Part shown: one piece after another, positions 1 to 64,000 of the stretch
How positions within the stretch are numbered: position 1 is the first letter of the stretch
Layout: each line of letters starts with the position of its first letter
Virus record (IMG/VR): IMGVR_UViG_3300020472_000017
Span: 248-64,247 of that record
Length of the DNA: 64,000 nt
Origin: a virus
Strand: one strand, 5' to 3'
Notes under the pieces: generated by a model
Database searches by the model: none
Told to the model about the DNA's origin: nothing
The model's input: only the letters and a program-made list of their open reading frames with translations
Position numbers and translations under genes: made by a program

Positions 1-3000
1 CACCAGAAGCAGTAGCAAAGTTTCTAATACAGAACCATGATTCATCATTATCATCCTGACCCATCTGCCAACCTGCGTCATTGTCAGTGTCAGTAAAGGT
101 CATGTATGAAGATGATCCATCTCCACCAAATGTTATTCTATGATATCCTGCACGACCATCTCTAAAGTCTGCAAATAGAGTTGCACCATCACCTTGGTTA
201 ACAATCTCAAGAGGTGATCCAGGATTGCTATCGCCAATACCTAAACGTCCATTACGGAAGTATACATTGTTGTATGATAAGTGAGTTCCATTCCAACCAA
301 AGTCATTACCATCAGTACCAAAGCGGATGTAACCAACAGAACCACTGTTTCTACCCTTGATGGCTAGAGAGTTAGTTGCTGCCTTACCTAGGTCAACACC
401 ATTAGCACCAGCAAGTTGTAAAACTCCAGTACCAGTGTTATTGAATACACCTTGGTCAGCAGTTAAATCGTTAACTGTAAGGTGTCCAGAAGCGTCTCTG
501 CGTGCGATTGTATTACCACTTGCTGCAGTAGACTGGGTGAAACCATCTAAGTAATGAGCGTCTAGCTGTGAGGAACTACCATCGTTACCTGCGTGCCACA
601 CGGTGTTACCATTAACGGTAATATCACCAGTGTTAATTCTTAAAGTACCATTTCCGTTGTTAGTGTTACCACCAGAAATGATCATCTGAACATCATAATC
701 AGGTGCTTGACCAGATGATCTAAAGTCTATCGTTGGAGTTGTAGAAGTAGCTGCCTTACCAATTTGTAATTTAGCACCTGCAGCAGCATCACGTAATCCA
801 ATAACAGTAGTAGAACCACCAGAGATTAGGTTAGATGATGTTACAGTCCACTTAGTTCCTGGGTTAGGACCTACGACATATATGTTTGCGTTGGTATTAT
901 TACCAACAAATGCGATCGTACCTGTGACTAAGGTGTAGATTTCACCCGATGTGTGAGTAAGTTCACTAACACCTGTAGAATCAACTACGATAGAACCAAT
1001 ATTATTTGTTGCACCTACATCAGAGTAGATAGTGTAAGTACCGCTTGGGTTAATGTTACCGTTAGTACCAGTTCTTGCATGATAATCAGGAATGTATAGT
1101 GTATACTTCAGACCACTATCGTTAAGATAGAAGTTCTCGAAGACCATCTTATCCTGACCAAGAACCTCAGGTAAGAATACATCACCCATAGGTTTGTTGA
1201 TGCCACCCTGAGAAGCACCGAAGTTATAACCAGACTGATACCATAGACCTTGATGTCCATCTAGTTGATCAGCATCTAATCCACTTGCAGCACCATCATT
1301 AGCACCCGACCAGACCTTATTCCAGTTACCATATACAGCATTACCACCAGAGTTACCTCTAATCCAAAGGTTGTCATTATCAGTCCAACCTAGTTGAATA
1401 GCAGCAGAACCTGTTGCTTCTCTCCTATAAGTTGTAATACCGTGGGTTGAACCACCATCATTAAGACCAGTAGCAGCATTATTTCTTAATGCAGCTGCAA
1501 CACCATTTGCTGCCTGAGCAGGTGATGGGTTGGAAGTTAGAGATGCAGTCTCGTTGAATATTCTGTTTGCAGTGTCTGCAGTACCAGATATAGAGATGTT
1601 GTAAGTAGTATTTGCAAGACGTGCAGGATCAATAGTACCAGCGGTTAAGTTACCAGCGTTCTGATAGAATGGACCATGGTTGCCGTCTAGCTTATCAGCA
1701 TTGAGTTCAGATCCTGGTCCTTGGTCAATAGCAACCTGACCATTAGCATCAATTAAGAAACCACCTTCTGATTGGTTACCAATTGCTTGGTTAGCAACAT
1801 CCTTACGGAAACGGAATACACCGTAGTTACCATAGACAGTAGCAGCAGGTGTTAAGTTATCACCCTTCCTAAGGTCAATTTCAATGTTACCATAAACACG
1901 GTTGATTGTACCTTTAGTAGCAGCTAAGATTGCTCCAGAACCACCACCAAATTCAGTTGGGATAGTTATAGAGAAGTCTGCAGTATATCCAGTACCAGAG
2001 TCAGTTACGGTAGCAGATGTAATAACACCACCAGATACAATGTAAGTTGCTCTTGCAACACCTGCATCAGTGATACTGACGTTACCACCTTCTAGTGGTA
2101 AGTTCTGATATGTACCATTAGTATATCCTGTACCACCATTTGTAATGGTAATAGTATCGATATAAGAACTATCAGTTACAGATCCACCAATAACTACACA
2201 ATCCTGAGTAGTTGGTCTAATTGCTTGTAGTGCATACTCCCATGATGAATCACCACGTAAGAACGTGTAAGAGTTAGATACACCTTTACTTGCTAATCTC
2301 TCTGGGTCAACTGTACCAGCAACGATGTTAGAAGCATCGATGTTAGTTGATGTTAACTGTGTCCAGTTAGCAATGTTACTACCAGAAGTATTAATTACCC
2401 TGTTGAGGTCAACAATTCTCTTTCTGGAAACGTTACCAGAAGTACTTGCTGATGAAGCAGAAGTTACTGTATATTCACCAGAGTTGACTAGAGTAATAGA
2501 GTAGAAGCCATCAGCACCTCCACCACTTGTGAAATCTAAGTATGCTAGAGCACCATTAGAAAGACCGTGACTGCTCTCAGAAACTGTGATAGTTGTACCA
2601 GTCTGAGAATACGTACCAGTTCCTAAGTTTGCAGCTGCACCATCAAGAATATAATCAGAAGCATCAAACTTGATGTTGTTAGCAATATTAATGTTAACTC
2701 TACCTTCAATCTGAGCAGCAACAACTGCGTTATTGTTTGTAGGTGAGTTAGGTGCGGTTACAGTTGGCTGTGTATAATATCCAGAACCAGCGTTAGTAAT
2801 AGTAACCTTAGTTACAACACCACTTGTTACGTTAGCAGTAGCAGCTGCCTGTACACCAGAACCTGAATCAGGTGCTCCAATTGTTAGAGCAAAGTCACCA
2901 GTATAGTCTCCACCACCATCAGTAATAACGAAGTTGTAAATTTGACCATCGTTATAAGATTGAATAGTACCACGAGCAGTCGTTGTACTACCAGCTACGA

Positions 3001-6000
3001 TAGCACCATTAGTGAATGAATAAGCTGAATTAGGCTGGAATGCTAAGAACTGAGATTCTAAGTCATTCTCCAAGATATAGGAAACAGCAACACCATCAGT
3101 CTCAAATGAATGAGTACCAGTACCTTGACCAGTTAAATCAATTGCTTGGTTGTTAGTTGCGTTAGACTTAGTAGTAGCAAGCTTAACATTGTTATCATCT
3201 ACCTTTATAACGAAGTACTTGGTGTTAGTTGAAAGGCCACCAATTGCAGTAGTGCCTTGTGTATATGTTAATCCATCACCATCATTTGAACCATGACCTG
3301 TAATAGTAATGGTCTCAGTACCTGTATTGACACTTGCAGGTGCTACGCTGAATGTTGTAGCAGTTGTTTGAATTGCAATGTCACCAGATTTTGCATCCTC
3401 AATAGCAAGTCTCTCTGCTTCAGATGTAACAGAGGTGATATTAAATGGACGTAAAGCAGGTATCTGATCAATGTTAATCTTACCTGAAGACGTTAACTGA
3501 ACCAGTGCAGATGGAACTGCGTTTGTTGAATATGGCTGGTTGAGGTATGGTCCTAGATTGTTTGAAATATAATCTTTAACTGATGCCTGAGTAGGTAGTA
3601 ATGCATCAGATGCGAATGTACCACCAAGAGTATCAGCGTCAGAGAAACCTGTAATCGTGATGTCACCACCAACGATCTTAATAGATGATAGTTCAGAGAT
3701 ACTAACAGTACCAACGAAACTAATGTTACCTGTTCTGTTGTAGATAGTAACGAAATTACCAACCTTGAAGTCACCAAATTCGTTAGTACCTGAGGTGTAA
3801 ACCTGACCGAAGGATTGTTCAGATGCTTCGTATGCAGTACCTAAACCAAATCCACCGTTCTGTGGTAGAGCAGCATAGGTGTTACCAGATCCAGCGTATT
3901 CCCAAGTATGAGCAGATGAGTTAACAACAGATGGTCTGTGGAATTTAATTGATTTACCTACAAGACCGCCTAGGTTACCATCAGCATATCTGTAACGAGT
4001 GTTAGGACTTGCATCTAGCGTGTAGTCCATCGACCTGTTGGTCGTGATCTTAGCAACAATCTGAGTTCCTGGAGAACCACTAACAACCTCAGTTTCAAGA
4101 ATGATGTGCTCAACAGCAGGATCAGTAGGTGATACATCACCAATTCTAATGATATAGTCTTCAGTAGGAATCTGTGTTAGAGCTGTACCACTAACCTGAA
4201 TGACCTGTCTTCCAGATTCAACTTGGTTACCATCAACATCATTAGTAATACTGTCAATGACACCAATGTCAAAGCTGTATGGGTCTGCTCTAAATCCACT
4301 TGCACGTAAAGCATATGTACCAAAGTTAGAAGCAGAGTTGGTTATGGATGCATATCCACCAGACTGGCAAACAACACCATCTTGACAGAAGATAGCGAAC
4401 ACAGAAACGACCTGTGTATATCCATCGTTAGTAATATTATATGCAGTACCACCAAAGGAAATGATAGTGAATGCGTTTGCAACCATCGACTTACCTTGTG
4501 GGTCGAATTGTGCAATGGTGTTACCTTGTCCGTCTAGCTTAAGACCAGGACGAGGTACGTTTGGTGTAGCGCACTTAGCACCGTCAATATCACAACCAGA
4601 ACCTCCAAGGAATGAAATAACAGAAGAGTTCTGAATGAATGGAGATGCCTCAATAACAGGCAAGTCTAAGAAGATATTGAGTAGTGGGAATGAGAACTTA
4701 GCAGCACCCTGTTCAGTAATAACTGGATCAGGATCTGTAACAGTACCGCTATATGCAGTGGCACTTGATAGAACATTGTCCAGAATACCCCAATTGGTAG
4801 TGAGTGCAGAGATTACGTTAGCACACTCAGGTGCACTTGAATCTACTGTAATAGATCCATTAGAAACAGGAGCAATCTTCGAGAAGAACCCTGGTTCAAG
4901 ACTATTTCTTATTGCTTTGATTGATAACTCTTTAGCATATGCAAAAATTGCACGAGTATAATCAACCTCTTGAGTAACATGAGATATTGCACCACTACTA
5001 ATGTATAGGTTAGCAGCTTCAACTATCTTGGAGTTACCAGTATAACGAAGGTCGAATTGGAATGCTTTAACGATGTGAAGAATGTCATCAATACACTGTT
5101 GATCTCCAGGTGAAATCGTTCTTGTTGCTGGAAGACTACCATAGCCACCTGCAGAGGTTCCTAGGGCAGTTGTAACAGTGGTAAAGAATGTTGTAACCGC
5201 AGATGCTACATCAGTACATGTAGGTGTAGTAGCTGCTGTATCTGTAGCATGTGTAAGACTATCTGTATTGATTGCTTGTTCTACAATTGAGAACAATGTA
5301 TCAATTGATGATTTAACTGATGTACATCCACCAGGTTCTACTGTAATTGTAAGATCCTTAGTCTGATCAATACCATGCCAACCCTTAACGTTGACTGTTT
5401 CGTTAGCAGCAACCTGTTGAGCAATTTCACTTGCCATCTCAAAGACAGCACGAGCTTGGAATTCTTCTCCATCTACATGAGGAGTTCCAACAAAGTATCC
5501 TGCATGATCGTATACAGCATCATTACCACCATTGGTTAAGTTGTATGCTACTGCTCTTAGAACGTCAGAAGCATCATCCTTACAATCTTGATTGTGATTA
5601 GGAATTGTAAATCCAGGATCAGCAATTGGGTCTGTTGATCTTGGATAGCTGCTAGTGCCACCACCACCATGAGTACAACTCAACTGTAGTGATTCTATTG
5701 CAATCTTAACTGTAGAAGTTGCATAACTAACAGAATCGGCAGCAGCAGATACAAATGTATGTGCTGTAGTATTAGTAGAAGGTATAGTAGTTAATACTAA
5801 TACATCAAAAGTATTTGCAGTTACATTGGCAATACTAATCCACTTATCGCTAATTGGGTCAGTTGATCTTGGGTAAGAATGGTTACCACCACCATGAGTA
5901 CATGTGAAGGTAAATGCATTATCTGCTAGCTTGACCCTATCACCAGGCTTAAATCCATGGTTATTAATAGTAACTGTAAGAATACCAGTATTCGGATCAT

Positions 6001-9000
6001 ACGCACCGTCAATCGGAGTGTGCGTAGTTGGAGCAGTGAGTTCATTGGATCCAACCGTTAATACAAGAGCACCTGTTGCGGGATCGTATGTTCCTGCAGA
6101 AGGTACGTAATTATTAATTGTAGAAGAAGTTGATCTCTTAACACCATTAGTTGTTGAAGATACCCATGTGTGTGCATAGTTACCACCAGTGATAACTGAG
6201 TTATTCAACGCAGACTGATAGGTATGTGTTGTAGTGTTAGAAGAAATACCAACATCAAGAGTTACTGTAGTTCCAGTTGTAGCTACAATAGGAATTGAAG
6301 TATTATATGACTTGTCACGTTTCTGCTGAATACCATTAGCAGTAGCAGATATGAATGTATGAGCATCAGTGTTGGTTGAAGGAAGTGCATCAAGAACTTG
6401 TAGATCAAATGTAGTTGAAGTTACGTTGAATACCTTCTGCCACTGATTATAGATTGGGTCTGTTGCTCTTGGATAAGACTTATTAACTTGACCACCACCG
6501 CCAAATCCACAACTAAATGTGATAGAATTCTCTGCAAACTTAACCCAGTCACCGTTTCTCATTCCATGAGCAGCGGTTGTGGTGATCTTCATAATACCCG
6601 TTGTTGGGTTATATGTTGTACCAGCACCAGCAGTATGTGAATCAACTACAGCTCTTGGATAAGCGTGTTCTGTAGATCCACCATCCTCATCACACTTGAA
6701 TGTAATAGCACCTGTTGTTAGTTTTACATGCTCTTTAACATGCTTCAGACTATTAGCAGTTGCAGATACAAATGTATGAGCGTCACTAACTGATAGTGCA
6801 ACACCACCAGTACAATCAAAGTCAAATGTATTTGCAGTTACGTTCCATATATTAACATACTTACCGTCAATTGGTTGACCTGCTTTTGGATAAGACTCAT
6901 TACCACCGCCACCATATCCACAGCTCATCTGGATAGTACCAGTAGCAATGTTAATCTTGTCTCCCTCTTGGAAACCGTGATCAGTGACAGTAACAGTCAT
7001 CACACCAGTGGTGACATTCAATGCAGCACCAGAGACCGTATGACTAGTAGGAGCCGAAAGATTGTGATTACCAATAGTAACTTCTACAAGACCCGTTGCA
7101 GGGGTGTATACAGCGTTTGTAGGAGTGAACGTAACAGGAGGAGTAGTACCTACGTTAATATCGAAAGAATTCTGTGTAACATTAGTAACACTCTTCCAAA
7201 CATTAAGAGCTGGATCAGTCGATCTTGGATATGTGTGCTTGGAGAAATTATCATCCATAGCACAAGTAAAGGTCAATGAATCCTGTGCGACCTGTACTTT
7301 CTCACCAGCGGTAAATCCGTGGTTAGGAATTGTAAGAGTTAAGACACCTGTAATTGGTTCATATGTAGCACCAGTTACAGTATGCTTCGTGAAACCTGTG
7401 TCATTATAAACGACTGCTCTTGTAACACAATTGCTAACTGAAGATACCCAAGTATGTGGAGTAACATCAGTATTTGCTTTACCAACATTAACTTTAATAT
7501 TATTTGCGTCTACTCTTCTAACACCCATCCACTTATTGTAGAATGGGTCGGTTGTACGAGGATAATCTTTCTGTGTGGCATTACTGTCTAGTCCACAAGT
7601 AAACTTCAATCCATCAGCTGCGATCTGAAGTCTGTCCCCATCTACAAATGGGTGACTTGCAATGGTAAGAACCATTTCACCTGTAATAGGATCATACTTA
7701 GCACCAGTTGGAGTAAACTGATATGCGGATACACCTTGGAATGTATGAGCAGTTGTGTTTGTTGGAGTAGTACCGTTTAAAGCATTGATAGTAATATCAT
7801 TGCCAGATACTGCTTCAACTGGTACATCAGTCAAGCTAGAGATGAAACGCTCAACTGCTTCTTCTGAAATAAACTTATTATTAGTATTAAGTAGATTTGC
7901 AGCATCCTGAGTTAAGTTAGGAACAGTTCCATACGTACCCCTATCTAAAGTAATAGTCTCATATTGCTGAGCTGCAGTACTATGAGGATGTCTTAGGATT
8001 GGCAGATTACGGATAACCTTTAATGCATAATCCTTTGCATAGTTAAATGCTTCTACATACCTATCTTGATTACTTGTAGTTACCTGAGTGATGAAGTAGT
8101 TACAAGCATCATATACTCTGTCATTACCACCCCATTTAAGGTTGTGATATAAGGACTTCTGAAGGAAGTCAGTAATATCATCAGTACAATTTGAAGTATT
8201 GCCAGGAACGTTATATCCACCATTAGCAGCAAGCATTCTCTTAACTGCTACCTCAGATATCAACTCAGCGTTGTGAGCGAGAAGATCTGCAGCATCAGCT
8301 TGCTTATTATTAGCTGGGAAACTATTTGGAGTTCTATATGGTTTCCTTATATCAGTGAATGTACCATCTGTTCCAGTGGTAGCATTACTAACAATATTTT
8401 CACCAATTTCTAATATAAAAGTTCTATGGTCAACAATATCACTAACAGCCCACTTACCATTGATACCAGCAGTTCCACTACCAGCAATCGTTACATTAGC
8501 AGCAACACCAACATTAACTGTAATTGATGAAGCAGCATCTACAGCGGTAATTGCAGTTGCTGTATTATATACTGGATCACTAGATCTTGGATATGTGTGA
8601 GATGTTTGATGATTATCTCTCGAACATGTAAAGCTTAATTTTCCTGCACCAATTGTTACAGTATCAGCAGTTGTGAAGGTATGAGCACCAATGGTCATTA
8701 CCAACTCACCTGTTACTGAATTGTATGTGGCTGCAGTTACATCCTTCTGAACACTACCAGCAGTTATTGTGATAGCATTGGATGAAGTACCACCATTATA
8801 GGTGTGAGTATGATTTCTAAATCCTCTGAAGAGGTTGTGTCCTGTATTAACTTTAACTGTAAGTTTGTTATAGTTAACAGTCCAACTATCAATTGGATGA
8901 GCAAATGTATCACCTAATGCATTAAATGTAGTAGACCCAATTGTTAAATTGCTTGCTCTAGTAGCAGAATTTTCATGATATGATTTGACATATCCATATG

Positions 9001-11854
9001 CTTCTTCTGCAATAAATTCTTGGTTAACTTTAATAGCTTCAGCACCATCTCTAAACCTAGCAGTTTGAGAGATCTTAGTAAATCCATAAGGAGAGTTCCT
9101 TAAAGATGCTAGAACATAGTTACTAGATGAGATAACCGCTTGGTTACCAGTTGGGTTGAGTGTTGCATCAAATACACCAACAGCTGCTCTTACAACAAAT
9201 TGTAAAGAGTAACCATCAGGACGTTCAATACGATGAGTGATATATTTACGACCATTAAGATCTTCAACGTTATCTAATACACTAACTGTAGATCCACTAG
9301 CAGTTGCAGTGTTAGTTGTTGATTGAATATTTGCTGCTTTAAGAACAAAGATAGCAGTTGTATTGGAACTATTATACTTCGCAGTACCCATGCCCAATTC
9401 AGTATTACCTGGAAGAGTTGGAGTTCCAGCACCTGTAGCAAAGGTATCAATCTGATAAATCTTACTTAATGCTTCTGAACCAGCTCCACTGAAGTTAAAC
9501 TTAAGTCCACATTCTCCAAGTGAAACCCAATTACCGAATAATGTACTAGTGAGTGCGTTATCACAACCAGTAATAGTAACTGTAACTTCACCACTTGCTA
9601 AAGCCCATGAGGTATTAGTAGATGCACCAAAGTTAATTGCACTACTTACGAAACCATATAACTGAACTTCCTGTCCAACTTCATAGTCATGGTAAGAAGT
9701 ACCAGATAAAGTAAATGTAGGTCCAAGATAAGTCTGCTGTGTAGCTAATGAAGTATCAATCGTATTGATTGATAGAACTCTACTCGCTATTTCAAATCTT
9801 TGATATCCAGAACCTGTATCGGTAAAGGTAAGAGTAACTGGATTATCATTACCCTGAGCATCTTTTTGTACAGCGTTGGCAGCAGATGTAGCAAGTCTTA
9901 TCCAATCAGTATTCTCTTTATAAACATAATAAGTAGTACCATCTACAAGACCAGAGATGCCACCCATCTTGCTGGCACGATATACTATACCATCACCAGT
10001 TGCATACTGGTGTGTGGGGATATTAATACGATTACCTTCTGGCATAATCTGGCCAGAGGTGAATAGATGAAGATTAGTATTTGTAGATACTGCAGTGATA
10101 TCTTTAATACCTGTAGTAGCTGTAATTGTTGTAGAATTAAGCCAGGTATCATAAAGTTCAATAGTGTTGGAATCAACAGCTCTTACGTAATAAAGCGTAT
10201 CATCAGCAAGACCTGCTAGTACAGCAGCTTCATCCTTTTGATAATAAACTTGATCACCAGTCTTTAATAAGTGACCAGTAATTGTAATCCTATTTGTAGT
10301 TAAGTTAACCTTAGTAGCATCAGCAGGGAAAGCTATAGTTTCTCTTTCTGAATTAATTGTATGCTGATAGATCTGATTAGAGATAGTCTCTAATTCAGGT
10401 CTTAATGATTCAGCGTCAGAAACGTCAAATCTGTTAGATGGATTATTCTGTAAGTCAGTAACAATATTTGCTGCTACAGCATCATAGAATATTTTTTCAG
10501 CGTCCTGGAATACATCATTAACACCTGATGTAATTAATATCTTAACACTACCAGTTGAATATGGAGATGCTTGTGGACCTGTGAAGGTAATCTCTTGAAT
10601 AGTACCTAGTGTACCAGAAGATCCACCTTGTACGAAGTAACCAACTACAAGAGTAGTATTGTTACCTGTATGGTTAGTGAAAGTAATATTGAAGAGGTTA
10701 TCACCACGGAATTTATCACCAGGAACAGCTGGGATCTGTCCTAATTCTGGTTCGTAGTAAAGTCTTTGCTTATCGTCAAATACGAATGCATACTTCCAAG
10801 TATGAATTACAGTACTCTGTGGGTCTGAAGAGTTCTGAAGTGCGTCTCTAAGTACACAACCAGCAACATATGTTTCGTTAGATGCCTTAAGAAGGTGACG
10901 GTCGGCGTTCATCGGTCTGATGATAACACGACGTAAGTTGTCACCAATTAGAGAACAGTTCCTTGGAACTGAAATTGGGTTATCTTCTAGATATTCACCA
11001 CCAGAAACAATCAGTGAAACGTATTCATCACTAGGATCTGGTTGAGCTTTCTGTAAACCGTAAGCAATTTGTGCTGCTTTCTTAATAGTTTTTACAGGTC
11101 TTGCAGCAGAACGACCATCATTTAGATCACTACCAATAGTCTGAGAGACATATACACGTCCACCAGTGTCATTTGTAGCAACTTTATAAACAAAATCTGT
11201 AGTTGCGATACGCCTTGACTGATCAGTCAGGGGTGGGGTATCAGCAGTTGGGTAAAATGTTTGACCGTATGTATTACTTGTTACGTCTGTATCTTCATAG
11301 TTAAACAGATTAGGCCCACGAAGATCCAACGCAGGGTTGATTATAGTCTGAATATCTAAGTTAACGACCTGTGCAGTGTCAGAAATGATAGAACGTGTCG
11401 TTCTGATTTGACCTTCTACATCAAGCTCGTACTGAGGATCGGTAGTATTAACACCAACACGAATATTATTTTGAGGATTTAAATTTAAAGTTAATGCATC
11501 TTTCTCATTAGCATCAACACCCACAGACATTTCTATGGATTGGTCACCTTGAATACTTAGAGATCTTACTCTCTTATATGCTAGAGTATTACCAGCAGTA
11601 ATTACACCTAAATTTGCACTTTGGAATGAAAGATTATCATCATCTACCTTGGTTACAGTATAAGTTCCATCAGTTTCACCACCAGAGGTAAAATCGACGT
11701 ACAACTTTTCACTACCAATAAATCCATGAGCAACAGAAAGGATATTAACTACACCTGCAACCGTTCTACTGTAAGTGGCATTTATCCAATTACCTGTAGG
11801 AGTACTTCCAGAAGCTTGTATTCTTTGCTGGTCTGAATTAATCTTAAGAGCCAT
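1..11854 (-). CDS. Giant virion structural / tail-fibre-like protein, >=3951 aa, 3' end outside window
   Basis: ATG at 11854 (MALKINSDQQRIQASG...). The same frame gives sensible protein at spot checks near 9000, 7800, 7000, 5600, 4200 and 2-130; not every codon was checked. Absent from the ORF track because no stop lies in the window. Contains a split pectin-lyase-like beta-helix, helical DAxxLIxxNxxFIxEEA repeats, 8 YP(R/K) modules and three (N/D)AxxLDG fibre motifs (~550, 1265, 1690). Confidence 0.85.
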   Translation of the reverse strand, partial: MALKINSDQQRIQASGSTPTGNWINATYSRTVAGVVNILSVAHGFIGSEKLYVDFTSGGETDGTYTVTKVDDDNLSFQSANLGVITAGNTLAYKRVRSLSIQGDQSIEMSVGVDANEKDALTLNLNPQNNIRVGVNTTDPQYELDVEGQIRTTRSIISDTAQVVNLDIQTIINPALDLRGPNLFNYEDTDVTSNTYGQTFYPTADTPPLTDQSRRIATTDFVYKVATNDTGGRVYVSQTIGSDLNDGRSAARPVKTIKKAAQIAYGLQKAQPDPSDEYVSLIVSGGEYLEDNPISVPRNCSLIGDNLRRVIIRPMNADRHLLKASNETYVAGCVLRDALQNSSDPQSTVIHTWKYAFVFDDKQRLYYEPELGQIPAVPGDKFRGDNLFNITFTNHTGNNTTLVVGYFVQGGSSGTLGTIQEITFTGPQASPYSTGSVKILITSGVNDVFQDAEKIFYDAVAANIVTDLQNNPSNRFDVSDAESLRPELETISNQIYQHTINSERETIAFPADATKVNLTTNRITITGHLLKTGDQVYYQKDEAAVLAGLADDTLYYVRAVDSNTIELYDTWLNSTTITATTGIKDITAVSTNTNLHLFTSGQIMPEGNRINIPTHQYATGDGIVYRASKMGGISGLVDGTTYYVYKENTDWIRLATSAANAVQKDAQGNDNPVTLTFTDTGSGYQRFEIASRVLSINTIDTSLATQQTYLGPTFTLSGTSYHDYEVGQEVQLYGFVSSAINFGASTNTSWALASGEVTVTITGCDNALTSTLFGNWVSLGECGLKFNFSGAGSEALSKIYQIDTFATGAGTPTLPGNTELGMGTAKYNSSNTTAIFVLKAANIQSTTNTATASGSTVSVLDNVEDLNGRKYITHRIERPDGYSLQFVVRAAVGVFDATLNPTGNQAVISSSNYVLASLRNSPYGFTKISQTARFRDGAEAIKVNQEFIAEEAYGYVKSYHENSATRASNLTIGSTTFNALGDTFAHPIDSWTVNYNKLTVKVNTGHNLFRGFRNHTHTYNGGTSSNAITITAGSVQKDVTAATYNSVTGELVMTIGAHTFTTADTVTIGAGKLSFTCSRDNHQTSHTYPRSSDPVYNTATAITAVDAASSITVNVGVAANVTIAGSGTAGINGKWAVSDIVDHRTFILEIGENIVSNATTGTDGTFTDIRKPYRTPNSFPANNKQADAADLLAHNAELISEVAVKRMLAANGGYNVPGNTSNCTDDITDFLQKSLYHNLKWGGNDRVYDACNYFITQVTTSNQDRYVEAFNYAKDYALKVIRNLPILRHPHSTAAQQYETITLDRGTYGTVPNLTQDAANLLNTNNKFISEEAVERFISSLTDVPVEAVSGNDITINALNGTTPTNTTAHTFQGVSAYQFTPTGAKYDPITGEMVLTIASHPFVDGDRLQIAADGLKFTCGLDSNATQKDYPRTTDPFYNKWMGVRRVDANNIKVNVGKANTDVTPHTWVSSVSNCVTRAVVYNDTGFTKHTVTGATYEPITGVLTLTIPNHGFTAGEKVQVAQDSLTFTCAMDDNFSKHTYPRSTDPALNVWKSVTNVTQNSFDINVGTTPPVTFTPTNAVYTPATGLVEVTIGNHNLSAPTSHTVSGAALNVTTGVMTVTVTDHGFQEGDKINIATGTIQMSCGYGGGGNESYPKAGQPIDGKYVNIWNVTANTFDFDCTGGVALSVSDAHTFVSATANSLKHVKEHVKLTTGAITFKCDEDGGSTEHAYPRAVVDSHTAGAGTTYNPTTGIMKITTTAAHGMRNGDWVKFAENSITFSCGFGGGGQVNKSYPRATDPIYNQWQKVFNVTSTTFDLQVLDALPSTNTDAHTFISATANGIQQKRDKSYNTSIPIVATTGTTVTLDVGISSNTTTHTYQSALNNSVITGGNYAHTWVSSTTNGVKRSTSSTINNYVPSAGTYDPATGALVLTVGSNELTAPTTHTPIDGAYDPNTGILTVTINNHGFKPGDRVKLADNAFTFTCTHGGGNHSYPRSTDPISDKWISIANVTANTFDVLVLTTIPSTNTTAHTFVSAAADSVSYATSTVKIAIESLQLSCTHGGGGTSSYPRSTDPIADPGFTIPNHNQDCKDDASDVLRAVAYNLTNGGNDAVYDHAGYFVGTPHVDGEEFQARAVFEMASEIAQQVAANETVNVKGWHGIDQTKDLTITVEPGGCTSVKSSIDTLFSIVEQAINTDSLTHATDTAATTPTCTDVASAVTTFFTTVTTALGTSAGGYGSLPATRTISPGDQQCIDDILHIVKAFQFDLRYTGNSKIVEAANLYISSGAISHVTQEVDYTRAIFAYAKELSIKAIRNSLEPGFFSKIAPVSNGSITVDSSAPECANVISALTTNWGILDNVLSSATAYSGTVTDPDPVITEQGAAKFSFPLLNIFLDLPVIEASPFIQNSSVISFLGGSGCDIDGAKCATPNVPRPGLKLDGQGNTIAQFDPQGKSMVANAFTIISFGGTAYNITNDGYTQVVSVFAIFCQDGVVCQSGGYASITNSASNFGTYALRASGFRADPYSFDIGVIDSITNDVDGNQVESGRQVIQVSGTALTQIPTEDYIIRIGDVSPTDPAVEHIILETEVVSGSPGTQIVAKITTNRSMDYTLDASPNTRYRYADGNLGGLVGKSIKFHRPSVVNSSAHTWEYAGSGNTYAALPQNGGFGLGTAYEASEQSFGQVYTSGTNEFGDFKVGNFVTIYNRTGNISFVGTVSISELSSIKIVGGDITITGFSDADTLGGTFASDALLPTQASVKDYISNNLGPYLNQPYSTNAVPSALVQLTSSGKINIDQIPALRPFNITSVTSEAERLAIEDAKSGDIAIQTTATTFSVAPASVNTGTETITITGHGSNDGDGLTYTQGTTAIGGLSTNTKYFVIKVDDNNVKLATTKSNATNNQAIDLTGQGTGTHSFETDGVAVSYILENDLESQFLAFQPNSAYSFTNGAIVAGSTTTARGTIQSYNDGQIYNFVITDGGGDYTGDFALTIGAPDSGSGVQAAATANVTSGVVTKVTITNAGSGYYTQPTVTAPNSPTNNNAVVAAQIEGRVNINIANNIKFDASDYILDGAAANLGTGTYSQTGTTITVSESSHGLSNGALAYLDFTSGGGADGFYSITLVNSGEYTVTSASSASTSGNVSRKRIVDLNRVINTSGSNIANWTQLTSTNIDASNIVAGTVDPERLASKGVSNSYTFLRGDSSWEYALQAIRPTTQDCVVIGGSVTDSSYIDTITITNGGTGYTNGTYQNLPLEGGNVSITDAGVARATYIVSGGVITSATVTDSGTGYTADFSITIPTEFGGGSGAILAATKGTINRVYGNIEIDLRKGDNLTPAATVYGNYGVFRFRKDVANQAIGNQSEGGFLIDANGQVAIDQGPGSELNADKLDGNHGPFYQNAGNLTAGTIDPARLANTTYNISISGTADTANRIFNETASLTSNPSPAQAANGVAAALRNNAATGLNDGGSTHGITTYRREATGSAAIQLGWTDNDNLWIRGNSGGNAVYGNWNKVWSGANDGAASGLDADQLDGHQGLWYQSGYNFGASQGGINKPMGDVFLPEVLGQDKMVFENFYLNDSGLKYTLYIPDYHARTGTNGNINPSGTYTIYSDVGATNNIGSIVVDSTGVSELTHTSGEIYTLVTGTIAFVGNNTNANIYVVGPNPGTKWTVTSSNLISGGSTTVIGLRDAAAGAKLQIGKAATSTTPTIDFRSSGQAPDYDVQMIISGGNTNNGNGTLRINTGDITVNGNTVWHAGNDGSSSQLDAHYLDGFTQSTAASGNTIARRDASGHLTVNDLTADQGVFNNTGTGVLQLAGANGVDLGKAATNSLAIKGRNSGSVGYIRFGTDGNDFGWNGTHLSYNNVYFRNGRLGIGDSNPGSPLEIVNQGDGATLFADFRDGRAGYHRITFGGDGSSSYMTFTDTDNDAGWQMGQDDNDESWFCIRNFATASG
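5621..7834 (-). repeat. Array of 7 YP(R/K) modules inside the giant fibre ORF (8th copy at ~8500-8810)
   Basis: Manual translation gives YPRTTDP, YPRSTDP, YPKAGQP, YPRAVVD, YPRATDP, YPRSTDP, YPRSTDP. Confidence 0.85.
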
Positions 11855-11867
11855 TAGTTCCCAAACA

Positions 11868-12401
11868 CTATGATACGACTGTAATATCTAAAATACCAAT
11901 CCATTTAACGATGGAATTGGTTGTCACCGACTTTACCTCAAATGTAAAGTATGGGTCATTTCCTATCTGAAAAGCATCTGGAGTTACACTCCAAAGCTCT
12001 TGTCCAGGAGGACTATTTTTAATTATGTTTTCATATTCTGCTGTTATTGATGGAGTACCATCATTAGCAGTGTTAACGATAACATCAAACTTGGTAGCAT
12101 AAACGTATGAATTGTTGGTAGTCTCCTGCCCAAAAACTCTTGCCTTAATGAAAGAAACTCTATCAGCAGCTAATGCAGCAGAGTTTGTTGATAGAGCAGT
12201 GGTACCATCCAATGTCAACTGTAAAGTATTATTGGCAGCATCAGTAACTCTCTTCATGAGATACTTGTCATGACTCGCATCAGCAAAGTTATCGCTGACC
12301 ATGTGAATCGCAGAGACATTCTTAAGCTCGAAAGCTGTATTAATAATCTCGGTTTGACCTACTGAGAAGCCCCCAATGGATGAGAAATTCTTTACTGGCA
12401 T
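11868..12401 (-). CDS. Tail-associated structural protein, 177 aa
   Basis: Beta-rich ORF between two fibre genes, preceded by a TATAAATA late promoter; function inferred from context. Confidence 0.6.
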   Translation of the reverse strand: MPVKNFSSIGGFSVGQTEIINTAFELKNVSAIHMVSDNFADASHDKYLMKRVTDAANNTLQLTLDGTTALSTNSAALAADRVSFIKARVFGQETTNNSYVYATKFDVIVNTANDGTPSITAEYENIIKNSPPGQELWSVTPDAFQIGNDPYFTFEVKSVTTNSIVKWIGILDITVVS

Positions 12402-12422
12402 GACTCTATATTACCTAAGGGT

Positions 12423-12430
12423 TATTTATA
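12423..12430 (-). promoter_or_regulatory. T4-type late promoter TATAAATA
   Basis: Exact TATAAATA on the minus strand, overlapping the stop codon of the 2448-aa gene and lying 21 nt before the next ATG. Confidence 0.8.
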
Positions 12431-15400
12431 CCTTGACTTTAGTAGTTGTATATCTACCCGTGAAGGATGTGGATGATGTGGCTGCAGATGATTTGTTCAA
12501 ACTGATGTTCACGTTGTTAGCAGCAACTGCAACTGTGGCATCCATCAGATCATTATCTGAAGTAATGGAGTTAGTAACAGTAGCATGTGCAACTGTTCCA
12601 GCGGCACTACATACAGCGGTTACTTCAAACATCTGAACTTTACCATCATCACTTTCAATAGTAATTAGGGTCTTAGCACCTTTATATGCTGTCTTATCAA
12701 ATGCTGTAATAGAAGCGTTAGATGCGAAAGAAGTCATCTGTCCACCTTCTACTCTACAATCATCAAGTTCTACGAAATCAGCAGTAGAATCAAATACTGT
12801 TAGATAGCTTTCTGTACCACCTGCTTGCCAATTTCTATTAATCTTCCACTTACACTCAGATGCATTAGAATCTAGAGCAATAAATGCTTTAGCATCTAAT
12901 CTAGTAATATAATCCTGTAGAAGAATATCATTACGAGTGTATGGTGTAGATGCACTAGAGATAGTATCAACTCTAATAGTTACGTCTTGAGATGGAGTTA
13001 ATCCACCAAGAGCAGTACCTAATACTCTCAATACTTCACCATTTCCAGCGGAAGGAGAAGATGCTGCTTCATATCCAGTACCACCAGCGTTGATAGTAAC
13101 TGTCGTAACAGTTCCAGCACCATCAACAACAATATCTAATGTTGCTCCACTACCTTCAACAGATGATGCTGTTGTAACTCCAGTGAATGTTTGAGATGCT
13201 GTATATGAGGTTGCAACCTGTGTTAGTGTTGCAGGGTCAAGAGTAGCAGCAACACCCTGTGCAGGAACATTACGTAATCTTAGACCACCAGTAACTTCAA
13301 GGTCTTTCTTAGCTCTTACAGATACAATATTCTGTGACTCTACTAAAACATTAAGTGGGTTAACATCATATAATGTACCTTTAAGTGTATATCCACCAGT
13401 AACTGTTGCAAGATGAGATGTAGCATATGTAGTACCCGTCATGTTCGTCTTGAACGCGAGGGTAGTATTATTCAATGAAAGGTTATTAATACCTGCAGCA
13501 AAGAACTCAAATGTATCTTCATCAGCATTTGGAGATGACTCAGTTAATATGTAAGTATCTTGGTCAACGTCTCTAACACCACCAAGAGAAACGAAATCAT
13601 TTCCGTTGTATCCCTCAAACTGTTGTTGAGTACTATTGAATCTAATAGCACCTGCTATTCTATCATTAGTAAGTGGACGTTGGTTTGTAGTACCAGCTGG
13701 TATAATAAGTGAACCAGTTGATTTAACATAAGCACTCTTACCGCCACCTGGTTTGAGGACAATACCTTGACCTTGTGTATCAGTAATAGTAACAGTGTTT
13801 CCAGAACCACCACCAATCGTAGCAGGGTTAAATGTTATTTCATCACCAACATGATAGTTGTGACCCTTAGCAGCAGCAGTTACCGTTGCAGCAGTAATAG
13901 CACCACCAGAAACAGTAACATCGAAAGTTGCAGCAGTACCAATTCCAGTAGTTGCAGTGACAGTACATGCACTATAAGAACCATCAGTGTAACCAGTTCC
14001 TGTGCCAGTGACTGCAACTGTTAATATTTCACCGAAGGAATTCGTTCCTCCAATATCTGCATTCTCAATACTATTAGTTTGGAACTTAAGCTTTTCATCA
14101 ATTTTCAAACTACCAGTAATTTCAGTATCACCAGTCTGAGTATCAACAAAGAATTTCTTATTAGCAAGATTACCGTCATTAACTTGGAACTCCCTATCAG
14201 CTGCACCAGTGATAACCATATCACCAGTTCCTTTTGGAGTGATAGTGACAGGAATATTAGCGTCTTGACCATCAGCAGTTAGTACAGCAGCGTTATTAAG
14301 CACAAGTCCTGCATTTGCACTACCAACAGTAAGAGTTTCAGCAGTAGAATCTACTTTAAAGAATGGAGCAGCATTACCTATAGTACTGTCAGCGATAATA
14401 TCACCAGCAGTTTGTATACTAGTTCCATTAATTACATGCTTCTGAACTCCACCATGAGCAATACTAAACTCATCAGCAGCAGATCTGTAGATACCAGTCG
14501 TAGGTTCATTAGAAAGAGTGATGGTTGGTGCTGCAGCAGTACCACCTGATTGAATACTTATTCTTGCATTTTCTATGAAGTTATCTGTTCCGTTAGCTGC
14601 AATATTGCCACTAAATGTAGAAATTCCAGTAACACCAAAGGTTCCACCAACAGTAGCATCGGTTGATATGGTAGCATTACCTGATGCTTGAACATTAGTT
14701 GTTGATAATGTATCAGATGAAAGAGTACTTGTAGTACCAGTTCCAACTGTTAAGGTTCCTGTAGTAGAGAAGTTAAAATTCCCTGAAGTTAATGAACCAT
14801 CACCAGCAATTGTTGTTATTGATGTAGTAACAATATCGTTTGCAACCATTGCAAAGTTACTACCAGCACCCATTCCACCAAACTGAAGTGTATCAAATAC
14901 AACTGTCTGTCCACTAAAGAATCCAGAACCACCATTACCTTCTGCAATAGTAGCACTATCAGCATAACCAGCTTTTGTTACTGTAAATACAAATCCAGCA
15001 CCAACTCCAGAATTACCGACATCAGCATCAGCAACAGAAAGTTGATCATTAACAGCGTATCCAGAACCAGATGCCTGAATATCAGTTACGCTGAATATAC
15101 CAGTATCGTTACCAGTAATTGTATATTGGAACCCAGTTCCATTACCAATAAGAGTATCAGATGAAGCTACGAGAACATCGCCAACATTATAACCAGATCC
15201 CTGCATACCAGTTGAGAAAGTAGCAGCAGTAACTGCACCACCTACAACAGTTATATCAAGTTGTGCACCAGATCCAGATTCACCAGCAGTACCAGTAGTA
15301 ACATTGATTGTTGCATTCTCTGACATGGGACGACCATGTGAAGAACACTCATAATATGCAGTTGCACCAATGGTTGCACTAGCCTTACACATAACATCAA

Positions 15401-18400
15401 CATATGCACCAGCATTACCTGGAGTACCATACGAAAAGGTTGCCCACTCAGATGTAGCAGCTTGTGATGTTGCATCAAGAACCAATGGATGACCTGCAAC
15501 AGTGGCATCAGACATATCAAAGCGATATGTATTACCCCTAATCATGGTCAAGTCTGGAGCTTCAACAGCACCTGCTCCAATATTGATGAAATATCTATTA
15601 ATATCTTCGGGAAGACCACTAGTAGTTAAACTACCACCACTAGTAAAGTTAACTACTTCTGCAGCTTGATATACTCCAGAAGTTACGGTTACATAAACAA
15701 AACTGTCAATACCTGCAGTTGCATTACCAACATCAGTTACAGTACCAGTTGCTCCAGATGTTGCACCTGTAGCAGTATCACCAACGTTTACAGTTCCTGT
15801 AATTCCACTAGTAACACAAGGAATTTTATGTCTTGCAGCAACTGTAACTGGCCAAGTAGCAGCTCTATTAAGGTTAACTACATCAATCTGATTATATTCT
15901 GATGCGGTATATCCACTACCACCAGTAATTGTTCCGAAAAGTCCTCTGACTGTAAAGGTTGCAGCAGCATTTGTACCAGATCCACCAGTAAATGATACGT
16001 TAGCATATGTACCAGCAACGTATCCAGATCCAGCAGCAGTAATATTACCACCAACAGGCAATATGTTAATACCTGCAGTACCTCCAGTTCCAGAACCACC
16101 ACTAATAACTACAGTTGGTGTTGATGAATATCCTTCACCAGCCTGTGTTAAAGCTACACTACCTACTTGTCCAAGTTCAGTATCTAATGTTGCAGTTGCA
16201 ACAGCATCATTTGTTGGAGTTCCACCACCACTAAAGCTAACAATAGGTACAGATGAATAACCATACCCACCATTAGATAATGTAACAGAAGCAACAGTAA
16301 AGGTTAAGTTTGCAACTGTTGCAGCTGCTCCAGATCCAGTAGTATCATTGGTATCATTCGTAAATGATAATGTTGGTATACTTGCATATACACCATCACC
16401 TGTAGTACTGACAGAAGTAATATCAGTACCAAGAGTAATAGTAAATGTAGCATCTGTGACTCCACCACCAGTCTCACTCATTGTAAGAGTTGGAGATGAA
16501 CCAATTGTATATCCTGATCCTCTATCACTTATAGCAACCGCTGTAATAGCACCAGCAGCTACAGTTACTGCACCAGCAACAGCAGTGAATCCTCTGATAA
16601 TGTGCATCTCCTGAGCACCAGTAGCAGTCAAGGCTATTGGTGTACCACCTGAAGTTGCAGCAAGTTGAATAGTAAAGGTTGTTGTATTTCTGTTTACAAC
16701 ATAATATGTTGTACCATTTGTTAGGTTGGTTAGATCACTATTAGTATTATTATCATAAATTACCTTGTCACCATCCCTAAAGTTATTGGTGGTATATGTA
16801 ATTGCATTATTTGCAATAGCAGTATTAGCATCAAACTCTCTATCAGGAGGAGCAGTAAATGTTCCTGTAGGTGTTGAATATCCAGCACCACCAGAAGCAA
16901 CAGCAATTATACCAACATCACCAGTATCACCCATAGATGCGATAAATGCTGTTGTTCCTGTTACTGGAGTTAGGTTTGCAGCTACCGTTGGGTTGTGTGT
17001 ATATAACGATCCACCATTAGTAATATTAATAGTACCTATAGCACCATTTGCAGACAGAGTAGCAGTTGCAGTTGCAACCTGATCTGGGTTTGATAAAATC
17101 TGAGCAGTATAGGCACCTGGAGTATATCCAGTACCTTCGTTAGTTATAGTAAGACCAGTTCCAGTATCATTTAGAGACTTTTTATTAACACCAAAGTTTC
17201 TATTAGAGAAGATACCATAAGAGGAGAAACCTGCCTGAGCATATGTACCAACTGTAAATGCACAAGAAGAGTTACCAGTACCTAGGATAGATGCTAGTCT
17301 GTTAGAGTCAAAGTAAATATTTTCTGGACAAACTACCTGACCATTAAGTGTAATATCTTCGTCACCAGCAGGGTCAAGGATGATCTTACCAGCAGTAGAT
17401 GTTAGACTGTTACCTGCTAATCGTAAGTTACCTGTTTCAACGTATGCAGGATAGATGTTTGTAGTACCAGTTCCATCAGTTAAAGTAATGTTTGCAGCAG
17501 ATTGAGCAGTAGATGTTGCTTCAAACTGAACATTTCCTGTCTGTTGATCAACTGTAAATGCAGTACCTACTCTAAAATCACCCTTATGGTCAGTTGAAGA
17601 ATAGAATACTTTACCATTATTGAGTTCTTCTACTTCGTTAGCTTGAACTGCAAGTGATGGGTCATTGGTATAGTCAGAACCAGCACCAACATATGCAAAT
17701 TGATGTGCTGTTAAATTGAGTTTAGTACCAGCACCGTCTGCAACAGCACCTTTAGTACCATAAACGTTTGTGGATGAAAGAGCACGTACCTCACAACCAA
17801 ATTCAGAATAGTCAGCAGTGACTACAGAAGTAGCAGAATCACCACCATTAGAACGAACGTCACTAGTACCACCAGACTCATCTGTAAAGGTAGTAGAAGC
17901 GTCTGTGCCATTGCCATGTAATAATAATACAGTATTGTTATCAGAAGTATACTCACTTGTTGTAGGAGTAAATGCACCAGTGAAACGGGCAGCACCCTTA
18001 CTAAATCTTACTTCATCAATCCAACCATTAAGTGCTTCAGCAGGAGCACTAGTATCATAATTTGAACCAATTGCTACTGGTTTAGTAGATCCATAATCAT
18101 TAGTATCAGCACCAGTTGCTAATTCTGTTCCATCAAGGAATAATTTTGTTGTACCACCATTTCTTGCAACAGCAACATGATACCAAGTACCAATAGCTAA
18201 AGTACCACCACTAAGTGTAGATGAGTTACCGACACCATAATGAAGTGCAGTACCATTTAAATAAAGCTTTCCTGCAGTATCTGTAGCAGAAGCATCTCTA
18301 AGATCAAATATATGCTGTATGCCAGTTACACTATTAGGACGTACAAATGCCTCAAGACAGAAGTTTGATGTACCAAGTCCAAAGTCTTCGCCAGTTGGCA

Positions 18401-19772
18401 CCATCAAGTTATCCTGAGTACCATCAAATAAGAATGATGCAGTACCGAATTTCTTTTGAGCAGTATCTATCTGTGTGTCACCAAACCTACTTAATACCTT
18501 TACTGGTTTGAGTGAAGTTGTGAATATACCAGTTCCCTTACCACTAATATAGATGTAAGTTCCATCATTACTATCAATAACTCCACGTCCTACTGCCTTC
18601 TTGTAAGTTACGTTGTTGGCAGTGATTGTACCAGATGCTGCATCAGTATAAGTGAACGTATTAGCATCTACTACAGTTACTTGATAGAAATTATCTGTAG
18701 CACCACCACTAATATGGTCTGCATAGATGTAATCATTACTTGCTAAACCATGACCAGTTCTTGTTAAAGTAACTGTGGTTCCAGAACGAACATATGTACC
18801 AGACTGGAATCCATCTTCCAACTGATAAACTATCTCTGCAGCAGAGAATGTTCCACTAGTACCACCAAGTTTTAAACGAGTTTTACCAGCACCATACTTA
18901 CCTGTTGCACCCTGAAGACCTTTAATACCTTCAGCAGCAAAGTAAATAAATCCATTTAACCACTCAACACGAACACCATTAGTACAAAGTATACCAATAG
19001 AGTTTGGAACTATGAACGTACACTCATTAAAGAGTACAGCAGCGTGTTGTGAAGCAGCATTAATCTGAGCACCATCTAGCTTAGCACCACGTCCAGCATC
19101 TCCTTGAGCGAAACCATAAGGATCAGCACCAGAAGTTACACTACCTTTAGTAGATACAGTACATCTTTCTACATAAGGACTTCTATCTGAGTTTAATGAA
19201 GAAACAAGTTCAAATGCATATCCGTCATCATTACCACTATCATAGAAAAAATCTTTAATAGTCAAATCGGAGACATGACAATCTCCTGAAAGCTTAAAAG
19301 CAGTATTACTTTGAGTTACACTTGTAGGTTTAACTGATGTTGCACGTAAATTAGTACCACGTAAAGTAACCCCATCAGGAACTGTCATGGGGAAGACTTC
19401 TTGATATTCTCCTGGAGATACTAAAATACTGTCACCAGAAGTGGCAGTAGCAAGTGCTTTAGTTATTGTTAAAAATGCAGTATCTGGATGCTTACCACCA
19501 GCACCAGAGTTTGCTAATGTAGTAGTATCAGCACCATTCTTCGAGACATAATAAGTGCTACCAGGACCATTTGTAATGTCCGTGGCAAGCATTGCAGTAG
19601 TAACCTCACCTGTATTAGGTTTTTGGTTTGCAATTTCGACTATTGCTGCGCCATTTCTGGCGTATAATTTTTGATCGGCTATATTTACCGCAACTTCCCC
19701 GTCTTCTAAATTAGAAGTCGTCGGGACTGTTGTCGCTGTTGTCGATCTTTTGAGCTTGATTCTCGTTGCCAT
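12426..19772 (-). CDS. Large tail fibre / receptor-binding protein, 2448 aa
   Basis: N-terminal IKLKRS...GEVA fibre-attachment motif, pectin-lyase-like beta-helix, concanavalin A/LamG domain (~17910-18500; WYHVAV...WIDEVRFS), many GxGY repeats, cupredoxin-like domain (~15324-15560). Confidence 0.8.
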   Translation of the reverse strand: MATRIKLKRSTTATTVPTTSNLEDGEVAVNIADQKLYARNGAAIVEIANQKPNTGEVTTAMLATDITNGPGSTYYVSKNGADTTTLANSGAGGKHPDTAFLTITKALATATSGDSILVSPGEYQEVFPMTVPDGVTLRGTNLRATSVKPTSVTQSNTAFKLSGDCHVSDLTIKDFFYDSGNDDGYAFELVSSLNSDRSPYVERCTVSTKGSVTSGADPYGFAQGDAGRGAKLDGAQINAASQHAAVLFNECTFIVPNSIGILCTNGVRVEWLNGFIYFAAEGIKGLQGATGKYGAGKTRLKLGGTSGTFSAAEIVYQLEDGFQSGTYVRSGTTVTLTRTGHGLASNDYIYADHISGGATDNFYQVTVVDANTFTYTDAASGTITANNVTYKKAVGRGVIDSNDGTYIYISGKGTGIFTTSLKPVKVLSRFGDTQIDTAQKKFGTASFLFDGTQDNLMVPTGEDFGLGTSNFCLEAFVRPNSVTGIQHIFDLRDASATDTAGKLYLNGTALHYGVGNSSTLSGGTLAIGTWYHVAVARNGGTTKLFLDGTELATGADTNDYGSTKPVAIGSNYDTSAPAEALNGWIDEVRFSKGAARFTGAFTPTTSEYTSDNNTVLLLHGNGTDASTTFTDESGGTSDVRSNGGDSATSVVTADYSEFGCEVRALSSTNVYGTKGAVADGAGTKLNLTAHQFAYVGAGSDYTNDPSLAVQANEVEELNNGKVFYSSTDHKGDFRVGTAFTVDQQTGNVQFEATSTAQSAANITLTDGTGTTNIYPAYVETGNLRLAGNSLTSTAGKIILDPAGDEDITLNGQVVCPENIYFDSNRLASILGTGNSSCAFTVGTYAQAGFSSYGIFSNRNFGVNKKSLNDTGTGLTITNEGTGYTPGAYTAQILSNPDQVATATATLSANGAIGTINITNGGSLYTHNPTVAANLTPVTGTTAFIASMGDTGDVGIIAVASGGAGYSTPTGTFTAPPDREFDANTAIANNAITYTTNNFRDGDKVIYDNNTNSDLTNLTNGTTYYVVNRNTTTFTIQLAATSGGTPIALTATGAQEMHIIRGFTAVAGAVTVAAGAITAVAISDRGSGYTIGSSPTLTMSETGGGVTDATFTITLGTDITSVSTTGDGVYASIPTLSFTNDTNDTTGSGAAATVANLTFTVASVTLSNGGYGYSSVPIVSFSGGGTPTNDAVATATLDTELGQVGSVALTQAGEGYSSTPTVVISGGSGTGGTAGINILPVGGNITAAGSGYVAGTYANVSFTGGSGTNAAATFTVRGLFGTITGGSGYTASEYNQIDVVNLNRAATWPVTVAARHKIPCVTSGITGTVNVGDTATGATSGATGTVTDVGNATAGIDSFVYVTVTSGVYQAAEVVNFTSGGSLTTSGLPEDINRYFINIGAGAVEAPDLTMIRGNTYRFDMSDATVAGHPLVLDATSQAATSEWATFSYGTPGNAGAYVDVMCKASATIGATAYYECSSHGRPMSENATINVTTGTAGESGSGAQLDITVVGGAVTAATFSTGMQGSGYNVGDVLVASSDTLIGNGTGFQYTITGNDTGIFSVTDIQASGSGYAVNDQLSVADADVGNSGVGAGFVFTVTKAGYADSATIAEGNGGSGFFSGQTVVFDTLQFGGMGAGSNFAMVANDIVTTSITTIAGDGSLTSGNFNFSTTGTLTVGTGTTSTLSSDTLSTTNVQASGNATISTDATVGGTFGVTGISTFSGNIAANGTDNFIENARISIQSGGTAAAPTITLSNEPTTGIYRSAADEFSIAHGGVQKHVINGTSIQTAGDIIADSTIGNAAPFFKVDSTAETLTVGSANAGLVLNNAAVLTADGQDANIPVTITPKGTGDMVITGAADREFQVNDGNLANKKFFVDTQTGDTEITGSLKIDEKLKFQTNSIENADIGGTNSFGEILTVAVTGTGTGYTDGSYSACTVTATTGIGTAATFDVTVSGGAITAATVTAAAKGHNYHVGDEITFNPATIGGGSGNTVTITDTQGQGIVLKPGGGKSAYVKSTGSLIIPAGTTNQRPLTNDRIAGAIRFNSTQQQFEGYNGNDFVSLGGVRDVDQDTYILTESSPNADEDTFEFFAAGINNLSLNNTTLAFKTNMTGTTYATSHLATVTGGYTLKGTLYDVNPLNVLVESQNIVSVRAKKDLEVTGGLRLRNVPAQGVAATLDPATLTQVATSYTASQTFTGVTTASSVEGSGATLDIVVDGAGTVTTVTINAGGTGYEAASSPSAGNGEVLRVLGTALGGLTPSQDVTIRVDTISSASTPYTRNDILLQDYITRLDAKAFIALDSNASECKWKINRNWQAGGTESYLTVFDSTADFVELDDCRVEGGQMTSFASNASITAFDKTAYKGAKTLITIESDDGKVQMFEVTAVCSAAGTVAHATVTNSITSDNDLMDATVAVAANNVNISLNKSSAATSSTSFTGRYTTTKVKV

Positions 19773-19914
19773 TTGTTATAGCATCACTAGGTTGTTCGCT
19801 TATACTATTTAACTGACTTTGCAGATCCTGTATCTGCGCTTCCAGCATCACATTAATAAGGGTCAACTCAGATACTTTTTTTTGTAATGTAGCAATAACA
19901 ATTTGTCCGTTCAT
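19711..19914 (-). CDS. Small coiled-coil protein, 67 aa
   Basis: Heptad-like LQKKVSELTLINVMLEAQIQDLQSQL; abuts the upstream stop codon; 3' end overlaps the next gene by 62 nt. Confidence 0.55.
   Translation of the reverse strand: MNGQIVIATLQKKVSELTLINVMLEAQIQDLQSQLNSISEQPSDAITNGNENQAQKIDNSDNSPDDF
19806..19811 (-). promoter_or_regulatory. Possible late promoter core TAAATA
   Basis: GTTAAATA on the minus strand, 33 nt before the ATG of the 2448-aa gene; imperfect match. Confidence 0.4.
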
Positions 19915-21600
19915 TTAGAAAGTTCCACCATCTATTGTGTTTGTCCATACAGGAACTCCACCACTAGTTACTGTTAGTATCTGATAAGATTCAGCTACGT
20001 CAGGAGCAGATCCAGGAGTAGACATATTAGCAGCTCCAGTTACTTGTAAAGCACCTGCAGCATTACCATATATGATACCATTTTGAGTGAATGTACTAGC
20101 ACCAGTACCACCGTATTCAACTACGAGGTCGTTATCTAGTTCTAGATCACCAATAAGAACAGTACCACGGTTTCCAGTTACCCCGAATACAGTACCTGTG
20201 TCAGTTGCTTCTTCAATGAATGTCCAAGCACCTGCACCATCGTTACCACCTGTACGGTCATAACCGAAGAAACCAAACTTGTTAGTTCCAGAAGCATTGT
20301 AGTGTACTTTAACACCACGATCCATTGCATCATCAGCACCTCTAACTGTAACTAGAGTAGCACCTACAACTTGGTCAGCAGTGATTGCTGCACTTAATGT
20401 AAGTGTTTTTGTGCCTGTATTGATAGCAGAGATTGTAGTTCCACCAGGAATACCAGTACCAGTTATAGTGTCATTCACTTGTAACTGTTCTACAGCATCA
20501 ACCTGAACAGCAACTGTTGCATTACCTGCAAAGGTAGCTAGTGTTTTAACTGTGACAGGTGTAGTAGGATCACCCAATTCAATAGTAGGATCGTTAACAC
20601 TCATTGAAGCAGAGTTAACAGTCGTTGTAGTACCATCAATTTGAAGATCACCTTTAATTATGACCAAACCATCAGCGTCTCCACCTGCAGGATATGGGTC
20701 AATAATCAATTCTTGTATACTATTAATAGTGGAAAGTGTATTTCCATCTAATTTCAGATTGTCAATTTCAATTTGACCAGTCTGAGATGTATTACCAGTA
20801 ATGTTTGTTAGACCATTAAAGGTAACTTGGTTTTGGAAGGTTGTAGTTGCATTAACTTCCAGTGTATCTGTGTTTGCAGTACCAAGAACTGTGTTGTCAT
20901 CAACCTTAAAGTCCTTAACCCATGCAGTTGCACCAACACCAATACCACCAGCAAAGGTTACAGATGCAGTTGCTACGTTGGAAGCATCAGTTGTATCTGC
21001 ATAGTTTGCAGTAACACCAACAGCATAGTTCCAGTCAGCACCTTCAACCTGTACTTTATCTGTTGTTGTTTCATCGTAGTAGATAGAAGCATCCTTTGTA
21101 TTACCGAAGTGAAGCTTCATATCATCAGCGATACGCAGGTCGGGGGTTCCTGTTACACGCTTGATATCTACAACAGCATCAGAATCGTTAAATACAAACT
21201 CTACATCACCTGTAGTACCAAATTCTAGTTCTTGTCCATCTTCGATGACAAGTTTACCTGTACCATTTGCTCTGAATATAAGGTCAGTATCTGTGGTAGC
21301 AGTTGTAATGACGTTAGCATTCAAGTTAATGTCATCAACATTCCAAGTATCTACCTTTGAATTACTGTCTACAATAACAGCAGAAGCAGCAGTAAGAGTT
21401 CCATGAACATGATCCAACATGTCTGTGAAATATCTACCACCAACTACTTGAGCAGCACTACTATTATCACCAACGAATAAACGGTCACCCGAATTCGCTT
21501 GTGTACCAGATCCACCAGTAGTTATGGCTAACTCACCATATGTAATGGTTCCTGGTGCAGTTGTTCCAGTACTCCTTTTAATTAGGATATTTGATGCCAT
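19915..21600 (-). CDS. Tail fibre-like structural protein, 561 aa
   Basis: N-terminal ILIKRSTGTTAP...GELA motif like the 2448-aa protein; beta-rich body; C-terminal DGGTF. Confidence 0.7.
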   Translation of the reverse strand: MASNILIKRSTGTTAPGTITYGELAITTGGSGTQANSGDRLFVGDNSSAAQVVGGRYFTDMLDHVHGTLTAASAVIVDSNSKVDTWNVDDINLNANVITTATTDTDLIFRANGTGKLVIEDGQELEFGTTGDVEFVFNDSDAVVDIKRVTGTPDLRIADDMKLHFGNTKDASIYYDETTTDKVQVEGADWNYAVGVTANYADTTDASNVATASVTFAGGIGVGATAWVKDFKVDDNTVLGTANTDTLEVNATTTFQNQVTFNGLTNITGNTSQTGQIEIDNLKLDGNTLSTINSIQELIIDPYPAGGDADGLVIIKGDLQIDGTTTTVNSASMSVNDPTIELGDPTTPVTVKTLATFAGNATVAVQVDAVEQLQVNDTITGTGIPGGTTISAINTGTKTLTLSAAITADQVVGATLVTVRGADDAMDRGVKVHYNASGTNKFGFFGYDRTGGNDGAGAWTFIEEATDTGTVFGVTGNRGTVLIGDLELDNDLVVEYGGTGASTFTQNGIIYGNAAGALQVTGAANMSTPGSAPDVAESYQILTVTSGGVPVWTNTIDGGTF

Positions 21601-21821
21601 CAGAAGCTACCCCCGTTGATAGTGATGTCGTTTAAAATGTTTGTTGGTACAAATTTTGTATCTGCAGCAGAATAAACTAGCACTGCACCATTTGCTAGTC
21701 CTCCTTGAGAAGTGTCTGTTAAATCTACATCGGACATTCCTCCGATAGTACCGCCGCCACCACCAGTAGCGACTCTAGTTACTCTGGGGACCGATTGGTC
21801 TCCAAATCTAAGTCTTGCCAT
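21600..21821 (-). CDS. Small structural protein, 73 aa
   Basis: Gly tract plus MSDVDLT...GAVLVY fibre-type motif; ends in NGGSF; translationally coupled on both sides. Confidence 0.6.
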   Translation of the reverse strand: MARLRFGDQSVPRVTRVATGGGGGTIGGMSDVDLTDTSQGGLANGAVLVYSAADTKFVPTNILNDITINGGSF

Positions 21822-22159
21822 TAGACAGTTACCCCCTCAAGTACGCTGACAGATCCTTCCAGAACTCTGGATTTTATACCAGAAGTTGCTGTAATAACAA
21901 CATCATATACGTAACGACCACTCTTCATCGCGGCAGTTTGGGCATTCGTTAGAGACAATTGTATTTGTCCAGCAGTAGCAGGAGATAAAATCGCTGCTGT
22001 TACTGTAGTAGAAGAACTACTTGTATAGTGTTTCTTTATCTTACAAGCAACTGTATATCCAGTCAGATTGAATACTGTCCCATTATCGTTTTCAATGGTG
22101 AAATCGATAATAAAGTCAGAACCTTGATAGATTAACAGGTTGGATACAGCAGAAGCCAT
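21821..22159 (-). CDS. Virion protein, BppU-N/Ig-like fold, 112 aa
   Basis: QGSDF...FNLTGY...GQIQLSLT...GRYVYDV pattern, typical of baseplate-upper N-terminal-like domains. Confidence 0.6.
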   Translation of the reverse strand: MASAVSNLLIYQGSDFIIDFTIENDNGTVFNLTGYTVACKIKKHYTSSSSTTVTAAILSPATAGQIQLSLTNAQTAAMKSGRYVYDVVITATSGIKSRVLEGSVSVLEGVTV

Positions 22160-22181
22160 TCTCTAATAGAATCCTAAGTAT

Positions 22182-22188
22182 TATTTAG
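22182..22188 (-). promoter_or_regulatory. Late promoter variant CTAAATA
   Basis: Lies in the 36-nt intergenic gap, 22 nt before the ATG at 22159. Confidence 0.55.
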
Positions 22189-22195
22189 CTTAACT

Positions 22196-22420
22196 CTATT
22201 TATCCGCTTTCTCAACCAAAGTTTTCACAAGTGCCTTAAGCTCTGCTACTTCACCCTTTAACGTAGTCATTTCCTCGTTCTTCCTCTTTGTTTCCCTACG
22301 AGCTCTCTTATATGCTTCGTATGCAGTAACATCAGTATTGATTATTGCATTAGACGAAGGATCCCTACCAAGTTGATTATGACCATCAACAGGGATCAGT
22401 TCAATTATATCTCTATCCAT
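22196..22420 (-). CDS. Hypothetical protein with C-terminal coiled coil, 74 aa
   Basis: Coupled to the DUF4815 gene stop; RDPSSNAIINTD motif of a type seen in T4-like cyanophages. Confidence 0.6.
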   Translation of the reverse strand: MDRDIIELIPVDGHNQLGRDPSSNAIINTDVTAYEAYKRARRETKRKNEEMTTLKGEVAELKALVKTLVEKADK

Positions 22421-25400
22421 TATGCAAGTGCTATTGCTCTAAAGTCCTTAACCCTAGGTATGTATGGTTGATTATAACCAAGAAGACTAATCTTAACCTG
22501 GAATGCATCAAAGTCATTAGTTTCTTCTATAGTAAACTCATAATCAGTAAATGTGATTAGATCATTCTGTGGAATTAGCTTTCCGTTATCTGGAACACCA
22601 GTAGTGTTAAAGAATTCAAATGGTAGATCATCAAGATTACCAGCATAACCAACTGGAACTAACTTATACATCACTACGATCTTAGATGAATCGAATGTGT
22701 TAGCAGCAAGCATAACCTTAAGTCCACTAGCACTCTTCTCTAATCTTGCAACCTTAGTAATATAGTTACCAGCACATTCCCCACCAACACCTGTAGTTGG
22801 GGTAATATTATTATATACGTTTGAGGTTGTAATGATTGCACATTGAGTTAAGTCAACAACTGGAGAAAGGTGAGATACTTCAGAACTTATATCCAATTCC
22901 ATAGTGAATGACTTGGCACTACTCATTCTATTGATTTCATTCAACTGGTTAGCAATAACCTTAGTAGATGGGAAGTAATTCTCCTCACCAATTGTAATGT
23001 CATTGTAAATTGTATCCTTAACAAATGAAGTCTCTGCAGTATTTCCAGCTGGGAAAGGTCCACAAGAGGTACCACTAGTACCAAGAACTCTAGCAACAAT
23101 GCTAGTCTTAGGTTCTACCTGACTTTGAACTTGTGGTGTAAGAACATCCCAAGGAATATTCTGAGATACTAGTATATTTGTTCCACCAGAGTTAATACTC
23201 TTACCAGCATTCTTATTAGTAATCTTCAAGTTGTAACTATGAGGACTATTAATTGAAACTACACCACCAGTTGTACTGTTATGAGTTGAGTTAATTAATG
23301 TTAGAGGAATACCGCATAGGTTATAACATTCAACCACTGCATTATCAGCATGTGCTAATCCAGTTCCAGAACCTGCAGCTCCACTATATGCTCTACCTGC
23401 AGAGTTAATAGTAATAACATTACCAGCAATACCTTCGTATGCAATGATTTCATCACCACTTCCATCCTCTTGGGTACCAAGTATCCTAAGGAATCCAAGG
23501 TTTGAATTGCTTACTGCAGATCCACCAATAGTTGTGTGGAAATTACTTGCATCATCTACAGTCAATGAAAGTCCTGTAGTTGTTAAACCAGCAGCCATAT
23601 TGACCTTAGTAGGTGCAATCTCTGAGGTTACTCCACTCATCTCAACATAGTTAAGACCAGATTGCATACCATGATTACTATGGAACACTCTAATCTGATC
23701 ACTACCAGATGTTGTCTGTAGTGAATTAGGTCCAAGGTTCAAATAACCACCATTTCCTTCTCCAAGCTGTGCATTCTCAAGAATAAGTCTTGAAGGTGAT
23801 GCCGTGGATGGAAGAGTGAATTCTGCTCTATAGATCTTAAACATAAGATCTTCATACTGAGAAGGTGTCCAAGTAGATGCGTTCTGTGACTTGAATAGTA
23901 CACCAATATATGGCTGTTCAGATATCTTCTCACCAGCATGTGCAGCATCAATAGCATCCTTACCAAGGAGTGAGATGAATACCTTATACTGGTTAGAGTC
24001 TGAGGTCAATACAATAGCATGTTCCTTTCTATGTGGAATGTATACAGGAGCTTGGAATGTAAACGTGGTTGGTTTAGAAGCATCTGTAGATGTAAATACG
24101 TCCTCAGGATCTTTAATTACTTTAGAGAATGGTAGAATAGTCTGTGTTGGAGTACCATTTTCAACAGTTCTAACATCCAATGAAACAGGAATTTCTGCAT
24201 CCTTAGTGAAGAAGAATATATCAATCTTAGTAAGGAATACTCCACCTTCAAGATTTGAATCTTCAACAAGGAAAGTCTGAGCAAGAGGGTCAACCCATCT
24301 AGTCTCTTCTGTTACAGCCTGACTTGAGCTAGTTAATGTCCTAGCATCCTTCATGTCTTCTGAAGTTACCCTAGCATTTCTTACAGATATAAGTGTTTCT
24401 TGCTGTGTCTGTAAGATACCAGAAGCTGTAAATTCTGCTTCACCACTAGAATCAGATACACCAACAACCTTACTATCAGTAGAATCATCACTAAGTCTGA
24501 ATAGTTTAGTACCAGTCTTAAACTTCAAATTACCTTGAACATTAGGAGCATCAATAAAGAATGATCCTCTAAGATTACCTTTCTTATCGGTAATTAAATC
24601 CTTATTAGAAACTTTAGCAACAGCACCAGATGTCTCTCCAACAATATAATCATTAATCTTTGGAGATCCATAATAAGTACCTTTTGCTTGATCTGCTAAA
24701 GACTTAGTATCAATATTAACGAAAGATAGATTAGACTTGTAATCACTAATACTTGTAATATCTGTACCGTCTAATGGTTGAATAGCATACTCATCATTAG
24801 GAGCTGCTACTCTTCCCTTAAATCTAAACTTACCATTTCCTTTCTTAACATGGATAGTTTCTCCAATCTGGAAAGGAATACTATTTGTTTGAGAATCACT
24901 ACTAGGATCTTTAATAAGACCAATAACTTTTGGAGTAACAAGCTTCTTAGGAATTGCAATTCCATCAAAGAAAGCATAGAACTTAGTTCTTGGCTTTAAC
25001 TTCTTACAATCGAATTGGATGTTCCTAGAACGCATCCACTGTATGTGTTCAACAGAAACAACTCTACTTCCTAAAGATTGCTGTTCAATAACTGGAGTTA
25101 CTCTATATCTAATACCAGTTCTAGTTTGCTTAGTAGTAGTTGTAGTTGTAGTAGTAACAGTTCTCCTCTGCTGGAATCTACCTTTACCATGTCCTCTCCA
25201 ACCACCACGATCAATACCTGTTATTGCACTTCCAGTCCAAGTAGTTTTCCATGCATTCCAATGTATAGGTGAGAAACCATTCTGATCAGCATTATATTCT
25301 CTAACAGTTGTCATGAAGTTTCCTTCTACAACTGGTCCTTTAATAGGACTAAGTGTTTTAGTATCTACCCAGTTATCAGTTTCTGGATATAATGCTATGT

Positions 25401-28400
25401 CACCAGTATATGTGAATACGTTAAATGGGTTAACGTTTTCCACAGCTGATGCATATGGCTGATCAATAAGAACAGTAGATGCATATGGGAGTGTAATTAC
25501 ATCATCAGTTTGTGTTACATTAGTGGATGATGTACCATATGTTAATGGAACCTGTGTTGTATAGTGAGCTGGTCTCAATTGACCTTCTTCAAAATCAACT
25601 GATACTCTATAATCAACATGTAAAGTATCACTAGTAGAAAGACTAGCAAAGTTGTCTACAATAAATCCATTCTTATATCTGCTAAGACCACTAGTATCTC
25701 TGATCTCCATACTTGCGGTTTCACCCTCAAGTAATGAAAGTTGAGTGTAGTACTCAAGTGTCTTAATTCTATCTTCAAGTACTTGAATATCTCGGAATGT
25801 ATATCTCTTATAATTCGTCTCTACAATAGTAATATCATCATCAATGTCAAAGATATATGGCTTCAATTCCACTGTTGCCAATAACATTGCATCATCAATG
25901 TCATCAGGAGCATCAGGATCAGTAGAAGGAGCACCCTTAACTACCTGTACCACACCATCCTTACTCATAAAGATCTTATCTTGCCTTCCAAGATAATACT
26001 GAAGACTTATAATAGTAGTATCACCAACTCCTGGTAAACCAGTTAAGTTACCAGTAAATGCTCTATTATCGAAGTCAAGATACTTAGTAGCACTTAATGT
26101 CCATGGAGAAGCAACAGAACCAGATCCAGTGAGCTGTGAAGCTACAATAGGTCTAAAGTCAATTAAATCTCTTAGTGGTACATCATCATAATCAGGAATA
26201 ATCTTATACTCAGAAGCAGGATATGAGTCTACTGTATATGGATTAATACCAGCAGTAGTAAGGAAACGATCAAGAATTACAAAAAGTCTATGTGTAGGTG
26301 CTGTATAACCAGCCTTTCTAACAATAGTTGAATAATCATAGTATTGATCTCTCTGACCATCATCAAGGTCAAAGCTATCAGTTACATCAGTTGATCCAGT
26401 ATTATTACTACCAGCAACAATCTTAAGAGTAGCATTTGGTCCAGTGATAGTCTCACCATCAGTGAACTTATCATCTTCTACTGGAAGATAATAAACATAG
26501 TTACTTGTAGTAGAAACTACTCTAGCTCTTGATCCAGAAGTATCTCCAGAGATAATTTCATCTACTGATACAGTACCAAGTAAGTTTGTATACTGGAAAT
26601 TGGGAATTATTGGATCATTATCATCTTCTGATTCAAGAATTGCTTTAATCTTGAATACATCACCAGTACCAAGAGAAATACGATCATCATCTATTCTATA
26701 TGCATTACCTGTAGTAGCTGTAGTTAAACCATTAGGACTACCACTTACAGTTGTCTTATCCAACTTGAGAATTCTCATAGTCTCAGTTGTCTTGGCTTTT
26801 GCAGATCTATTAGAACTGTATACTGTTACAGTAACATCAATAGTACCATTACCACCACCAAGAAGACCTGAAAGTGCAACACTCTGAGTATTTTGTGAAG
26901 GGGATCCTGTAGTAAAGTCACCTTCTTCTAGAATATCACCATCACCTGTACCAGATGTGACACTGACTGTAAAGTCATCACCATCATCAGCATCCCTAAT
27001 TGTCAAACCTGATCCTACATCAACAGTAGCAGCACCACTAGTTACAGATATGTTTGTAAGAGTAGTCCTAAAGTATCCTGCAGGGTTCTGAGTATTGTTA
27101 TTATTTGTATTCTTTAATGCTTCATATCCAAGAGGTGTTAATAGTTGCCTATTAGTTGCTTCCTTAACCTCTGGACGTGTTCTAACTACAGGACTGGTAA
27201 GTGCACCATTAGCAATATTATGTGGTCCTAAGCTTGTAATATTGAAATTATACGCATCAGTAACAGCACTAACTGTTGCTTTCTGAGGTAAATTGTTATT
27301 TGAGAACTCAACAACATCCCCAACTTTTAACTGTGTATTAAAGTTAGAAAGGGTTGCTGTAATAGTACCTGTAGCACCTGCACCAGTACCAGATACAGTA
27401 GACAGAATAGGACCAGAACCAGGTAATGCTACCTTGACATCTAATACAGAATCAGCAGTACCACCACCTGAATTGAATGCATATGATTTTACATCACTGA
27501 AACTATAATTTTTAGTTCCACTTGATGCAATAGTACCATGAGTAGCACCACCACTATTATTAACTTTTAGGACTTCTCCATCCTGGAAAGTACCATTAAC
27601 CTGGTAAAGATATCCAGTAGTACCAGAACCCGATTGTACGAAACCTGTTGCCCCTGACGTTGCTCCATAGATCCTCCTACCATTTGTCCAAGTAGCACTA
27701 CCAGTGCAAATAATTTGTGTATATAATTGAGTATCTGAAAGATTTGCTCTATAAAGAGTAGTCTGGGTATTCTTTGCACCAGATTCAAAAGAGAAATTAA
27801 GTACTCTTGCTTTACCTATAACAGTACCAGCAGGAGTTCCTGGTGTACTTGTTACGGTATCTCTGAGTTCAATAGTTTCATATAACGAAGGCATTTGGTG
27901 CTGATTCGTCATAAAGACGTAATTACCAAAGCTTGATGTAATAGACTGATTAGTAACAGTATCAAAAGTTCTTGGCTTAACTACATCCTTATAAGTTGTA
28001 GATAGTCTTTCTGTTCTATATCCAGAAATATATGCAGAACCACCAGATAATTGAATAGCTATATTATCTTCACTAGCCGCATTACCATCACCAGTAGTAG
28101 CCCCTGCAGCATATACACCATTATTAAATCCATCATCAAGGTTCTCTCTTGCATCTACAGAGAACTTCTTAACATAATAGTTTCCAGATTCTTCTTTAGT
28201 TCTAGTAGCGAGGATATCATTAATAAATCCAAGATCACTACGTTCTACTTTCTTCTGAATCTTACCAATATTGGTTCTAAGAAGTTCAATAAAGTCAGCA
28301 GCATTAGGATCTGATGGTAACTTCTTAACTAGAGTTAAGTTAACTTTAAACCTATCAGCACCTGGAGCTGAGAAGTTTGTACTACCAATTGCATTATCGT

Positions 28401-29103
28401 AAAGAGATGCATCTTCATCAGCAGTAATAATTCTTTCTTCTACCTTTAGACCTACCTTATATGAAGGTGTAGTACCATACTGGTCTAAGATAAGGATCTG
28501 TTCTGTTACAGGAACAAAATATCCTCTAACATAGTAGATACCAGCACCAATATTAGCAGTTGAACCCCTAGAATTTGAAGCAGAGTTTAAGAGCTGTGCA
28601 ATAGGCGTTCCAGCAGCAATAGTTGTAGAGGCATAAGTAATATCACTTTCAGAAGTAAAAGTTTCACCGTCAGTGAACGTAGTCGTGACATTATCGTCTG
28701 CTTTCTGTAAATAATTTAAATAAAATGTTATCTGATTCTTAGTTGATGTTGTAGCAGAGATTGAGAACAATATTCTTGCTCGTACTCCAGAAGTGGATCC
28801 TTTAATGACCAATCCATCAAGAGCAGCTCTGTATAATTCTACATCTAAGTTAAGGTAAGTATTCTGTATAAGGACACATGGTACATCATTGTTCAATGTA
28901 ATTCCACCAGGAACTACCATGGAACCTTCTTTATACACACCCTGACCAAATGTGTCTATCTGATTTTGCAGTACACTCTGCAGAGTAGTAAGTTCTCTAG
29001 CCTGGACAGGATACCCTGGCTTAAACAATACTTTTAGGAAGCCCTTATTCTGATCAAAATCGTCGTAATAAGGAGCTATGTTCAGGTTTGTATTCTGTGC
29101 CAT
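22420..29103 (-). CDS. DUF4815-domain baseplate/virion structural protein (VrlC-like), 2227 aa
   Basis: NLNIAPYYDDFD...VLFKPGYPVQARELT N-terminus; RIKTLEYYTQLSLLE...RYKNGFIVDNF core; position directly after gp8. Confidence 0.85.
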   Translation of the reverse strand: MAQNTNLNIAPYYDDFDQNKGFLKVLFKPGYPVQARELTTLQSVLQNQIDTFGQGVYKEGSMVVPGGITLNNDVPCVLIQNTYLNLDVELYRAALDGLVIKGSTSGVRARILFSISATTSTKNQITFYLNYLQKADDNVTTTFTDGETFTSESDITYASTTIAAGTPIAQLLNSASNSRGSTANIGAGIYYVRGYFVPVTEQILILDQYGTTPSYKVGLKVEERIITADEDASLYDNAIGSTNFSAPGADRFKVNLTLVKKLPSDPNAADFIELLRTNIGKIQKKVERSDLGFINDILATRTKEESGNYYVKKFSVDARENLDDGFNNGVYAAGATTGDGNAASEDNIAIQLSGGSAYISGYRTERLSTTYKDVVKPRTFDTVTNQSITSSFGNYVFMTNQHQMPSLYETIELRDTVTSTPGTPAGTVIGKARVLNFSFESGAKNTQTTLYRANLSDTQLYTQIICTGSATWTNGRRIYGATSGATGFVQSGSGTTGYLYQVNGTFQDGEVLKVNNSGGATHGTIASSGTKNYSFSDVKSYAFNSGGGTADSVLDVKVALPGSGPILSTVSGTGAGATGTITATLSNFNTQLKVGDVVEFSNNNLPQKATVSAVTDAYNFNITSLGPHNIANGALTSPVVRTRPEVKEATNRQLLTPLGYEALKNTNNNNTQNPAGYFRTTLTNISVTSGAATVDVGSGLTIRDADDGDDFTVSVTSGTGDGDILEEGDFTTGSPSQNTQSVALSGLLGGGNGTIDVTVTVYSSNRSAKAKTTETMRILKLDKTTVSGSPNGLTTATTGNAYRIDDDRISLGTGDVFKIKAILESEDDNDPIIPNFQYTNLLGTVSVDEIISGDTSGSRARVVSTTSNYVYYLPVEDDKFTDGETITGPNATLKIVAGSNNTGSTDVTDSFDLDDGQRDQYYDYSTIVRKAGYTAPTHRLFVILDRFLTTAGINPYTVDSYPASEYKIIPDYDDVPLRDLIDFRPIVASQLTGSGSVASPWTLSATKYLDFDNRAFTGNLTGLPGVGDTTIISLQYYLGRQDKIFMSKDGVVQVVKGAPSTDPDAPDDIDDAMLLATVELKPYIFDIDDDITIVETNYKRYTFRDIQVLEDRIKTLEYYTQLSLLEGETASMEIRDTSGLSRYKNGFIVDNFASLSTSDTLHVDYRVSVDFEEGQLRPAHYTTQVPLTYGTSSTNVTQTDDVITLPYASTVLIDQPYASAVENVNPFNVFTYTGDIALYPETDNWVDTKTLSPIKGPVVEGNFMTTVREYNADQNGFSPIHWNAWKTTWTGSAITGIDRGGWRGHGKGRFQQRRTVTTTTTTTTKQTRTGIRYRVTPVIEQQSLGSRVVSVEHIQWMRSRNIQFDCKKLKPRTKFYAFFDGIAIPKKLVTPKVIGLIKDPSSDSQTNSIPFQIGETIHVKKGNGKFRFKGRVAAPNDEYAIQPLDGTDITSISDYKSNLSFVNIDTKSLADQAKGTYYGSPKINDYIVGETSGAVAKVSNKDLITDKKGNLRGSFFIDAPNVQGNLKFKTGTKLFRLSDDSTDSKVVGVSDSSGEAEFTASGILQTQQETLISVRNARVTSEDMKDARTLTSSSQAVTEETRWVDPLAQTFLVEDSNLEGGVFLTKIDIFFFTKDAEIPVSLDVRTVENGTPTQTILPFSKVIKDPEDVFTSTDASKPTTFTFQAPVYIPHRKEHAIVLTSDSNQYKVFISLLGKDAIDAAHAGEKISEQPYIGVLFKSQNASTWTPSQYEDLMFKIYRAEFTLPSTASPSRLILENAQLGEGNGGYLNLGPNSLQTTSGSDQIRVFHSNHGMQSGLNYVEMSGVTSEIAPTKVNMAAGLTTTGLSLTVDDASNFHTTIGGSAVSNSNLGFLRILGTQEDGSGDEIIAYEGIAGNVITINSAGRAYSGAAGSGTGLAHADNAVVECYNLCGIPLTLINSTHNSTTGGVVSINSPHSYNLKITNKNAGKSINSGGTNILVSQNIPWDVLTPQVQSQVEPKTSIVARVLGTSGTSCGPFPAGNTAETSFVKDTIYNDITIGEENYFPSTKVIANQLNEINRMSSAKSFTMELDISSEVSHLSPVVDLTQCAIITTSNVYNNITPTTGVGGECAGNYITKVARLEKSASGLKVMLAANTFDSSKIVVMYKLVPVGYAGNLDDLPFEFFNTTGVPDNGKLIPQNDLITFTDYEFTIEETNDFDAFQVKISLLGYNQPYIPRVKDFRAIALA

Positions 29104-30618
29104 TTAGAATTCAATTACTACTTTGAGCTCTTCGTTCTGATCAGCAGATCTTGTGATCGGAATCCTGTTATCGATATAAAGCATTTCACCTGAGTTTAAT
29201 TCAATCTCTTCATTGGCATACCCAATGACGAAAGAAAGACCCAACTCATACACAGAAACACCAATTGTAATCTGTGATAGTGGAACAGAAGATGTTCCAA
29301 ATGTCGCATCAGGAGTTGCTGTATAAGCATTTACTGATGATGTAATCTGATTAGATCCAGAGAATGCGACTATATTTCCAGAAACTACACCATCGGCAGC
29401 GTCCTGATAATATTTCAATACTTTTGTTGTAGCATTATAGGAAACTACAAATCCTTTTGCACCTGTTGTTGTCTGAGTAATAGTCTCACCAGGAGCAAAA
29501 TTGCCACTAGGAGTACCTGTACCAGACTGAGGGAAGATCATTGCCTTTACAGCAGATCTAGTATTCTGACTACACACTGTTGTAGTATTGTAATCATAAG
29601 GGTTCAATACAAGACCAACCCTTCTATAAGACAGGTCATTAGGGAAATCAACAAATGCACTAGTAGTTTCTAACTTACTAGTAAACATTAAACGATAAGA
29701 ACCTAACTCTCTTACAGCATCCGCACCATGACCGTTATTAGGCGGTAATACAACATCAAGATTTGCACCTGTACCATTACCAATATTAGTAATGAGTGCA
29801 ACATCAATAGTACCAAAACTATATCCAGCACCAGCCTGAGTTATAGTAACTGCAGAAACAGAACCAGAAACAACTGTTACTGTACAAAGTGCTTGTGTTC
29901 CACCATTAATGGACCAATCTCCACGAACAGGAACGTTGGTATAAGTACCGTTGTTATATCCAGCACCAGCTGCTTCAACAACAACTGTATCAACTGAACC
30001 TGGGTTTGCAGCGGATTTCACGAGAGTATTCGATAAAACAGGAATAAACTCAGATGTAACAAACTTTAGAATGTTGTCAGCATCAATGGTATACATGTAC
30101 TTCCAACGATAGGAGTACACACCAGGACTATCTGAAGTTTCAATGATAGTTGTCGATGTACCAGTTGGTTCTACCAAAGAAGGTCTTCCTCTTGGATAGT
30201 CTGGATCCTGACCATTGTACAAACATTTGTACACATTAAAGTCAGAGTTCATAACATAGAAGTTACTATCATAAAGACGAGAAGCACCATTAGCAGTTGT
30301 CTTAGTAGGTGCATAATCAGGCTTGTACATTGAATATGTACGACCAACTCCACCAGTTGTCTTAGTGGGGTCAACCCAATCAACCCTAGGTACTACCAAT
30401 GCAGTATCAGATATGTCAACACGCTTAAAGGCGACAGAATCCTGATAAGTATTTCTTGCATACTCAAAACTATCGATAGGTTCACCTACTGGTGGAACAT
30501 CAGATGATCCCCAAGTTTTCGCCCTACCGACGAACATATACACCTTATTCGCGCTAGTCAGAGTATTTCTGAAGCTCTCGGCAGCGTATATTCTAAATTT
30601 GTCAGTGACTAATGCCAT
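29104..30618 (-). CDS. gp8: Baseplate wedge subunit gp8, 504 aa
   Basis: YMFVGR...VPRVDW...FYVMNSDFNVYKCLYN...WKYMYTI...GEMLYIDNR motifs; synteny gp6-gp7-gp8. Confidence 0.9.
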   Translation of the reverse strand: MALVTDKFRIYAAESFRNTLTSANKVYMFVGRAKTWGSSDVPPVGEPIDSFEYARNTYQDSVAFKRVDISDTALVVPRVDWVDPTKTTGGVGRTYSMYKPDYAPTKTTANGASRLYDSNFYVMNSDFNVYKCLYNGQDPDYPRGRPSLVEPTGTSTTIIETSDSPGVYSYRWKYMYTIDADNILKFVTSEFIPVLSNTLVKSAANPGSVDTVVVEAAGAGYNNGTYTNVPVRGDWSINGGTQALCTVTVVSGSVSAVTITQAGAGYSFGTIDVALITNIGNGTGANLDVVLPPNNGHGADAVRELGSYRLMFTSKLETTSAFVDFPNDLSYRRVGLVLNPYDYNTTTVCSQNTRSAVKAMIFPQSGTGTPSGNFAPGETITQTTTGAKGFVVSYNATTKVLKYYQDAADGVVSGNIVAFSGSNQITSSVNAYTATPDATFGTSSVPLSQITIGVSVYELGLSFVIGYANEEIELNSGEMLYIDNRIPITRSADQNEELKVVIEF

Positions 30619-30638
30619 GCCTTATAAGCTTTATTGGT

Positions 30639-30646
30639 TATTTATA
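30639..30646 (-). promoter_or_regulatory. T4-type late promoter TATAAATA
   Basis: Exact match overlapping the gp7 stop codon, 20 nt before the gp8 ATG. Confidence 0.8.
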
Positions 30647-33600
30647 ATGATCTCAGACGAACTTCTGGCAGAAGCGAGACGTTTCCGCTAGTTGTGCGCG
30701 AGAATGGATATTGAACTGTGAATGTAGTTGTGTTGGTGACTGTTACCTTGTAAGTACCATCAAAACCATCACCAGTGGTGTGATCTAAGTAAAACTCCAT
30801 TCCAGTAACTAAATTGTGAGCACTTGCTGTAGTAACCGTACATGTTGTACCACTGGAAGTATATGTGCCAGTTAATATTGTATGAGCATGTGCGGTGGTT
30901 CCACCATACCCTCTACCGCCTGTTGCGACCGTAAGAGTATTTCCAGATGTGTTCTTAGCACCATATAGAATTCTTTCTACTGTCCACACACTGTTTGCAC
31001 TACTATAGAATGGGATAAGAACCTCACCTTCGTCAGGGAATCCATTCTTCTGTGAAACATCATACCAGACATTCGTTAAGTTTAAGGTAGTACCTACAGC
31101 TGTAACTGTTGTAGTCAAGTAAGCATTAGCAAGCATATTAGAATCAGAGATCAATCTGTTTCTTTGCTTCCTCTCAATATGTAGTGGATGAGTTGGGAGA
31201 ACAGTTGGGACAGTAGTGTAATTATTACCACCTTGTAGGTTAATAACACTAAGTACCTTACCACTTCCAGCTTCAATAGTTGTCTCAGCAAATGCACCTT
31301 CTCCACCCCCACCTTGGAAGAGTAGGATAGGTGGATTTTCATAATTAGATCCAGGACTGGTTATAGCAACCTGAGTAATCTTTCCATTAACTAATGTAGC
31401 ATTAAACTCAGCAGGAGTTGGTCTCAATCCAGTATATTCATAACTGTCAATAGAAGTAGAGCTGGAAACTGTCGCAATTAAACGATCTGTACCTTCACTA
31501 GCAACTTGAAGTCTATCACCAGGATCAATAGAGTTAAATGTCTTACTGACAAGAACGTCATCAGAAGATCCAGTAAAGATAAACGCAGTACATTGTGATC
31601 CTGCTCTTGGAGCTTCACTGAATTCAATAATAGATCCTCTTAAGTCATATGCAACTCCAGGTTCCTGGAATACACCATTTAAGAAGATGACCAAGTTATT
31701 TGATGCAATAACAGCAGCATTATCACTTTCCAGTGAAATTGGTTCATTATCTTGCTTCATAGTAAATGTTAACTTTGCATTATCAAAGTAAGGTGCAAGA
31801 TCATCAATTAATGACATCTTACCAAAGTAGAACCCATAGAAGTCCATACCAGGTATAGGTGCCTCATTAAAGGTTATTGTGCTACCAGTATATGTGTAAG
31901 AATCTGTACTACCCTTAACCTGTAAAGTGCTATTCAAGAATAGTAAGAAGTTATCAGATGCAGGTAGTGTCTGAGTAGAACCATCAACCTGAGCTGTGAA
32001 TGTTGTATCTGTACCATCAAAGTTTACTGTACCGACTTTAATCTGGAAGTCAGGAGCACCTGAAGCAGTTCTAGTAACACTATTAAGGTTTCCAGTTGAT
32101 CCAACATTACAAGTAATAGTTGTACCAGTTACAGCAGTAATCGGTATAGCAGTATTGTATACAGGGTCAGTTGTACGTGGATAGGTGTGTGAAGTAGCAT
32201 TACTATCCAAACTACAAGTAAATGATAGCTTATCAGCACCAATCGTAACGGTATCGGAGGTTGTAAAGGAATGAGCACCAATAGTCATTTCCAAGATACC
32301 AGTATCAGGACTATAAGTTGCAGCAGTTACATCCTTCTGGACACTACCAGCAGTTATTGTAATAGCATTAGATGAGGTTCCACCGTTATAAATGTGTGCT
32401 CCTGAACCAACTGCAGTAGTAACAATATTAAAGAGCGTTGTGATAGTAGATGCAACATCTTGACAATCATTAGTATCATAAACTGTATTTCCACTATCAT
32501 TAGTGATAGTTAGATCCCTAACTTGAGTGCCCTGAGTAAATGTATTAGTTGTAACTACAATGTTACGCATTACCTCACGACAAATATCTCTAGCATGATT
32601 AAAGACTTCAACAGTCTCACCTTCCTCTCCTTCTACATGAACAGTACCAACATAGTAGACAGCAGCATCGTAGGTAGCATCATTTCCACCAAATTCAACG
32701 TTATCTGCAACAGCATCTACAATAAGTTTTGTATCACGAATACATTTCGCATAACTTGGAACTGTGAATGATGGATTATTAACCTTCATTCTTCCATATG
32801 CAGTTGTTGCAATAAATCCAAGGTTGGTTCTAATTAAACTTCCAGCATCAGCAAGCTTATCGTAAGCATATACACCAGTAGATACAATTGCTCGTTCTAC
32901 TGCAGTTGCAGTTGCAGATACAAACGCATGTCTGTCACCTGCTTTAATAGCACCAGCATTAGAAGTAATGAATTTATGAGTATAGTTACCACCAGCAATA
33001 ACTGAATTAGCAAGTGCAGAATGGAACTTATGCTTGTATGTGCTAGTAGACTGAGCAGTATTCAGAACATCAACAAAGATAGAATCGCTTGTTGTAGAAG
33101 TAATCTCTAAAGAAGCATCATAAAATGGATCAACTTTCTTCTTAATGGGTAGGATAGTAATACTATCAGTAACTGCTCCAACAAATGTATGAACTGTTGT
33201 ATTAGTAGAAGGTGCCTTAGTTAATACCTGAATATCAAATGTATTGTAAGTAACGTTAGAAACAGGAATAGCATTACCGCTAATAGGATCCTTATGAACA
33301 ATACCATTAGCAGCTGCAGCAACTACCTTATGAGTTGTTACATTAGTAGAAGGAACTGTATCAAGAACCTTAACCTCAAAACTATTCAATCTCTTATTGA
33401 AGATCTTCAACCACTTACCACTTACAGGGTCAGTAGAGCGAGGATATGAGTGTTGTCCAGCACCTTGAGTACACTCAAGTGTTATAGCACTATCATTGAA
33501 CTTAATCCAATCACCATTACTCATACCGTGATTAGTAGTAGTCTCAATCTTAAGAATACCTGTCTCAGGATAATAATGTGAACCACCCCTCATTAGAGCA

Positions 33601-36600
33601 GCACTTGCTGTACCACCAGTCCATGTATGTGCATAAGCACCACCAGAAATAATAGCATTGGTTCCAACAGATCCAGGCTTCCATCTATGTAATGATTGAT
33701 CTGGAGATACACCAACATTTAATGTTATAGTTGTATCAGATACAGCAGTAATAGTTACTGCAGTGTCATATGCAGGGTCTGAAGAACGTGGATATGTGTG
33801 GTCAGTTCCATAATTGTCTTTAGCACACTGGAATGTTAGTGAATTTGCAGTGAATTTAACAGTTTCGCCCACAAAGAAGTCATGAGCACCAATTTCTAAC
33901 TCAAGTGAACCACCTGCAGGATCATAAGTACCATCTGTTGCAGTGTAATTAACAATAGGTGACTTACCAACAAATATAGTAGCTGTAGTTCCAGTTACTG
34001 CTGTAACTGCCATATCTTTACCGAAGTATGGATCAGTTGCTCTAGGATAAGACTTAGTAGCAGTATTTCCATCCATTGCACATGTAAACTTCAATGAATT
34101 AGGTGCAACTCTAGCTACAGAGGATGCACGACTAATACCAGTGGCAGTACATGATACAAATGTATGTGTATCATTAGTTGTTGCAGGGATCTTATCAAGA
34201 ACCTGAACATCAAATGTATCAGTTGTTGTATTGAATATTTGTATCCACTTACCACTTACAGGATCAGTTGCTCTAGGATAAGTATTTGTTCCAGAACTTA
34301 CTCCAACATTAACACTAAGAGTATCTGCAGTATTTGCAGTAATTGCTAAAGCTGTGTTATATGCAGGGTCTGTTGTACGTGGATAATAATGAGCAGTTTG
34401 ATGACTATCCTTAGTACAAGTAAATCCAATAGAATTAGCAGCAATCGTAATAGTATTGGAAGTTGTTAAGTTGTGAGCAGCAGATGTCGTTAAGTTTAAC
34501 GTTCCATTTACAGGATTGTAAGAAGCAGAAGTTATATTATGCTGAGTGGAAGTATTATCTGTAAATGCATTAGTAACAGTACCACTAACATATAGATGAG
34601 AACCAGCTCCACGATCACAAGTGAAGTTCAATGCATTGTCATCAATCTTAATCAAATCTCCATCATCCCATCCATGTCCAGCAACAGTAAGTGTCATAAC
34701 ACCTGTTGATGGAATATATGTACCAGCGGTTGCTTGATGAGTTGAAGGAGCAGTAAATGCATGAGATCCACAAGTCAATTCTGCAAGACCTGTAGCAGCA
34801 TCAAATGTACCAGTGGTTACATCATAAGAATTAGTAGGAATAGCAGCAGTAAATGTATCCTGAGAAGCTCTTGGATACTTATGAGTACCTAAACCTTGAG
34901 TACAACTGAATGAGAATGCCTCATCAGCAACTCTAATATGATCACCATTTACTAATCCATGACCTACTTGTACACATCCAGTAGTTGCATTCTGGAAGGT
35001 ATGTGTAACAGCATGACTAATAGCACCTTGTCCACCGTTAGCATTAACAGTAATTGTATTAGAAGTTACTGCTGTAATTGCAATATCAACGTTGTATAAG
35101 TAATCTGCACCATTACCAGTATTAGCACCTGTGGCACGAGGATATGTCTTAGTCTGTGTCTGACTATTGTACTCACAACTAAAGGATAATGAGTTTGCGT
35201 CTAATCTAATAGTATCCAGTGTGGTTAATGTATGAGTACCAATTTGTAGTACTAAGTCACCACTATTCCCATCATAAGTCGCAGATGAGACATTAAATCT
35301 TTCATTCTGTATAGTCATTACACCCGTAGTTGGGTCGTAATCTGCAAAATGAGGTGATAACTTACTGTTACTTACAAATGAATGAGGATCAGTGTTAGTG
35401 GAAGGTATATCATCAAGAACAGTGACATCAAAAGCATTAGTTTGGACATTAGAGATCTTTAACCATCTATCGTATGCATAATCAGTGGATCTTGGGTATT
35501 GCTTCTTAGCTGTATTACCATCAAGGTTACAAGTCATTGTTAGTGACTTCTCCTTAATCTTAATCCAGTCATTATTTACAAATCCATGAGCAGGAGATGT
35601 AATTGTCATTACACCATTGTTAGGATTGTAATCTACACCAGTAACTTCAAATCCTTCTGTAGATGTTCTAGGATAGCTTGTGACAGTTTGATGATTGTTC
35701 TTATCACAACTGAATGAAACAGCACCATCAGAAAGTTTAATACTTTGACCAGCAGATAGGTTATGAGCACCTATAACTAACTCCATAACACCCGTAGTTG
35801 GTTCGTATAAGGCGTTAGAAGGTGTATAAGTCTTAAGAGGTGTCTTACCAACGTTAACTGTAATACTATCGCTTGTAATAGCAGATACAGCAAGTGCAGA
35901 TTTATAAGCAGGATCAGATTTTCTAGGATAAGTATGCTGAGTAGCCCTCTTATCCATCTCACAAGTAAAGATTAATCCATTTTCATCAATGGTTATTGTA
36001 TCTTGTGCTACTGTGAGACAATCGGCATCAATAGATGAGAATGAGTGAGTGTAGTTACCACCACTTTGAACTGCGTTAGATGCAGTACCACCATTCCAAG
36101 TATGTGGGGTGATGTCAGTAGTCGCTCCCTGTCCACCATTTACATTGACCGTGATGGTGTCAGTAGTTGTTGCTGTAATAGCAATTGCAGTATCATAGGC
36201 ATAGTCTGCGCCTCCTGCGGCGGCTGATCCAGAAGCCCTAGGATATGTCTTATCAGTCGAATAATTGTCACCTTGATAGTTACACCTGAATGTTAATGAA
36301 TTAGCAGCGATCTTAATACTTTCGCCAGTAACTAATCCATGATCTTTAATAGTTAGTGCTAAATCACCTGTAGTTGGATTATATGTTGCATTTGTTACAT
36401 CATGGTTAACTACTAGAGATGCACCAATTTGAACATCAAATGTATTGGCCTGTACGTTGAATACCTCAACAAACTTACCACTGAAAGGATCAGTTGTTCT
36501 TGGATAAGACTTAACAGAAGTATTACCATCCATTAAGCAAGTAAGCTTAACAGCACCATCAGCAATCTTAACTCTATCTCCACTCTTAAGAGTATGACCA

Positions 36601-39600
36601 TTTAAAGTCAAAGTCATTACTCCAGTAGCAGGAACATATGCTGCACTAGTTGGAGAAAGGGTAGTTGGAGCTAATAATGGATGAGCTCCGATTGTTAATG
36701 ATAAATCACCAGTTGCTGCGTTATATGTTGAAGCAGTAGGTGTATATTCTTGTCTTATACCTGTACCAACGTTAACCTTGAAGGAATCTGTAGTTACAGA
36801 GTAAATTGTTAGGAAAGCTCCAGCAGCAGGGTCTGAAGAGCGAGGGTAAGTATGATTAGTAGCATTGTTGTCCTTAGAACAAGTAAATGTTAGTGAATTG
36901 TCAGTAAACTTGATTCTATCACCATTATCCATTCCATGAGCAGCAGCTGTTATCATCATCTCACCTGTTGCTGCGGTATAAACAACCGAAGTAGGTTGGA
37001 ACTGATAAGTACTTAATCCTTGGAAGGTATGAGTAGTAGTATTAGTTGCAGCAGTACCATTAAGTGCATTAACTGTAATAGTAGTACCAGTTACAGCATC
37101 AACAGGAATATCAGATAGATTTCCATGTGGATCTGTTGATCTTGGGTAAGTATGATTACCAGCAGCTTCAGTACAACTGAATATTAGGGCATTGTTAGCA
37201 ATTCTAATGTATGACCTAGCATGTTTAATTGCATCAGTTACAGCAGAAGAGAATGTATGAACTGTAGTATTAGTAGATGGAACAGTATCTAATACTTGTA
37301 CACTGAATGTATTAGCAGATACATCAAATATTGGGATCCACTTACTGCTAACAGGGTCAGTAGCACGAGGATATGCATGAGTACCACCACCTTGAGTACA
37401 AGTGAATACGATTGCACTATCGTCAAACTTAACCTTCTCACCATTCTGGAATCCATGATTAGCAATGGTAACAACCATTATGCCAGTCCAAGGATCGTAA
37501 GTAGCAGCAGTAGCAGTATGATCTGTAGGTGCCAACAGTGTATGTGACCCAATAGTCATCTCTAGTACACCTGTACTAGGTGCATATGCTGCTGCAGAAG
37601 GTGCGTAGTTGTTAGTTAGGGATGAACCTACCTCAGATAAACCCAAAACATCATCCTGGGTATATCCATTACCAGCCTGACTTAGTACAACATTAGTTAC
37701 CTTCTGTCCACTAACTGTAATATCAGCAGTAGCACCAGAACCAGAACCTAATCTATTCTTAAGGGGAACTCCTGTATATGTACCATCCGTATATCCATAT
37801 CCACCAGTTAATCCATTAGCTACATCAAAGGTCTTAATTTCATCTCCAATCTGATCTAACTGGAAACTACTTGTATATGATGCACGATCATAGTACATCA
37901 CAAGGATAGTGGTTCCAGAAAGTAAAGGACTATTAAAGGTTAGAATATCATTGGCAAAGGTATAATTTGCAGGATTTTGTACAATACCATTGGCAATAAC
38001 AAATAATTGATCCTTATCTGGAGTTTTGCCAAGCTTTGTGGTAAGTCCTGTACCATCACTACGCATTCTAAATTGGGTATTAGTGCCATCAACAGAGACT
38101 CTAAGTGTATGTCCAACTCCAGAACCAATAGCACTTATACCAATTGCAGGTCCACCAGGGATTTCTCTAACTTCAATAGTGTTTGCATCAACTACTTTAA
38201 CGTAATATCCACCAGCATTAGTTAATCCACCAATAGCAGTTCCAGTTCTTACTTGAGGATAGTTTCCTACATCTGGATTAGGTAATGTTGAAGGATTATC
38301 AATACCATCAGCAATAATCTTTGCAAGTGTTGTAATGGCACTTGTGACAGTTGCACAACCGTCTGAAGGTGCAGTAATACTTAAATCTTTTATAGGAGCT
38401 AACGTAGTATATGTACCAATAGGTAGGTTGTTGACTACAGCAAGGTTACATAAGTCTCTTGCCTTATTAAATGCAAATATAGTTTCAGTCTCTTCCCCAA
38501 CAACATGCTTAAGGTAATTTGATGGGTTAGTTCTAGTTACGGAAGCAAGGCTATTAGAAGAAAGAGCAGTAGTAATAATGTCAAAGAGAGTGTCCATTGC
38601 AGAAGAGACACTAGCACATGTAGCAGCAATGTAAGTAGGTGAAGTATTAGTGACTTGAGTAAGACCGTGATTTCCTTGAACAGTGATTGCCTCATTAATG
38701 ATTACCTTAGCAGCCAGTTCCTTACACTTATTGAAACACCATATCGCTTGTGTCTCTTCACCATCAACAGGAGCAGGATTAGAGTATACGCCATCAACAT
38801 AGAAGTTTCCAGCATCCCATGTCTCACTATTGCCACCATAACGCAAGTTATATGCAATAGCTTCCATTGCATCAACTAAGTCATCAATACAATTATCATT
38901 ATGACCTGGAATACCTGGATAACCACTTGGAACACCTACAGTAGGATCTAATAACATCAAATACACTGCTTCTTCAGCAATGAACTTCATGTTGTCCTTA
39001 ATTAGGTTAGCAGCATCAATATGAGCATTACTTAGTGAAACTACTCCACCAACATATGCATTAGTAGCATCTAATGTGAACCAGTTACCACCATACCTTA
39101 AGTCATTTGCCCAAGCAGCTAATACTAGTCTTATATCTCTAGCACATGTAGTTGAGTTGTATGTAAGACTTGGATATGAAGCATTTAGTGATCCAATTGT
39201 CTCTTCAATGATATAATCAATGTTTGAGATGATTAAATCTCTAGCATCTTGGAATCTATCTCCACCAGCGTTATAAACCATACGCTGATTGTCAACTAAT
39301 CCATGATTAGTTAATGTAATTTGATTATTAGCAGTACTTACTATACTTGAGGATGATCCATCAAATGTAATAGACTTATCACTAACATCATCTATCTTAT
39401 AAGAAATACAAGATAATATCTTCTGAATATCTAATAACTGTCTACCATAAACCTGAACCTCAGTTGGAACTGCAGCTGTATAATCTGCTTTACCTAAAGC
39501 AAAGTTCTGAATCTGAGAAAGTTTACCAGTTGCCTTTGCAGATGGCTTAGGAATTACGTAAGTAGTACCATTAAAGGTAGTTCCTAGACTATTAGTTCCA

Positions 39601-42600
39601 GAAACCCACCAATCGTAGCTATTACCAGCACTTAAGTTAAGTGAAGACTTTGCTCTATAATCCTTAAGACTTGCTTGTGATAGTACTTGTGTACCAACTA
39701 CTTTGAAACCTGCAGGGTGAGCAGCATACTTAAGTGGGTTCTTCCAATCATTAATATTAATGGATGAAGAGATATCATATGAGAATTCCTGATACCTATC
39801 ACTGTCATATAGTCTCTGTTCGTTAAGATCTAAGAAACCAGTGGTTCTTTCCCACTTAGTTGCAGAAATACTAATTGGTGAAACTTCAAATACAGCATCT
39901 GCTCTAGTGAATGTATGAATCTGACCAAATGCAGCAGTCTCTTCACCAAATACAGGTTCTCCAATCTTAAACTCACCTTCTACTATCTCTACACTAACAA
40001 CACGTCCAGAAGCATCCCAATTCTTAACATAACCATATGCAGTATATGAAGTACTAGATGCACCCTGATAAATCCTTTCTCCAACAGAGAAAGTAGCAGG
40101 CTTCATGTATGCAGTGATGTTATCGCCAAGATCAGTAGTTTCTAATGTAAAGTATGTCTGTCCTGTTAGTTGATCACCCACTGGATTACCAGTAAATGCT
40201 ATAAAGGTTCCAAGATTAGCATTTGCAAGACTAGATGCAAGTTGAATTTGATTATCTGCTAATGCAGTATTCTTTTCTCTAGATATCGCATAATAGGTTG
40301 TGTCAACAACTAATGGTGTTGGGAATTGTCCTGTAATCTCTTTAAGAGTTACTTCTGTACCATTTGGGATTTTTGTATTATATGGGAAGTTTAATGTACT
40401 ACTTGACTTTAATCCAACCCAAGTATGAGTTACCTTAGCTTTTACAGTAGGTGCAGATAAGAAACCTCTACCAGCCTTAATTACCTCTATTGACTGTATA
40501 ACCTCATTTTCCAATAATGCCTTCAATTCATAGAGTGATCCACTTCCACCTTCAAGAACAACCTCAGGTGTAGAAACAAAGTTAGCTCCACCATTAATAA
40601 CATCAAAATAGTCAATAACTTGAGTTCTTGTTAATTGTAAGTTATATGTTGTGTTTAACTCTGGTTTTAGGGTTCTATCGTGAGAATAGTTAAATGTGAT
40701 ATTATCTCCACCGATTTTCAGTATTTTGCCCAAATCGGAAGATTTAAGTAGTATAGAAGCTCCAGAACCTGTTTTTTGCGTAATATTGACTACAGGAGCA
40801 CTTTGGAACTGTATTCCAGCATTTTCGATGTTAATCTGGTTTACACCTTCATTTAAGATGGTTGAATTGAATTTTGAGTTAATTCCATTACCACCACTAA
40901 CAGTAATGTTTGGTGATGACAAATAACCAGATCCAGTGTTTGTAACTGTAATTGTATCAACAGAAGCGTCTAATAACGTCGAAATAGTTGCTGGATCAGC
41001 ATGTGCCAATGTAGTAACTGTAATAGTGAAATCTTCATTTCCAGCACCACCAGGAAGCTTTGTACCATCAAAAGTGATTACATCACCTAATGAGTATCCA
41101 GTACCGCCAGTTGTGCAAGTAACCGTTGCAATTGCACCATTACCATCTGTAACAACTGTAAATTCAGCATTTACTCCATTAACGGGAGCAACACTTGTTT
41201 GAGTTACTCCAGTAGTTGTTGTATCTGGAGTAAAGGCATTTGCAACAGATTCATTGATAGATCCGACTGTATCGACTGATCCATAGTAAGGATCATCAAA
41301 TATGATGGCTGGAGCAGCTCTATAGTTAGATCCAGGGTTAGTAACAGTAACACCAGTAAGTTGACCACCACCAGAAACAGCAGTAGCAACAATAGCTTGA
41401 ACTCCACTTATTGCAGTAATTGAAGCTTGTGAATCAGCACTGTATACATTGTTAGTAGCAGCAGTGCCAGTACTGAACATGATGTAACCTTTATTACCAG
41501 CACCAACTCTTTCGTTCTTGAGAGGTTTAACTCTTAATACTGAAGTAATTACATTCCAAGAGATGACTTGACCTCTAGCAGTTTGATTTCCTTGAGTTTC
41601 TTGTGAAATAATGACTTCATCCTTAATAAAGGCTCCAAGTACACCTGTAAGTGTTAAATCAACAAAATCAGGTAATGTTACAACTCCAGTTGGTAAAGAT
41701 GACTGATTATATCCAGATCCATCATTCGTAATGGAAACATTGGATAAAGTACCAGAAATAGTAGCAACTGCGGTTGCACCAGATCCAGATCTAGTGGATC
41801 CAGTCAATTTTGGAAGAGATGAGTAATTTCTTCCAGTATCACCGATAGAGATGGTTGCAATACCACCCTCAGGGTAAATTGAGTTTGTAGTGTAGCTGAT
41901 ACCCGTACTATACCCAATTTCAGGTTCTAGAACAGTTATGTACTTATATGTCTTATCTGTCTTCTCACTAACGGTCTGTGTCCCTACAACAGGGTCATTC
42001 ATAGCTGTAAAGTAACTTCCAGTTACAGTTCCTTCAATATCGAAATAATAGAAGATACCAGGAAGATCTTTAACGTAAATTGTAATAGAATCCTGATCTC
42101 CTGTAATTGGATCTTTTACTTCATCAGAAATATTCTTATAAGTGAAAATATCGGTATTTGCAGGATCTAACGTGAATGCAAGTGTTTTTCCAATATTACT
42201 TGTATCTGAAGTGTCGAACTTGTACTTATGACCCAAAATAAGTTGTAATTTGGGTTCTTTCACATAAACTTCAGCAGAAGCTGTATTAGCGGCTGCAATA
42301 GACGCAAAATTGCGTTTTACGGTAAATCTACGATTACTTTCAGTTCTAACAACTGAATAATCTGTTTTATTGTATCCAGCAGGAGAAACTCCCGAAATAT
42401 TAACAATATCGCCAATTCCAACCTGATGTGCAAGGCTTGAATGGATTTGAGCTTCAATTTCAACTTCAGTTAATGTAATAGTGAATCCTGATCCTGCAGG
42501 ACTTAATGCATTACCTAGATTGACATTAGCAGCAGTAATAGTGTCACCGACATCATAAGAGGTTCCTACACTTGTAATAGTCACTGAAGTAACTGCATTA

Positions 42601-45600
42601 CCAGAAACAACAATAGTTGCCTTACCACCAGTACCAGAGCCGTTACTTGTTAGGGGAACTTGCTCATAAGTGCCATTTGCGTAATTACTTCCTCCAGTAA
42701 TACTTGACCAACCACCTTGGTATAAATTACCGTCTGTACGCTTTCTAATATAGGTCCAATTCATTGAACCATCAGTTACAGTACCAGATTCATGAGTTGG
42801 AGCTGAAGAACTAGAAGTTCCACTTGCAGCTGCCTTATAAACCCTATCTTGAGTGAAAATAAGGTCTCCTTGAGTATATGCAGTAGTATTAGCGTATTCT
42901 GTCAACAACTTCATTGTTGAAGCATTGAAATACTTAAAGTGATACTTTGAACCAATGATCTTTGTATCAATTACTCTAGTATAAAGATTATCAGTCAAAC
43001 TAACAGTAACATTCTCTCCAACTTGCAAATAGTGATTTTCTAGAGTGGTTATTGTTGTTGTACAGATGTCATCAGTGGCACCTACAGCATTTGCAAGAGT
43101 ACTGACTGTTCCACCAGCAACAGCTGATACAATAGCACTAATTCCTTCTCCACCAGTGTCTGTATTATCAAATGTTAGTCTATCATTGACTTTATACTCT
43201 TTACCGCCACCTTCAACTAGATATTGGTCAACTCCAGAGGAAGAATACTTATTAGTCGCGGAAACAACCAATGAATCCGCAGTACCACCTCTAATAACTG
43301 GATAATAACTGAAATACCCAATTCCATCTTCAAGGTAGCTTAATACTTCACCAGTTTCCATCACAATCAATGTTGTGGTGTCTTCAAGTGCTAAGAAGAA
43401 GTCAATCTTGTTGTCAAGCTTCTTTCTCTTTGCTACAATGTTATCAACACCGATAAATGGTGCTTTATAGCGAATTGCGTCTTCTGTAAAGTTTTTCTGC
43501 AGACCATTTCCATTCCAGTTAACAGCATCCGCTTCTGAGTAGAAATTTGGTCCTATAAAGTACGGGAATTTGGGTTCTCCAGCAGAACCCTTAATTGTAG
43601 CGAAATATGCATAAACTCCATTTGGATATTCTGGAGTAACGCAGAAACGACCGTTATATTGGTCTAAATCACCATATCCTTCTCTATATTCATAATCTTC
43701 AATATAAGTGCCCATAGGGTCTGTCAGACCGTTTAGAAGAGCATCTCTAGATGACTTAACAAGGTAACTAGAGACCATCAACTTAAATGAATTATAAGGA
43801 GTGGTATTTTCAGGATCCTCAAATCCATATGGTCCATAAATTGGATGTCCATCATAAGCCCAACCAATAATAGGAGAGTGTGAGGTTGGATTTAATTCTT
43901 GTAGGGTGTCATCAATATTATCTCTTAAGAGGAACCTAAGTTGCTTAGGGTTATACAGATATCCATATTCTCCGTCATATATCAAGTAGTTTTCTCCTTG
44001 GAAAACTCCACCACCTGCAGTATCAGTAGTTTTACGTGCTACGAAAGTATTTGAACCCAATTCTGCGCCAGTTGCTGCTTCGTTAAAGCTCAATTCCGTT
44101 AACTTAGTTTGGAATGAAGCTCCTGTACCTGGATATACAATACTAATCGATGTATTACCTGCGCTATATCCCGCGCCCTTGTTTGTTACAATAATACCAG
44201 TAACAATATTGGTAGCAAGGTCTACTTGAGCAAATGCAGTAGCACCAACTCCATCTCCAGTAATAACAACGTCTGGAGCACCATAATACCCACTACCACC
44301 GAATGTTACGATAACACTTTCGATCTTTCCGTTTAAAATGGAAGGATACGCAACAGCACCACTACCAGAGATTAACTTAATAGTGGGTTCGTAAGTATAT
44401 TGAGTTCCAGCATTAGTGATATTGATAGTATTGATTGGTCCTCGACAAATAGAGGTAGCAGTAGCACCTGTGCCATTTCCTCCACTTATAGAAACACTAG
44501 GAACACTAGTATAACCAGTACCTCCATTAGTTACAGTAATTCCAGTAACAATACCTGATGTGATCTGAGCAGTAGCAGTTGCCTGATTGTCATTACCAGC
44601 TCCACCACCAGTAATCGATATAATTGGTTCTGTTGTATACCCACTACCACCATTAGTAACGTTAATAGCAATTACTGAACCTAAAACGGAAACTGTTGCC
44701 GCGGCTGGTGTACCTTCATACTCCCAAGTGATAGCACCTATAGTTGCAGTCCCAGTAGTATGTGTTGGGTAAGCAGTATTTGATGAAAGACCACTATCAA
44801 TAGCTCTATACCTATTACCATTATATTTTACTCTAACACCTGAAGAATAAACTGTATTGAGCTTATAATCTTCTTCAAACTCTACTGTAGGTGGGTTTGT
44901 GATATCATATCCATCTCCACCCGCATTTTTATCAATAGCTTTCAATCCACCAAACTTCTTCTTGGTTTCTCCCTTATATGAGAATATTGGAACACCATTT
45001 GAACCAATACCAATTTGACCAACTGGAGTAGCTGTTTTTGTACTTTTAGTAGATGGTGTAAGAGGTATTCTCTTAAGATATCTCTGGTTACCAGGAGTTA
45101 GGTCACCAACAGCAAATGGACCTATTTTATGCGATGGTACACCTGTACTAGCGACAATAGCATCTTTAGATGATTTGTAGGTATTCTGAACGTCTGCAGT
45201 ATAATCCTTGATTGAATTGTTAATAGAAGCGTAATCACTGACACCATATGCAAATTCTCTAGAAATAAAGAATTCAAATCCACTAATACCTTGAGCTGGT
45301 GTAGATGAGAATAAAAATTCAAATTCCGTATCAGAAACAATACCAACAACATCATGAAGATTATTGTAGATGTCTTCTGGAGCATTTAGAACTCTAATGA
45401 CATCATCTCGCTTCAAACGATGCTTTTCTTTAGTCTTAACGGTACAACGAACACTTCCATTAGGATTAACAGTTCCTAGGGTCGCAGATTCGCCTCTGAG
45501 TGCCCTTCTGACGTTATATTGGAAAGTTTCCCATATTGGGTCAATACTATCAAATCCTGGTGCTATAGGGGTCGTAACCTTACTGTTGGGAAGGTAATAC

Positions 45601-46895
45601 TGACCGCCATCAGTCAATACAACACCTCTAGTGCCTCCATAGACCTTTAATTGGATTTCCGAGTTGTCTACATTGGAATATCCGTAAATCTTGAATGCAG
45701 CAAATACTTCTTGACCTGCATCATGAGCTACATTAGTTGTACCCTCTCTTGCACGAGTACATCCTAAAAACTGGCTGACAGTTTTATCAGAATATGTTAT
45801 AATTTCATCTTCTATCCTAAAACGACCATTTATTTCTGGCCAACCAAGAGTAGAATCAACAGTAACAATTTGATCGGATATATTAGCTCCAAGATCAGCT
45901 GAAAGGACTGATTTGTATGGAGTTACAAATGCTCCTAGTGAATTATTAGTATCTACGTCAATTTCAAAGATTGAACCGCTAGAAGTGAAAACTTCAACAA
46001 CGCCTTTTACGTAAATTCGCGCAGCTGCAACATTTGGATCATTTGTATCATTTTCTTGATACAGAACTTGACCAACTAACGCACCTGGGTCTCCAGTAAC
46101 CGCAACAGCACGAATAACTTCCCTAGAAGTGTAATATGCGTCTGATGGCTTGAAAATACGATCTCTAGGATAGTTAATTTCCGAATCTACGCCAAAAAGC
46201 GTCCTTAAGACGAATTGGAAAGACCTTGTAGACCCTTTAGAGGCATAAAAGTCCTTAATTCTCTTAATTACGGTTGATTCAGTAACTCCATCCGCAAAAT
46301 TCTTTGGAAATGTCGATAAAAACTGTTCTTTGAACTTTCCGAGTATATAAAGCGGAAAAATATTGTTTAAATTGGTAACTTTTGCTCCAAGAGCATGAGA
46401 TGCAGCTACAGTTTCTTCAAATTTGTAATCTGCCTCTTCACCAATTGTTTTTATGGCGTTAAAACCTCTCGCACAGTCCTGAAAAAGCGTAGATCCTTTC
46501 TGTTGGTAGTAAATGATCTCATCACCAACTAAAAGTAGCCCTTCAGATGGGAAATCCCGCGTACTTTCAACGTCAACAGTTGTAGAAGATGTACTTAACG
46601 CGGAAATAAGTTTTGTTTCAGTAACTAATCCACCATAATTATCAATATTGTAGTAATCACCCCAGTTTTGGATAATATCGAAGCAATATCCTTTTAATTC
46701 TTGTGACTTATAGTATGACTTAACAAACGAAATGAAGGTAGGATAATTTTCCTGTATAAACGAAGCAAACTGTCCCGCAATATTGTGGGAAATCTGCGAT
46801 TTAGATTCAGGACTGACCTCTGACGGTACTGGTGTAGTTGTAACCGTAGTGGTCGGTGTAGTCCACGAACTAACCTTCCAGGAAGAATTTGTCAT
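30642..46895 (-). CDS. gp7: Giant baseplate wedge initiator gp7-like protein, 5417 aa
   Basis: N-terminal QFASFIQENYP.FISFVKSYY...IKDFYASKGSTRSFQFVLRTLF motifs; ERTTGFL...YQEFSYDI...HPAGFKVVG motif; position between gp6 and gp8. Carries a YHYH-like domain, two CBM-like modules, GxGY repeats and 16 YPR modules. Confidence 0.85.
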   Translation of the reverse strand: MTNSSWKVSSWTTPTTTVTTTPVPSEVSPESKSQISHNIAGQFASFIQENYPTFISFVKSYYKSQELKGYCFDIIQNWGDYYNIDNYGGLVTETKLISALSTSSTTVDVESTRDFPSEGLLLVGDEIIYYQQKGSTLFQDCARGFNAIKTIGEEADYKFEETVAASHALGAKVTNLNNIFPLYILGKFKEQFLSTFPKNFADGVTESTVIKRIKDFYASKGSTRSFQFVLRTLFGVDSEINYPRDRIFKPSDAYYTSREVIRAVAVTGDPGALVGQVLYQENDTNDPNVAAARIYVKGVVEVFTSSGSIFEIDVDTNNSLGAFVTPYKSVLSADLGANISDQIVTVDSTLGWPEINGRFRIEDEIITYSDKTVSQFLGCTRAREGTTNVAHDAGQEVFAAFKIYGYSNVDNSEIQLKVYGGTRGVVLTDGGQYYLPNSKVTTPIAPGFDSIDPIWETFQYNVRRALRGESATLGTVNPNGSVRCTVKTKEKHRLKRDDVIRVLNAPEDIYNNLHDVVGIVSDTEFEFLFSSTPAQGISGFEFFISREFAYGVSDYASINNSIKDYTADVQNTYKSSKDAIVASTGVPSHKIGPFAVGDLTPGNQRYLKRIPLTPSTKSTKTATPVGQIGIGSNGVPIFSYKGETKKKFGGLKAIDKNAGGDGYDITNPPTVEFEEDYKLNTVYSSGVRVKYNGNRYRAIDSGLSSNTAYPTHTTGTATIGAITWEYEGTPAAATVSVLGSVIAINVTNGGSGYTTEPIISITGGGAGNDNQATATAQITSGIVTGITVTNGGTGYTSVPSVSISGGNGTGATATSICRGPINTINITNAGTQYTYEPTIKLISGSGAVAYPSILNGKIESVIVTFGGSGYYGAPDVVITGDGVGATAFAQVDLATNIVTGIIVTNKGAGYSAGNTSISIVYPGTGASFQTKLTELSFNEAATGAELGSNTFVARKTTDTAGGGVFQGENYLIYDGEYGYLYNPKQLRFLLRDNIDDTLQELNPTSHSPIIGWAYDGHPIYGPYGFEDPENTTPYNSFKLMVSSYLVKSSRDALLNGLTDPMGTYIEDYEYREGYGDLDQYNGRFCVTPEYPNGVYAYFATIKGSAGEPKFPYFIGPNFYSEADAVNWNGNGLQKNFTEDAIRYKAPFIGVDNIVAKRKKLDNKIDFFLALEDTTTLIVMETGEVLSYLEDGIGYFSYYPVIRGGTADSLVVSATNKYSSSGVDQYLVEGGGKEYKVNDRLTFDNTDTGGEGISAIVSAVAGGTVSTLANAVGATDDICTTTITTLENHYLQVGENVTVSLTDNLYTRVIDTKIIGSKYHFKYFNASTMKLLTEYANTTAYTQGDLIFTQDRVYKAAASGTSSSSAPTHESGTVTDGSMNWTYIRKRTDGNLYQGGWSSITGGSNYANGTYEQVPLTSNGSGTGGKATIVVSGNAVTSVTITSVGTSYDVGDTITAANVNLGNALSPAGSGFTITLTEVEIEAQIHSSLAHQVGIGDIVNISGVSPAGYNKTDYSVVRTESNRRFTVKRNFASIAAANTASAEVYVKEPKLQLILGHKYKFDTSDTSNIGKTLAFTLDPANTDIFTYKNISDEVKDPITGDQDSITIYVKDLPGIFYYFDIEGTVTGSYFTAMNDPVVGTQTVSEKTDKTYKYITVLEPEIGYSTGISYTTNSIYPEGGIATISIGDTGRNYSSLPKLTGSTRSGSGATAVATISGTLSNVSITNDGSGYNQSSLPTGVVTLPDFVDLTLTGVLGAFIKDEVIISQETQGNQTARGQVISWNVITSVLRVKPLKNERVGAGNKGYIMFSTGTAATNNVYSADSQASITAISGVQAIVATAVSGGGQLTGVTVTNPGSNYRAAPAIIFDDPYYGSVDTVGSINESVANAFTPDTTTTGVTQTSVAPVNGVNAEFTVVTDGNGAIATVTCTTGGTGYSLGDVITFDGTKLPGGAGNEDFTITVTTLAHADPATISTLLDASVDTITVTNTGSGYLSSPNITVSGGNGINSKFNSTILNEGVNQINIENAGIQFQSAPVVNITQKTGSGASILLKSSDLGKILKIGGDNITFNYSHDRTLKPELNTTYNLQLTRTQVIDYFDVINGGANFVSTPEVVLEGGSGSLYELKALLENEVIQSIEVIKAGRGFLSAPTVKAKVTHTWVGLKSSSTLNFPYNTKIPNGTEVTLKEITGQFPTPLVVDTTYYAISREKNTALADNQIQLASSLANANLGTFIAFTGNPVGDQLTGQTYFTLETTDLGDNITAYMKPATFSVGERIYQGASSTSYTAYGYVKNWDASGRVVSVEIVEGEFKIGEPVFGEETAAFGQIHTFTRADAVFEVSPISISATKWERTTGFLDLNEQRLYDSDRYQEFSYDISSSININDWKNPLKYAAHPAGFKVVGTQVLSQASLKDYRAKSSLNLSAGNSYDWWVSGTNSLGTTFNGTTYVIPKPSAKATGKLSQIQNFALGKADYTAAVPTEVQVYGRQLLDIQKILSCISYKIDDVSDKSITFDGSSSSIVSTANNQITLTNHGLVDNQRMVYNAGGDRFQDARDLIISNIDYIIEETIGSLNASYPSLTYNSTTCARDIRLVLAAWANDLRYGGNWFTLDATNAYVGGVVSLSNAHIDAANLIKDNMKFIAEEAVYLMLLDPTVGVPSGYPGIPGHNDNCIDDLVDAMEAIAYNLRYGGNSETWDAGNFYVDGVYSNPAPVDGEETQAIWCFNKCKELAAKVIINEAITVQGNHGLTQVTNTSPTYIAATCASVSSAMDTLFDIITTALSSNSLASVTRTNPSNYLKHVVGEETETIFAFNKARDLCNLAVVNNLPIGTYTTLAPIKDLSITAPSDGCATVTSAITTLAKIIADGIDNPSTLPNPDVGNYPQVRTGTAIGGLTNAGGYYVKVVDANTIEVREIPGGPAIGISAIGSGVGHTLRVSVDGTNTQFRMRSDGTGLTTKLGKTPDKDQLFVIANGIVQNPANYTFANDILTFNSPLLSGTTILVMYYDRASYTSSFQLDQIGDEIKTFDVANGLTGGYGYTDGTYTGVPLKNRLGSGSGATADITVSGQKVTNVVLSQAGNGYTQDDVLGLSEVGSSLTNNYAPSAAAYAPSTGVLEMTIGSHTLLAPTDHTATAATYDPWTGIMVVTIANHGFQNGEKVKFDDSAIVFTCTQGGGTHAYPRATDPVSSKWIPIFDVSANTFSVQVLDTVPSTNTTVHTFSSAVTDAIKHARSYIRIANNALIFSCTEAAGNHTYPRSTDPHGNLSDIPVDAVTGTTITVNALNGTAATNTTTHTFQGLSTYQFQPTSVVYTAATGEMMITAAAHGMDNGDRIKFTDNSLTFTCSKDNNATNHTYPRSSDPAAGAFLTIYSVTTDSFKVNVGTGIRQEYTPTASTYNAATGDLSLTIGAHPLLAPTTLSPTSAAYVPATGVMTLTLNGHTLKSGDRVKIADGAVKLTCLMDGNTSVKSYPRTTDPFSGKFVEVFNVQANTFDVQIGASLVVNHDVTNATYNPTTGDLALTIKDHGLVTGESIKIAANSLTFRCNYQGDNYSTDKTYPRASGSAAAGGADYAYDTAIAITATTTDTITVNVNGGQGATTDITPHTWNGGTASNAVQSGGNYTHSFSSIDADCLTVAQDTITIDENGLIFTCEMDKRATQHTYPRKSDPAYKSALAVSAITSDSITVNVGKTPLKTYTPSNALYEPTTGVMELVIGAHNLSAGQSIKLSDGAVSFSCDKNNHQTVTSYPRTSTEGFEVTGVDYNPNNGVMTITSPAHGFVNNDWIKIKEKSLTMTCNLDGNTAKKQYPRSTDYAYDRWLKISNVQTNAFDVTVLDDIPSTNTDPHSFVSNSKLSPHFADYDPTTGVMTIQNERFNVSSATYDGNSGDLVLQIGTHTLTTLDTIRLDANSLSFSCEYNSQTQTKTYPRATGANTGNGADYLYNVDIAITAVTSNTITVNANGGQGAISHAVTHTFQNATTGCVQVGHGLVNGDHIRVADEAFSFSCTQGLGTHKYPRASQDTFTAAIPTNSYDVTTGTFDAATGLAELTCGSHAFTAPSTHQATAGTYIPSTGVMTLTVAGHGWDDGDLIKIDDNALNFTCDRGAGSHLYVSGTVTNAFTDNTSTQHNITSASYNPVNGTLNLTTSAAHNLTTSNTITIAANSIGFTCTKDSHQTAHYYPRTTDPAYNTALAITANTADTLSVNVGVSSGTNTYPRATDPVSGKWIQIFNTTTDTFDVQVLDKIPATTNDTHTFVSCTATGISRASSVARVAPNSLKFTCAMDGNTATKSYPRATDPYFGKDMAVTAVTGTTATIFVGKSPIVNYTATDGTYDPAGGSLELEIGAHDFFVGETVKFTANSLTFQCAKDNYGTDHTYPRSSDPAYDTAVTITAVSDTTITLNVGVSPDQSLHRWKPGSVGTNAIISGGAYAHTWTGGTASAALMRGGSHYYPETGILKIETTTNHGMSNGDWIKFNDSAITLECTQGAGQHSYPRSTDPVSGKWLKIFNKRLNSFEVKVLDTVPSTNVTTHKVVAAAANGIVHKDPISGNAIPVSNVTYNTFDIQVLTKAPSTNTTVHTFVGAVTDSITILPIKKKVDPFYDASLEITSTTSDSIFVDVLNTAQSTSTYKHKFHSALANSVIAGGNYTHKFITSNAGAIKAGDRHAFVSATATAVERAIVSTGVYAYDKLADAGSLIRTNLGFIATTAYGRMKVNNPSFTVPSYAKCIRDTKLIVDAVADNVEFGGNDATYDAAVYYVGTVHVEGEEGETVEVFNHARDICREVMRNIVVTTNTFTQGTQVRDLTITNDSGNTVYDTNDCQDVASTITTLFNIVTTAVGSGAHIYNGGTSSNAITITAGSVQKDVTAATYSPDTGILEMTIGAHSFTTSDTVTIGADKLSFTCSLDSNATSHTYPRTTDPVYNTAIPITAVTGTTITCNVGSTGNLNSVTRTASGAPDFQIKVGTVNFDGTDTTFTAQVDGSTQTLPASDNFLLFLNSTLQVKGSTDSYTYTGSTITFNEAPIPGMDFYGFYFGKMSLIDDLAPYFDNAKLTFTMKQDNEPISLESDNAAVIASNNLVIFLNGVFQEPGVAYDLRGSIIEFSEAPRAGSQCTAFIFTGSSDDVLVSKTFNSIDPGDRLQVASEGTDRLIATVSSSTSIDSYEYTGLRPTPAEFNATLVNGKITQVAITSPGSNYENPPILLFQGGGGEGAFAETTIEAGSGKVLSVINLQGGNNYTTVPTVLPTHPLHIERKQRNRLISDSNMLANAYLTTTVTAVGTTLNLTNVWYDVSQKNGFPDEGEVLIPFYSSANSVWTVERILYGAKNTSGNTLTVATGGRGYGGTTAHAHTILTGTYTSSGTTCTVTTASAHNLVTGMEFYLDHTTGDGFDGTYKVTVTNTTTFTVQYPFSRTTSGNVSLLPEVRLRSL
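32890..37626 (-). repeat. Nested array of 15 ~100-aa YPRxxDP modules inside gp7 (16th copy at ~32110-32400)
   Basis: Recurrent consensus YxPxTG-x(8-10)-H...F(T/S)C...YPRxxDP...NVG/VL...HT(F/W/Y); counted in the supplied translation. Confidence 0.9.
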
Positions 46896-46902
46896 CTGTT
46901 AA

Positions 46903-48756
46903 CTAACTATAGCTTGACTCTGGTACAACTCCCGTACCAGAAAGGTTTGAACCGCTACTGATAGTGTCTTCTACAACACTTACAGTCGTATTATCTATAC
47001 CCAATGTGAGATAGGTTTCTCGCAATGATACTAAATCATTAGATTCAGGAATTCCAGAGATCTGTAATAGATTACCTGCAACCCTTGTTGATGTAATAAT
47101 CAAATCATTAATGACAATTTCACCCATACTATAGTCAACAGTGCCCCATAGACCATCAACATATTCTTTTTCACCAGTTCCTTTGATGTAATAGAGACGC
47201 AATAGACCTGCACCATCATCATTTATGTAATAAGTATTAAATGCATCACCACTAATCTTAAATCCACTGGTAGAAACAGTAGGATCTGTAGTAGTTCCTT
47301 GCTTAATCCTATTACCATAACAGATTTTATAGTTCACACGAGCATTTAAATCGACTGTTACGTTCTTTCTCATCTTGAGACGAGTGATATTAGAGGTAAT
47401 TGATGTTTCTGAGTTGTCAATTACACCCTGAAGCCTGGAGTATTTGAATTTTCCACCAAATTTATTAAACTCTCCACTGACATTCAGTTGAGTTAGTGAT
47501 ATAATCACTAAATTCTTAACTTCTGAAGGTTCACGACGAGTAACATTTGGGTTAAAGTAGACAAAAGTGTCCAAATCAATGTATAATATAGATGGGTCAA
47601 TGATTGAAGGTTGAATTGCCGCTACAGAGTAGTCTCTAAGCTTCTTAAGAATGACATTTTTCTCCGAAAGTGATAATCTATCAGCATTTTTTGGTTTAAT
47701 TGCCAAAAATACCTTACCATATTCAGGTGGAGACGCTTCTTCACCACCATAACAAGCAATTGAAGATACATTTGGGTAAATTTGTGGAATAATTGCTTCA
47801 TAATCACGGGTTGAGACTGCTCTACCGAAGGCAGAATAGAATTTTGGTGCTGCAAACTTGATAGATTCAGTAGTTTCCGCTAATGAACCTCCATCTGGAT
47901 CACTTGTAGTAGTAACTGTAATGCCAGAAGTGATAGAATTGCCTGTATTATCTCTAAAGTTACCAATATTTTCAAATACTTTCAATCCATTAGCTCCAGT
48001 TCCACTAGAAGTGGTATACTGAACCTCAACAACATCACCATTTGTAAGATCCTTACCCATTATTCCATCACCAAAGAGGATTTCTGGGATCTCTTGCTCA
48101 GATTCTTCTAAAAAGAAGACCTTTGAAGTGGAATCTATCTTAGTAATATCAGTTGCTTGTAAATAACGCTCTGTAACAGTACCTGAAGTTACCTCAACAC
48201 GCATACTAGATGTATCTGCAGTTCCATTTGTAAGAATGAAACGCTGCCTTTGGTTAGTATCCCGCACAAAAGTGTCTGTAAGGAACACTCCTTCATACAA
48301 AACAACACCAGTAAAGGTTGCAATACCAGAAGTACTATCTACACTCTGTGTAGTATCGACTGGTAAAGAGAAAACAAAGTTATTATTATCTAATCCTGTG
48401 AAATTTAATACTAATCCTCTACCAATAGTAACTGTTTTGGGATATGGAACTACAGTTTGTACACTAATATTGACAGTTGTTTGTGCAGAACGAGCTGACT
48501 TGGGTGTATAACCAAGCATTCTTGCTAATTTTACAACATTTTCACGTAAAACAGCAGTTTCTAAGAAGCCTTCATTGACTGTAAGGTTGGCATTTACACT
48601 AGTATAGTAAGTATTATATGCTAACGTATCAAGAAGCACCGTCAAAGAAGATCCCTCGAAGTCATAATCGGAGAATTGTTCCTGAGCTCGAAGATAATCT
48701 TTTATTTGTGCCTTAATTTGGTTGAACTCTAAGGCGTTGACCTGATTGAATGCCAT
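46903..48756 (-). CDS. gp6: Baseplate wedge subunit gp6, 617 aa
   Basis: LEFNQIK...FSDYDFEGS...LAYNTYY...RENVVKLARMLGY...RAVSTRDYE motifs. Confidence 0.95.
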   Translation of the reverse strand: MAFNQVNALEFNQIKAQIKDYLRAQEQFSDYDFEGSSLTVLLDTLAYNTYYTSVNANLTVNEGFLETAVLRENVVKLARMLGYTPKSARSAQTTVNISVQTVVPYPKTVTIGRGLVLNFTGLDNNNFVFSLPVDTTQSVDSTSGIATFTGVVLYEGVFLTDTFVRDTNQRQRFILTNGTADTSSMRVEVTSGTVTERYLQATDITKIDSTSKVFFLEESEQEIPEILFGDGIMGKDLTNGDVVEVQYTTSSGTGANGLKVFENIGNFRDNTGNSITSGITVTTTSDPDGGSLAETTESIKFAAPKFYSAFGRAVSTRDYEAIIPQIYPNVSSIACYGGEEASPPEYGKVFLAIKPKNADRLSLSEKNVILKKLRDYSVAAIQPSIIDPSILYIDLDTFVYFNPNVTRREPSEVKNLVIISLTQLNVSGEFNKFGGKFKYSRLQGVIDNSETSITSNITRLKMRKNVTVDLNARVNYKICYGNRIKQGTTTDPTVSTSGFKISGDAFNTYYINDDGAGLLRLYYIKGTGEKEYVDGLWGTVDYSMGEIVINDLIITSTRVAGNLLQISGIPESNDLVSLRETYLTLGIDNTTVSVVEDTISSGSNLSGTGVVPESSYS

Positions 48757-49145
48757 TATGGTTTAAATGCTACGTCGATAGAATCAAATTTGGCTGGAAT
48801 TCCCATGATTACATATGCTATACTCACGTTTAATTCATTATTATTCTCATCAACCTTCACTTTAATCTCATAAACTGCTACTCTAGGTTCATAAGTATCA
48901 ATAGCTTCCCGAAGTCTTTTCTTAATTCTCTGAGCAGAGTTTGGTATAAAGTTTTCAAAGAGCAATCCAATTATATTCCCACCGAAAGCAGGATCAAAAG
49001 GTTTCTCATAGAAGTTATAAAGGACAATATTTTTGACTGAAGCTTTAATGGCTGACTCATTGTTCAGTGCTAATATGTCATTAGTCACTGCATTCTTTTC
49101 AAAAGTCAAAGAGAAGTCTCTAAAGGACTTCGATGTTAAAGCCAT
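48756..49145 (-). CDS. gp25: Baseplate wedge subunit gp25, 129 aa
   Basis: AIKASVKNIV...EKPFDPAFG...YEPRV motif; adjacent to gp6. Confidence 0.95.
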   Translation of the reverse strand: MALTSKSFRDFSLTFEKNAVTNDILALNNESAIKASVKNIVLYNFYEKPFDPAFGGNIIGLLFENFIPNSAQRIKKRLREAIDTYEPRVAVYEIKVKVDENNNELNVSIAYVIMGIPAKFDSIDVAFKP

Positions 49146-49157
49146 TCGGCTACAATA

Positions 49158-49418
49158 TTAACCTTCTTTATATTTATACTGGTTTTGTAATAATCTCTTC
49201 TCTGCTTCACGGACTACATCCTCAGCACTCTTTTCAAAGTCTGGTGTAGCTTCATGTCTAGACTGATATTGCTTTGATTTCTTTAGATAAGCATCAGAAC
49301 GAGGGTCAGTAATAAGGTACTTACACTCCTCCCATCCGTTCTCATGGAAGTCATCAGACATATCCACGGGAACGTTATGATTTCTTTGACCGTTTACTAT
49401 TCTATTTGCCTTGGCCAC
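49158..49418 (-). CDS. Hypothetical protein, 86 aa
   Basis: ORF track; GTG start; fills the gap between the basic peptide gene and gp25. Confidence 0.6.
   Translation of the reverse strand: MAKANRIVNGQRNHNVPVDMSDDFHENGWEECKYLITDPRSDAYLKKSKQYQSRHEATPDFEKSAEDVVREAEKRLLQNQYKYKEG
49171..49178 (-). promoter_or_regulatory. T4-type late promoter TATAAATA
   Basis: Exact match 25 nt before the gp25 ATG. Confidence 0.8.
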
Positions 49419-49551
49419 GATACCTCTTTCTTGCCTTATTACGTGATGTAGCAGAATACTTCGTGTGCATAGAACTGCCTTGACGAGTTTTCTTTGGTTT
49501 TGCTTCTACTGTTATGTGAGTACCAAAACCACCTGCTTTTGTAATTGCCAT
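49402..49551 (-). CDS. Small basic protein, 49 aa (not in ORF track)
   Basis: MAITKAGGFGTHITVEAKPKKTRQGSSMHTKYSATSRNKARKRYRGQGK; starts 2 nt after the PAAR gene stop. Confidence 0.7.
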   Translation of the reverse strand: MAITKAGGFGTHITVEAKPKKTRQGSSMHTKYSATSRNKARKRYRGQGK

Positions 49552-49553
49552 AA

Positions 49554-49844
49554 TTAACCACCTGCGAATACGTTTGATGAACCTGCAGCGACTGATGTAC
49601 AGCCACTTACACTATCTCCTACTCTACCACACCCTTTACCATTTATAAAGACACTTGTAGATCCTGTAGCTATTGGTGCTGCATGAGAAGGACATGGAAC
49701 ACCTGGTAATAAGTGTCCAGTGTTATTATCTCCTTGACGAGAGATAGGAATATCATTACAGAATACATTACCAGAACCCTGTGCTCTGACCATGCCAGAA
49801 CAATGGGCTACATCTGCATCTCCAATTCTAGTTACTGCTGGCAT
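49554..49844 (-). CDS. gp5.4: PAAR-domain tail spike tip protein, 96 aa
   Basis: RIGD..HC...GSGNVF.N...R.GD...H...C..H...GSTSVFINGKGCGRVGD pattern with Cys/His metal ligands. Confidence 0.9.
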   Translation of the reverse strand: MPAVTRIGDADVAHCSGMVRAQGSGNVFCNDIPISRQGDNNTGHLLPGVPCPSHAAPIATGSTSVFINGKGCGRVGDSVSGCTSVAAGSSNVFAGG

Positions 49845-50158
49845 TAGTATCCTCCAAATGGATCATCTTGGGGTTCATACTCAGAAGGAGCAGTTTCTTC
49901 CCAATCGAATGTTTTAACGGGTGGTTCTTGTATCTTTTCAGATCCACCACCTAGATTCTCTGAGCCACCCACTGCAAATGGATTATACTTTGCAGTTGCT
50001 ATTTCATACATCTTCTGATGTATAGTGACCTGTGGCGGGTCAATATTGACAACATTATCCAATGCCTTGTCTCTTGCAATAGGCATAGTATCTAAAGGAT
50101 TTGGTTTATCATCAAACCAATCATCTTTCGGTGTCATCTTTGGTGCTGGATAGGACAT
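49844..50158 (-). CDS. Hypothetical Pro/acidic protein, 104 aa
   Basis: ORF coupled to both neighbours. Confidence 0.6.
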   Translation of the reverse strand: MSYPAPKMTPKDDWFDDKPNPLDTMPIARDKALDNVVNIDPPQVTIHQKMYEIATAKYNPFAVGGSENLGGGSEKIQEPPVKTFDWEETAPSEYEPQDDPFGGY

Positions 50159-50637
50159 TAATAATAATTATCAACTACGGAACGGATACCTTCCCACTCA
50201 TTATTTATTTTCATTGTAAGTGTAAAGGTTTCAGGGGTTTGGGCTACGTTAATTAAATCATATGATACAGTAATAATAAAGGTTTTAGTTGTATAGGCAG
50301 TCATATCCTGATCAAGATCAAAGAAGATCTTATCAGCAGGTAGATTATCAACCCCACTTACAGTAGTAGGTGTCTGGGTCTTATCTGATTGGCCTGCATC
50401 AATATAAGTAAAACTATCTGAATAGGGGTCAGCAAAAGACCCTGTAATTGCCACCGAGGTAGTTCCTGGGGTAATCACAAGGTCAGGTTCTGTACCATCT
50501 ACTGTAGCCGTTACGTTAGTAATCTCTTCATCGGCAAGAGAAGCAGATGCAGTAATAGTCTGGCTAATTGTAAATGTAGGTCTTGTTCTATCGGGTATAG
50601 ACCATGGCTCAGCAAATGGAGATACAGAGATAGTCAT
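50158..50637 (-). CDS. Hypothetical Thr-rich beta protein, probably virion-associated, 159 aa
   Basis: Composition resembles the structural genes; same late operon as PAAR. Confidence 0.6.
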   Translation of the reverse strand: MTISVSPFAEPWSIPDRTRPTFTISQTITASASLADEEITNVTATVDGTEPDLVITPGTTSVAITGSFADPYSDSFTYIDAGQSDKTQTPTTVSGVDNLPADKIFFDLDQDMTAYTTKTFIITVSYDLINVAQTPETFTLTMKINNEWEGIRSVVDNYY

Positions 50638-50840
50638 TTAACCTCTCTGGTCATGAGTTGCTGTAGATAGTCTGAATATTTGCCCATAGCAGTATGCTGC
50701 TCCTCTGTATGTGGAGGATCTGGAATAGTAGGTTCAAACCTTATAAGATGATCAAACGTATCTGGTAGATCGCGTACATTGTTATAAGTTACCAGTTTCC
50801 CATTGTTTGATATGGTGAATACGCCGTTCAAGTCGTCCAT
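50634..50840 (-). CDS. Hypothetical protein, 68 aa
   Basis: ATGA overlap with the next gene; late promoter variant upstream. Confidence 0.65.
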   Translation of the reverse strand: MDDLNGVFTISNNGKLVTYNNVRDLPDTFDHLIRFEPTIPDPPHTEEQHTAMGKYSDYLQQLMTREVK

Positions 50841-50853
50841 AGTTTTTTGGAAT

Positions 50854-50860
50854 TATTTAG
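50854..50860 (-). promoter_or_regulatory. Late promoter variant CTAAATA
   Basis: Overlaps the stop of 50857..51114, 13 nt before the ATG at 50840; likely start of the late operon. Confidence 0.55.
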
Positions 50861-51114
50861 AGACCCTTCGCGGTTTTGGACGCGATTTTTTCCTCAAGGG
50901 TACTCAACCTATCCTCATTCCTCTTCTGAGTTGCCCCAGTGGGTTTTGGATGTGCCATTCCTTCGAGATCTCTTATAGTGTTCTCATGGTCACATACGAC
51001 ATCTACAAGTCTCTCGTAGTTCTCAGAGCCAGGTCGTCTCATCAAGAGAAGGGACTGTTCCACTCTCTTCTCAAGTGTTGACAGTCTTACTTCTAGTTCC
51101 TCATTGCTCAACAT
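50857..51114 (-). CDS. Hypothetical coiled-coil protein, 85 aa
   Basis: ORF track; tightly packed with its neighbours. Confidence 0.65.
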   Translation of the reverse strand: MLSNEELEVRLSTLEKRVEQSLLLMRRPGSENYERLVDVVCDHENTIRDLEGMAHPKPTGATQKRNEDRLSTLEEKIASKTAKGL

Positions 51115-51310
51115 AGAGTTCTTTATTCAAAAATACTTCGTTTCTATCGTAGTTTAAACGGTGTCTCTCGGTATTGACATAATGACCTACGATGTCATTA
51201 CCGTCACAACGGTACCCGTACCCTGTAACGTTCTCGTGTCTTCCATCAATGCGAAACTTTTTATTCTTGTCTGTGAGATAGCTGTGGTATCGTTCGTCGA
51301 GGTTGATCAT
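51101..51310 (-). CDS. Hypothetical protein, 69 aa
   Basis: ORF directly downstream of a consensus sigma70 promoter. Confidence 0.7.
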   Translation of the reverse strand: MINLDERYHSYLTDKNKKFRIDGRHENVTGYGYRCDGNDIVGHYVNTERHRLNYDRNEVFLNKELYVEQ

Positions 51311-51340
51311 GGTTCTCGGAGGGTGGCTGGTATAGTATGT

Positions 51341-51369
51341 ATTATATCACGATTTACACACAATGTCAA
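51341..51369 (-). promoter_or_regulatory. Perfect sigma70 promoter TTGACA-N17-TATAAT
   Basis: Minus strand reads TTGACA ttgtgtgtaaatcgtga TATAAT. Confidence 0.9.
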
Positions 51370-51496
51370 AAAGGGGTCGGGCGGCGCGATACCCTGAGAA
51401 ATATTTTTAGAAAAATTATATTTCTTTTATCGAACTCGCTCATGCAAGACTTTATAGCTTAGCTTTGATAGGGATCCTAAGCTAGGGGGCGGGGGC

Positions 51497-51516
51497 AAAC
51501 CGCCCAAGGGGGGCGG
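51497..51516 (-). terminator. Possible intrinsic terminator
   Basis: CCGCCC-ccctt-GGGCGG-TTTG, 15 nt after the stop at 51532; short U tract. Confidence 0.45.
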
Positions 51517-51531
51517 CACTGCCTCGACTGC

Positions 51532-51684
51532 CTAGAGGTGCGGCGGCGCAATCTCAGCACGCCATCCCATTTTGGCAAAGTCCTCTAAGATTTGCAACGC
51601 TGACTCATAATTTGAAAAACTGATCAGTCTTGCGTTTTGTTGCCGATCCGTCCAATAACGGACCTTCGTGTTGATTTTTGCCAT
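51532..51684 (-). CDS. Small early hypothetical protein, 50 aa
   Basis: MAKINTKVRYWTDRQQ...; start shortened relative to the ORF track. Confidence 0.6.
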   Translation of the reverse strand: MAKINTKVRYWTDRQQNARLISFSNYESALQILEDFAKMGWRAEIAPPHL

Positions 51685-51765
51685 TGTGTAAAGAAGTGAC
51701 GGAGTTGAGAAAATAGTAAGATACTGTGGGCGTTGGGTGTAGAATTGCTTCATACACGGATGAAC

Positions 51766-51903
51766 TCAGTTCTTGCATAGGGTTGGATCGATTTGGCAAA
51801 TTTGGGCATCTCTAGAATTGGTCATGTTGGAAACTTGGGTGATCAGATGCCCTCCTATGAACACCCCTCCTATAATGACCCCTAGCATGAAAGCGATTCT
51901 CAT
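51766..51903 (-). CDS. Small membrane protein, 45 aa (not in ORF track)
   Basis: MRIAFMLGVIIGGVFIGGHLITQVSNMTNSRDAQICQIDPTLCKN: hydrophobic N-terminus and two Cys. Confidence 0.6.
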   Translation of the reverse strand: MRIAFMLGVIIGGVFIGGHLITQVSNMTNSRDAQICQIDPTLCKN

Positions 51904-51919
51904 GGCAGCAAAAAAGCGA

Positions 51920-52102
51920 TCAGTGACGATCGCTTATATTCCATGTGCCCGAAGGGTGAGGGCGAAATGTGAAATTGTCCTCTGCGAGTTTGGTCATTGC
52001 TGCCATCACTGCTTGGTCCTTGGTCGCCGCCTCATTCATTAGGACTGATCCGTTGAACATGGGGCGAAGGTCGGAGTTGAACATTTGGGAATTCGTTTTC
52101 AT
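51920..52102 (-). CDS. Small early hypothetical protein, 60 aa
   Basis: MKTNSQMFNSDLRPMF...; -10 box TATTAT at 52109-52114 just upstream. Confidence 0.6.
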   Translation of the reverse strand: MKTNSQMFNSDLRPMFNGSVLMNEAATKDQAVMAAMTKLAEDNFTFRPHPSGTWNISDRH

Positions 52103-52145
52103 GATTCTATAATACACGATTTTGAATAGCATGGGTGCTCTATTA

Positions 52146-52166
52146 GGACACTTTGTCAGGTGGCAC
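52146..52166. promoter_or_regulatory. Dyad motif copy 1: GGACACTT-tgtc-AGGTGGCAC
   Basis: About 30 nt upstream of the minus-strand TATTAT. Confidence 0.7.
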
Positions 52167-52190
52167 ACGAGAGAGCGTTCTAATAAAAAA

Positions 52191-52224
52191 TCCAGCCGCC
52201 CGTGGACAGTTGGATGAGTGGCAC
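52191..52224 (+). repeat. Extended dyad copy 2: TCCAGCCGCCC + GTGGACAGTT-ggat-GAGTGGCAC
   Basis: 52191-52212 matches 54059-54080 at 21 of 22 nt. Confidence 0.75.
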
Positions 52225-52334
52225 AAGGGTTTGTGTTACTTAGTGGGGACACAGTTTGTGTTAATTAGAGACCAAAGAGTTCAAGAAAGAAAATGATAAA
52301 TTCCAATTGAACTCTGTTGATCTTTGGTTTACAC

Positions 52335-52649
52335 TCAAGCGAAGACGATTTCCTCGACGTTTGTGTAACTGTAGAGGACGCAATCCTGTCGGAATTGTTG
52401 TTTGTATACGTCCCCGATTGTCTTGAGGTTGTTGACAATTTGTGTAGAATGTGTAGTACGTTCGTCTACAGTTACCTCGATGATTTTAGTCTTTTCAAGT
52501 GTACCTTTGTAGACGCCGATTGCGTCACTAATAGTACAAAACTGTAATCGAGTTAGTAACTCATTCTGAACAAATTGCAACCACATCTGATTATTAACCG
52601 TTCCTGAGTTAGGTATATTTAACCCAAGAACAATGCGGTGAGTTTGCAT
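52335..52649 (-). CDS. Putative SAM lyase (SAMase) / DUF3574-like protein, 104 aa
   Basis: LGLNIP...W..F...TISDAIGVYKGTLEKTK...YKQQFRQDCVL; resembles DUF3574 and the G-x-Y...E and QDCVL motifs of T3 SAMase as recalled; TATAAT at 52672-52677. Confidence 0.6.
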   Translation of the reverse strand: MQTHRIVLGLNIPNSGTVNNQMWLQFVQNELLTRLQFCTISDAIGVYKGTLEKTKIIEVTVDERTTHSTQIVNNLKTIGDVYKQQFRQDCVLYSYTNVEEIVFA

Positions 52650-52707
52650 AAAGAATTCAGTTGACCTTTTCATTATAGACGATTTTGCCACGGCAACCCA
52701 GAGCTCT

Positions 52708-52728
52708 GTGCCACTTAAATAAGTGGAC
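52708..52728. promoter_or_regulatory. Dyad motif copy 3: GTGCCACTT-aaat-AAGTGGAC
   Basis: Between divergent genes; 30 nt from the minus-strand TATAAT. Confidence 0.75.
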
Positions 52729-52810
52729 TTTTTTGTTAACTCGTGTAACGTTTGGGATTTTGTCAACCCCATCTCGTGTAAAATTAGGGAGTACAAACGC
52801 CAGCATCCAA

Positions 52811-53125
52811 ATGCCAGCATCCGCTAAGTCTGCTCCATCCGTCTCAACTGCTAAAGCAAAACCAGCACGCAAGACCAGAGCACGCAAAGCACCTGCCACC
52901 CCTCGCACTCGCAAGGCAGCGGCAAACCCCACACCTCAACCAGTCGCCCAAGTGGCACCCGTTGAGACCCTTCAGCAAAAGGAGTTGAAGGCGTGGCAAG
53001 ATCTCTTCACCCTCAGAGGAATTGAGATCGTGGTCCTTCCTTTGATTTTCCTCGAAGCATGGGCGGTTCAAATCCTCAACAACGCAGGACTTGAAGTCAG
53101 TGTTCCAGGAATCAAAACCAGTTGA
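52811..53125 (+). CDS. Lys/Ala/Arg/Pro-rich protein with hydrophobic C-terminus, 104 aa
   Basis: MPASAKSAPSVSTAKAKPARKTRARKAPATPRTRKAAA...; TAAAAT at 52779-52784. Confidence 0.65.
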   Translation: MPASAKSAPSVSTAKAKPARKTRARKAPATPRTRKAAANPTPQPVAQVAPVETLQQKELKAWQDLFTLRGIEIVVLPLIFLEAWAVQILNNAGLEVSVPGIKTS

Positions 53126-53136
53126 CAAACTGGCAC
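53115..53136. promoter_or_regulatory. Dyad motif copy 4: AAACCAGTT-gaca-AACTGGCAC
   Basis: 31 nt upstream of the plus-strand TATATT (53168-53173). Confidence 0.7.
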
Positions 53137-53142
53137 ACTCAG

Positions 53143-53163
53143 ACCCCCACTAGGGGGTTTTTT
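53143..53163 (+). terminator. Intrinsic terminator embedded in the next promoter
   Basis: ACCCCC-acta-GGGGGT followed by a T run. Confidence 0.65.
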
Positions 53164-53264
53164 CATGTATATTAAAAGAGTGGGGGGAATTGAGGCAATA
53201 TCCTTCGGGAACACTGACCCAACGCCCCCACATTTCACTTCACTTAACAACGCTAATTTCATTC

Positions 53265-53510
53265 ATGATTTTACGTCAACTCGGTTCAAATATGACCGAA
53301 CTAAGTTTCAACAATGGAGACTCAATCTTCTTTAGTTATGAAACTCCAGTCGCAGGATTTACTCCAAAAGTAGGACATTTCAAGACTGAAACTTACTACT
53401 CCAGGACTACATCGAAGCACATCAATCAGTACATGAAACATGCACCTAATGTTCGCACAGTTGATGATAGTTTCATCGTCTCACTTTGTCACCCTGAAGG
53501 TATCAAATAA
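53265..53510 (+). CDS. Conserved phage hypothetical protein, 81 aa
   Basis: GSNMTEL...FFSYETPVAG...YSRTTSKHIN motif; start shortened relative to the ORF track. Confidence 0.7.
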   Translation: MILRQLGSNMTELSFNNGDSIFFSYETPVAGFTPKVGHFKTETYYSRTTSKHINQYMKHAPNVRTVDDSFIVSLCHPEGIK

Positions 53511-53677
53511 TGAGCGAAACTATACGGACAATTCGTGTTACTGAAGACGAGGAATCTGTCCTCGTTGAGATGATACAATTCTTCAATGATATGGGGTGGA
53601 TAAATGAATCCACCCAAACAGATTATGACTCACTATGTGATACTATCTGTGAACCAAGTCCTTTCGATTATTCTTAA
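53510..53677 (+). CDS. Small acidic protein, 55 aa (not in ORF track)
   Basis: MSETIRTIRVTEDEESVLVEMIQFFNDMGW...; TAATG coupling. Confidence 0.65.
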   Translation: MSETIRTIRVTEDEESVLVEMIQFFNDMGWINESTQTDYDSLCDTICEPSPFDYS

Positions 53678-53678
53678 C

Positions 53679-53837
53679 ATGTCCTGCCTACAAAATGAAG
53701 CAATTCTTGAGAACATCTTCGACGAAATCCTTGAGAAATGTTATCAACGTAACCTGCATTTACTCTTTGGTGAACAAGAATTAGAAGAACTTGCAGCAAC
53801 ATTGACTAAAGAACGTTGGGAGAGATTGTATGACTAA
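53679..53837 (+). CDS. Small acidic protein, 52 aa
   Basis: MSCLQNEAILENIFDEI...; 1 nt after the upstream stop. Confidence 0.65.
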   Translation: MSCLQNEAILENIFDEILEKCYQRNLHLLFGEQELEELAATLTKERWERLYD

Positions 53838-54003
53838 ATCACAATTTCGCTTCACAATCGACTTTGAGTTAAATGATAAAGAGCATGAATTCAATTCTAG
53901 ACACTTTGCCGAAGAGATTGAAAGCTATTTGTTAAACTATTGTGGACTAGATAGCAAGGTGTTAAATTACACTAACTCTTGCCCAATCTACAAATACGAT
54001 TAA
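53830..54003 (+). CDS. Small hypothetical protein, 57 aa (not in ORF track)
   Basis: MTKSQFRFTIDFELNDKEH...; 8-nt overlap with the upstream gene. Confidence 0.55.
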   Translation: MTKSQFRFTIDFELNDKEHEFNSRHFAEEIESYLLNYCGLDSKVLNYTNSCPIYKYD

Positions 54004-54008
54004 CAAAT

Positions 54009-54038
54009 AGAGTGGACGGTTCCCCAACTGTCCACTCT
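54009..54038. repeat. Dyad copy 5: AGAGTGGACGGTT-cccc-AACTGTCCACTCT
   Basis: 13-bp arms with one mismatch, right after the stop at 54003. Confidence 0.8.
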
Positions 54039-54058
54039 CGGCCTGAATCCTTGAAAAT

Positions 54059-54093
54059 TCCAGCCGCCCATGGACAGTTGAGAGACTGTCCAT
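54059..54093 (+). promoter_or_regulatory. Extended dyad copy 6: TCCAGCCGCCC + ATGGACAGTT-gaga-GACTGTCCAT
   Basis: About 29 nt upstream of TATTAT (54122-54127). Confidence 0.75.
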
Positions 54094-54133
54094 TTTTTAT
54101 TGAATGGGGTCTGAAATCGTGTATTATAAGGGT

Positions 54134-54313
54134 ATGAAATTCAAAGACCAATTCTCACTCGTTCTTAATTCTCAAGAACACGCCATGCTCGAAGAGATGG
54201 CATCCTTCTGCGCTCAATTTGATTTCACAGAGCACAACGATCCTGAAATCTTCGAGATGCTCTGGGACAAAATCCTAGACGCAGATCACAAAGTCGTTGA
54301 GGCAAATTCATGA
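54134..54313 (+). CDS. Small acidic protein, 59 aa
   Basis: MKFKDQFSLVLNSQEH...; follows the -10 box. Confidence 0.65.
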   Translation: MKFKDQFSLVLNSQEHAMLEEMASFCAQFDFTEHNDPEIFEMLWDKILDADHKVVEANS

Positions 54314-54477
54314 GCACGATCAGCGAATTCTATTCAGGTCTGCTAGACAAGGGTTACTCAGAGCGAGAAATTCGCGAGAGTGCTCAGAAACATTCCCAAC
54401 GGGTCGCGCCAGATTGGTTCAACGGGACGTACTCAGAATATTTGGATCACATGCACGAATTTCTAAATGGCATGTAA
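54310..54477 (+). CDS. Small hypothetical protein, 55 aa (not in ORF track)
   Basis: MSTISEFYSGLLDKGYSEREIRESAQKHSQRVAPDWFNGTYSEYLDHMHEFLNGM; ATGA overlap. Confidence 0.7.
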   Translation: MSTISEFYSGLLDKGYSEREIRESAQKHSQRVAPDWFNGTYSEYLDHMHEFLNGM

Positions 54478-54622
54478 TCAATTTTCTGATCTGCAGGAAT
54501 ACACATTCCTGCACGACACCCTAGGCAAATTCACCGTGATGGAAGACAACTTGCCCGACGCTCTCAAAAAAGTGCCACGATCTGCAATCCTAATTGCAGT
54601 CAACGGCGACCCTCGCTTCTGA
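54467..54622 (+). CDS. Small hypothetical protein, 51 aa (not in ORF track)
   Basis: MACNQFSDLQEYTFLHDTLGKF...; ends inside a terminator hairpin. Confidence 0.5.
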   Translation: MACNQFSDLQEYTFLHDTLGKFTVMEDNLPDALKKVPRSAILIAVNGDPRF

Positions 54623-54631
54623 GGGTTTTTT
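54609..54631 (+). terminator. Intrinsic terminator
   Basis: ACCCTC-gcttct-GAGGGT followed by a T run at the end of the plus-strand operon. Confidence 0.7.
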
Positions 54632-54641
54632 ACTGAAAAAT

Positions 54642-54676
54642 TCCAGCTGACCGTGGACGATCTCCAAACCGTCCAT
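54642..54676 (+). repeat. Extended dyad copy 7: TCCAGCTGACC + GTGGACGATC-tcca-AACCGTCCAT
   Basis: Same geometry as copies 2 and 6; sits where the plus and minus operons converge. Confidence 0.65.
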
Positions 54677-54692
54677 AGTACACAAATACTCT

Positions 54693-54887
54693 TTACTTTT
54701 CCTCTGCAGTTGTAGGGACATAATAACACAAACCCTCTGCAATATATCTCTGAGATATTAACAACATCTCAGGGATATTTTGTATTAGGTCAGTGTCAAT
54801 TAAGAACTGCACTAGTTCTACACTCTCATCGGGATCTAGTCCCCCTAATTTATACTTAGCGAGAAGGAATCGTATGCGTTCAGTCAT
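54693..54887 (-). CDS. Hypothetical protein, 64 aa
   Basis: ORF track; coupled to the upstream gene. Confidence 0.65.
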   Translation of the reverse strand: MTERIRFLLAKYKLGGLDPDESVELVQFLIDTDLIQNIPEMLLISQRYIAEGLCYYVPTTAEEK

Positions 54888-55050
54888 ACTCCTCCTCTAA
54901 TAGGTCCTTATCTATTCTCATCCTACCTCTGTTACTTATCTCATCTAAGTAACCACTACTAGCCAAATCTTCATATTCTTGCAATTCCTTCTTTTTCTGT
55001 GAAAATGAACCTTTTTTGTTGGTTCCTCTGTAATCCCAGGTTTTGGCCAT
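54880..55050 (-). CDS. Small charged protein, 56 aa (not in ORF track)
   Basis: MAKTWDYRGTNKKGSFSQKKKELQEYEDL...; fills the gap exactly. Confidence 0.6.
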   Translation of the reverse strand: MAKTWDYRGTNKKGSFSQKKKELQEYEDLASSGYLDEISNRGRMRIDKDLLEEEYD

Positions 55051-55052
55051 TT

Positions 55053-55310
55053 TTAGGTGTTTTGCGTGATTTGCTTGAGATCGCCACTTTTCAGTGAATC
55101 ATTATAAAATCTTCCAAGTGACACAGAAGTTGGGTCTTTCACGAAACCGTCAAGAGTTGACAGTAATTTCGCATTTGCAGGTTTCCAAGCATACTCGTAG
55201 GTTTTCTCATTTCCTGAGAAGTTTATGAAAACCTTGGATCCTTGCACGACTATTTTATCTAGTGCAGAACTCAACTCGCCGATCTCGAAGGTGTGCTTTT
55301 TCGTAGCCAT
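55053..55310 (-). CDS. KTSC-like domain protein, 85 aa
   Basis: SSALDKI...VFINF..N.KTYEY...SVSLGRFYNDSLK resembles the KTSC pattern SS.I......L.V.F..G..Y.Y...S.GRYFN. Confidence 0.5.
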   Translation of the reverse strand: MATKKHTFEIGELSSALDKIVVQGSKVFINFSGNEKTYEYAWKPANAKLLSTLDGFVKDPTSVSLGRFYNDSLKSGDLKQITQNT

Positions 55311-55333
55311 GGTCTTTGCTTTGTTACCTACTA

Positions 55334-55362
55334 ATTATAATCGATCTGGTCTTCAAAGTCAA
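55334..55362 (-). promoter_or_regulatory. sigma70 promoter TTGACT-N17-TATAAT
   Basis: Read directly from sequence; upstream of 55053..55310. Confidence 0.85.
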
Positions 55363-55370
55363 GCTCTGAG

Positions 55371-55390
55371 GTCACTTTGAGAACTGGCAC
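55371..55390. promoter_or_regulatory. Dyad motif copy 8: GTCACTT-tgag-AACTGGCAC
   Basis: Between two back-to-back promoters. Confidence 0.75.
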
Positions 55391-55398
55391 AAGGTCGC

Positions 55399-55428
55399 TT
55401 GACTTTCGGTCCACTGCGGGCTTAGACT
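55399..55428 (+). promoter_or_regulatory. sigma70-like promoter TTGACT-N18-TAGACT
   Basis: Points towards the 3' end of the minus-strand oxygenase gene; no plus-strand CDS evident. Confidence 0.5.
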
Positions 55429-55518
55429 GCAAAGGGTCTCCAAGCAATCACGGAGTAGTACGCACAAACTAGTTTTTATTAACATTTCTTAAAAGGGTAG
55501 TATCCTAGAGTATCTTAC

Positions 55519-56103
55519 TCACATTCTACCTCTTCCCTCCCTCCATATATCAAAAATCAGTGAATATCTAACGTTTTCACCCTGATTTTCTACCTTATGC
55601 AGCGCGGAAGACTTAAAAACTAGGAGCTTACCCTCCGCAAGGGGTCTAGACTCATTCTCTACAGATAGTATAGAGATTGTGTCACTCAATGGTAGGTTAC
55701 AACGATATCTTACTGTTGTCTTACCTGGATCAGGATCAAAATGCCATCCTAACTCACTCTTACCTGCTAATCTTACTATCCCTACGTATACTGTCTCTCC
55801 TAACCAATACATTGTCTTCATTAACCTAGGCAATACCTTTCTATTGTTAGGGTATGGCATATGATTAACAAATAATGGTGCTACACTCCACTTAGCATTT
55901 GTATCTGCTATAGGTGCACTCATGTATGCATTACAATCTATCTCATGTCCCTTTCCTTCCTCTGCTAGGGTCTTACGTTGATAGTCTGTAAAGTCTTTAA
56001 ATTCTAGTTGATTGTAGTATTGGTCAAACTCTTCCTTTAATGTAGGATATACTAATTGTATTCCTTTAAGGCGATTGTTTATTTGTTCAGGCTTGAGAAA
56101 CAT
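55519..56103 (-). CDS. Aspartyl/asparaginyl beta-hydroxylase-family 2OG-Fe(II) oxygenase, 194 aa
   Basis: LGWHFD (HxD)...RCNLPL...EGKLLVF...LHKVEN...RYSLIFD facial-triad motif. Confidence 0.8.
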   Translation of the reverse strand: MFLKPEQINNRLKGIQLVYPTLKEEFDQYYNQLEFKDFTDYQRKTLAEEGKGHEIDCNAYMSAPIADTNAKWSVAPLFVNHMPYPNNRKVLPRLMKTMYWLGETVYVGIVRLAGKSELGWHFDPDPGKTTVRYRCNLPLSDTISILSVENESRPLAEGKLLVFKSSALHKVENQGENVRYSLIFDIWREGRGRM

Positions 56104-56246
56104 TCTTCTGGCGTTCTCGTATCATCATTCTCTGCCCATATAGTACACACATTGTATACTTGGTTCTGGGCTTTGGATAAGTGAGAATGCAGTGCTGTTA
56201 GACACTGCCTCCTCCTCTCCAATATATGTTCGTTTAATTCTTTCAT
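56079..56246 (-). CDS. Small hypothetical protein, 55 aa (not in ORF track)
   Basis: MKELNEHILERRRQCLTALHSH...; ATGA-type overlap with the upstream gene. Confidence 0.6.
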   Translation of the reverse strand: MKELNEHILERRRQCLTALHSHLSKAQNQVYNVCTIWAENDDTRTPEECFSSLNK

Positions 56247-56470
56247 CTACTACGGGCTTTCACTCCTTTACCTAGTACATTCTTAGATGTTGTACCATAT
56301 TGTGAATAGAGTTTGGCATCGTTAATAGCCTGATCTTCGCTCCTGAATGGACCATAAGATTGAGGTACAGTTGAGTAATGCCAATATACGCCTTTACGCT
56401 TCTGATTCAGTTCAACTAATATATCCTGGTTAAGGACATTGAACTGGACTTTCTTAGGGGACTTAGCCAT
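56243..56470 (-). CDS. Hypothetical protein, 75 aa
   Basis: ORF track; YGPFRSEDQA motif; coupled. Confidence 0.6.
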   Translation of the reverse strand: MAKSPKKVQFNVLNQDILVELNQKRKGVYWHYSTVPQSYGPFRSEDQAINDAKLYSQYGTTSKNVLGKGVKARSR

Positions 56471-56675
56471 TTGATTGGTCCTTAGGACGAGGTTGGATTT
56501 CTGCCCAATAGTCAGGATAGACTAGGACATTAACTTGAGCATAGCCATGGAGTGTTCCCTCCTTTGGCCATTGATGCGTACACACAGTAACGTATGCACC
56601 ATCGACAAAACTGATGAAGCCTTCATGCCCATCATAGTATACAGGATCACCGACACTAAATGGACACTTCATCAC
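56463..56675 (-). CDS. Hypothetical SH3-like beta protein, 70 aa
   Basis: FSVGDPVYYDGHEGFISFV pattern. Confidence 0.6.
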   Translation of the reverse strand: MMKCPFSVGDPVYYDGHEGFISFVDGAYVTVCTHQWPKEGTLHGYAQVNVLVYPDYWAEIQPRPKDQSNG

Positions 56676-56860
56676 CCATTACCAAAACCATTACCACTAT
56701 TTAACTCTCGTCTCTGTTGATACATTTCACGTAATGATCGTTTCATGTATCGTATCTCCTCATCCTTAAACAGGAATGGATCAGCATCACTCGCTTTTAA
56801 TGTGCGCTTGAGCTGTGAGATACGTTTGGACAGAATACTGGAGTCAAGAATAGTGGACAT
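56672..56860 (-). CDS. Hypothetical helical protein, 62 aa
   Basis: ORF track; coupled. Confidence 0.65.
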   Translation of the reverse strand: MSTILDSSILSKRISQLKRTLKASDADPFLFKDEEIRYMKRSLREMYQQRRELNSGNGFGNG

Positions 56861-56883
56861 GGCTTCAATGTGCGGTTATATGT

Positions 56884-56988
56884 TTATAGGGCTGTCTCTA
56901 CCTCTTCTGCAATATGATCTAGAACTTCAAGGATCTCAGTACCGTTGTTGGTCTGGTCAAGAAGGAATACTGCAAATTCGTTTGACAT
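56884..56988 (-). CDS. Acidic micro-protein, 34 aa (not in ORF track)
   Basis: MSNEFAVFLLDQTNNGTEILEVLDHIAEEVETAL. Confidence 0.55.
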   Translation of the reverse strand: MSNEFAVFLLDQTNNGTEILEVLDHIAEEVETAL

Positions 56989-57104
56989 GATGAAAATAAA
57001 ACAGGGTTTACAAAAAATGGACGGAGATACATATTCTCCTTACTGGAGACCCATTGTATCATCGGGGGGACTTATTGACGTTGCCCTTGCCGCCCATACA
57101 CATA

Positions 57105-57401
57105 TTATAACTTGTCTAGGTCGCCTCCGACACGTTCAGTGGACTGTTTGTTGGCTGTCACACTGTCTTTCTGCATCTGTCTCAAATTGTTAAATGTTTT
57201 GACAGACCAGTCGTATGAGGTCTTGGCTAATGGTACAATGACATCCTTGGTAAATTCATCCCATTCAAACAGGTGAATTTGCCAACGTACCTTGGCATCG
57301 TCAATATATTCACCAAGACTGATGTTGGTCTCGTCTGGACGATCAGTTGGTGGCTTGTAAATGCTACCCTTGATCTTTCGCTGGTGTTCTTCTGTACTCA
57401 T
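57105..57401 (-). CDS. Hypothetical protein, 98 aa
   Basis: ORF track; promoter TTGCAA-N16-TATAAT at 57431-57458. Confidence 0.65.
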   Translation of the reverse strand: MSTEEHQRKIKGSIYKPPTDRPDETNISLGEYIDDAKVRWQIHLFEWDEFTKDVIVPLAKTSYDWSVKTFNNLRQMQKDSVTANKQSTERVGGDLDKL

Positions 57402-57431
57402 GGATCTATAAGGTCGTTACCAATATGTATA

Positions 57432-58013
57432 TTATAGCACACCTAGTTTCTTTTGCAACACTGGACCTATCCTATTGCGTAAGAATGTGAAATATTCCTC
57501 ACATGTGAACTGTGCATCCACCACGTTGAGGATATCGTTCACTCCATACACATTAACACCCTTGTTATTGTACTTCTTAAGGATGCTCTTGGGTATGTCT
57601 GCCTTGACTGGACAGAAGTATCCACTCTCGACTGCAACAGCTAGTGTATCAGATATATCATTGATCTTTTGGTTAGATGCCTTGATCTTCTCACTATCGA
57701 AATCTAGGTTGCATTTACATTCAAGGTAATAGGTCAACTCCTCAACCTTGAACAAATGATCTAACTGTCGTTCATGTGATCCTACAATCAGCATGTTATC
57801 CTCCTCTATGAGGTTCTCAGCTGTGTTGCTATCACTGATGACAGTATTCCAGAACTCCTCAATCTTATTACCAAAGGAGATCCATACAGATGGATGTGAT
57901 CGCACTTCTCCTAATCCACATGCCTCTAGGACGAATGAACTGGTGGTCTTAGGCTCGATACTCTCAATTAATGGGAGTAGGTGCTCTTCGAGGTAGGATG
58001 GTCGTAATTTCAT
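57432..58013 (-). CDS. PD-(D/E)xK restriction-endonuclease-like protein, 193 aa
   Basis: RQLDHLFKVEELTYYLECKCN gives D-x11-E-x-K, preceded by SFGNKIEEFW; directly downstream of the Dam-family methylase. Confidence 0.6.
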   Translation of the reverse strand: MKLRPSYLEEHLLPLIESIEPKTTSSFVLEACGLGEVRSHPSVWISFGNKIEEFWNTVISDSNTAENLIEEDNMLIVGSHERQLDHLFKVEELTYYLECKCNLDFDSEKIKASNQKINDISDTLAVAVESGYFCPVKADIPKSILKKYNNKGVNVYGVNDILNVVDAQFTCEEYFTFLRNRIGPVLQKKLGVL

Positions 58014-58025
58014 GCTCCTATTATA

Positions 58026-58871
58026 TCAGGTACATACTTCTAACAAGCCAGGATTGGCCAGTGCATGAAGTGTCATATCATTCTCGTAATTGGTCACGTA
58101 CATGTGCGATACTGATGCATTGGCATGGTTCTTACCCTTGCCCCATCGTTGTGAGTATCCAAAGTCTTTGTATATGATATGATAGTCCTTGAGCTCACGC
58201 TTATAGAAATCATCTTCAGTATGTACGAAGAGCCATGGTGCAGTTGTTTCCTTCATGGCAGCAACCAAACGTTCATGTAGATCCTCACCACCGTCACCAG
58301 TAGTATATCCTGCTCGTGCACGATAAGGTGGATCAATGAATATCCAGTCATTATTACTGGCAGCAACAAATGCCTGGTAGAAATCACCTGATGTGATCTC
58401 AGCATTCTGTAAGAACTGCATGTGCTCCCAATTGAGATTACAAGAGAACTTCTTGTAGTGTCCAAAGGGAACATTAAACTGTCCCTTACTATTGTAACGT
58501 TCCATGCCACTAAAGCACAACTGTCTTACAATAATATAACTGACTGCCCATTTGTATGGGTCACGTTCATCACCATTGATATAATCACGAGCTTCATAGT
58601 ATTTGTCGCTCAATGCGTCATGATCTAGGGTCTTACAGTGACATACCTCCGAAAAGACCTCTTGAAACTCTATTTTATCTTTAATTTGATTGTATGCGTT
58701 GATCAATCCATCGTTCACGTCATTTAAAATGCATGGTTTTTGCAGGTTAAATGACACAGCAGCACCACCACAGAAGGGTTCAACCACTTTGTCGAACTCA
58801 TCAGGTAGTAACTGCTTGATAATGGGTAGCTCTTTGGTCTTGCCACCTTGATACTTAACAAATGGCTTCAT
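58026..58871 (-). CDS. dam: DNA adenine methyltransferase, D12/Dam family, 281 aa
   Basis: KYQGGK, VEPFCGGAAV (motif I), ILNDVN, FIDPPY (motif IV); start set at MKPFVKY. Confidence 0.85.
   Translation of the reverse strand: MKPFVKYQGGKTKELPIIKQLLPDEFDKVVEPFCGGAAVSFNLQKPCILNDVNDGLINAYNQIKDKIEFQEVFSEVCHCKTLDHDALSDKYYEARDYINGDERDPYKWAVSYIIVRQLCFSGMERYNSKGQFNVPFGHYKKFSCNLNWEHMQFLQNAEITSGDFYQAFVAASNNDWIFIDPPYRARAGYTTGDGGEDLHERLVAAMKETTAPWLFVHTEDDFYKRELKDYHIIYKDFGYSQRWGKGKNHANASVSHMYVTNYENDMTLHALANPGLLEVCT
58055..58076. promoter_or_regulatory. Dyad motif copy 9: TGGCCAGTG-catg-AAGTGTCAT
   Basis: Inside the 3' end of dam; 29 nt from TATAAT (58020-58025) in front of the nuclease. Confidence 0.6.
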
Positions 58872-59044
58872 GTATTCAAAACATAGATCAATCGAATGAC
58901 CATACATGTGAAGAACACATAGTATGTCCACATGATCCACATACCCACCTTATTATGGAGTGAACCACGTTTGTATGGATGAACAACACCAGGTGCACTG
59001 TCCCATCCATCTTGCATGTATTCTTTAGGATCTATTCTTGCCAC
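58868..59044 (-). CDS. Small membrane protein, 58 aa (not in ORF track)
   Basis: GTG start; ARIDPKEYMQDGW...HNKVGMWIMWTYYVFFTCMVIRLIYVLNT; ATGA overlap with dam. Confidence 0.65.
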   Translation of the reverse strand: MARIDPKEYMQDGWDSAPGVVHPYKRGSLHNKVGMWIMWTYYVFFTCMVIRLIYVLNT

Positions 59045-59249
59045 GATGATTAGTAATGTAATTACGTGCAGACTGTTCGTTCCTGCACTCTTTGATTATA
59101 GCACCATCATGGATAATACACAACTTCGTGTTACTACCCATTACAGGTACAGCATAGTATCCATCGTTAGTGGCAAATCCTTCAGTACTATTCTTGTAGA
59201 ACCTGGCTATTGCCTTTAGTTCCTTCTCCGTTTCGTTCACAATGCTCAT
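59025..59249 (-). CDS. Hypothetical protein, 74 aa
   Basis: MSIVNETEKELK...GYYAVP...IIHDG; start uncertain. Confidence 0.6.
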   Translation of the reverse strand: MSIVNETEKELKAIARFYKNSTEGFATNDGYYAVPVMGSNTKLCIIHDGAIIKECRNEQSARNYITNHRGKNRS

Positions 59250-59478
59250 CCCAAGGGTGTTTGTAGTTTCTATCTGCAAGCTTATGAATAGTCAGGTGTA
59301 CATCGTCACCCCAACTGTTCATCCTCCGAATACCTCCGAAGGACATTTCTAAATCAGAATCGGTCCATCCTAGTTCATCTACCATTTCTTTTCTAATGTA
59401 GATGTGAAGTTCACCTTCGATAAACTTATAATCGAAGTACTTCTGGATGTCAGGATGGATACCAGGATTAACTGTCAT
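59188..59478 (-). CDS. Hypothetical protein, 96 aa
   Basis: ORF track. Confidence 0.55.
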   Translation of the reverse strand: MTVNPGIHPDIQKYFDYKFIEGELHIYIRKEMVDELGWTDSDLEMSFGGIRRMNSWGDDVHLTIHKLADRNYKHPWDEHCERNGEGTKGNSQVLQE

Positions 59479-59507
59479 AGTGTTTCAACTATTGTTCGCC
59501 GTCATAT

Positions 59508-59843
59508 TTAGAAGGGGCAAGAGGACATCTCTTCGTGGGTTAGTGTATCATCACCACCTGCTCCGAGGAAATCACCCTTACGCTTGAAACCCCACTTGTC
59601 ATAGATGACAGGGAAATTCTCTGCTTTGTAACGTAATGCTTCAAAACTCTCCTGAGATAGTTCCCAAGCTAAGATCTTACGTACATTAGCAGCATTCCGA
59701 CACTGACGTGACTTAAAGCGATCTAGTTTCCAACGTCGCTCAGTCTCTGCAAATGTAGGTGGATATTGTTTGTATAATGCCTGTGCATTCACAGTATTAT
59801 ACTTAGCATTATCATAATGCTGGTAATAAAACTTGCGAGGCAT
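59508..59843 (-). CDS. Hypothetical basic protein, 111 aa
   Basis: ORF track; preceded by a promoter and a structured leader. Confidence 0.6.
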   Translation of the reverse strand: MPRKFYYQHYDNAKYNTVNAQALYKQYPPTFAETERRWKLDRFKSRQCRNAANVRKILAWELSQESFEALRYKAENFPVIYDKWGFKRKGDFLGAGGDDTLTHEEMSSCPF

Positions 59844-59934
59844 GGTGTCCTATCGAATGGATTGTATGGAAGAGGTTCGATTTAAAGACGATTAGTGAAC
59901 GTCACCCTTGCCTTCCATACATGTATTATACACC

Positions 59935-60447
59935 TTACTGATAGTAACCAGGCTCCCACTGTGCCTCTTTATCAACTGACACAAGGTTACCAGACACAAC
60001 AACCCTTTCATGTAAGCATGTATGTGGTGGCACATAGTGTGGTGCATCACCTCCGAACACATATAAATTGCCCACCTTAGGTCTTACAACCTGTAATGGT
60101 GGCATCCATGGGTGTTCAGGATCAGGAAATACTAATGGAGTACAATGTACACAGGTATCCAAATACCAGGCAAAACTATAATCAAAGCCAGGATGGCAAT
60201 GACATTGAGCAAAATCTCCTTGTCTATACGTACAGCCCCAGAGTTCTTTGACTTTGTGGTTTGGGTAGAGTGCATATAACTGTTGCAACAATTCTTCAAA
60301 CATAGGATGATCTTGGAGTTGCCACTCAGATACTGCTGCTTTAACAGAAGTACCCCAGTTCTGGGCATCACCAAGATCAACAATGTTATCTGCTATTTTA
60401 TGATGTGGCTTAACGTACCACTCCTCTAGTTTGAAGTTTCGTTGCAT
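59935..60447 (-). CDS. 2OG-Fe(II) oxygenase superfamily protein, 170 aa
   Basis: WGCTYRQGDFAQCHCH...SFAWYL...NLYVF...PHYVP...RVVVSGN pattern (HxH/D...H...R). Confidence 0.8.
   Translation of the reverse strand: MQRNFKLEEWYVKPHHKIADNIVDLGDAQNWGTSVKAAVSEWQLQDHPMFEELLQQLYALYPNHKVKELWGCTYRQGDFAQCHCHPGFDYSFAWYLDTCVHCTPLVFPDPEHPWMPPLQVVRPKVGNLYVFGGDAPHYVPPHTCLHERVVVSGNLVSVDKEAQWEPGYYQ
59961..59982. promoter_or_regulatory. Dyad motif copy 10: GTGCCTCTT-tatc-AACTGACAC
   Basis: Inside the oxygenase 3' end; 30 nt from TATAAT (59925-59930). Confidence 0.7.
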
Positions 60448-60905
60448 TTCTGGTACTCTCTATACTCTTTGTACAGTACTTTCTCTCTTGCATATGCTTC
60501 TATCTCCCATGGTTCATCCATGTAAGCAGTGTCCTTAGGTACAACATCACCCTTCCATTTGTTCTCAATGAATACCTTATCAGTATGACGATGAGCAAAT
60601 CTCTGAGTATGGTCACCACGTAGTCTCTGCTCAACATGAGTTAACTCATGGAATAATGTAGTAAGATACTGTTCTTTATTATCGAGACGGTTCTCCATCT
60701 CAATTTCAAAGTATCTAGGACGTGATAGTTGATCGATGGATAAACATGTACCATCATCCTCAGGCCACAACCTCCTGTCTATAATATGGAGATACGTGTT
60801 GAAGCGACTGAGTTTACGATGCTTGATGAACCAATCGATTGCAGTGCGGGTAATCCGTTTACGATTAGAGTACCCACCAAACGTGACATAACAAGACATG
60901 ACCAA
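60426..60905 (-). CDS. Zinc metallopeptidase-like protein (HExxH), 159 aa
   Basis: TLFHELTHVEQ...PWEIEAY zincin motif. Confidence 0.7.
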   Translation of the reverse strand: MVMSCYVTFGGYSNRKRITRTAIDWFIKHRKLSRFNTYLHIIDRRLWPEDDGTCLSIDQLSRPRYFEIEMENRLDNKEQYLTTLFHELTHVEQRLRGDHTQRFAHRHTDKVFIENKWKGDVVPKDTAYMDEPWEIEAYAREKVLYKEYREYQKCNETSN

Positions 60906-60973
60906 TGAAGAAAGTAAATGAACGAGGAAATAAAGACTAGCTTTTCGATGCCAGTCATGTTTTTAGCATTCAT
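60779..60973 (-). CDS. Small hydrophobic protein, 64 aa
   Basis: MNAKNMTGIEKLVFISSFIYFLHW...; 3' half overlaps the peptidase gene. Confidence 0.45.
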   Translation of the reverse strand: MNAKNMTGIEKLVFISSFIYFLHWSCLVMSRLVGTLIVNGLPALQSIGSSSIVNSVASTRISIL

Positions 60974-61146
60974 GCTGGTGAAGAAACCTCCCACTTATAC
61001 TTGGATGTTTCTCTCTTGCAATACATGCAGTATAAAGAACTCCATGCGAAGTGATACACTCTTGATGCTCCTTCACAATTAGGGCAGACTATCCATCTAC
61101 CATCCTTAGGTGCTCTGGTGTATCTGGTTACTTTAGGAAATCTCAT
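60970..61146 (-). CDS. Zinc-ribbon protein, 58 aa (not in ORF track)
   Basis: MRFPKVTRYTRAPKDGRWIVCPNC...VYHFAWSSLYCMYC; CxxC...CxxC; ATGA overlaps on both sides. Confidence 0.7.
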   Translation of the reverse strand: MRFPKVTRYTRAPKDGRWIVCPNCEGASRVYHFAWSSLYCMYCKRETSKYKWEVSSPA

Positions 61147-61376
61147 TCTTGAATCTGATCTAAACGTAACCCACGATAACCTGATGCTGGTGCATCAAGT
61201 TCGTCCAAAGCTCGACCTAGCTCTTTGGTAAGGTGCTTTTCAAGGTGTATGTCATCCACATTGTGTCTAACAGCAATACTGTTAGCTAAGGTTGGATCAG
61301 TAGACCACATTAGATCAATAATATATTTGATCTGTTGTGTGTCCAGTTCAACCATCGTTACTACGCTGTCCTCCAT
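61143..61376 (-). CDS. Hypothetical protein, ~77 aa
   Basis: Start moved downstream of TATAAT (61407-61412). Confidence 0.55.
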   Translation of the reverse strand: MEDSVVTMVELDTQQIKYIIDLMWSTDPTLANSIAVRHNVDDIHLEKHLTKELGRALDELDAPASGYRGLRLDQIQE

Positions 61377-61407
61377 TTCTGGTTGCTCTGTGATGATTAC
61401 TTCCATA

Positions 61408-62358
61408 TTATAAGGGCAATTGAGCAGGAATGGTGGAAATACGGTCAGTTTGTAAACTGGCATACTCCTTGTGCAATTCACACCCAAGGTATGATCTACT
61501 TAGTTTCTTGGCCACCATTGCAGTTGTGCCACTACCCATGAATGGATCTAATATTATATCACGCTCCTCCGAACCTGCCAATATGCAGGTCTCTATCAAA
61601 TCTGGTGGGTAGCAAGCGAAGTGTGCTCCTTTGTATGGTTTGTTCGTGACTGACCATACCGAACGTTTATTCTTCTTGGGATAAGACTTTGAGAGTCCCG
61701 AATGAGGAGATAGTCCAGTACCTTTATTGTGATATTTTCCATTAGTACGATCCCTGGTTCCCCAGTCTTTTGCTGGTTCTTTGATAGCTTCGTTATCATA
61801 ATAATACTTCTTGTTCTTACTTAAGAGGAAGATATACTCATGTGATTTAGTACATCTATCCTTCACACTCTCTGGCATAGGGTTAGGCTTATGCCATATT
61901 ATATCCTGCCTGAGATACCATCCATCAGCACGTAATGCAAATGCTAACATCCAAGGGATACCAATTAGATCCTTTTCTTTTAAACCTGGTAATATATTAC
62001 CACGACGAGGACATGCCTGAGGTAAATCTTGTGATGTATTACTAACTGTCTGCTGTACTAATGCTTGACCTTTACCTGGTCTATAGTTGTAATAACTATC
62101 ACCCATGTTCAACCATAGTGTACCATCTTCAGTTAATACATCACGTACCTTACTGAATACTTCCACCAAGTTATTAATATATTCTTCTGGTGTATCCTCC
62201 TTACCTATCTGTGCATCTTCACCACCATAATCACGGAGACCATAGTAAGGTGGAGATGTAACACACATTCGTGGTTGTTCTGCTATACCAACAGTAATCT
62301 CTGCACGTAAGGTACCAAGAGTTTCACGACAGTCACCAAATAGTACTGTATCTCTCAT
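61408..62358 (-). CDS. DNA methyltransferase, N4/N6 beta class (SPPY, probably N4-cytosine), 316 aa
   Basis: GDCRE...CVTSPPYYGLRDY...DIIWHKPN...LDPFMGSGTT; motif IV precedes motif I. Confidence 0.9.
   Translation of the reverse strand: MRDTVLFGDCRETLGTLRAEITVGIAEQPRMCVTSPPYYGLRDYGGEDAQIGKEDTPEEYINNLVEVFSKVRDVLTEDGTLWLNMGDSYYNYRPGKGQALVQQTVSNTSQDLPQACPRRGNILPGLKEKDLIGIPWMLAFALRADGWYLRQDIIWHKPNPMPESVKDRCTKSHEYIFLLSKNKKYYYDNEAIKEPAKDWGTRDRTNGKYHNKGTGLSPHSGLSKSYPKKNKRSVWSVTNKPYKGAHFACYPPDLIETCILAGSEERDIILDPFMGSGTTAMVAKKLSRSYLGCELHKEYASLQTDRISTIPAQLPL
61443..61463. promoter_or_regulatory. Dyad motif copy 11: GGTCAGTT-tgta-AACTGGCAT
   Basis: Inside the methylase 3' end; about 29-30 nt from the minus-strand TATAAT. 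Confidence 0.7.
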
Positions 62359-63116
62359 ACAAATCGCCTGAGTTGTTTAAGTATGTACTTATATGCTGTT
62401 ACTATATCACCTTCATCTTTACGAAATAGATCCTTATCAAATCGTTCTCTTGATCCTTTCTTCCACAATCTCATATTGTCTGGGCTGAGTTCGTCAGCAA
62501 GGAAGAGATCACCATGAGCATCGTAACCAAATTCAAGCTTAAAATCAACGAGATCAATACCACATAGAGTGAAGACAGTTTGAAGGACATTGTTTATTAC
62601 CAGTGTTTGTTCAATTAAGGGCTTAGTGTCAACCCCCATAAGCCTAACGCGATCAGGAGTGAGTAAAGGATCATTCTTACTATCATCTTTGAGGAAAAAT
62701 TCTACAATTGGCGGGTTGAATAGCGTGCCTTCCGATAATGTAGTAGTTTTAACCACACTACCAGCAGCTATATTCCTGCATATTACTTCCACTGGTAAGA
62801 TTGTCAACTTCTTACATAACATCCTAGTCAGTGAAGGTGCGTCAATGTAGTGTGACTTAATACCATTCTTAGCTAGCATCTCAAATAGAAGCGCAGATAT
62901 AAGACAACATGTTGCACCCTTGTCTTTTATGTAGTCCTCCTTTGCGCCATTTCCCGCAGTTACTCTATCATGAAACTCTATGAGTACCTTATCAGCCTCA
63001 CCTTCCAGATCATACACACTTTTTACCTTACCCTCCAATATTGGTGGGTGTGATACGATCATCCTGTGTAGTTTATCAGGATTGTTGTTTGGATTTGCTT
63101 TGATTTCAGATTTCAT
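62355..63116 (-). CDS. purC: SAICAR synthetase (auxiliary metabolic gene); start 63116 or 63062
   Basis: EGKVKSVY...FHDRVTAGNG...PVEVICRNIAAGS...LVDFKLEFG...LADELSPDNMRLW...DKDLFR. Confidence 0.95.
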   Translation of the reverse strand: MKSEIKANPNNNPDKLHRMIVSHPPILEGKVKSVYDLEGEADKVLIEFHDRVTAGNGAKEDYIKDKGATCCLISALLFEMLAKNGIKSHYIDAPSLTRMLCKKLTILPVEVICRNIAAGSVVKTTTLSEGTLFNPPIVEFFLKDDSKNDPLLTPDRVRLMGVDTKPLIEQTLVINNVLQTVFTLCGIDLVDFKLEFGYDAHGDLFLADELSPDNMRLWKKGSRERFDKDLFRKDEGDIVTAYKYILKQLRRFV

Positions 63117-63178
63117 TGTATTAGGAATGAAGGTGTTCCATAAACTTGAGGGCACCTGTTTGTAATGATAGAATATAC

Positions 63179-63556
63179 TCACGACTTTCTGCGCGGCACT
63201 TGTATTTCCCATGAACCACCATGCAGAGTTACCATCTCAAACTCCTTCATTGCCTTCTCTCTTCTGTTTAATTCCGCTTCACGTCCTGGTTCAGGTGAAA
63301 TAGAACCATAAGCAGGGCGTGGATCATCACCATCAGGATTATCAATACCAGAAGCATCACAATAATCCCAGATAGCTTGATCTACCTGAGAATAAATGCT
63401 ATCTAATGTCATCCCAGTGCGTAAGTGATGCGCTATCTCATCGACCTGTTGTTCTGTAAGACAGTGATCAGGATGAAGAGCGTCACAAACAGGGATTCTT
63501 GCTTCGATAAGCTCATTGATGTTAATTCTAATTTCATAGTCTCTGTATACTGGCAT
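63179..63556 (-). CDS. Hypothetical acidic protein, 125 aa
   Basis: ORF track; starts 21 nt after the tRNA. Confidence 0.65.
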   Translation of the reverse strand: MPVYRDYEIRININELIEARIPVCDALHPDHCLTEQQVDEIAHHLRTGMTLDSIYSQVDQAIWDYCDASGIDNPDGDDPRPAYGSISPEPGREAELNRREKAMKEFEMVTLHGGSWEIQVPRRKS

Positions 63557-63577
63557 GGACTTTAATACTAATGTGAA

Positions 63578-63651
63578 CGGGATAGATGGGATTTGAACCC
63601 ACGACCTCTGCCGTGACAGGGCAGCGTTCTAAACCACTGAACTACTATCCC
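63578..63651 (-). tRNA. trnD: tRNA-Asp(GTC), CCA not encoded
   Basis: GGGATAG/CTATCCC acceptor stem; TAGTTCAGTGG D arm; anticodon loop CTGTCAC; GGTTCAAATCC T arm. Confidence 0.95.
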
Positions 63652-63681
63652 AGAGGGGGTCTAGAAGACCCCTGAAGGGGT

Positions 63682-63999
63682 CTATCTGATGTAAAGGTAT
63701 GAACCTGCCCAATCTGCATTGAAGCAGCATTTCTCATAAGAGGTCTCATCTAATAGGTTGTACCTAACGATGTCTGCTGGTCCTCTCCATGAGGCAGGTT
63801 TGAACACATCACCAGTGACTTTATCTATGAACGCATGTACGCAACTATCATCATGGATGATCTTAAAGTACTTGCGACCTGCCTTAACAGAGAACTTAGC
63901 TTTGCTGCCTTCTGGCCATCTGCCTTCGTAATCCGCTACGAGACACTTGCACAAGTTCTCTACACGCTCTGCTACAGGGTTGAAGAGGGTTTTGGTCAT
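63682..63999 (-). CDS. Conserved phage hypothetical protein, 105 aa
   Basis: GRKYFKI...VHAFIDKVTGDVFKPASW...VRYNL motif; the start may lie beyond the window edge. Confidence 0.65.
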   Translation of the reverse strand: MTKTLFNPVAERVENLCKCLVADYEGRWPEGSKAKFSVKAGRKYFKIIHDDSCVHAFIDKVTGDVFKPASWRGPADIVRYNLLDETSYEKCCFNADWAGSYLYIR

Positions 64000-64000
64000 G

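Follow-up and report, generated by a model that had tools for sequence, protein, structure and literature searches.

An array of predicted barrel modules in a cyanophage tail fibre reads as a circular permutation of a gp7 array

Results

The DNA analysed (the window) is a stretch of 64,000 nt from the virus record IMGVR_UViG_3300020472_000017, and all features described here lie on its minus strand. An ORF at 2..11854, which runs past the window end and encodes at least 3951 amino acids, was assigned as a tail fibre by its match to phrog_5342 ('tail fiber protein') and by synteny with the tail-fibre genes of MED4-213 and P-HM1. A Pfam search with the 3951-aa fibre found no family, and megablast of the region against the phage collection returned only a 39-nt match, with no close cultured genome on record in that collection. 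Residues 1341-2078 of the fibre (738 residues, nt 7834..5621) form an array of six barrels plus a split one. Its first part (unit 1 tail, aa 1341-1375, 7730..7834) is made up of the final three strands of an outer barrel that is split and homologous to gp7 unit 1; the second (unit 2, aa 1376-1485, 7400..7729) is a whole barrel, colinear with unit 2 of gp7 and including the closing TRAVV strand. Next comes a nested block with four more barrels, colinear with an upstream array of Eurybiavirus fibres and matching phrog_5342 (block F, aa 1486-1912, 6119..7399). The array ends with the first strands of the split barrel, finishing in YPRSTDPIA (unit 1 head, aa 1913-2078, 5621..6118), and with the complete barrel nested in them (aa 1941-2045, 5720-6034; residues 649-753 of the structural model). 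That modules lie within modules is indicated by the sequence grammar, by a discontinuous barrel in the model and by gain or loss of whole modules at nested sites.

On either side of the array are the two halves of helical repeat 2. The N-terminal half (aa 1300-1340, 7835..7957), which ends in NNKFISEEAVERFISS, is helical in both AF2 models and matches the uninterrupted repeat of relatives; the C-terminal half (aa 2079-2150, 5405..5620) opens with DPGFTIPNHNQDCKDD and continues through GGND, and was placed by alignment of the joined flanks and by helices in the model. A separate insertion site lies upstream in the same fibre (aa 1016-1125, 8480..8809), holding one cassette here and an array of 300-440 aa in Eurybiaviruses, and is empty in distant fibres. 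The gp7 gene was identified by phrog_2885 ('baseplate wedge subunit'). Its unit 1 (aa 3092-3301, 36993..37622) has the standard order of head, nested barrel and YPRSTDP-HGN-tail, and unit 2 follows (aa 3302-3380, 36756..36992). An initial annotation of the window had placed the fibre array exactly, at 5621-7834, but its gp7 positions were off by about 4-17 nt, unit 1 being nt 37622-36993.

In that annotation the fibre YPR array was described as the opening part of the gp7 array in circularly permuted form. When the array ends were rejoined, the last 166 residues and the first ~50 were colinear with gp7 unit 1 and the beginning of unit 2; fibre residues 1882-2078 joined to 1341-1392 aligned with gp7 3090-3310 at 128/220 positions (58% identity), with one 1-residue gap each side. 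The two longest and strongest diagonals of a protein dot plot ran in the permuted order (1904-2053 against gp7 3085-3234, 57% over 150 aa; 1336-1403 against gp7 3255-3322, 56%), and all remaining diagonals were of 84 aa or less and 54% or less. Piecewise BLAST paired three of the four fibre pieces specifically with gp7 unit 1: the unit 1 tail (70% identity and 69 bits to gp7 3260-3302; runner-up in either protein, 30 bits), the inner barrel (63%, 137 bits; runner-up 105 bits) and the first outer strands of the head (39 bits; runner-up 33 bits). The last outer piece (2041-2078) was ambiguous, with no specific pairing to that unit. In a module phylogeny the fibre copies formed one clade, split from the gp7 copies with 100% support. 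In the gp7 of P-HM1 and MED4-213 the best matches of the two fibre ends directly adjoin (record positions 55888-56484 and 56488-56778), and the head and tail of unit 1 were contiguous in every gp7 examined. Both array breakpoints fall in one loop, just after YPRxxDP, of one module type; the loop after YPRxxD carries whole nested barrels in P-SSM4 gp7 unit 1 and in fibre unit 4. As judged from these alignments, the fibre array is a true circular permutation of the gp7 version, as had been claimed.

The equation of the whole array with the start of the gp7 array held for its ends (unit 1 tail and unit 2 to ~residue 1485, unit 1 head from ~1913) but not for its interior. Residues 1486-1912 were colinear with an array at the upstream site of the MED4-213, P-HM1 and P-HM2 fibres, and aligned with that of MED4-213 (1013-1460) at 280 bits and 46% identity, against 206 bits or less for any gp7 alignment, and PHROG matches divided the array likewise into gp7-like ends and a fibre-like interior. 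In the window's own gp7, the last part of the array is likewise colinear with the latter half of block F, and Eurybiavirus gp7 arrays consist of unit 1 and unit 2 only. Given this composite make-up, more than one event may be involved. The sequence GFTKHTVTGATY, which opens block F, was considered as a flank carried over from the upstream site and rejected; the pattern HT.T..(A)TY.P.TG opens most barrels.

It had also been proposed that the array was spliced into a helical domain, and a comparison with orthologous fibres bore this out. The joined flanks aligned with the fibres of MED4-213 and P-HM1 at 50% identity over 190 aa with no gap at the junction (EAVERFISS followed by DPGFTIPNHNQDCKDD in the window, EAVQRYEFD followed by DPGHRIPGANQNCVDD in the relatives), and the P-HM2 fibre has the identical empty site and an uninterrupted helical repeat. 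No interruption was seen in any paralogous helical repeat, whether in the fibre or in gp7, or in the repeats of less closely related fibres (S-WAM2, L110-L114). The 738-residue array is a derived insertion in the loop between two helices of helical repeat 2, at which no host residues were lost. DP dipeptides at the junction had been taken as a further clue. They are present in the window, but the left junction (FISS/LTDVP) has no DP and no other shared motif and the right has two, of which the one in the right flank is part of the target loop itself (DPGH in P-HM1) and differs from one relative to another (IANPRF, IAAARF, IASARF, LLSPGF); a single crossover at DP is thus unsupported.

A filled site with identical junctions was found in ~45 uncultured phage contigs (21 from IMG/VR and 25 from metagenomes) at 65-99% identity, which argues for one old event. 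The permuted arrangement is fixed in this widespread uncultured cyanomyovirus lineage, where variation is limited to whole modules gained or lost and array lengths are about 620, 738 and 956 aa. The unit 1 tail is the most conserved piece of the array, with 26 invariant columns among 18 relatives. The branch between fibre and gp7 copies measured 0.44 substitutions per site in a tree that is unrooted and names no donor, and in which the fibre-gp7 distance equals that between the two gp7 lineages. At the DNA level the best similarity of the fibre array to gp7 was 70% over 352 nt, with no sign of recent transfer or, at the array junctions, of recent exchange; the event being old, a DNA-level trace of its mechanism is no longer readable. 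No duplicated, partly trimmed or shorter intermediate was seen among 21 + 27 IMG/VR and 29 metagenome loci, which is weak evidence as these sample a single lineage.

Two AF2 models were compared, one of 857 aa that includes both array ends and a 163-aa construct without the far end. The unit 1 tail strands reached pLDDT 72-81 in the former; without the far end they fell to 48-54 and two strands were lost, and the neighbouring complete barrel (unit 2) rose to 83-94. This suggests that the first half-barrel needs its distant partner, and from the models we infer that the two half-barrels may reassemble into one barrel. AF2 closed another barrel across a 400-residue excursion in block F (model range 197..620). 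A barrel spanning model residues 49..786 was absent among the best 50 structural matches, and the helical flanks had pLDDT below 50 in the 857-aa model. With unit 2 as a single module, VIA gave Z 8.7 to 4p22_B and 7.8 to 4hiz_A. Foldseek returned only meaningless low-TM rows for the whole 857-aa model and no match at E 0.001 or below for the 163-aa model, and gp7 unit 1 and unit 2, searched by sequence against the PDB, had no match at E up to 1.

Discussion

The best explanation for the data, to which we give a probability of about 0.6, combines insertion of an out-of-phase array, barrel closure and permutation by duplication. The array most likely arose as an out-of-phase excerpt of a gp7-type array that was tandem or duplicated; both breakpoints would then lie in the equivalent loop of two successive copies of unit 1. 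Reassembly of the half-barrels would close the array into a ring of domains and so place the chain ends side by side, as is required of an insert in a helix-loop-helix, and selection would keep only those excerpts able to close. The interior block may already have been in the donor array, or may have entered afterwards at the linker that connects unit 2 with unit 1. As a putative function, the array would probably serve the fibre as an exposed branch for decoration or adhesion.

A less probable but still credible course is assembly in two steps, in which a permuted insert of ~320 aa (unit 1 tail, unit 2, unit 1 head) came first. Block F, until then the fibre's own upstream array, would have moved later to the linker that joins unit 2 to the unit 1 head, with a single cassette staying behind at the upstream site. 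The closeness of the interior to the upstream fibre array of MED4-213 and the identical division of the array by PHROG profiles would fit such a course, as would the state of the upstream site (one cassette here, an array in Eurybiaviruses, empty in distant fibres) and the Eurybiavirus gp7 arrays made up of two units. However, no relative with just the short insert was found, the shortest array being ~620 aa, and the end of the window's gp7 array is colinear with the second half of block F, so that a gp7-type donor that already held such a block is equally possible.

The initial annotation had favoured integration of a circle by a single crossover, or else tandem duplication with trimming. The permuted order fits this proposal, but the two routes give one and the same final sequence. 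We consider it unlikely that a circular DNA carrying the array, excised by recombination between the array ends, integrated by one crossover in the loop after YPRSTDP. T4-like phages recombine intensely, a single such event would yield exactly the order seen, and between YPR motif codons there are short stretches of exact identity (5-9 nt, occasionally 11-22 nt) at which a crossover could occur. Crossover at a short homology should, however, leave one copy of it at each junction, where the array has no DP on the left and two on the right (a weak test after such divergence), and the right DP is that of the variable target loop. The event is in any case too old for a direct trace of a circle.

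It is improbable that the filled state is ancestral and that Eurybiaviruses lost the array by precise deletion. Modules are gained and lost cleanly and whole in this family, and the unrooted tree, with its equal fibre-gp7 and gp7-gp7 distances, would allow it; but such a deletion would have had to leave the helix-loop-helix continuous again and complete to the last residue, and all the paralogous repeats and those of distant fibres are uninterrupted. Least likely of all is that the arrangement has no structural meaning, being an ordinary tandem array cut arbitrarily with its two partial modules as unfolded linkers: tandem repeats always permit out-of-phase excerpts and no closure-spanning barrel was among the best 50 structural matches, but both breakpoints lie in one loop of one module type, the partial modules rank with the best-conserved parts across the 65-99% relatives, and AF2 gave their strands pLDDT 72-81 only with both pieces present.

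The fibre array is a clean natural case of a circularly permuted multi-domain insert, and the empty site in cultured relatives together with dozens of diverged filled copies offers rare material on the origin and folding of such architectures. It also makes a structural prediction, in which the split barrel would be the clasp that holds a ring of domains on a helical stalk. The sites taken up by large barrel arrays differ between orthologous fibre genes, and such arrays are common to baseplate and fibre proteins; their placement and sharing bear on how marine cyanophages diversify host-contact structures. A more speculative extension, which we think doubtful, is that the barrel arrays of cyanomyovirus virion genes form a pool, and that any surface loop can accept one because the split barrel acts as the clasp. 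If so, an array cut in the permissive loop that follows YPRxxDP would re-close as a ring, and blocks of hundreds of residues could move between gp7 and the fibre and also between sites in one fibre gene, possibly with the conserved YPR-DP codons as recombination linkers; this would amount to a general way of re-decorating host-recognition structures.

Literature searches found no paper on cyanophages and sandwich-barrels, nor on circular permutation, tail fibres and domain insertion together. The closest known case found was swaposin, the plant-specific insert of plant aspartic proteases, which likewise sits inside another protein. There too, the N-terminal part of the insert corresponds to the C-terminal part of the standard unit, and its C-terminal part to the N-terminal one, which fits an out-of-phase tandem excerpt, and a 'permutation by duplication' model has been proposed (PMC3320104). 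Unlike swaposin, the fibre array is of 738 aa with six barrels and a split one, its split unit is a beta-barrel with a nested barrel, it interrupts a helical repeat in a phage tail fibre, and orthologues with the empty site still exist. A second parallel is the Si3 insertion of the cyanobacterial RNA polymerase beta' subunit, a long multi-barrel insert in an inter-helix loop with eight sandwich-barrel hybrid motifs, nested in one another and several of them discontinuous, being assembled from far-apart stretches of chain (PMC10895346); the passages of that paper drawn on here do not speak of the outermost unit as circularly permuted. The Si3 motifs gave no sequence match and no top-ranked structural match to the fibre or gp7 modules. 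No RNA polymerase chain was among the best 50 VIA or Foldseek matches of the single module, the top ones being other small barrels with Z of 8.7 or below.

The distal tail-fibre genes of T-even phages show motif-mediated mosaicism via 'His boxes'. Like these, the YPR motifs are short conserved motifs of fibre genes that could be recombination linkers, shuffling domains between virion genes, but their codons share mostly 5-9 nt of exact match and no recent exchange is visible at the array junctions. The best matches of the single module were small closed barrels, the inserted beta-barrel domain of the phi92 endosialidase (PDB 4hiz) and the first catalytic cysteine half-domain of Uba1 (4p22), both presumably inserted domains in their own proteins. 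With 78-79 residues aligned at an rmsd of 2.1-2.4 Å, ~14% identity and Z of 7.8-8.7, a range that the tool's note calls common, the resemblance is one of fold only.

Results

The window comes from a T4-like cyanomyovirus. Among cultured phages it is closest to the Eurybiaviruses MED4-213, P-HM1 and P-HM2, in which gp7, a 177-aa protein and the giant fibre follow one another in the same order. The tail-fibre ORF (nt 2..11854, minus strand; 3951+ aa) corresponds to phrog_5342 'tail fiber protein', and a 5417-aa ORF (nt 30642..46895), annotated as gp7 in relatives, to phrog_2885 'baseplate wedge subunit'. A Pfam scan of the 3951-aa fibre returned zero families at E ≤ 0.01. The fibre has two to three copies of a helical repeat (..FI.EEAV...C.DD...YNL..GGND..YD), and gp7 has three or more.

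The initial annotation had placed an array of YPR modules (fibre residues 1341-2078; nt 7834..5621 exactly, minus strand) inside a helical domain of the fibre, and the empty, uninterrupted site was indeed seen in the MED4-213, P-HM1 and P-HM2 fibres, where the repeat reads unbroken as FIANEAVQRYEFD(N/D)PGHRIPGANQNCVDDALD. When joined, the window flanks aligned to these fibres with 50% identity over 190 aa and without a gap at the junction, so that the host repeat lost no residue. In AF2 models one helix ends at ...ERFISS, and across the junction a short coil leads into the helix CKDDASDVLRAVAYNL. Paralogous helical repeats, both of the fibre and of gp7, are likewise unbroken, as are those of the more distant fibres of S-WAM2 and five IMG/VR contigs (L110-L114); the array is therefore the derived state.

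Cutting both proteins at YPR defined a repeated module of ~90-100 aa: HT.T..(A)TY.P.TG stands at its start, F(T/S)C followed by YPRxxDP at its centre and ...VNVG...HTF at its end; further copies are nested within some module copies of both the fibre and gp7. The first unit of the gp7 array (unit 1; aa 3092-3301, nt 36993-37622, minus strand) consists of a head, a nested barrel, ...YPRSTDP-HGN- and a tail, LSDIPVDAV...NALNG...HTFQG. The fibre array opens with the tail, LTDVPVEAV...NALNG...HTFQG, and closes with NNYVPS..., a nested barrel and ...YPRSTDPIA. The proposed circular permutation relative to unit 1 held up: the rejoined ends aligned colinearly to gp7 3090-3310 with 58% identity and a single one-residue gap per side, and in a windowed dot plot of fibre against gp7 no diagonals were longer or stronger than their two, the remaining ones reflecting generic module likeness (35-54% over ≤84 aa). 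In piecewise BLAST against both proteins, the fibre tail paired with gp7 unit 1 (70% identity, 69 bits; runner-up 30), as did the nested barrel of the head (137 versus 105 bits) and its first outer strands (39 versus 33 bits); pairing of the last outer piece of the head was ambiguous. In P-HM1 and MED4-213, the top database matches of the two fibre ends directly adjoin within gp7. The tail motif stands directly behind YPR..DP in each gp7 copy inspected (in P-SSM4, behind a barrel nested there) and directly behind the helix in each fibre copy inspected.

The interior of the array has a different affinity, and the suggestion that the whole array is a permuted start of the gp7 array therefore stands for the gp7-like ends but not for residues 1486-1912, which are nearer to an upstream array of the MED4-213 fibre. 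Eurybiavirus gp7 arrays contain units 1 and 2 only (about 270 aa), unit 2 ending ...HTF...ITRAVV just ahead of a helical domain, and fibre residues 1341-1485 are colinear with this arrangement as far as TRAVVY. The window gp7 array (nt 32890-37622) is about 1600 aa, a large lineage-specific expansion relative to those of Eurybiaviruses. The fibre interior, here termed block F (residues 1486-1912, nt 6119-7399), aligned end to end with MED4-213 fibre residues 1013-1460 (280 bits, 46% identity), versus ≤206 bits for any alignment with the window gp7, and PHROG profiles divided the array in like manner. The Eurybiavirus counterpart occupies a different, upstream fibre site, so one block is found at two sites of orthologous genes. 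In the window that upstream site holds one NGGTSS...VNVG cassette (nt 8480-8809); it is empty in the distant IMG/VR fibres, and in MED4-213, P-HM1 and P-HM2 it carries a 300-440 aa array with the cassette nested just before YPR. The whole fibre array runs from the unit 1 tail through unit 2 and block F to the unit 1 head, which is the order of a gp7-type array (unit 1, unit 2, ... end block) circularly permuted. The second half of block F is also colinear in the dot plot with the end of the window gp7 array.

In AF2 models, a single module (unit 2) formed a small closed barrel (pLDDT 83-94). Its best structural match was the Uba1 FCCH domain (4p22_B; Z 8.7, rmsd 2.3 Å, 78 residues aligned), followed by the barrel inserted in the endosialidase of phi92 (4hiz_A; Z 7.8, rmsd 2.1 Å, 79 aligned) and then by barrels of the ferredoxin-reductase type and a number of phage tail proteins, although by the search tool's own caution such Z values may reflect merely a common arrangement. 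A PDB sequence search found no relative. An 857-aa model (mean pLDDT 69.7) contained five compact barrels, one of which spans model residues 197..620; AF2 therefore closes barrels over long nested excursions. In this model the unit 1 tail strands had pLDDT 72-81, level with neighbouring unit 2. In a shorter construct that stops at residue 1492 and used the same 18-sequence alignment, the tail fell to 48-54, with two of its four strands gone, and unit 2 rose to 83-94. This drop indicates that the tail would require a partner beyond residue 1492, the simplest candidate being the unit 1 head, and we infer that the two half-barrels may close into one barrel; none of the best 50 structural matches listed spanned both array ends. 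Structural matches did include one barrel made of residues from both ends of block F (model 197..620). The 'cap' GGNYAHTWVSS...VKR thus seems to provide the closing strands for the module starting at 1486, with unit 4 nested between; if so, there is an additional nesting site behind VNVG.

Discussion

The array was cut in the loop behind YPRxxDP. The P-SSM4 gp7 homologue of unit 1 (printed aa ~340-660) carries a complete barrel in that loop, YPRSEQD[barrel]DPAVAEAIPIDAV..., and fibre unit 4 has one in the equivalent loop, YPRAVVD[barrel]RDKSYNTSIPIV...; the loop thus recurs as a permissive point for chain excursions.

Two routes to the observed array were considered, and both predict identical end sequence. 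We modestly favour an out-of-phase excerpt from a duplicated array, as gp7-type arrays hold several unit 1-like nested units in tandem and swaposin provides an established precedent for such an origin (PMC3320104). The other route is integration of a circle via one crossover, for which a DP on both sides had been taken as a clue. A DP crossover should leave one DP per junction; however, there is no DP at the left junction and there are two at the right. The second of these is part of the target loop (DPGH in P-HM1) and is replaced by NP, AA, SA, TE or SP in relatives. This clue is therefore of no help. Exact matches between YPR motif codons are mostly 5-9 nt, which would suffice for microhomology only.

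None of circular permutation, domain insertion or nested barrels is new by itself; cyanobacterial Si3, for example, is described with eight sandwich-barrel motifs, of which four are discontinuous (PMC10895346). What is new is that these features come together: in a phage tail fibre, an array of several barrels has its outermost barrel split so that the array can be seated in a helical loop, sites with and without the array both exist today, and the interior block lies at another site in related fibres. Our literature search found no paper on this combination.

Both junctions recur in 21 contigs from IMG/VR and 25 from metagenomes (65-99% identity, measured to the left-junction region). A tree was built from unit 1, rejoined, together with the beginning of unit 2 (18 fibre and seven gp7 copies). 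In it a branch of 0.44 substitutions per site, with full support, divides the fibre copies from the gp7 copies and is similar in size to the split that divides the two gp7 lineages. At the DNA level the fibre head is only 70% identical to gp7 over 352 nt. The shared junctions, this branch and the low DNA identity point to a single old insertion, the DNA-level scar of which would be gone. Array lengths among relatives fall into classes of about 620-640, 726-739 and 956 aa that differ by whole modules. Among ten relatives compared (L005, L020, L021, L023, L127, L128, L131, L134, L135 and L137), some lack 105 aa at fibre 1605-1709, a clean loss of the nested barrel as a whole module, and others have 218 aa (two modules) extra near 1746-1755, a clean whole-module gain. 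In DNA sequence the two genes match best in a cassette shared by the fibre (nt 8508-8806) and the gp7 C-terminus (nt 32101-32396), with 73% identity over 299 nt.

What the first reader, a model, noticed from the sequence alone, without database searches (positions are those of the whole stretch)
32890..37626. Recursive (Russian-doll) repeat: modules inserted inside modules and closed last-in-first-out, implying a branched protein
The 15 YPR modules are not simple tandem repeats. Many open (YxPxTG...H..AP, ...FTC, ...YPR or ...NVG), are interrupted by complete further copies, and are finished much later. Example 1: the module at ~34800 opens, contains one at ~34720 that is itself split between FTCDRGAGS and GTNTYPR by a third, then resumes ARVAPNSLKFTC...YPR at ~34100. 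Example 2: YPR copies 7 (~35670) and 10 (~34870) lack the DP half. Their orphan halves appear in reverse order at the array end (KDPISG ~33285, then VDPFYD ~33130), followed by two more closing strands (GGNYTHKF, GDRHAFVSA). This parses like balanced brackets, at least five and perhaps seven levels deep. The same nesting occurs in the fibre array. Domains grafted into loops of other domains would build a tree-like structure on the baseplate rather than a linear stalk. I know no description of this architecture, but could not search.
Basis: partly seen in the sequence, partly recalled or inferred. Interest (0 to 1): 0.88.

Follow-up and report, generated by a model that had tools for sequence, protein, structure and literature searches.

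The report
Nested beta-barrels in cyanophage baseplate protein
A 5,417-residue baseplate protein of a marine cyanophage carries 15 copies of a small beta-barrel domain, six of which are split open and hold further copies inside them up to five deep, a rare domain-within-domain build so far described mainly for cyanobacterial RNA polymerase.

Summary
Residues 3097-4670 of one 5,417-aa ORF (window 30642-46895, minus strand; a gp7-type baseplate wedge protein) hold 15 'YPR' modules of about 95 aa. Nine are contiguous. Six are split into pieces whose profile coordinates are complementary and which close last-in-first-out, with 0 parse errors (4 of 5,000 shuffles do as well).

Orthologues show these are true insertions. 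The same module is contiguous in one phage and interrupted by whole modules in another; the 525-aa block inside module 9 is absent in two orthologues.

AlphaFold2 models (pLDDT 88.9 and 77.3) reunite the distant halves. Single-barrel PDB domains of about 75 residues align across model ranges 39..248, 11..303 and 1..948. The fold is the six-stranded barrel of the E1 FCCH domain and the sialic-acid-binding barrel of phage endosialidases.

Depth is five. The proposed sixth and seventh levels are not supported.

The architecture is not unprecedented: a six-level nest of a different fold is described for the cyanobacterial RNA polymerase Si3 region. I found no description for phage structural proteins. 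This scan noted the same thing earlier in another cyanophage genome.

No coordinates were available, so the three-dimensional shape is unknown. Function (multivalent glycan binding) is inferred.

The parts
30642..46895 (-). Whole ORF, 5,417 aa (P0001): gp7-type baseplate wedge protein
   Evidence: phrog_2885 baseplate wedge subunit matches aa 25-589 (E = 0). It is flanked by a phrog_219 (gp6-like) and a phrog_438 (gp8-like) ORF. Relatives are annotated gp7 in P-SSM2, P-SSM4 and S-SSM7.
37524..37607 (-). M1 opening hairpin (a), aa 3097-3124
   Evidence: HMM positions 3-23. Rejoined with aa 3227-3296 it is 68% identical to the contiguous stretch P0046:3095-3190.
37218..37523 (-). M2, complete module inserted in M1 (socket 1), aa 3125-3226
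   Evidence: HMM 2-97, 122.5 bits.
37008..37217 (-). M1 remainder (b, c, d, e), aa 3227-3296
   Evidence: HMM 28-95.
36744..37007 (-). M3, complete top-level module, aa 3297-3384
   Evidence: HMM 2-85, 113.4 bits.
36660..36743 (-). M4 opening hairpin, aa 3385-3412
   Evidence: HMM 2-23.
36030..36659 (-). M5 and M6, two complete modules inserted in M4 (socket 1), aa 3413-3622
   Evidence: HMM 2-95 and 2-97. Orthologues P0004, P0008 and P0013 have only one module here.
35826..36029 (-). M4 remainder (b, c, d), aa 3623-3690
   Evidence: HMM 25-84.
35637..35825 (-). M7 first half (a, b, c to YPR), aa 3691-3753; outermost host of the deep nest
   Evidence: HMM 3-55. Conserved in the 19 aligned sequences (query plus 18 orthologues). 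In AF2 model B, PDB barrels align over model 1..948.
35352..35636 (-). M8, complete module, first child of M7, aa 3754-3848
   Evidence: HMM 2-96, 127.2 bits.
35283..35351 (-). M9 opening strand (a), aa 3849-3871
   Evidence: Token A, 11.1 bits. Conserved YxPTTGVMT in orthologues.
34974..35282 (-). M10, complete module inserted in M9 (socket 1), aa 3872-3974
   Evidence: HMM 2-98. It is itself split by a further whole module in P0003/4/5/8/9/24.
34863..34973 (-). M9 core (b, c to YPR), aa 3975-4011
   Evidence: Token B, 26.6 bits. In P0083 and P0089 it is followed directly by its DP tail.
34743..34826 (-). M11 opening hairpin, aa 4024-4051
   Evidence: Token A. pLDDT is 92-95 in model A. PDB barrels align over model 11..303.
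34596..34742 (-). M12 first half (a, b, start of the C...YPR loop), aa 4052-4100
   Evidence: HMM 2-51. PDB barrels align over model A 39..248.
34293..34595 (-). M13, complete module at depth 5 (socket 2 of M12), aa 4101-4201
   Evidence: HMM 2-82. Absent in P0004/5/8/9/13/14. Forms a barrel at model A 86..190.
34125..34292 (-). M12 second half (GTNTYPR, DP tail, HTF strand), aa 4202-4257
   Evidence: HMM 47-96. Rejoined M12 is 73% identical, with 0 gaps, to the contiguous P0008:4046-4148.
33948..34124 (-). M11 remainder (b, c, d), aa 4258-4316
   Evidence: HMM 30-81.
33294..33947 (-). M14 and M15, complete modules, further children of M9, aa 4317-4534
   Evidence: HMM 2-97 and 5-97. M15 is split by a whole module in P0004/5/9.
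33135..33293 (-). M9 closing half (DP tail and HTF strand), aa 4535-4587
   Evidence: HMM 56-97. Contiguous with M9's YPR in P0083/P0089. Its three strands fall in 10-residue blocks with mean pLDDT 86-92 in model B.
33006..33134 (-). M7 closing half (DP tail and HKF strand), aa 4588-4630
   Evidence: HMM 55-97. Strand pLDDT is 80 and 63. PDB barrels align over model B 1..948.
32886..33005 (-). Conserved hairpin extension (GGNYTHKF, GDRHAFVSA), aa 4631-4670; not a closing of further modules
   Evidence: Invariant residues in the 19 aligned sequences. pLDDT 25-36. The same motif follows the complete modules M6 and M14.
32076..32333 (-). M16, lone complete module downstream of a helical region, aa 4855-4940
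   Evidence: HMM 2-91, 109.8 bits.

Best explanation
The region encodes a recursively nested array of one small beta-barrel domain. Each module is about 95 aa: Y-x-P-x-T-G hairpin, H-G-x-x-x-G-D strand pair, F-T-C, a loop, H-x-Y-P-R, and a D-P tail with one or two closing strands.

Each barrel has three permissive loops ('sockets'):
- after the opening hairpin (HMM position ~24)
- inside the Cys-to-YPR loop (~45-51)
- between YPR and DP (55/56)

Whole further copies of the same barrel, singly or as short tandem runs, have been inserted in frame into these sockets, and into the sockets of the inserted copies.

The chain topology is therefore a tree: M1[M2], M3, M4[M5,M6], M7[M8, M9[M10 | M11[M12[M13]], M14, M15]]. 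There are four modules at top level and the maximum depth is five.

Each interrupted barrel is completed when the chain returns, so the entry and exit of every inserted subtree lie side by side on its host.

Shown: the sequence grammar, the insertion and deletion of whole modules between orthologues, and AlphaFold2 models that reunite the halves.

Inferred:
- The array decorates the periphery of the baseplate on a gp7-type wedge protein.
- The barrels act as multivalent binding modules for host surface glycans. Their best structural matches include the polysialic-acid-binding barrel of phage endosialidases.
- The sockets let phage lineages add or drop modules without breaking the main chain.
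For: Grammar:
- HMM fragments are complementary.
- Tokens number 16 A, 16 B and 16 D, with 0 parse errors and depth 5; 4 of 5,000 shuffles do as well.
- Across 270 relatives there are 1,539 full modules, 576 N-fragments and 567 C-fragments. Break points cluster at three positions.

Rejoined halves each give one full-length HMM hit of 71-114 bits, and each has natural contiguous counterparts at 48-73% identity.

Orthologues:
- The M9 YPR is directly followed by its DP tail in P0083 and P0089, so the 525-aa block is an insertion.
- The P0018 type has a single nested module there.
- M13 is absent in six orthologues.
- M10 and M15 carry an extra inserted module in others.
- The M7 opening and closing halves are conserved in all, while the content between them ranges from about 310 to about 955 aa.

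Pairing:
- The nearest contiguous relatives of the M9 core have tails like the M9 tail (49 vs a mean of 30 bits). Those of M7 have tails like the M7 tail.
- Family-wide, last-in-first-out pairing beats crossed pairing in 38 of 51 nested pairs.

Structure:
- Model A (aa 4012-4320) has pLDDT 88.9 and pTM 0.68; the orphan hairpin has pLDDT 92-95.
- phi92 endosialidase 4hiz_A (Z 8.1, rmsd 2.0, 77 aligned) and the E1 FCCH domains (Z 7.4-7.5) map to model 39..248. Other chains map to 86..190 and 11..303.
- Model B (aa 3688-4672) has pLDDT 77.3 and pTM 0.58. FNR-type and ATP-synthase barrels map to model 1..948 with 66-74 aligned residues and rmsd 2.9-3.2.

Context: gp6-like and gp8-like neighbours and a gp7-core PHROG match.

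Function lead: the endoNF barrel holds a polysialic acid site (PMC12632334).
Against: - No coordinates or PAE were returned. Contact between distant halves is inferred from the first and last aligned residue, the aligned length and the rmsd of fold matches.
- The Z scores for M7 (4.2-5.4) and M11 (3.4-4.0) are modest.
- Model B rests on only 19 sequences, and the gap pattern of that alignment itself favours the nested reading.
- For M7 no orthologue with a contiguous version was found. The HMM score does not separate the M7/M9 pairing from the crossed one (188.3 vs 188.2 bits).
- Many relatives parse with 1-10 errors. These are probably missed weak tokens, but that is unproven.
- Nothing here shows virion location, copy number, oligomeric state or any binding activity.
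Confidence: 0.88

Rival explanations
1. Linear beads: an ordinary tandem array in which some copies are truncated or degenerate. The 'orphan' pieces fold locally or are disordered linkers, and the bracket order is coincidence.
For: Modules are only 30-45% identical to one another and the DNA repeats are old (60-78% identity), so decay of copies is plausible. Several relatives do not parse perfectly.
Against: - Fragment coordinates are exactly complementary and balanced: 16/16/16 here, 576 vs 567 family-wide.
- Only 0.08% of shuffles parse.
- The orphan pieces are among the best-conserved columns in orthologues.
- Host modules are contiguous in other phages.
- Orphan strands are modelled with pLDDT 80-95 and align as parts of single barrels.
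Confidence: 0.03
2. The halves are real but are completed differently. One option is crossed (first-in-first-out) pairing or strand swapping between neighbouring modules. The other is pairing in trans between copies of the protein in the baseplate, giving an interlocked mesh rather than a tree within one chain.
For: The HMM score of the crossed M7/M9 pairing equals that of the nested pairing. In 13 of 51 nested pairs in relatives the crossed pairing scores higher. The oligomeric state is unknown, and gp7-type proteins sit in a sixfold baseplate (general knowledge of T4).
Against: - M9's core and tail are one contiguous stretch in P0083 and P0089, which fixes that pairing and leaves the last tail for M7.
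- Subfamily similarity favours nested pairing by 15 bits here.
- The monomer AF2 models close M7, M11 and M12 in cis.
- Crossed pairing would thread chains through one another.
Confidence: 0.05
3. The nest is deeper, at six or seven levels. In this reading the strands GGNYTHKF and GDRHAFVSA at the end close two further modules opened upstream of the array.
For: These strands are invariant in the 19 aligned sequences and resemble the closing HxF strand. Their low pLDDT could mean that their partner lies outside the modelled stretch.
Against: The A/B/D parse is balanced without them, and no unclosed opening exists upstream. The same HxW...GGxYxHxF motif follows the complete modules M6 (aa 3597-3620) and M14 (aa 4403-4439), where it is modelled locally with block-mean pLDDT 65-83.
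Confidence: 0.06

Closest known systems
Si3 insertion of cyanobacterial RNA polymerase beta' (RpoC2): recursively inserted sandwich-barrel hybrid / HABAS domains
   Same: One small beta domain family acts as both host and guest. The pattern A1-B1-C-B2-A2 is repeated recursively, and some nodes hold several children. A 2026 survey of 2.7 million classified domains (48,551 insertion events) reports eight domains in a six-level nest in Prochlorococcus RpoC2 as its most complex case (PMC13114784; see also PMC11515920).
   Different: The fold differs: 8emb_B Si3 aligns only at Z 3.4 over 42 residues. The setting differs too: a phage virion protein rather than a cellular enzyme's trigger loop. Here there are 15 modules, three insertion sockets per barrel, and a nest content that varies between close orthologues.
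Beta-barrel domain of phage endosialidases (phi92 4hiz_A aa 256-340; K1F endoNF 1v0e/3gvk/3ju4 aa 424-508)
   Same: This is the best structural match: Z 7.0-8.2, rmsd 2.0-2.4 A, 77-82 aligned residues. It is a small barrel in a phage host-recognition protein. In endoNF it holds one of three polysialic acid binding sites (PMC12632334).
   Different: Sequence identity is only 14-17%. It is a single copy beside a beta-propeller, with no self-nesting and no YPR/FTC motifs. Glycan binding of the cyanophage barrels is untested.
E1 FCCH domain (Pfam PF16190) of ubiquitin-activating enzymes
   Same: It has the same barrel: Z 6.3-7.8, rmsd 2.6-3.0, 72-80 aligned residues. It shares the H-G-x-x-x-G-D-x-V-x-F motif. 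From general knowledge, not checked here, it is itself an inserted domain in its host enzyme. Pfam flags PF16190 on some relatives.
   Different: The hit on this protein is below Pfam's cut-off (22.7 vs 29.5 bits). There is no E1 context and no catalytic cysteine role.
T4 gp7 baseplate wedge protein and cyanophage 'gp7' giants (P-SSM2, P-SSM4, S-SSM7)
   Same: It has an N-terminal gp7-type core (phrog_2885) and the gene order gp6-like, gp7-like, gp8-like. The annotated gp7 genes of cultured cyanophages match the array at 26-35% identity.
   Different: T4 gp7 (about 1,000 aa, from general knowledge) has no such array. No close relative is among the cultured phage records (all matches under 60% identity).

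Membership tests
gp7-type baseplate wedge protein (T4-like cyanomyophages) | Homology of the N-terminal core to the gp7 family | tested here: met
   phrog_2885 'baseplate wedge subunit' matches aa 25-589 (positions 2-570 of the profile), E = 0, 1321 bits.
gp7-type baseplate wedge protein (T4-like cyanomyophages) | Synteny between gp6-like and gp8-like wedge genes | tested here: met
   Upstream ORF 46903-48756 is phrog_219 (E 2e-192). Downstream ORF 29104-30618 is phrog_438 (E 2e-168). Both are baseplate wedge subunits.
gp7-type baseplate wedge protein (T4-like cyanomyophages) | Physical presence in the baseplate | not testable with these tools
   No proteome or structure is available for this phage.
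E1_FCCH (PF16190) / endosialidase-type six-stranded barrel | Pfam gathering score reached | tested here: not met
   22.7 bits against a cut-off of 29.5, with one short stretch at aa 4445-4467. Some relatives carry a precomputed PF16190 hit.
E1_FCCH (PF16190) / endosialidase-type six-stranded barrel | Same fold in three dimensions | tested here: met
   In the predicted models, 4hiz_A scores Z 8.1-8.2 with rmsd 2.0-2.2. 4p22_B, 9mc4_A and 9qgg_B score Z 7.4-7.8. EndoNF entries score Z 7.0-7.6. These Z values are in the range the tool calls middling.
Recursively nested domain-insertion array (as in RpoC2 Si3) | The host domain's sequence is interrupted by a complete copy of a domain, with both host parts present | tested here: met
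   Complementary HMM fragments lie around full modules. The parse is balanced.
Recursively nested domain-insertion array (as in RpoC2 Si3) | The interruption is an evolutionary insertion: uninterrupted versions of the host exist | tested here: met
   M9 is contiguous in P0083 and P0089. M12 is contiguous in six orthologues. M1 is contiguous in P0013, P0046, P0052 and P0055. No contiguous orthologue was found for M7, M4 or M11.
Recursively nested domain-insertion array (as in RpoC2 Si3) | Host halves reunite into one folded domain | tested here: met
   This rests on AlphaFold2 prediction only. Barrels align over 39..248, 11..303 (model A) and 1..948 (model B) with 58-79 aligned residues and rmsd 2.0-3.4. 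There is no experimental structure.
Recursively nested domain-insertion array (as in RpoC2 Si3) | Inserted domains themselves host insertions (depth of 3 or more) | tested here: met
   M7 > M9 > M11 > M12 > M13, depth 5.
Recursively nested domain-insertion array (as in RpoC2 Si3) | Homology to the SBHM/HABAS domains of Si3 | tested here: not met
   8emb_B scores Z 3.4 over 42 aligned residues. No sequence hit. This is an analogue in architecture, not a relative.

The most novel reading that the evidence does not exclude
These barrels form a self-inserting 'plug-in' system specific to marine cyanophage baseplate and fibre giants. Each barrel offers three sockets. Recombination drops whole barrels or small subtrees into them. 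The resulting branched, doubly anchored clusters of glycan-binding barrels differ in topology between closely related phages and so tune adsorption and host range. This would be a mode of receptor-binding-protein evolution distinct from the usual swapping of terminal domains.
Probability: 0.3. Interest if true: 0.8.

Novelty: new variant of a known kind. Interest (0 to 1): 0.66.

Why it matters
Nested insertion deeper than two or three levels is rare. A 2026 survey of 2.7 million classified domains cites six levels in cyanobacterial RNA polymerase as its most complex case (PMC13114784).

This is a second, unrelated fold that does the same thing. It occurs in a virion protein, and it is frequent across a family: 576 N-terminal and 567 C-terminal module fragments against 1,539 intact modules in 270 relatives.

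Close orthologues differ by clean gain or loss of whole modules at three defined loops. That makes the family a natural experiment on three questions:
- how domain insertion arises
- which loops tolerate it
- how a folding chain copes with halves up to 844 residues apart

For phage biology it changes how the multi-thousand-residue 'structural proteins' of cyanomyophages should be read. They are branched clusters, not long stalks. Domain-boundary and repeat-finding tools that assume contiguous units will mis-annotate them.

If the barrels bind host glycans, the nest topology may be a host-range determinant for the phages of Prochlorococcus and Synechococcus.

Tried and rejected
1. Searches with no usable match. 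Megablast of the region against phage records found nothing. A sequence search of PDB found nothing. Pfam gave only a sub-threshold E1_FCCH hit on the array.

2. Loop-length versus tail-motif subtype coupling, tried as a test of pairing. The association is too weak: short loop goes with an SG-type tail in 50% of cases against 27%. I replaced it with the nearest-neighbour test.

3. HMM scores of rejoined versus crossed M7/M9 halves do not discriminate (188.3 vs 188.2 bits).

4. A deeper alignment for the 985-aa model (A3, 53 rows). MAFFT scattered the partial rows over wrong modules, so the clean 19-row A2 was used instead.

5. No model files appear in the Python box. Contacts and PAE could therefore not be read, and fold-match ranges were used as a proxy.

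6. DNA repeats are old (60-78% identity) and irregularly spaced, so there is no sign of recent duplication or of a mobile DNA element.

7. Literature searches for a description in cyanophage or phage fibre proteins found none. That library is incomplete.

8. The reading of the last two strands as extra closings is rejected; see the rival explanations.

Full report
WHAT IS THERE

The finding lies inside one uninterrupted ORF of 5,417 codons on the minus strand (window 30642-46895).
- Its first ~590 residues match the PHROG family of gp7-type baseplate wedge subunits (phrog_2885, E = 0).
- The ORF upstream is a gp6-type wedge subunit (phrog_219) and the ORF downstream a gp8-type wedge subunit (phrog_438).
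- The array matches genes annotated 'gp7: baseplate wedge initiator' in Prochlorococcus and Synechococcus myophages P-SSM2, P-SSM4 and S-SSM7, at 26-35% identity.
- No near relative is in the cultured-phage collection.
- Metagenomic proteins of 5,000-5,500 aa are 41-98% identical over the array.

The window is therefore from an uncultured T4-like marine cyanophage. The finding covers residues 3090-4669 of its gp7 homologue.

CHECKING THE OBSERVATION

To avoid reading the pattern in by eye, I aligned only the ten uninterrupted copies, built a 98-position profile and searched the protein.

Besides the full copies, the profile returns fragments whose profile coordinates are complementary:

| Host module | First piece (HMM) | Second piece (HMM) | What lies between |
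|---|---|---|---|
| M1 | 3-23 | 28-95 | M2 |
| M4 | 2-23 | 25-84 | M5 and M6 |
| M12 | 2-51 | 47-96 | M13 |
| M11 | short opening hairpin | 30-81 | M12 |
| M7 | 3-55 (aa 3693-3745) | 55-97 (aa 4588-4630) | 844 residues |
| M9 | core ending in YPR (aa 3983-4011) | 56-97 (aa 4536-4577) | 525 residues |

I then cut the profile into three sub-profiles: A (opening hairpin), B (core to YPR) and D (DP tail).
- The protein reads as 16 A, 16 B and 16 D tokens, with no stray hit elsewhere in the 5,417 residues.
- A stack parser accepts the string with zero errors at depth five.
- Only 4 of 5,000 shuffles of the 23 units do as well.

The order is beyond chance and the composition is exactly balanced. In 270 relatives the same profile finds 1,539 distinct full modules, 576 N-terminal fragments and 567 C-terminal fragments. 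Break points cluster at three places: profile positions ~24, ~45-51 and 55/56.

The resulting tree is:

M1[M2], M3, M4[M5,M6], M7[M8, M9[M10 | M11[M12[M13]], M14, M15]]

A lone sixteenth module lies further downstream.

The fibre ORF in the same window (2..11854, minus strand) shows the same grammar to depth two.

ARE THE SPLITS REAL INSERTIONS?

An alignment of the query with 18 orthologues over aa 3688-4672 answers this directly.
- In P0083 and P0089 the core of M9 runs straight on into its tail (...TKTYPRST|DPISGKF...). The 525-residue block M11-M15 of this phage is simply absent.
- In eight other orthologues (the P0018 type) that socket holds a single module, which itself carries one insert.
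- M13 is missing in six orthologues, leaving M12 contiguous. Rejoined M12 is 73% identical, without a gap, to P0008:4046-4148.
- M1 is contiguous in P0013, P0046, P0052 and P0055: rejoined M1 is 61-68% identical over 98 residues.
- Conversely, M10 and M15, which are contiguous here, are each split by a whole extra module in other orthologues.
- The opening and closing halves of M7 are conserved in every orthologue, while the material between them ranges from about 310 to about 955 residues.

Rejoined halves each give one full-length profile hit of 71-114 bits, against 101-127 bits for natural contiguous copies.

WHICH HALF GOES WITH WHICH?

- For M9 the contiguous orthologues settle the pairing. 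That leaves the last tail for M7.
- Independently, the contiguous modules most similar to the M9 core have tails resembling the M9 tail (49 bits against a family mean of 30). Those most similar to the M7 core have tails resembling the M7 tail rather than the M9 tail.
- Over all nested pairs in the family, last-in-first-out pairing beats crossed pairing in 38 of 51 cases, or 29 of 42 sequence clusters.
- This test is noisy, and plain HMM scores do not discriminate.

STRUCTURE PREDICTION

Model A (aa 4012-4320, the three-level nest M11[M12[M13]], 67-row alignment) came out at mean pLDDT 88.9 and pTM 0.68. The 28-residue orphan hairpin of M11 has pLDDT 92-95.

Coordinates are not returned. The fold searches do report the first and last aligned model residue, the aligned length and the rmsd.
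- Single barrels of 72-79 residues align over model 39..248, which is the two halves of M12 on either side of M13. Examples are phi92 endosialidase 4hiz_A (Z 8.1, rmsd 2.0, 77 aligned), the E1 FCCH domains (Z 7.4-7.5) and endoNF (Z 7.0-7.2, rmsd 2.1).
- Other chains align over 86..190, which is M13.
- The sialate-esterase and BT_3476 barrels align over 11..303, which is M11 (58-63 aligned, rmsd 3.1-3.4, Z 3.4-4.0).

Model B (aa 3688-4672, 19-row alignment) reached pLDDT 77.3 and pTM 0.58.
- The M9 tail strands fall in 10-residue blocks with mean pLDDT 86-92.
- The M7 tail strands have pLDDT 80 and 63.
- Four barrel chains align over model 1..948 with 66-74 aligned residues at rmsd 2.9-3.2: 2qtz_A, 1ddg_A and 6j7a_A (Z 5.2-5.4) and 6tdu_AC (Z 4.2).
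- Two of these chains (1ddg_A, 6j7a_A) also matched M12 in model A with the same length and rmsd.

In the model, therefore, the tail at aa 4588-4630 completes the barrel begun at aa 3691. The caveat is that it is a prediction guided by an alignment whose gaps already encode the insertions.

WHAT IS NOT SUPPORTED

- The parse is balanced without them.
- The same HxW...GGxYxHxF hairpin motif follows the complete modules M6 and M14. After M14 it is modelled locally with block-mean pLDDT 65-83.
- At the array end the strands have pLDDT 25-36.

They are invariant in orthologues, so they matter. Most likely they are a decoration of M7 that packs on something outside the modelled piece.

The statement that no such architecture is described is also not right. 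A 2026 survey reports a six-level recursive nest of hybrid-motif domains in the Si3 region of Prochlorococcus RpoC2 (PMC13114784; background in PMC11515920). The cyanophage barrel is not that fold (Z 3.4 to 8emb_B), so this is an independent instance.

I found no description of it for phage proteins.

Earlier notes of this scan report the same phenomenon in an 8,596-residue baseplate protein of another cyanophage. I did not test those notes. I reached the Si3 comparison before seeing them.

HOW IT PROBABLY WORKS

Shown:
- There is one barrel family with three permissive loops.
- Whole-module gain and loss occurs at those loops between orthologues.
- Halves reunite in prediction.

Inferred:
- Because each inserted subtree leaves and re-enters its host at one loop, the array is a branched cluster anchored at both ends of every branch, not a stalk. 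Its actual shape cannot be read from the outputs available.
- The best structural match is the endosialidase barrel, which holds a polysialic acid site in endoNF (PMC12632334). The protein also carries YHYH and CBM5/12-like segments upstream. Peripheral, multivalent binding of host surface glycans is therefore the most likely role.
- The sockets would let lineages change valency or specificity without disturbing the wedge core.
- The DNA copies are old (60-78% identity), so the insertions are not recent and no mobile element is involved.

VERDICT

The claims of seven levels and of no precedent are not supported.

I rate it a new variant of a known kind. It is striking and well supported. It is not unique, however, and its function and three-dimensional form remain untested.

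Noticed in passing
window 32886-33005 (aa 4631-4670): The strands GGNYTHKF and GDRHAFVSA after the last closing half are invariant in the 19 aligned sequences. Yet they are modelled at pLDDT 25-36. Their packing partner probably lies outside aa 3688-4672, perhaps in the helical region that follows.
   Followed up: partly
window 34851-34859 (aa 4013-4015) and 33294-33578 (M15): In the 985-aa model four PDB barrels align over model 325..850 (63-67 aligned residues, rmsd 2.5-3.6). This suggests the linker strand just after M9's YPR supplies the missing first strand of M15. That would zip together the entry and exit of the 525-aa inserted block.
   Followed up: no
window 2-11854 minus strand (fibre ORF, aa 1038-2090): The array reads ABD ABD ABD A[ABD]B[ABD]D A[ABD]B. 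One module carries two separate inserts. The last module lacks its DP tail, while an orphan tail-like piece (HMM 61-95) lies upstream at aa 1342-1376.
   Followed up: partly
window 34593-34619 and 34278-34292 (M12 loop either side of M13): At the Cys-to-YPR socket the host loop is partly duplicated. The N-side keeps C-x-x-G-x-G-x-H-x-Y and the C-side restarts with G-T-N-T-Y-P-R. The consensus of 67 homologues shows the same pattern (C.YG.G.HTY ... AYPR). It may be a footprint of the insertion event.
   Followed up: no
window 43590-43973 and 44793-44867 (aa 975-1102, 677-701): The N-terminal third of the same protein has a YHYH domain (PF14240, E 8e-28). It also has a sub-threshold CBM_5_12 carbohydrate-binding hit (24.5 bits against a cut-off of 26.2). 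Both are consistent with a surface-binding role.
   Followed up: no
window 32890-37626, all modules: Cys (FTC), His (HxYPR), YPR and DP are invariant or nearly so across 67 homologous nests. That was not examined here.
   Followed up: no
window 38000-39300 and 32400-32900 (aa ~2560-2960 and 4670-4830): Helical repeats of the type ...RDxxLxxxAxxxNLxxGGN... flank the region on both sides. They match PHROG tail-fibre families 4527 and 5342. Whether the whole barrel array is itself an insert in a helical domain was not tested.
   Followed up: no

Follow-up and report, generated by a model that had tools for sequence, protein, structure and literature searches.

The window, a stretch of 64,000 nucleotides of viral DNA, contains repeated units in which a palindrome is combined with a TATAAT-type hexamer. 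These units are real elements. They very likely represent early and early-middle promoter cassettes that are common to T4-like cyanophages (Kyanoviridae). The contig, part of the genome of a T4-like cyanomyovirus, is syntenic with Prochlorococcus phage P-HM2. The finding adds one more case to a known promoter type.

The consensus of the palindrome ("box") is GTGNCASTT-N4-AASTGNCAC (22 bp, two-fold-symmetric). A -10 hexamer is found 29-31 nt downstream of the box edge at nine places in 52146-61463 and at two more elsewhere on the contig. An earlier note on this DNA had listed eight phased copies. All were found (starts 52145, 52708, 53115, 54071, 55369, 58055, 59961 and 61442), with TATAAT, TATTAT or TATATT as the phased hexamer. 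The set is extended by a ninth, degenerate copy at 57140 and by the two outside the interval. If transcription starts 7 nt past the -10, the box centre is near -53.5. The features are listed below; Early A and Mid B are expression clusters of P-HM2.

51341..51369, minus strand: dyad-less promoter of the host-type consensus TTGACA-17 nt-TATAAT (12/12 matches) with AAATCGTG ahead; it heads an operon running leftward from 51310.
52145..52166, minus strand: dyad box, reading GTGCCACCT-gaca-AAGTGTCCT on this strand; -10 TATTAT at 52109-52114 (gap 30 nt); predicted driver of the 60-aa ORF 51920-52102 (ATG 7 nt past the -10, possibly leaderless), orthologous to PHM2_068 (Early A), a gene likewise headed by a dyad promoter in P-HM2.
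52203..52224, no strand assigned: dyad-like copy without a phased -10; conserved AAAATCCAGCCGCCC precedes it and a U-run follows on the minus strand; weak fold (z = -0.2).
52708..52729, minus strand: dyad box; -10 TATAAT at 52672-52677 (gap 30 nt) with AAATCGTC ahead; predicted driver of the probable SAM lyase gene 52335-52649, an orthologue of PHM2_066 (Early A).
52937..52958, no strand assigned: dyad-like sequence within the plus-strand ORF 52685-53125, without a phased -10; probably not functional.
53115..53136, plus strand: dyad box that overlaps the end of ORF 52685-53125 at its stop codon; next come an intrinsic terminator (53141-53160) and the -10 TATATT at 53168-53173 (gap 31 nt); predicted driver of operon 53190-54003, the first gene of which is the PHM2_060 orthologue (Early A; P-HM2 dyad promoter at 37627).
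54013..54034, plus strand: dyad-like hairpin with a 13-bp stem directly past the stop codon of 53830-54003, without a U-run or a phased -10 (-19.9 kcal/mol, z = -5.3).
54071..54092, plus strand: dyad box, doubling as a terminator hairpin with U-run for operon 53190-54003 (-14.2 kcal/mol, z = -3.05); -10 TATTAT at 54122-54127 (gap 29 nt) with AAATCGTG ahead; predicted driver of 54134-54622, the ATG (54134) being 7 nt past the -10.
55369..55390, minus strand: dyad box ahead of a full promoter, TTGACT-17 nt-TATAAT (55334-55339; gap 29 nt); predicted driver of 55053-55310, the PHM2_053 orthologue (Mid B; P-HM2 dyad at 35691), and downstream genes.
57140..57161, minus strand: degenerate dyad (13 bits); -10 TATAAT at 57104-57109 (gap 30 nt); predicted driver of 56919-57062 and 56672-56860, with a PHM2_048 orthologue (Mid B; P-HM2 dyad at 34473).
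58055..58076, minus strand: dyad box within the 3' end of the D12 methylase gene 58026-58940 (PF02086, 3e-41); -10 TATAAT at 58020-58025 (gap 29 nt); predicted driver of the 193-aa ORF 57432-58013 (ATG 7 nt past the -10).
59961..59982, minus strand: dyad box within the 3' end of the 2OG-Fe(II) oxygenase gene 59935-60447; -10 TATAAT at 59925-59930 (gap 30 nt); predicted driver of 59508-59843 (leader about 75 nt).
61442..61463, minus strand: dyad box within the 3' end of the N6/N4 DNA methylase gene 61408-62358; -10 TATAAT at 61407-61412 (gap 29 nt); predicted driver of small ORFs and 60426-60905; the position is conserved in the P-HM2 dam gene (P-HM2 32985), ahead of PHM2_044 (Mid B).
Contig positions that correspond to window 64059 and 76602: phased boxes beyond the interval.

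The location of three boxes inside the 3' ends of ORFs (58026-58940, 59935-60447 and 61408-62358) had been noted before and is correct. Relative to P-HM2, a methylase/ORF insertion is found between the PHM2_047 and PHM2_048 orthologues, adjoining boxes.

The phasing is far above background. A -10-like hexamer at 29-31 nt is present for only 3.9% of contig positions, but all five exact-core sites have one (p = 9e-8). Among PWM matches, 11/15 have one (p = 4e-13), a value that is partly circular as the PWM was trained on the same sites. The originally proposed pattern, with up to 3 mismatches, has 12 matches vs 0.91 in shuffles, and a symmetric PWM at a threshold of at least 14 bits has 13 vs 0.3 expected. 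A generic -35/-10 promoter scan shows no enrichment (34 found vs 33.3 expected). The -35 had been described as poor at several promoters, and indeed most box copies lack a host-type sigma-70 arrangement (a TTGACA-like -35 at 16-18 nt from the -10). TTGACT is present as -35 only at the boxes 55369 and contig 64059.

The same box-to--10 architecture exists in P-HM2 and Syn9. Over 30 aligned promoters from the contig and these two phages, the gap is 29 nt in 7 cases, 30 nt in 16 and 31 nt in 7, and the dyad promoter is kept at orthologous genes in six pairs. P-SSM2 has 18 box matches (control: 1) and the freshwater phage S-CRM01 has 28 (control: 2). The box is absent from the two T7-like cyanophage genomes scanned, P-SSP7 and Syn5. 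A stringent search of IMG/VR (box-N29-31-TATAAT) matched at least 120 contigs, but the identical pattern with a gap of N39-41 matched none. In 80 of these loci, 208 further boxes were found, and 187 hexamers are located at the gaps 29/30/31 (36/113/38), with a flat background. A scan of the whole contig and of host genomes shows that boxes recur on the former; each host genome has 0-1 boxes of the phage type.

The expression class was assigned with the P-HM2 RNA-seq clusters from Thompson et al. 2016 (S2 Table, PMC5082946). All ten dyad promoters of P-HM2 are ahead of Early A (5) or Mid B (5) genes. As these clusters comprise 69 of the 242 P-HM2 genes, this gives a p of about 1e-5. Early A transcripts peak by 0.5 h and fall quickly afterwards. 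The regulon had been described as early. This applies to the island at about 51.9-54 kb, which matches Early A, the earliest class, an assignment made via orthologues only. The genes at 55-62 kb are Middle (B)/(C) orthologues, and thus the regulon is probably not confined to early genes but takes in early-middle ones as well. The proposed gene content stands in part. The SAM lyase has Pfam support (52335-52649: DUF3574, 8.7e-8; S-AdoMet_lyase, 3.5e-4), but the "nuclease" label for the 193-aa ORF 57432-58013 does not, this ORF having no Pfam match. Not all copies are promoters, either: 52203 and 54013 are unphased hairpin/terminator modules, and 54071 is also a good intrinsic terminator.

It had been proposed that the box is the site of a dimeric activator centred near -55. 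The symmetric site near -53.5, mostly without a -35, is consistent with this, and the scarcity of -35 elements fits an upstream dimeric activator. If the box functioned as a hairpin, its arms should co-vary. They do not, neither in 205 sites (1262 identical positions vs a permutation mean of 1262.9, p = 0.54) nor in the 30 aligned ones (p = 0.59), which favours a protein site. The promoter-proximal arm is better conserved (7.38 vs 6.40 of 8 positions, p = 3e-9), and in the IMG/VR loci a TTG-type -35 occurs at 24/129 sites (about 19%). Taken together, this points to a protein activator site, not to a hairpin. In the same loci, 23 boxes serve divergent promoters on both sides. As the most likely mechanism, we suggest that a dimeric factor, present already at DNA entry, binds the box and may recruit host RNA polymerase, probably via the C-terminal domain of the alpha subunit. 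The polymerase would then act at a promoter that has only a sigma-70-type -10 and usually no -35. The factor could be either a host protein or a protein delivered by the virion.

A tentative candidate for the binder, judged by sequence likeness, is PlmA (PMM1637), a GntR-type regulator of the host, because the 9-bp half-sites equal those of its site CGRE1. In marine picocyanobacteria, this site is found upstream of the yfr2 sRNA genes, where PMM1637 binds it and transcription is affected positively (Lambrecht et al. 2018, PMC6191309); for a single half-site (yfr5), no PMM1637 effect was seen in the published assay (PMC6191309). Both the host site and the phage box are built from GTG[A/C]CAGTT and its complement, are two-fold-symmetric and are located upstream of a -10. 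PlmA is only a candidate because the half-site arrangement is reversed: CGRE1 has the order AACTGNCAC-2/3 nt-GTGNCAGTT, but the phage box is everted (GTGNCAGTT-4 nt-AACTGNCAC). This counts against PlmA, since a rigid dimer cannot read both arrangements. The phage box differs from CGRE1 as defined (a 21-22 nt palindrome with AAC...GTT outside), and the centre of the host site is about 15 bp further upstream. In Prochlorococcus MIT 9302, AACTGGCAC-ATA-TGACAGTT stands 46 nt ahead of the -10 that belongs to a Yfr2 gene, and a perfect version, AACTGTCAC-AT-GTGACAGTT, is present at another place; both speak for PlmA. CGRE1-type sites are few in host genomes. Further points against PlmA are that such sites are not enriched in phage genomes, that each host genome has 0-1 phage-type boxes, and that the single yfr5 half-site showed no PMM1637 effect. 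It is tempting, though speculative and rather doubtful, to assume that T4-like cyanophages capture the universal host regulator PlmA via everted CGRE1 half-sites that stand nearer to the promoter by one and a half helical turns, to start their first genes. If true, this would tie early infection to host light/nitrogen/redox signalling via PII-PipX-PlmA.

A Kyanoviridae core protein, injected from the virion or made within minutes, might instead activate these promoters without a host regulator. We regard this as possible but not probable. The box occurs throughout T4-like cyanophages, including freshwater S-CRM01, and is absent from T7-like phages of the same hosts. A box confined to Kyanoviridae is just as well explained by a factor that the phage supplies. 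Host genomes have almost no boxes in the phage arrangement, which also speaks for this reading. Injected transcription factors have precedents in T4 (Alt) and N4 (virion RNA polymerase). However, no GntR-type winged helix was detected in the contig, P-HM2 or Syn9, and no other candidate was identified; the earlier statement that the binder cannot be named from the phage DNA thus holds. A newly made protein could not explain the first transcripts, with Early A peaking by 0.5 h, and the exact half-site identity with host CGRE1 would have to be coincidence or mimicry.

The activator role itself can be questioned. The box could be a repressor operator that shuts off early transcription, and the rapid drop of Early A transcripts in P-HM2 would be explained if a shared operator coordinates the shut-off. 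An activator should also be unneeded where a full -35/-10 exists (55369, contig 64059, Syn9 44775 and 162054). We nevertheless consider a repressor unlikely: the upstream box stops about 6-7 bp short of the -35 position and overlaps no core element, and about 80% of the sites lack a -35. Contact with RNA polymerase would also agree with a phasing that is tight to 1 bp and with the stronger conservation of the proximal arm. Even less probable is that the palindromes are nucleic-acid hairpins for termination or RNA stability of the upstream gene, serving mainly termination and recombination and paired with a promoter as in the PeSL (promoter-early stem-loop) cassettes of T4-like phages from enterobacteria and vibrios (Arbiol 2010, PMC2839356; Comeau 2014, PMC4122927). 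PeSLs are likewise short composites of a dyad and an early promoter, repeated where small accessory genes meet in the hyperplastic parts of T4-like genomes. Boxes are found at cassette junctions here, too, e.g. beside the methylase/ORF insertion, and a terminator directly ahead of the promoter, a PeSL trait, is clear at 54071 and weak at 52708 and 53115. It is absent at the other copies, and most copies lack a U-run. PeSL stem-loops are terminators of variable sequence, judged by pairing, whereas here it is the sequence of each arm that is conserved and not the pairing, and the -10 follows at a distance fixed to within 1 bp. What is kept constant is the distance from the box to the -10 after it, rather than to the stop codon before it; termination at the copies inside ORFs would truncate nothing useful, and bidirectional use also fits a protein site. 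As activator sites, boxes at cassette junctions may, because of this location, also aid modular gene exchange, as PeSL elements do elsewhere.

In T4-like cyanophages (Syn9 and P-TIM40), Doron et al. 2016 (ISME J 10:1437) reportedly described a "novel regulatory element" of early genes. We take the box to be, very probably, this element, in agreement with the earlier remark that the motif may be partly known. The phage family is the same, Syn9 carries the box at the same spacing, and both are tied to the earliest genes, differ from host-like -35/-10 promoters and are abundant in genomes and metagenomes. The box differs in that, in the contig and P-HM2, it also heads genes that belong to the first of the middle clusters. 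To our knowledge, no protein is known to read this early-promoter box. Late promoters activated by P2 Ogr and P4 Delta have a comparable layout, with a TGT-N12-ACA dyad near -55, a -10 and no good -35, where a small dimeric activator is thought to contact the alpha subunit of RNA polymerase. They differ in that the sequence is unrelated, the genes are late and not early, and the activator is known and phage-encoded. For the window itself, the finding is ordinary: another T4-like cyanophage has the usual early promoters of its family. More generally, the box marks the first transcription units in one of the ocean's most abundant virus groups and helps to annotate early genes on uncultured cyanophage contigs.

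A minor element, AAATCGT(G/C), precedes the -10 at all four places in the window where it had been reported (51347, 52115, 52678 and 54114) and at three Syn9 promoters.

The window is part of a single 77.6-kb contig with an estimated completeness of about 43% (CheckV), which DNA and protein comparison assigns to a T4-like cyanomyovirus. In window numbering, 48.7-77.3 kb of the contig, of which only the part up to 64.0 kb lies in the window, is colinear, in inverted orientation, with positions 17.9-44.4 kb of the T4-like cyanophage P-HM2. The contig also codes for CpeT and for a SAICAR synthetase. The latter (purC-type, window 62355-63212, PF01259 at 1.6e-68) is a phage auxiliary metabolic gene, and no match to it was found in P-HM2 or in Syn9, another T4-like cyanophage, by tBLASTn comparison.

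The earlier note had described dyads at 52.1-61.5 kb, at a fixed distance from -10 boxes. These are real: its pattern, with up to three mismatches, has 12 matches, compared with 0.91 in shuffled sequence. The contig has five exact copies of the core CASTT-N4-AASTG, all within 52.7-64.1 kb. Read toward the neighbouring gene, the complete element (the box) is GTGNCASTT-N4-AASTGNCAC (22 bp), followed by 29, 30 or 31 nt and a -10 hexamer (TATAAT, TATTAT, TATATT, CATAAT or TATACT). Across the contig, just 3.9% of positions are followed by such a hexamer at 29-31 nt. It is present at all five exact-core sites (p = 9e-8) and at 11 of the 15 contig matches to a position weight matrix (PWM), which was itself built from the ten best sites.

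Boxes and box-like copies, in window positions (phased: -10 hexamer at 29-31 nt), with boxes kept at orthologues
52145: phased box; kept at P-HM2 39760
52708: phased box
52937: dyad-like copy within an ORF, without a -10
53115: phased box; kept at P-HM2 37627
54013: dyad-like hairpin with a 13-bp stem, without a phased -10
54071: phased box, doubling as predicted intrinsic terminator of a + strand operon (-14.2 kcal/mol, z = -3.05)
55369: phased box; kept at P-HM2 35691
57140: phased box, degenerate; kept at P-HM2 34473
58055: phased box
59961: phased box
61442: phased box; kept at P-HM2 32985
64059: phased box on the contig, outside 52.1-61.5 kb; kept at Syn9 47205
76602: phased box on the contig, outside 52.1-61.5 kb

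As had been claimed, three boxes lie within the 3' ends of ORFs, namely those for the D12 methylase, the 2OG-Fe(II) oxygenase and the N6/N4 methylase. The copies differ in nature; the one at 54071 is predicted to be a good intrinsic terminator as well. A conserved AAAATTCCAGCCGCCC-like stretch precedes the copies at 52203 and 54071 and the related hairpin at 54654.

The box is not confined to this contig. With the symmetric PWM and a cut-off of at least 14 bits, 13 matches were found here (0.3 in shuffles), 12 in P-HM2 (0.75) and 10 in Syn9 (1.15), and in both phages the -10 is likewise 29-31 nt from the box. Among 30 aligned promoters, the gap is 29 nt in seven, 30 nt in 16 and 31 nt in seven. 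P-SSM2 has 18 boxes (control 1), the freshwater phage S-CRM01 has 28 (control 2) and in S-TIM5 there are four, all of them weak; P-SSP7 and Syn5, both T7-like, lack the box. In IMG/VR, the stringent pattern CCAGTT-N4-AACTGGCAC-N29-31-TATAAT matched at least 120 contigs, while the same pattern with a gap of 39-41 nt had no match. In 710 kb of sequence from 80 retrieved IMG/VR loci there are another 208 boxes, none of them selected by the pattern; these have 36, 113 and 38 hexamers at 29, 30 and 31 nt, on a flat background. By its distribution, the element is family-wide among T4-like cyanophages.

A dyad of this kind could act as a hairpin or as a protein site. If pairing were the function, the arms would be expected to co-vary, and they do not: over 30 sites, 164 positions are identical between the arms, compared with 169 expected (permutation p = 0.59), and over 205 sites 1262 compared with 1262.9 (permutation p = 0.54). 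Agreement with the half-site consensus is independent in each arm, and so is the choice at the G/C position. In 129 sites outside the pattern's own selection, the arm nearer the promoter is more conserved (7.38 versus 6.40 of 8 positions, p = 3e-9) and is directly followed by an A in 101 cases; 23 boxes are flanked by a phased -10 on either side. A TTG-type -35 is present in only 24 of these 129 sites, in line with the earlier remark that several of the promoters lack a good -35, and a generic -35/-10 scan of the box region shows no enrichment (34 versus 33.3). The lack of arm co-variation, the conservation of the proximal arm, the two-sided boxes and the rarity of the -35 thus fit a two-fold-symmetric protein site that would make up for the absent -35. 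With a transcription start 7 nt past the -10, an assumption supported by a conserved A-T at that point, the box would span -64 to -43, with its centre at -53.5. Of the dimeric activator near -55 that had been proposed, the symmetry and position of its putative site and the rarity of the -35 are supported; as a whole, this interpretation is partly supported.

The regulon had been called early. Expression clusters are published for P-HM2 (Thompson et al. 2016, PMC5082946, S2 Table). All ten P-HM2 box promoters precede genes of the clusters Early (A) or Mid (B), which together comprise 69 of 242 genes (p ~1e-5).

P-HM2 genes behind box promoters, by expression cluster
Early (A): PHM2_060, PHM2_061 (two boxes), PHM2_068, PHM2_135
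Mid (B): PHM2_044, PHM2_048, PHM2_053, PHM2_148, PHM2_198

By P-HM2 orthology, the island at 51.9-53.7 kb, which includes the probable SAM lyase, is assigned to Early (A), but the genes at 55-62 kb are mostly assigned to Mid (B). The term "early regulon" thus catches the main point but is too restrictive.

The observation is confirmed, and box promoters are of an already-known kind. In the full texts covered by a literature search, the cyanophage motif is not described. Doron et al. 2016 (ISME J 10:1437) reportedly showed that a novel regulatory element controls the early genes of Syn9 and P-TIM40. Middle genes are said to be under host-like promoters, and such elements are reportedly abundant among T4-like cyanophages. 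The box fits this description on every point compared: it is found in Syn9, its promoters are early-timed in P-HM2, it is abundant across the family, and a -35 is lacking. PeSL cassettes (promoter-early stem-loops) of other T4-like phages are placed like the boxes, but they are defined by pairing, which is not conserved in the cyanophage boxes. In mechanism, the nearest analogue is the P2 Ogr-type late promoter. Real novelty is confined to the identity of the box-binding factor.

One candidate for this factor is the host regulator PlmA. Lambrecht et al. 2018 (PMC6191309) described CGRE1, a palindrome of 21-22 nt whose start is 55-57 nt ahead of the yfr2 transcription starts. The GntR-type PlmA homologue PMM1637 binds CGRE1, and promoter activity was raised when a reporter was used in E. 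coli. In Prochlorococcus MIT 9302, a Yfr2 gene (Rfam Cyano-1) has AACTGGCAC-ATA-TGACAGTT at 46 nt upstream of its -10, a perfect CGRE1-type palindrome, AACTGTCAC-AT-GTGACAGTT, precedes another locus that starts with GTGTGAG, and single TGTGACAGTT half-sites precede two other Yfr2 genes. CGRE1 and the phage box share the same 9-bp half-sites, but in reversed order, and one rigid dimer cannot read both arrangements. Five picocyanobacterial genomes have 0-1 phage-type boxes each (up to two mismatches), and CGRE1-type sites are not enriched in the phages. For these reasons, PlmA is a candidate binder and nothing more, and a rather doubtful one. A factor delivered by the phage is about as likely; the restriction of the box to Kyanoviridae speaks for it. 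A GntR domain was not detectable in the contig, P-HM2 or Syn9, and MIT 9302 has exactly one. The plmA gene of MIT 9302 has no significant site, only single half-sites at chance level (four seen, about 4.5 expected), in agreement with the published absence of a PMM1637 effect on its own promoter (PMC6191309). The control CACNGTSAA-N4-TTSACNGTG (the box backwards, up to two mismatches) has eight matches in Synechococcus RCC307, five in CUG2176 and none in three Prochlorococcus genomes; in the GC-rich RCC307 and CUG2176 these may reflect composition or a motif of the host's own.

At L113:970-1060 (a locus of Prochlorococcus MIT 9302, 1365773), a perfect CGRE1-type palindrome is followed after about 50 nt by a -10 and a GTGTGAGTGAG start. 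Rfam does not call Yfr2 at this locus, which may be an unannotated PlmA-controlled sRNA.

The AAATCGTG-TATT sub-motif is also found in Syn9; AAATCGTG is ruled out as a classical extended -10, because the TG is not at -15/-14. At three box promoters (window 52102, 54134 and 58013), the ATG begins exactly 7 nt past the end of the -10 (TATTAT-agaatc-ATG, TATTAT-aagggt-ATG and TATAAT-aggagc-ATG), so that these mRNAs would be leaderless if they start at the usual distance. Two box promoters share a leader of about 40 nt (TATGGnnGGCAAGGGnnACGT..., 57062-57103 and 59880-59924, - strand), which occurs only twice on the contig and not in the 80 IMG/VR loci, P-HM2 or Syn9. In one marine oligo-dT metatranscriptome, short contigs match parts of 52.8-60.0 kb; since neither starts nor strand can be read from assembled contigs, these matches are no evidence on transcription start sites.

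A conserved stretch, AAAAWTCCAGCYGMCC(R)TGGAC, lies ahead of three hairpins of the TGGAC type (window 52185-52210, 54054-54080 and 54636-54665). At 54628-54688 (- strand), downstream of the leftward operon, this stretch folds into a strong double hairpin (-19.5 kcal/mol, z = -3.4), which may be a bidirectional terminator module. Between two leftward operons, about 180 bp (window 51360-51545) are G+C-rich, with GGGGC/GCCCC runs, and contain neither an ORF nor an Rfam match; across 48-64 kb, tRNA-Asp is the sole Rfam match. Among the ten small ORFs at 51.1-54.0 kb, Pfam gave no DNA-binding family. Relative to P-HM2 34.3-34.6 kb, window 57105-59025 has an insertion, made up of the D12 methylase, a 193-aa ORF and a 98-aa ORF, that separates the orthologues of PHM2_047 and PHM2_048. 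The 193-aa ORF has no Pfam family, which leaves "nuclease" a putative label for it. Box promoters lie at the bounds of the insertion, which is compatible with cassette exchange at these elements.
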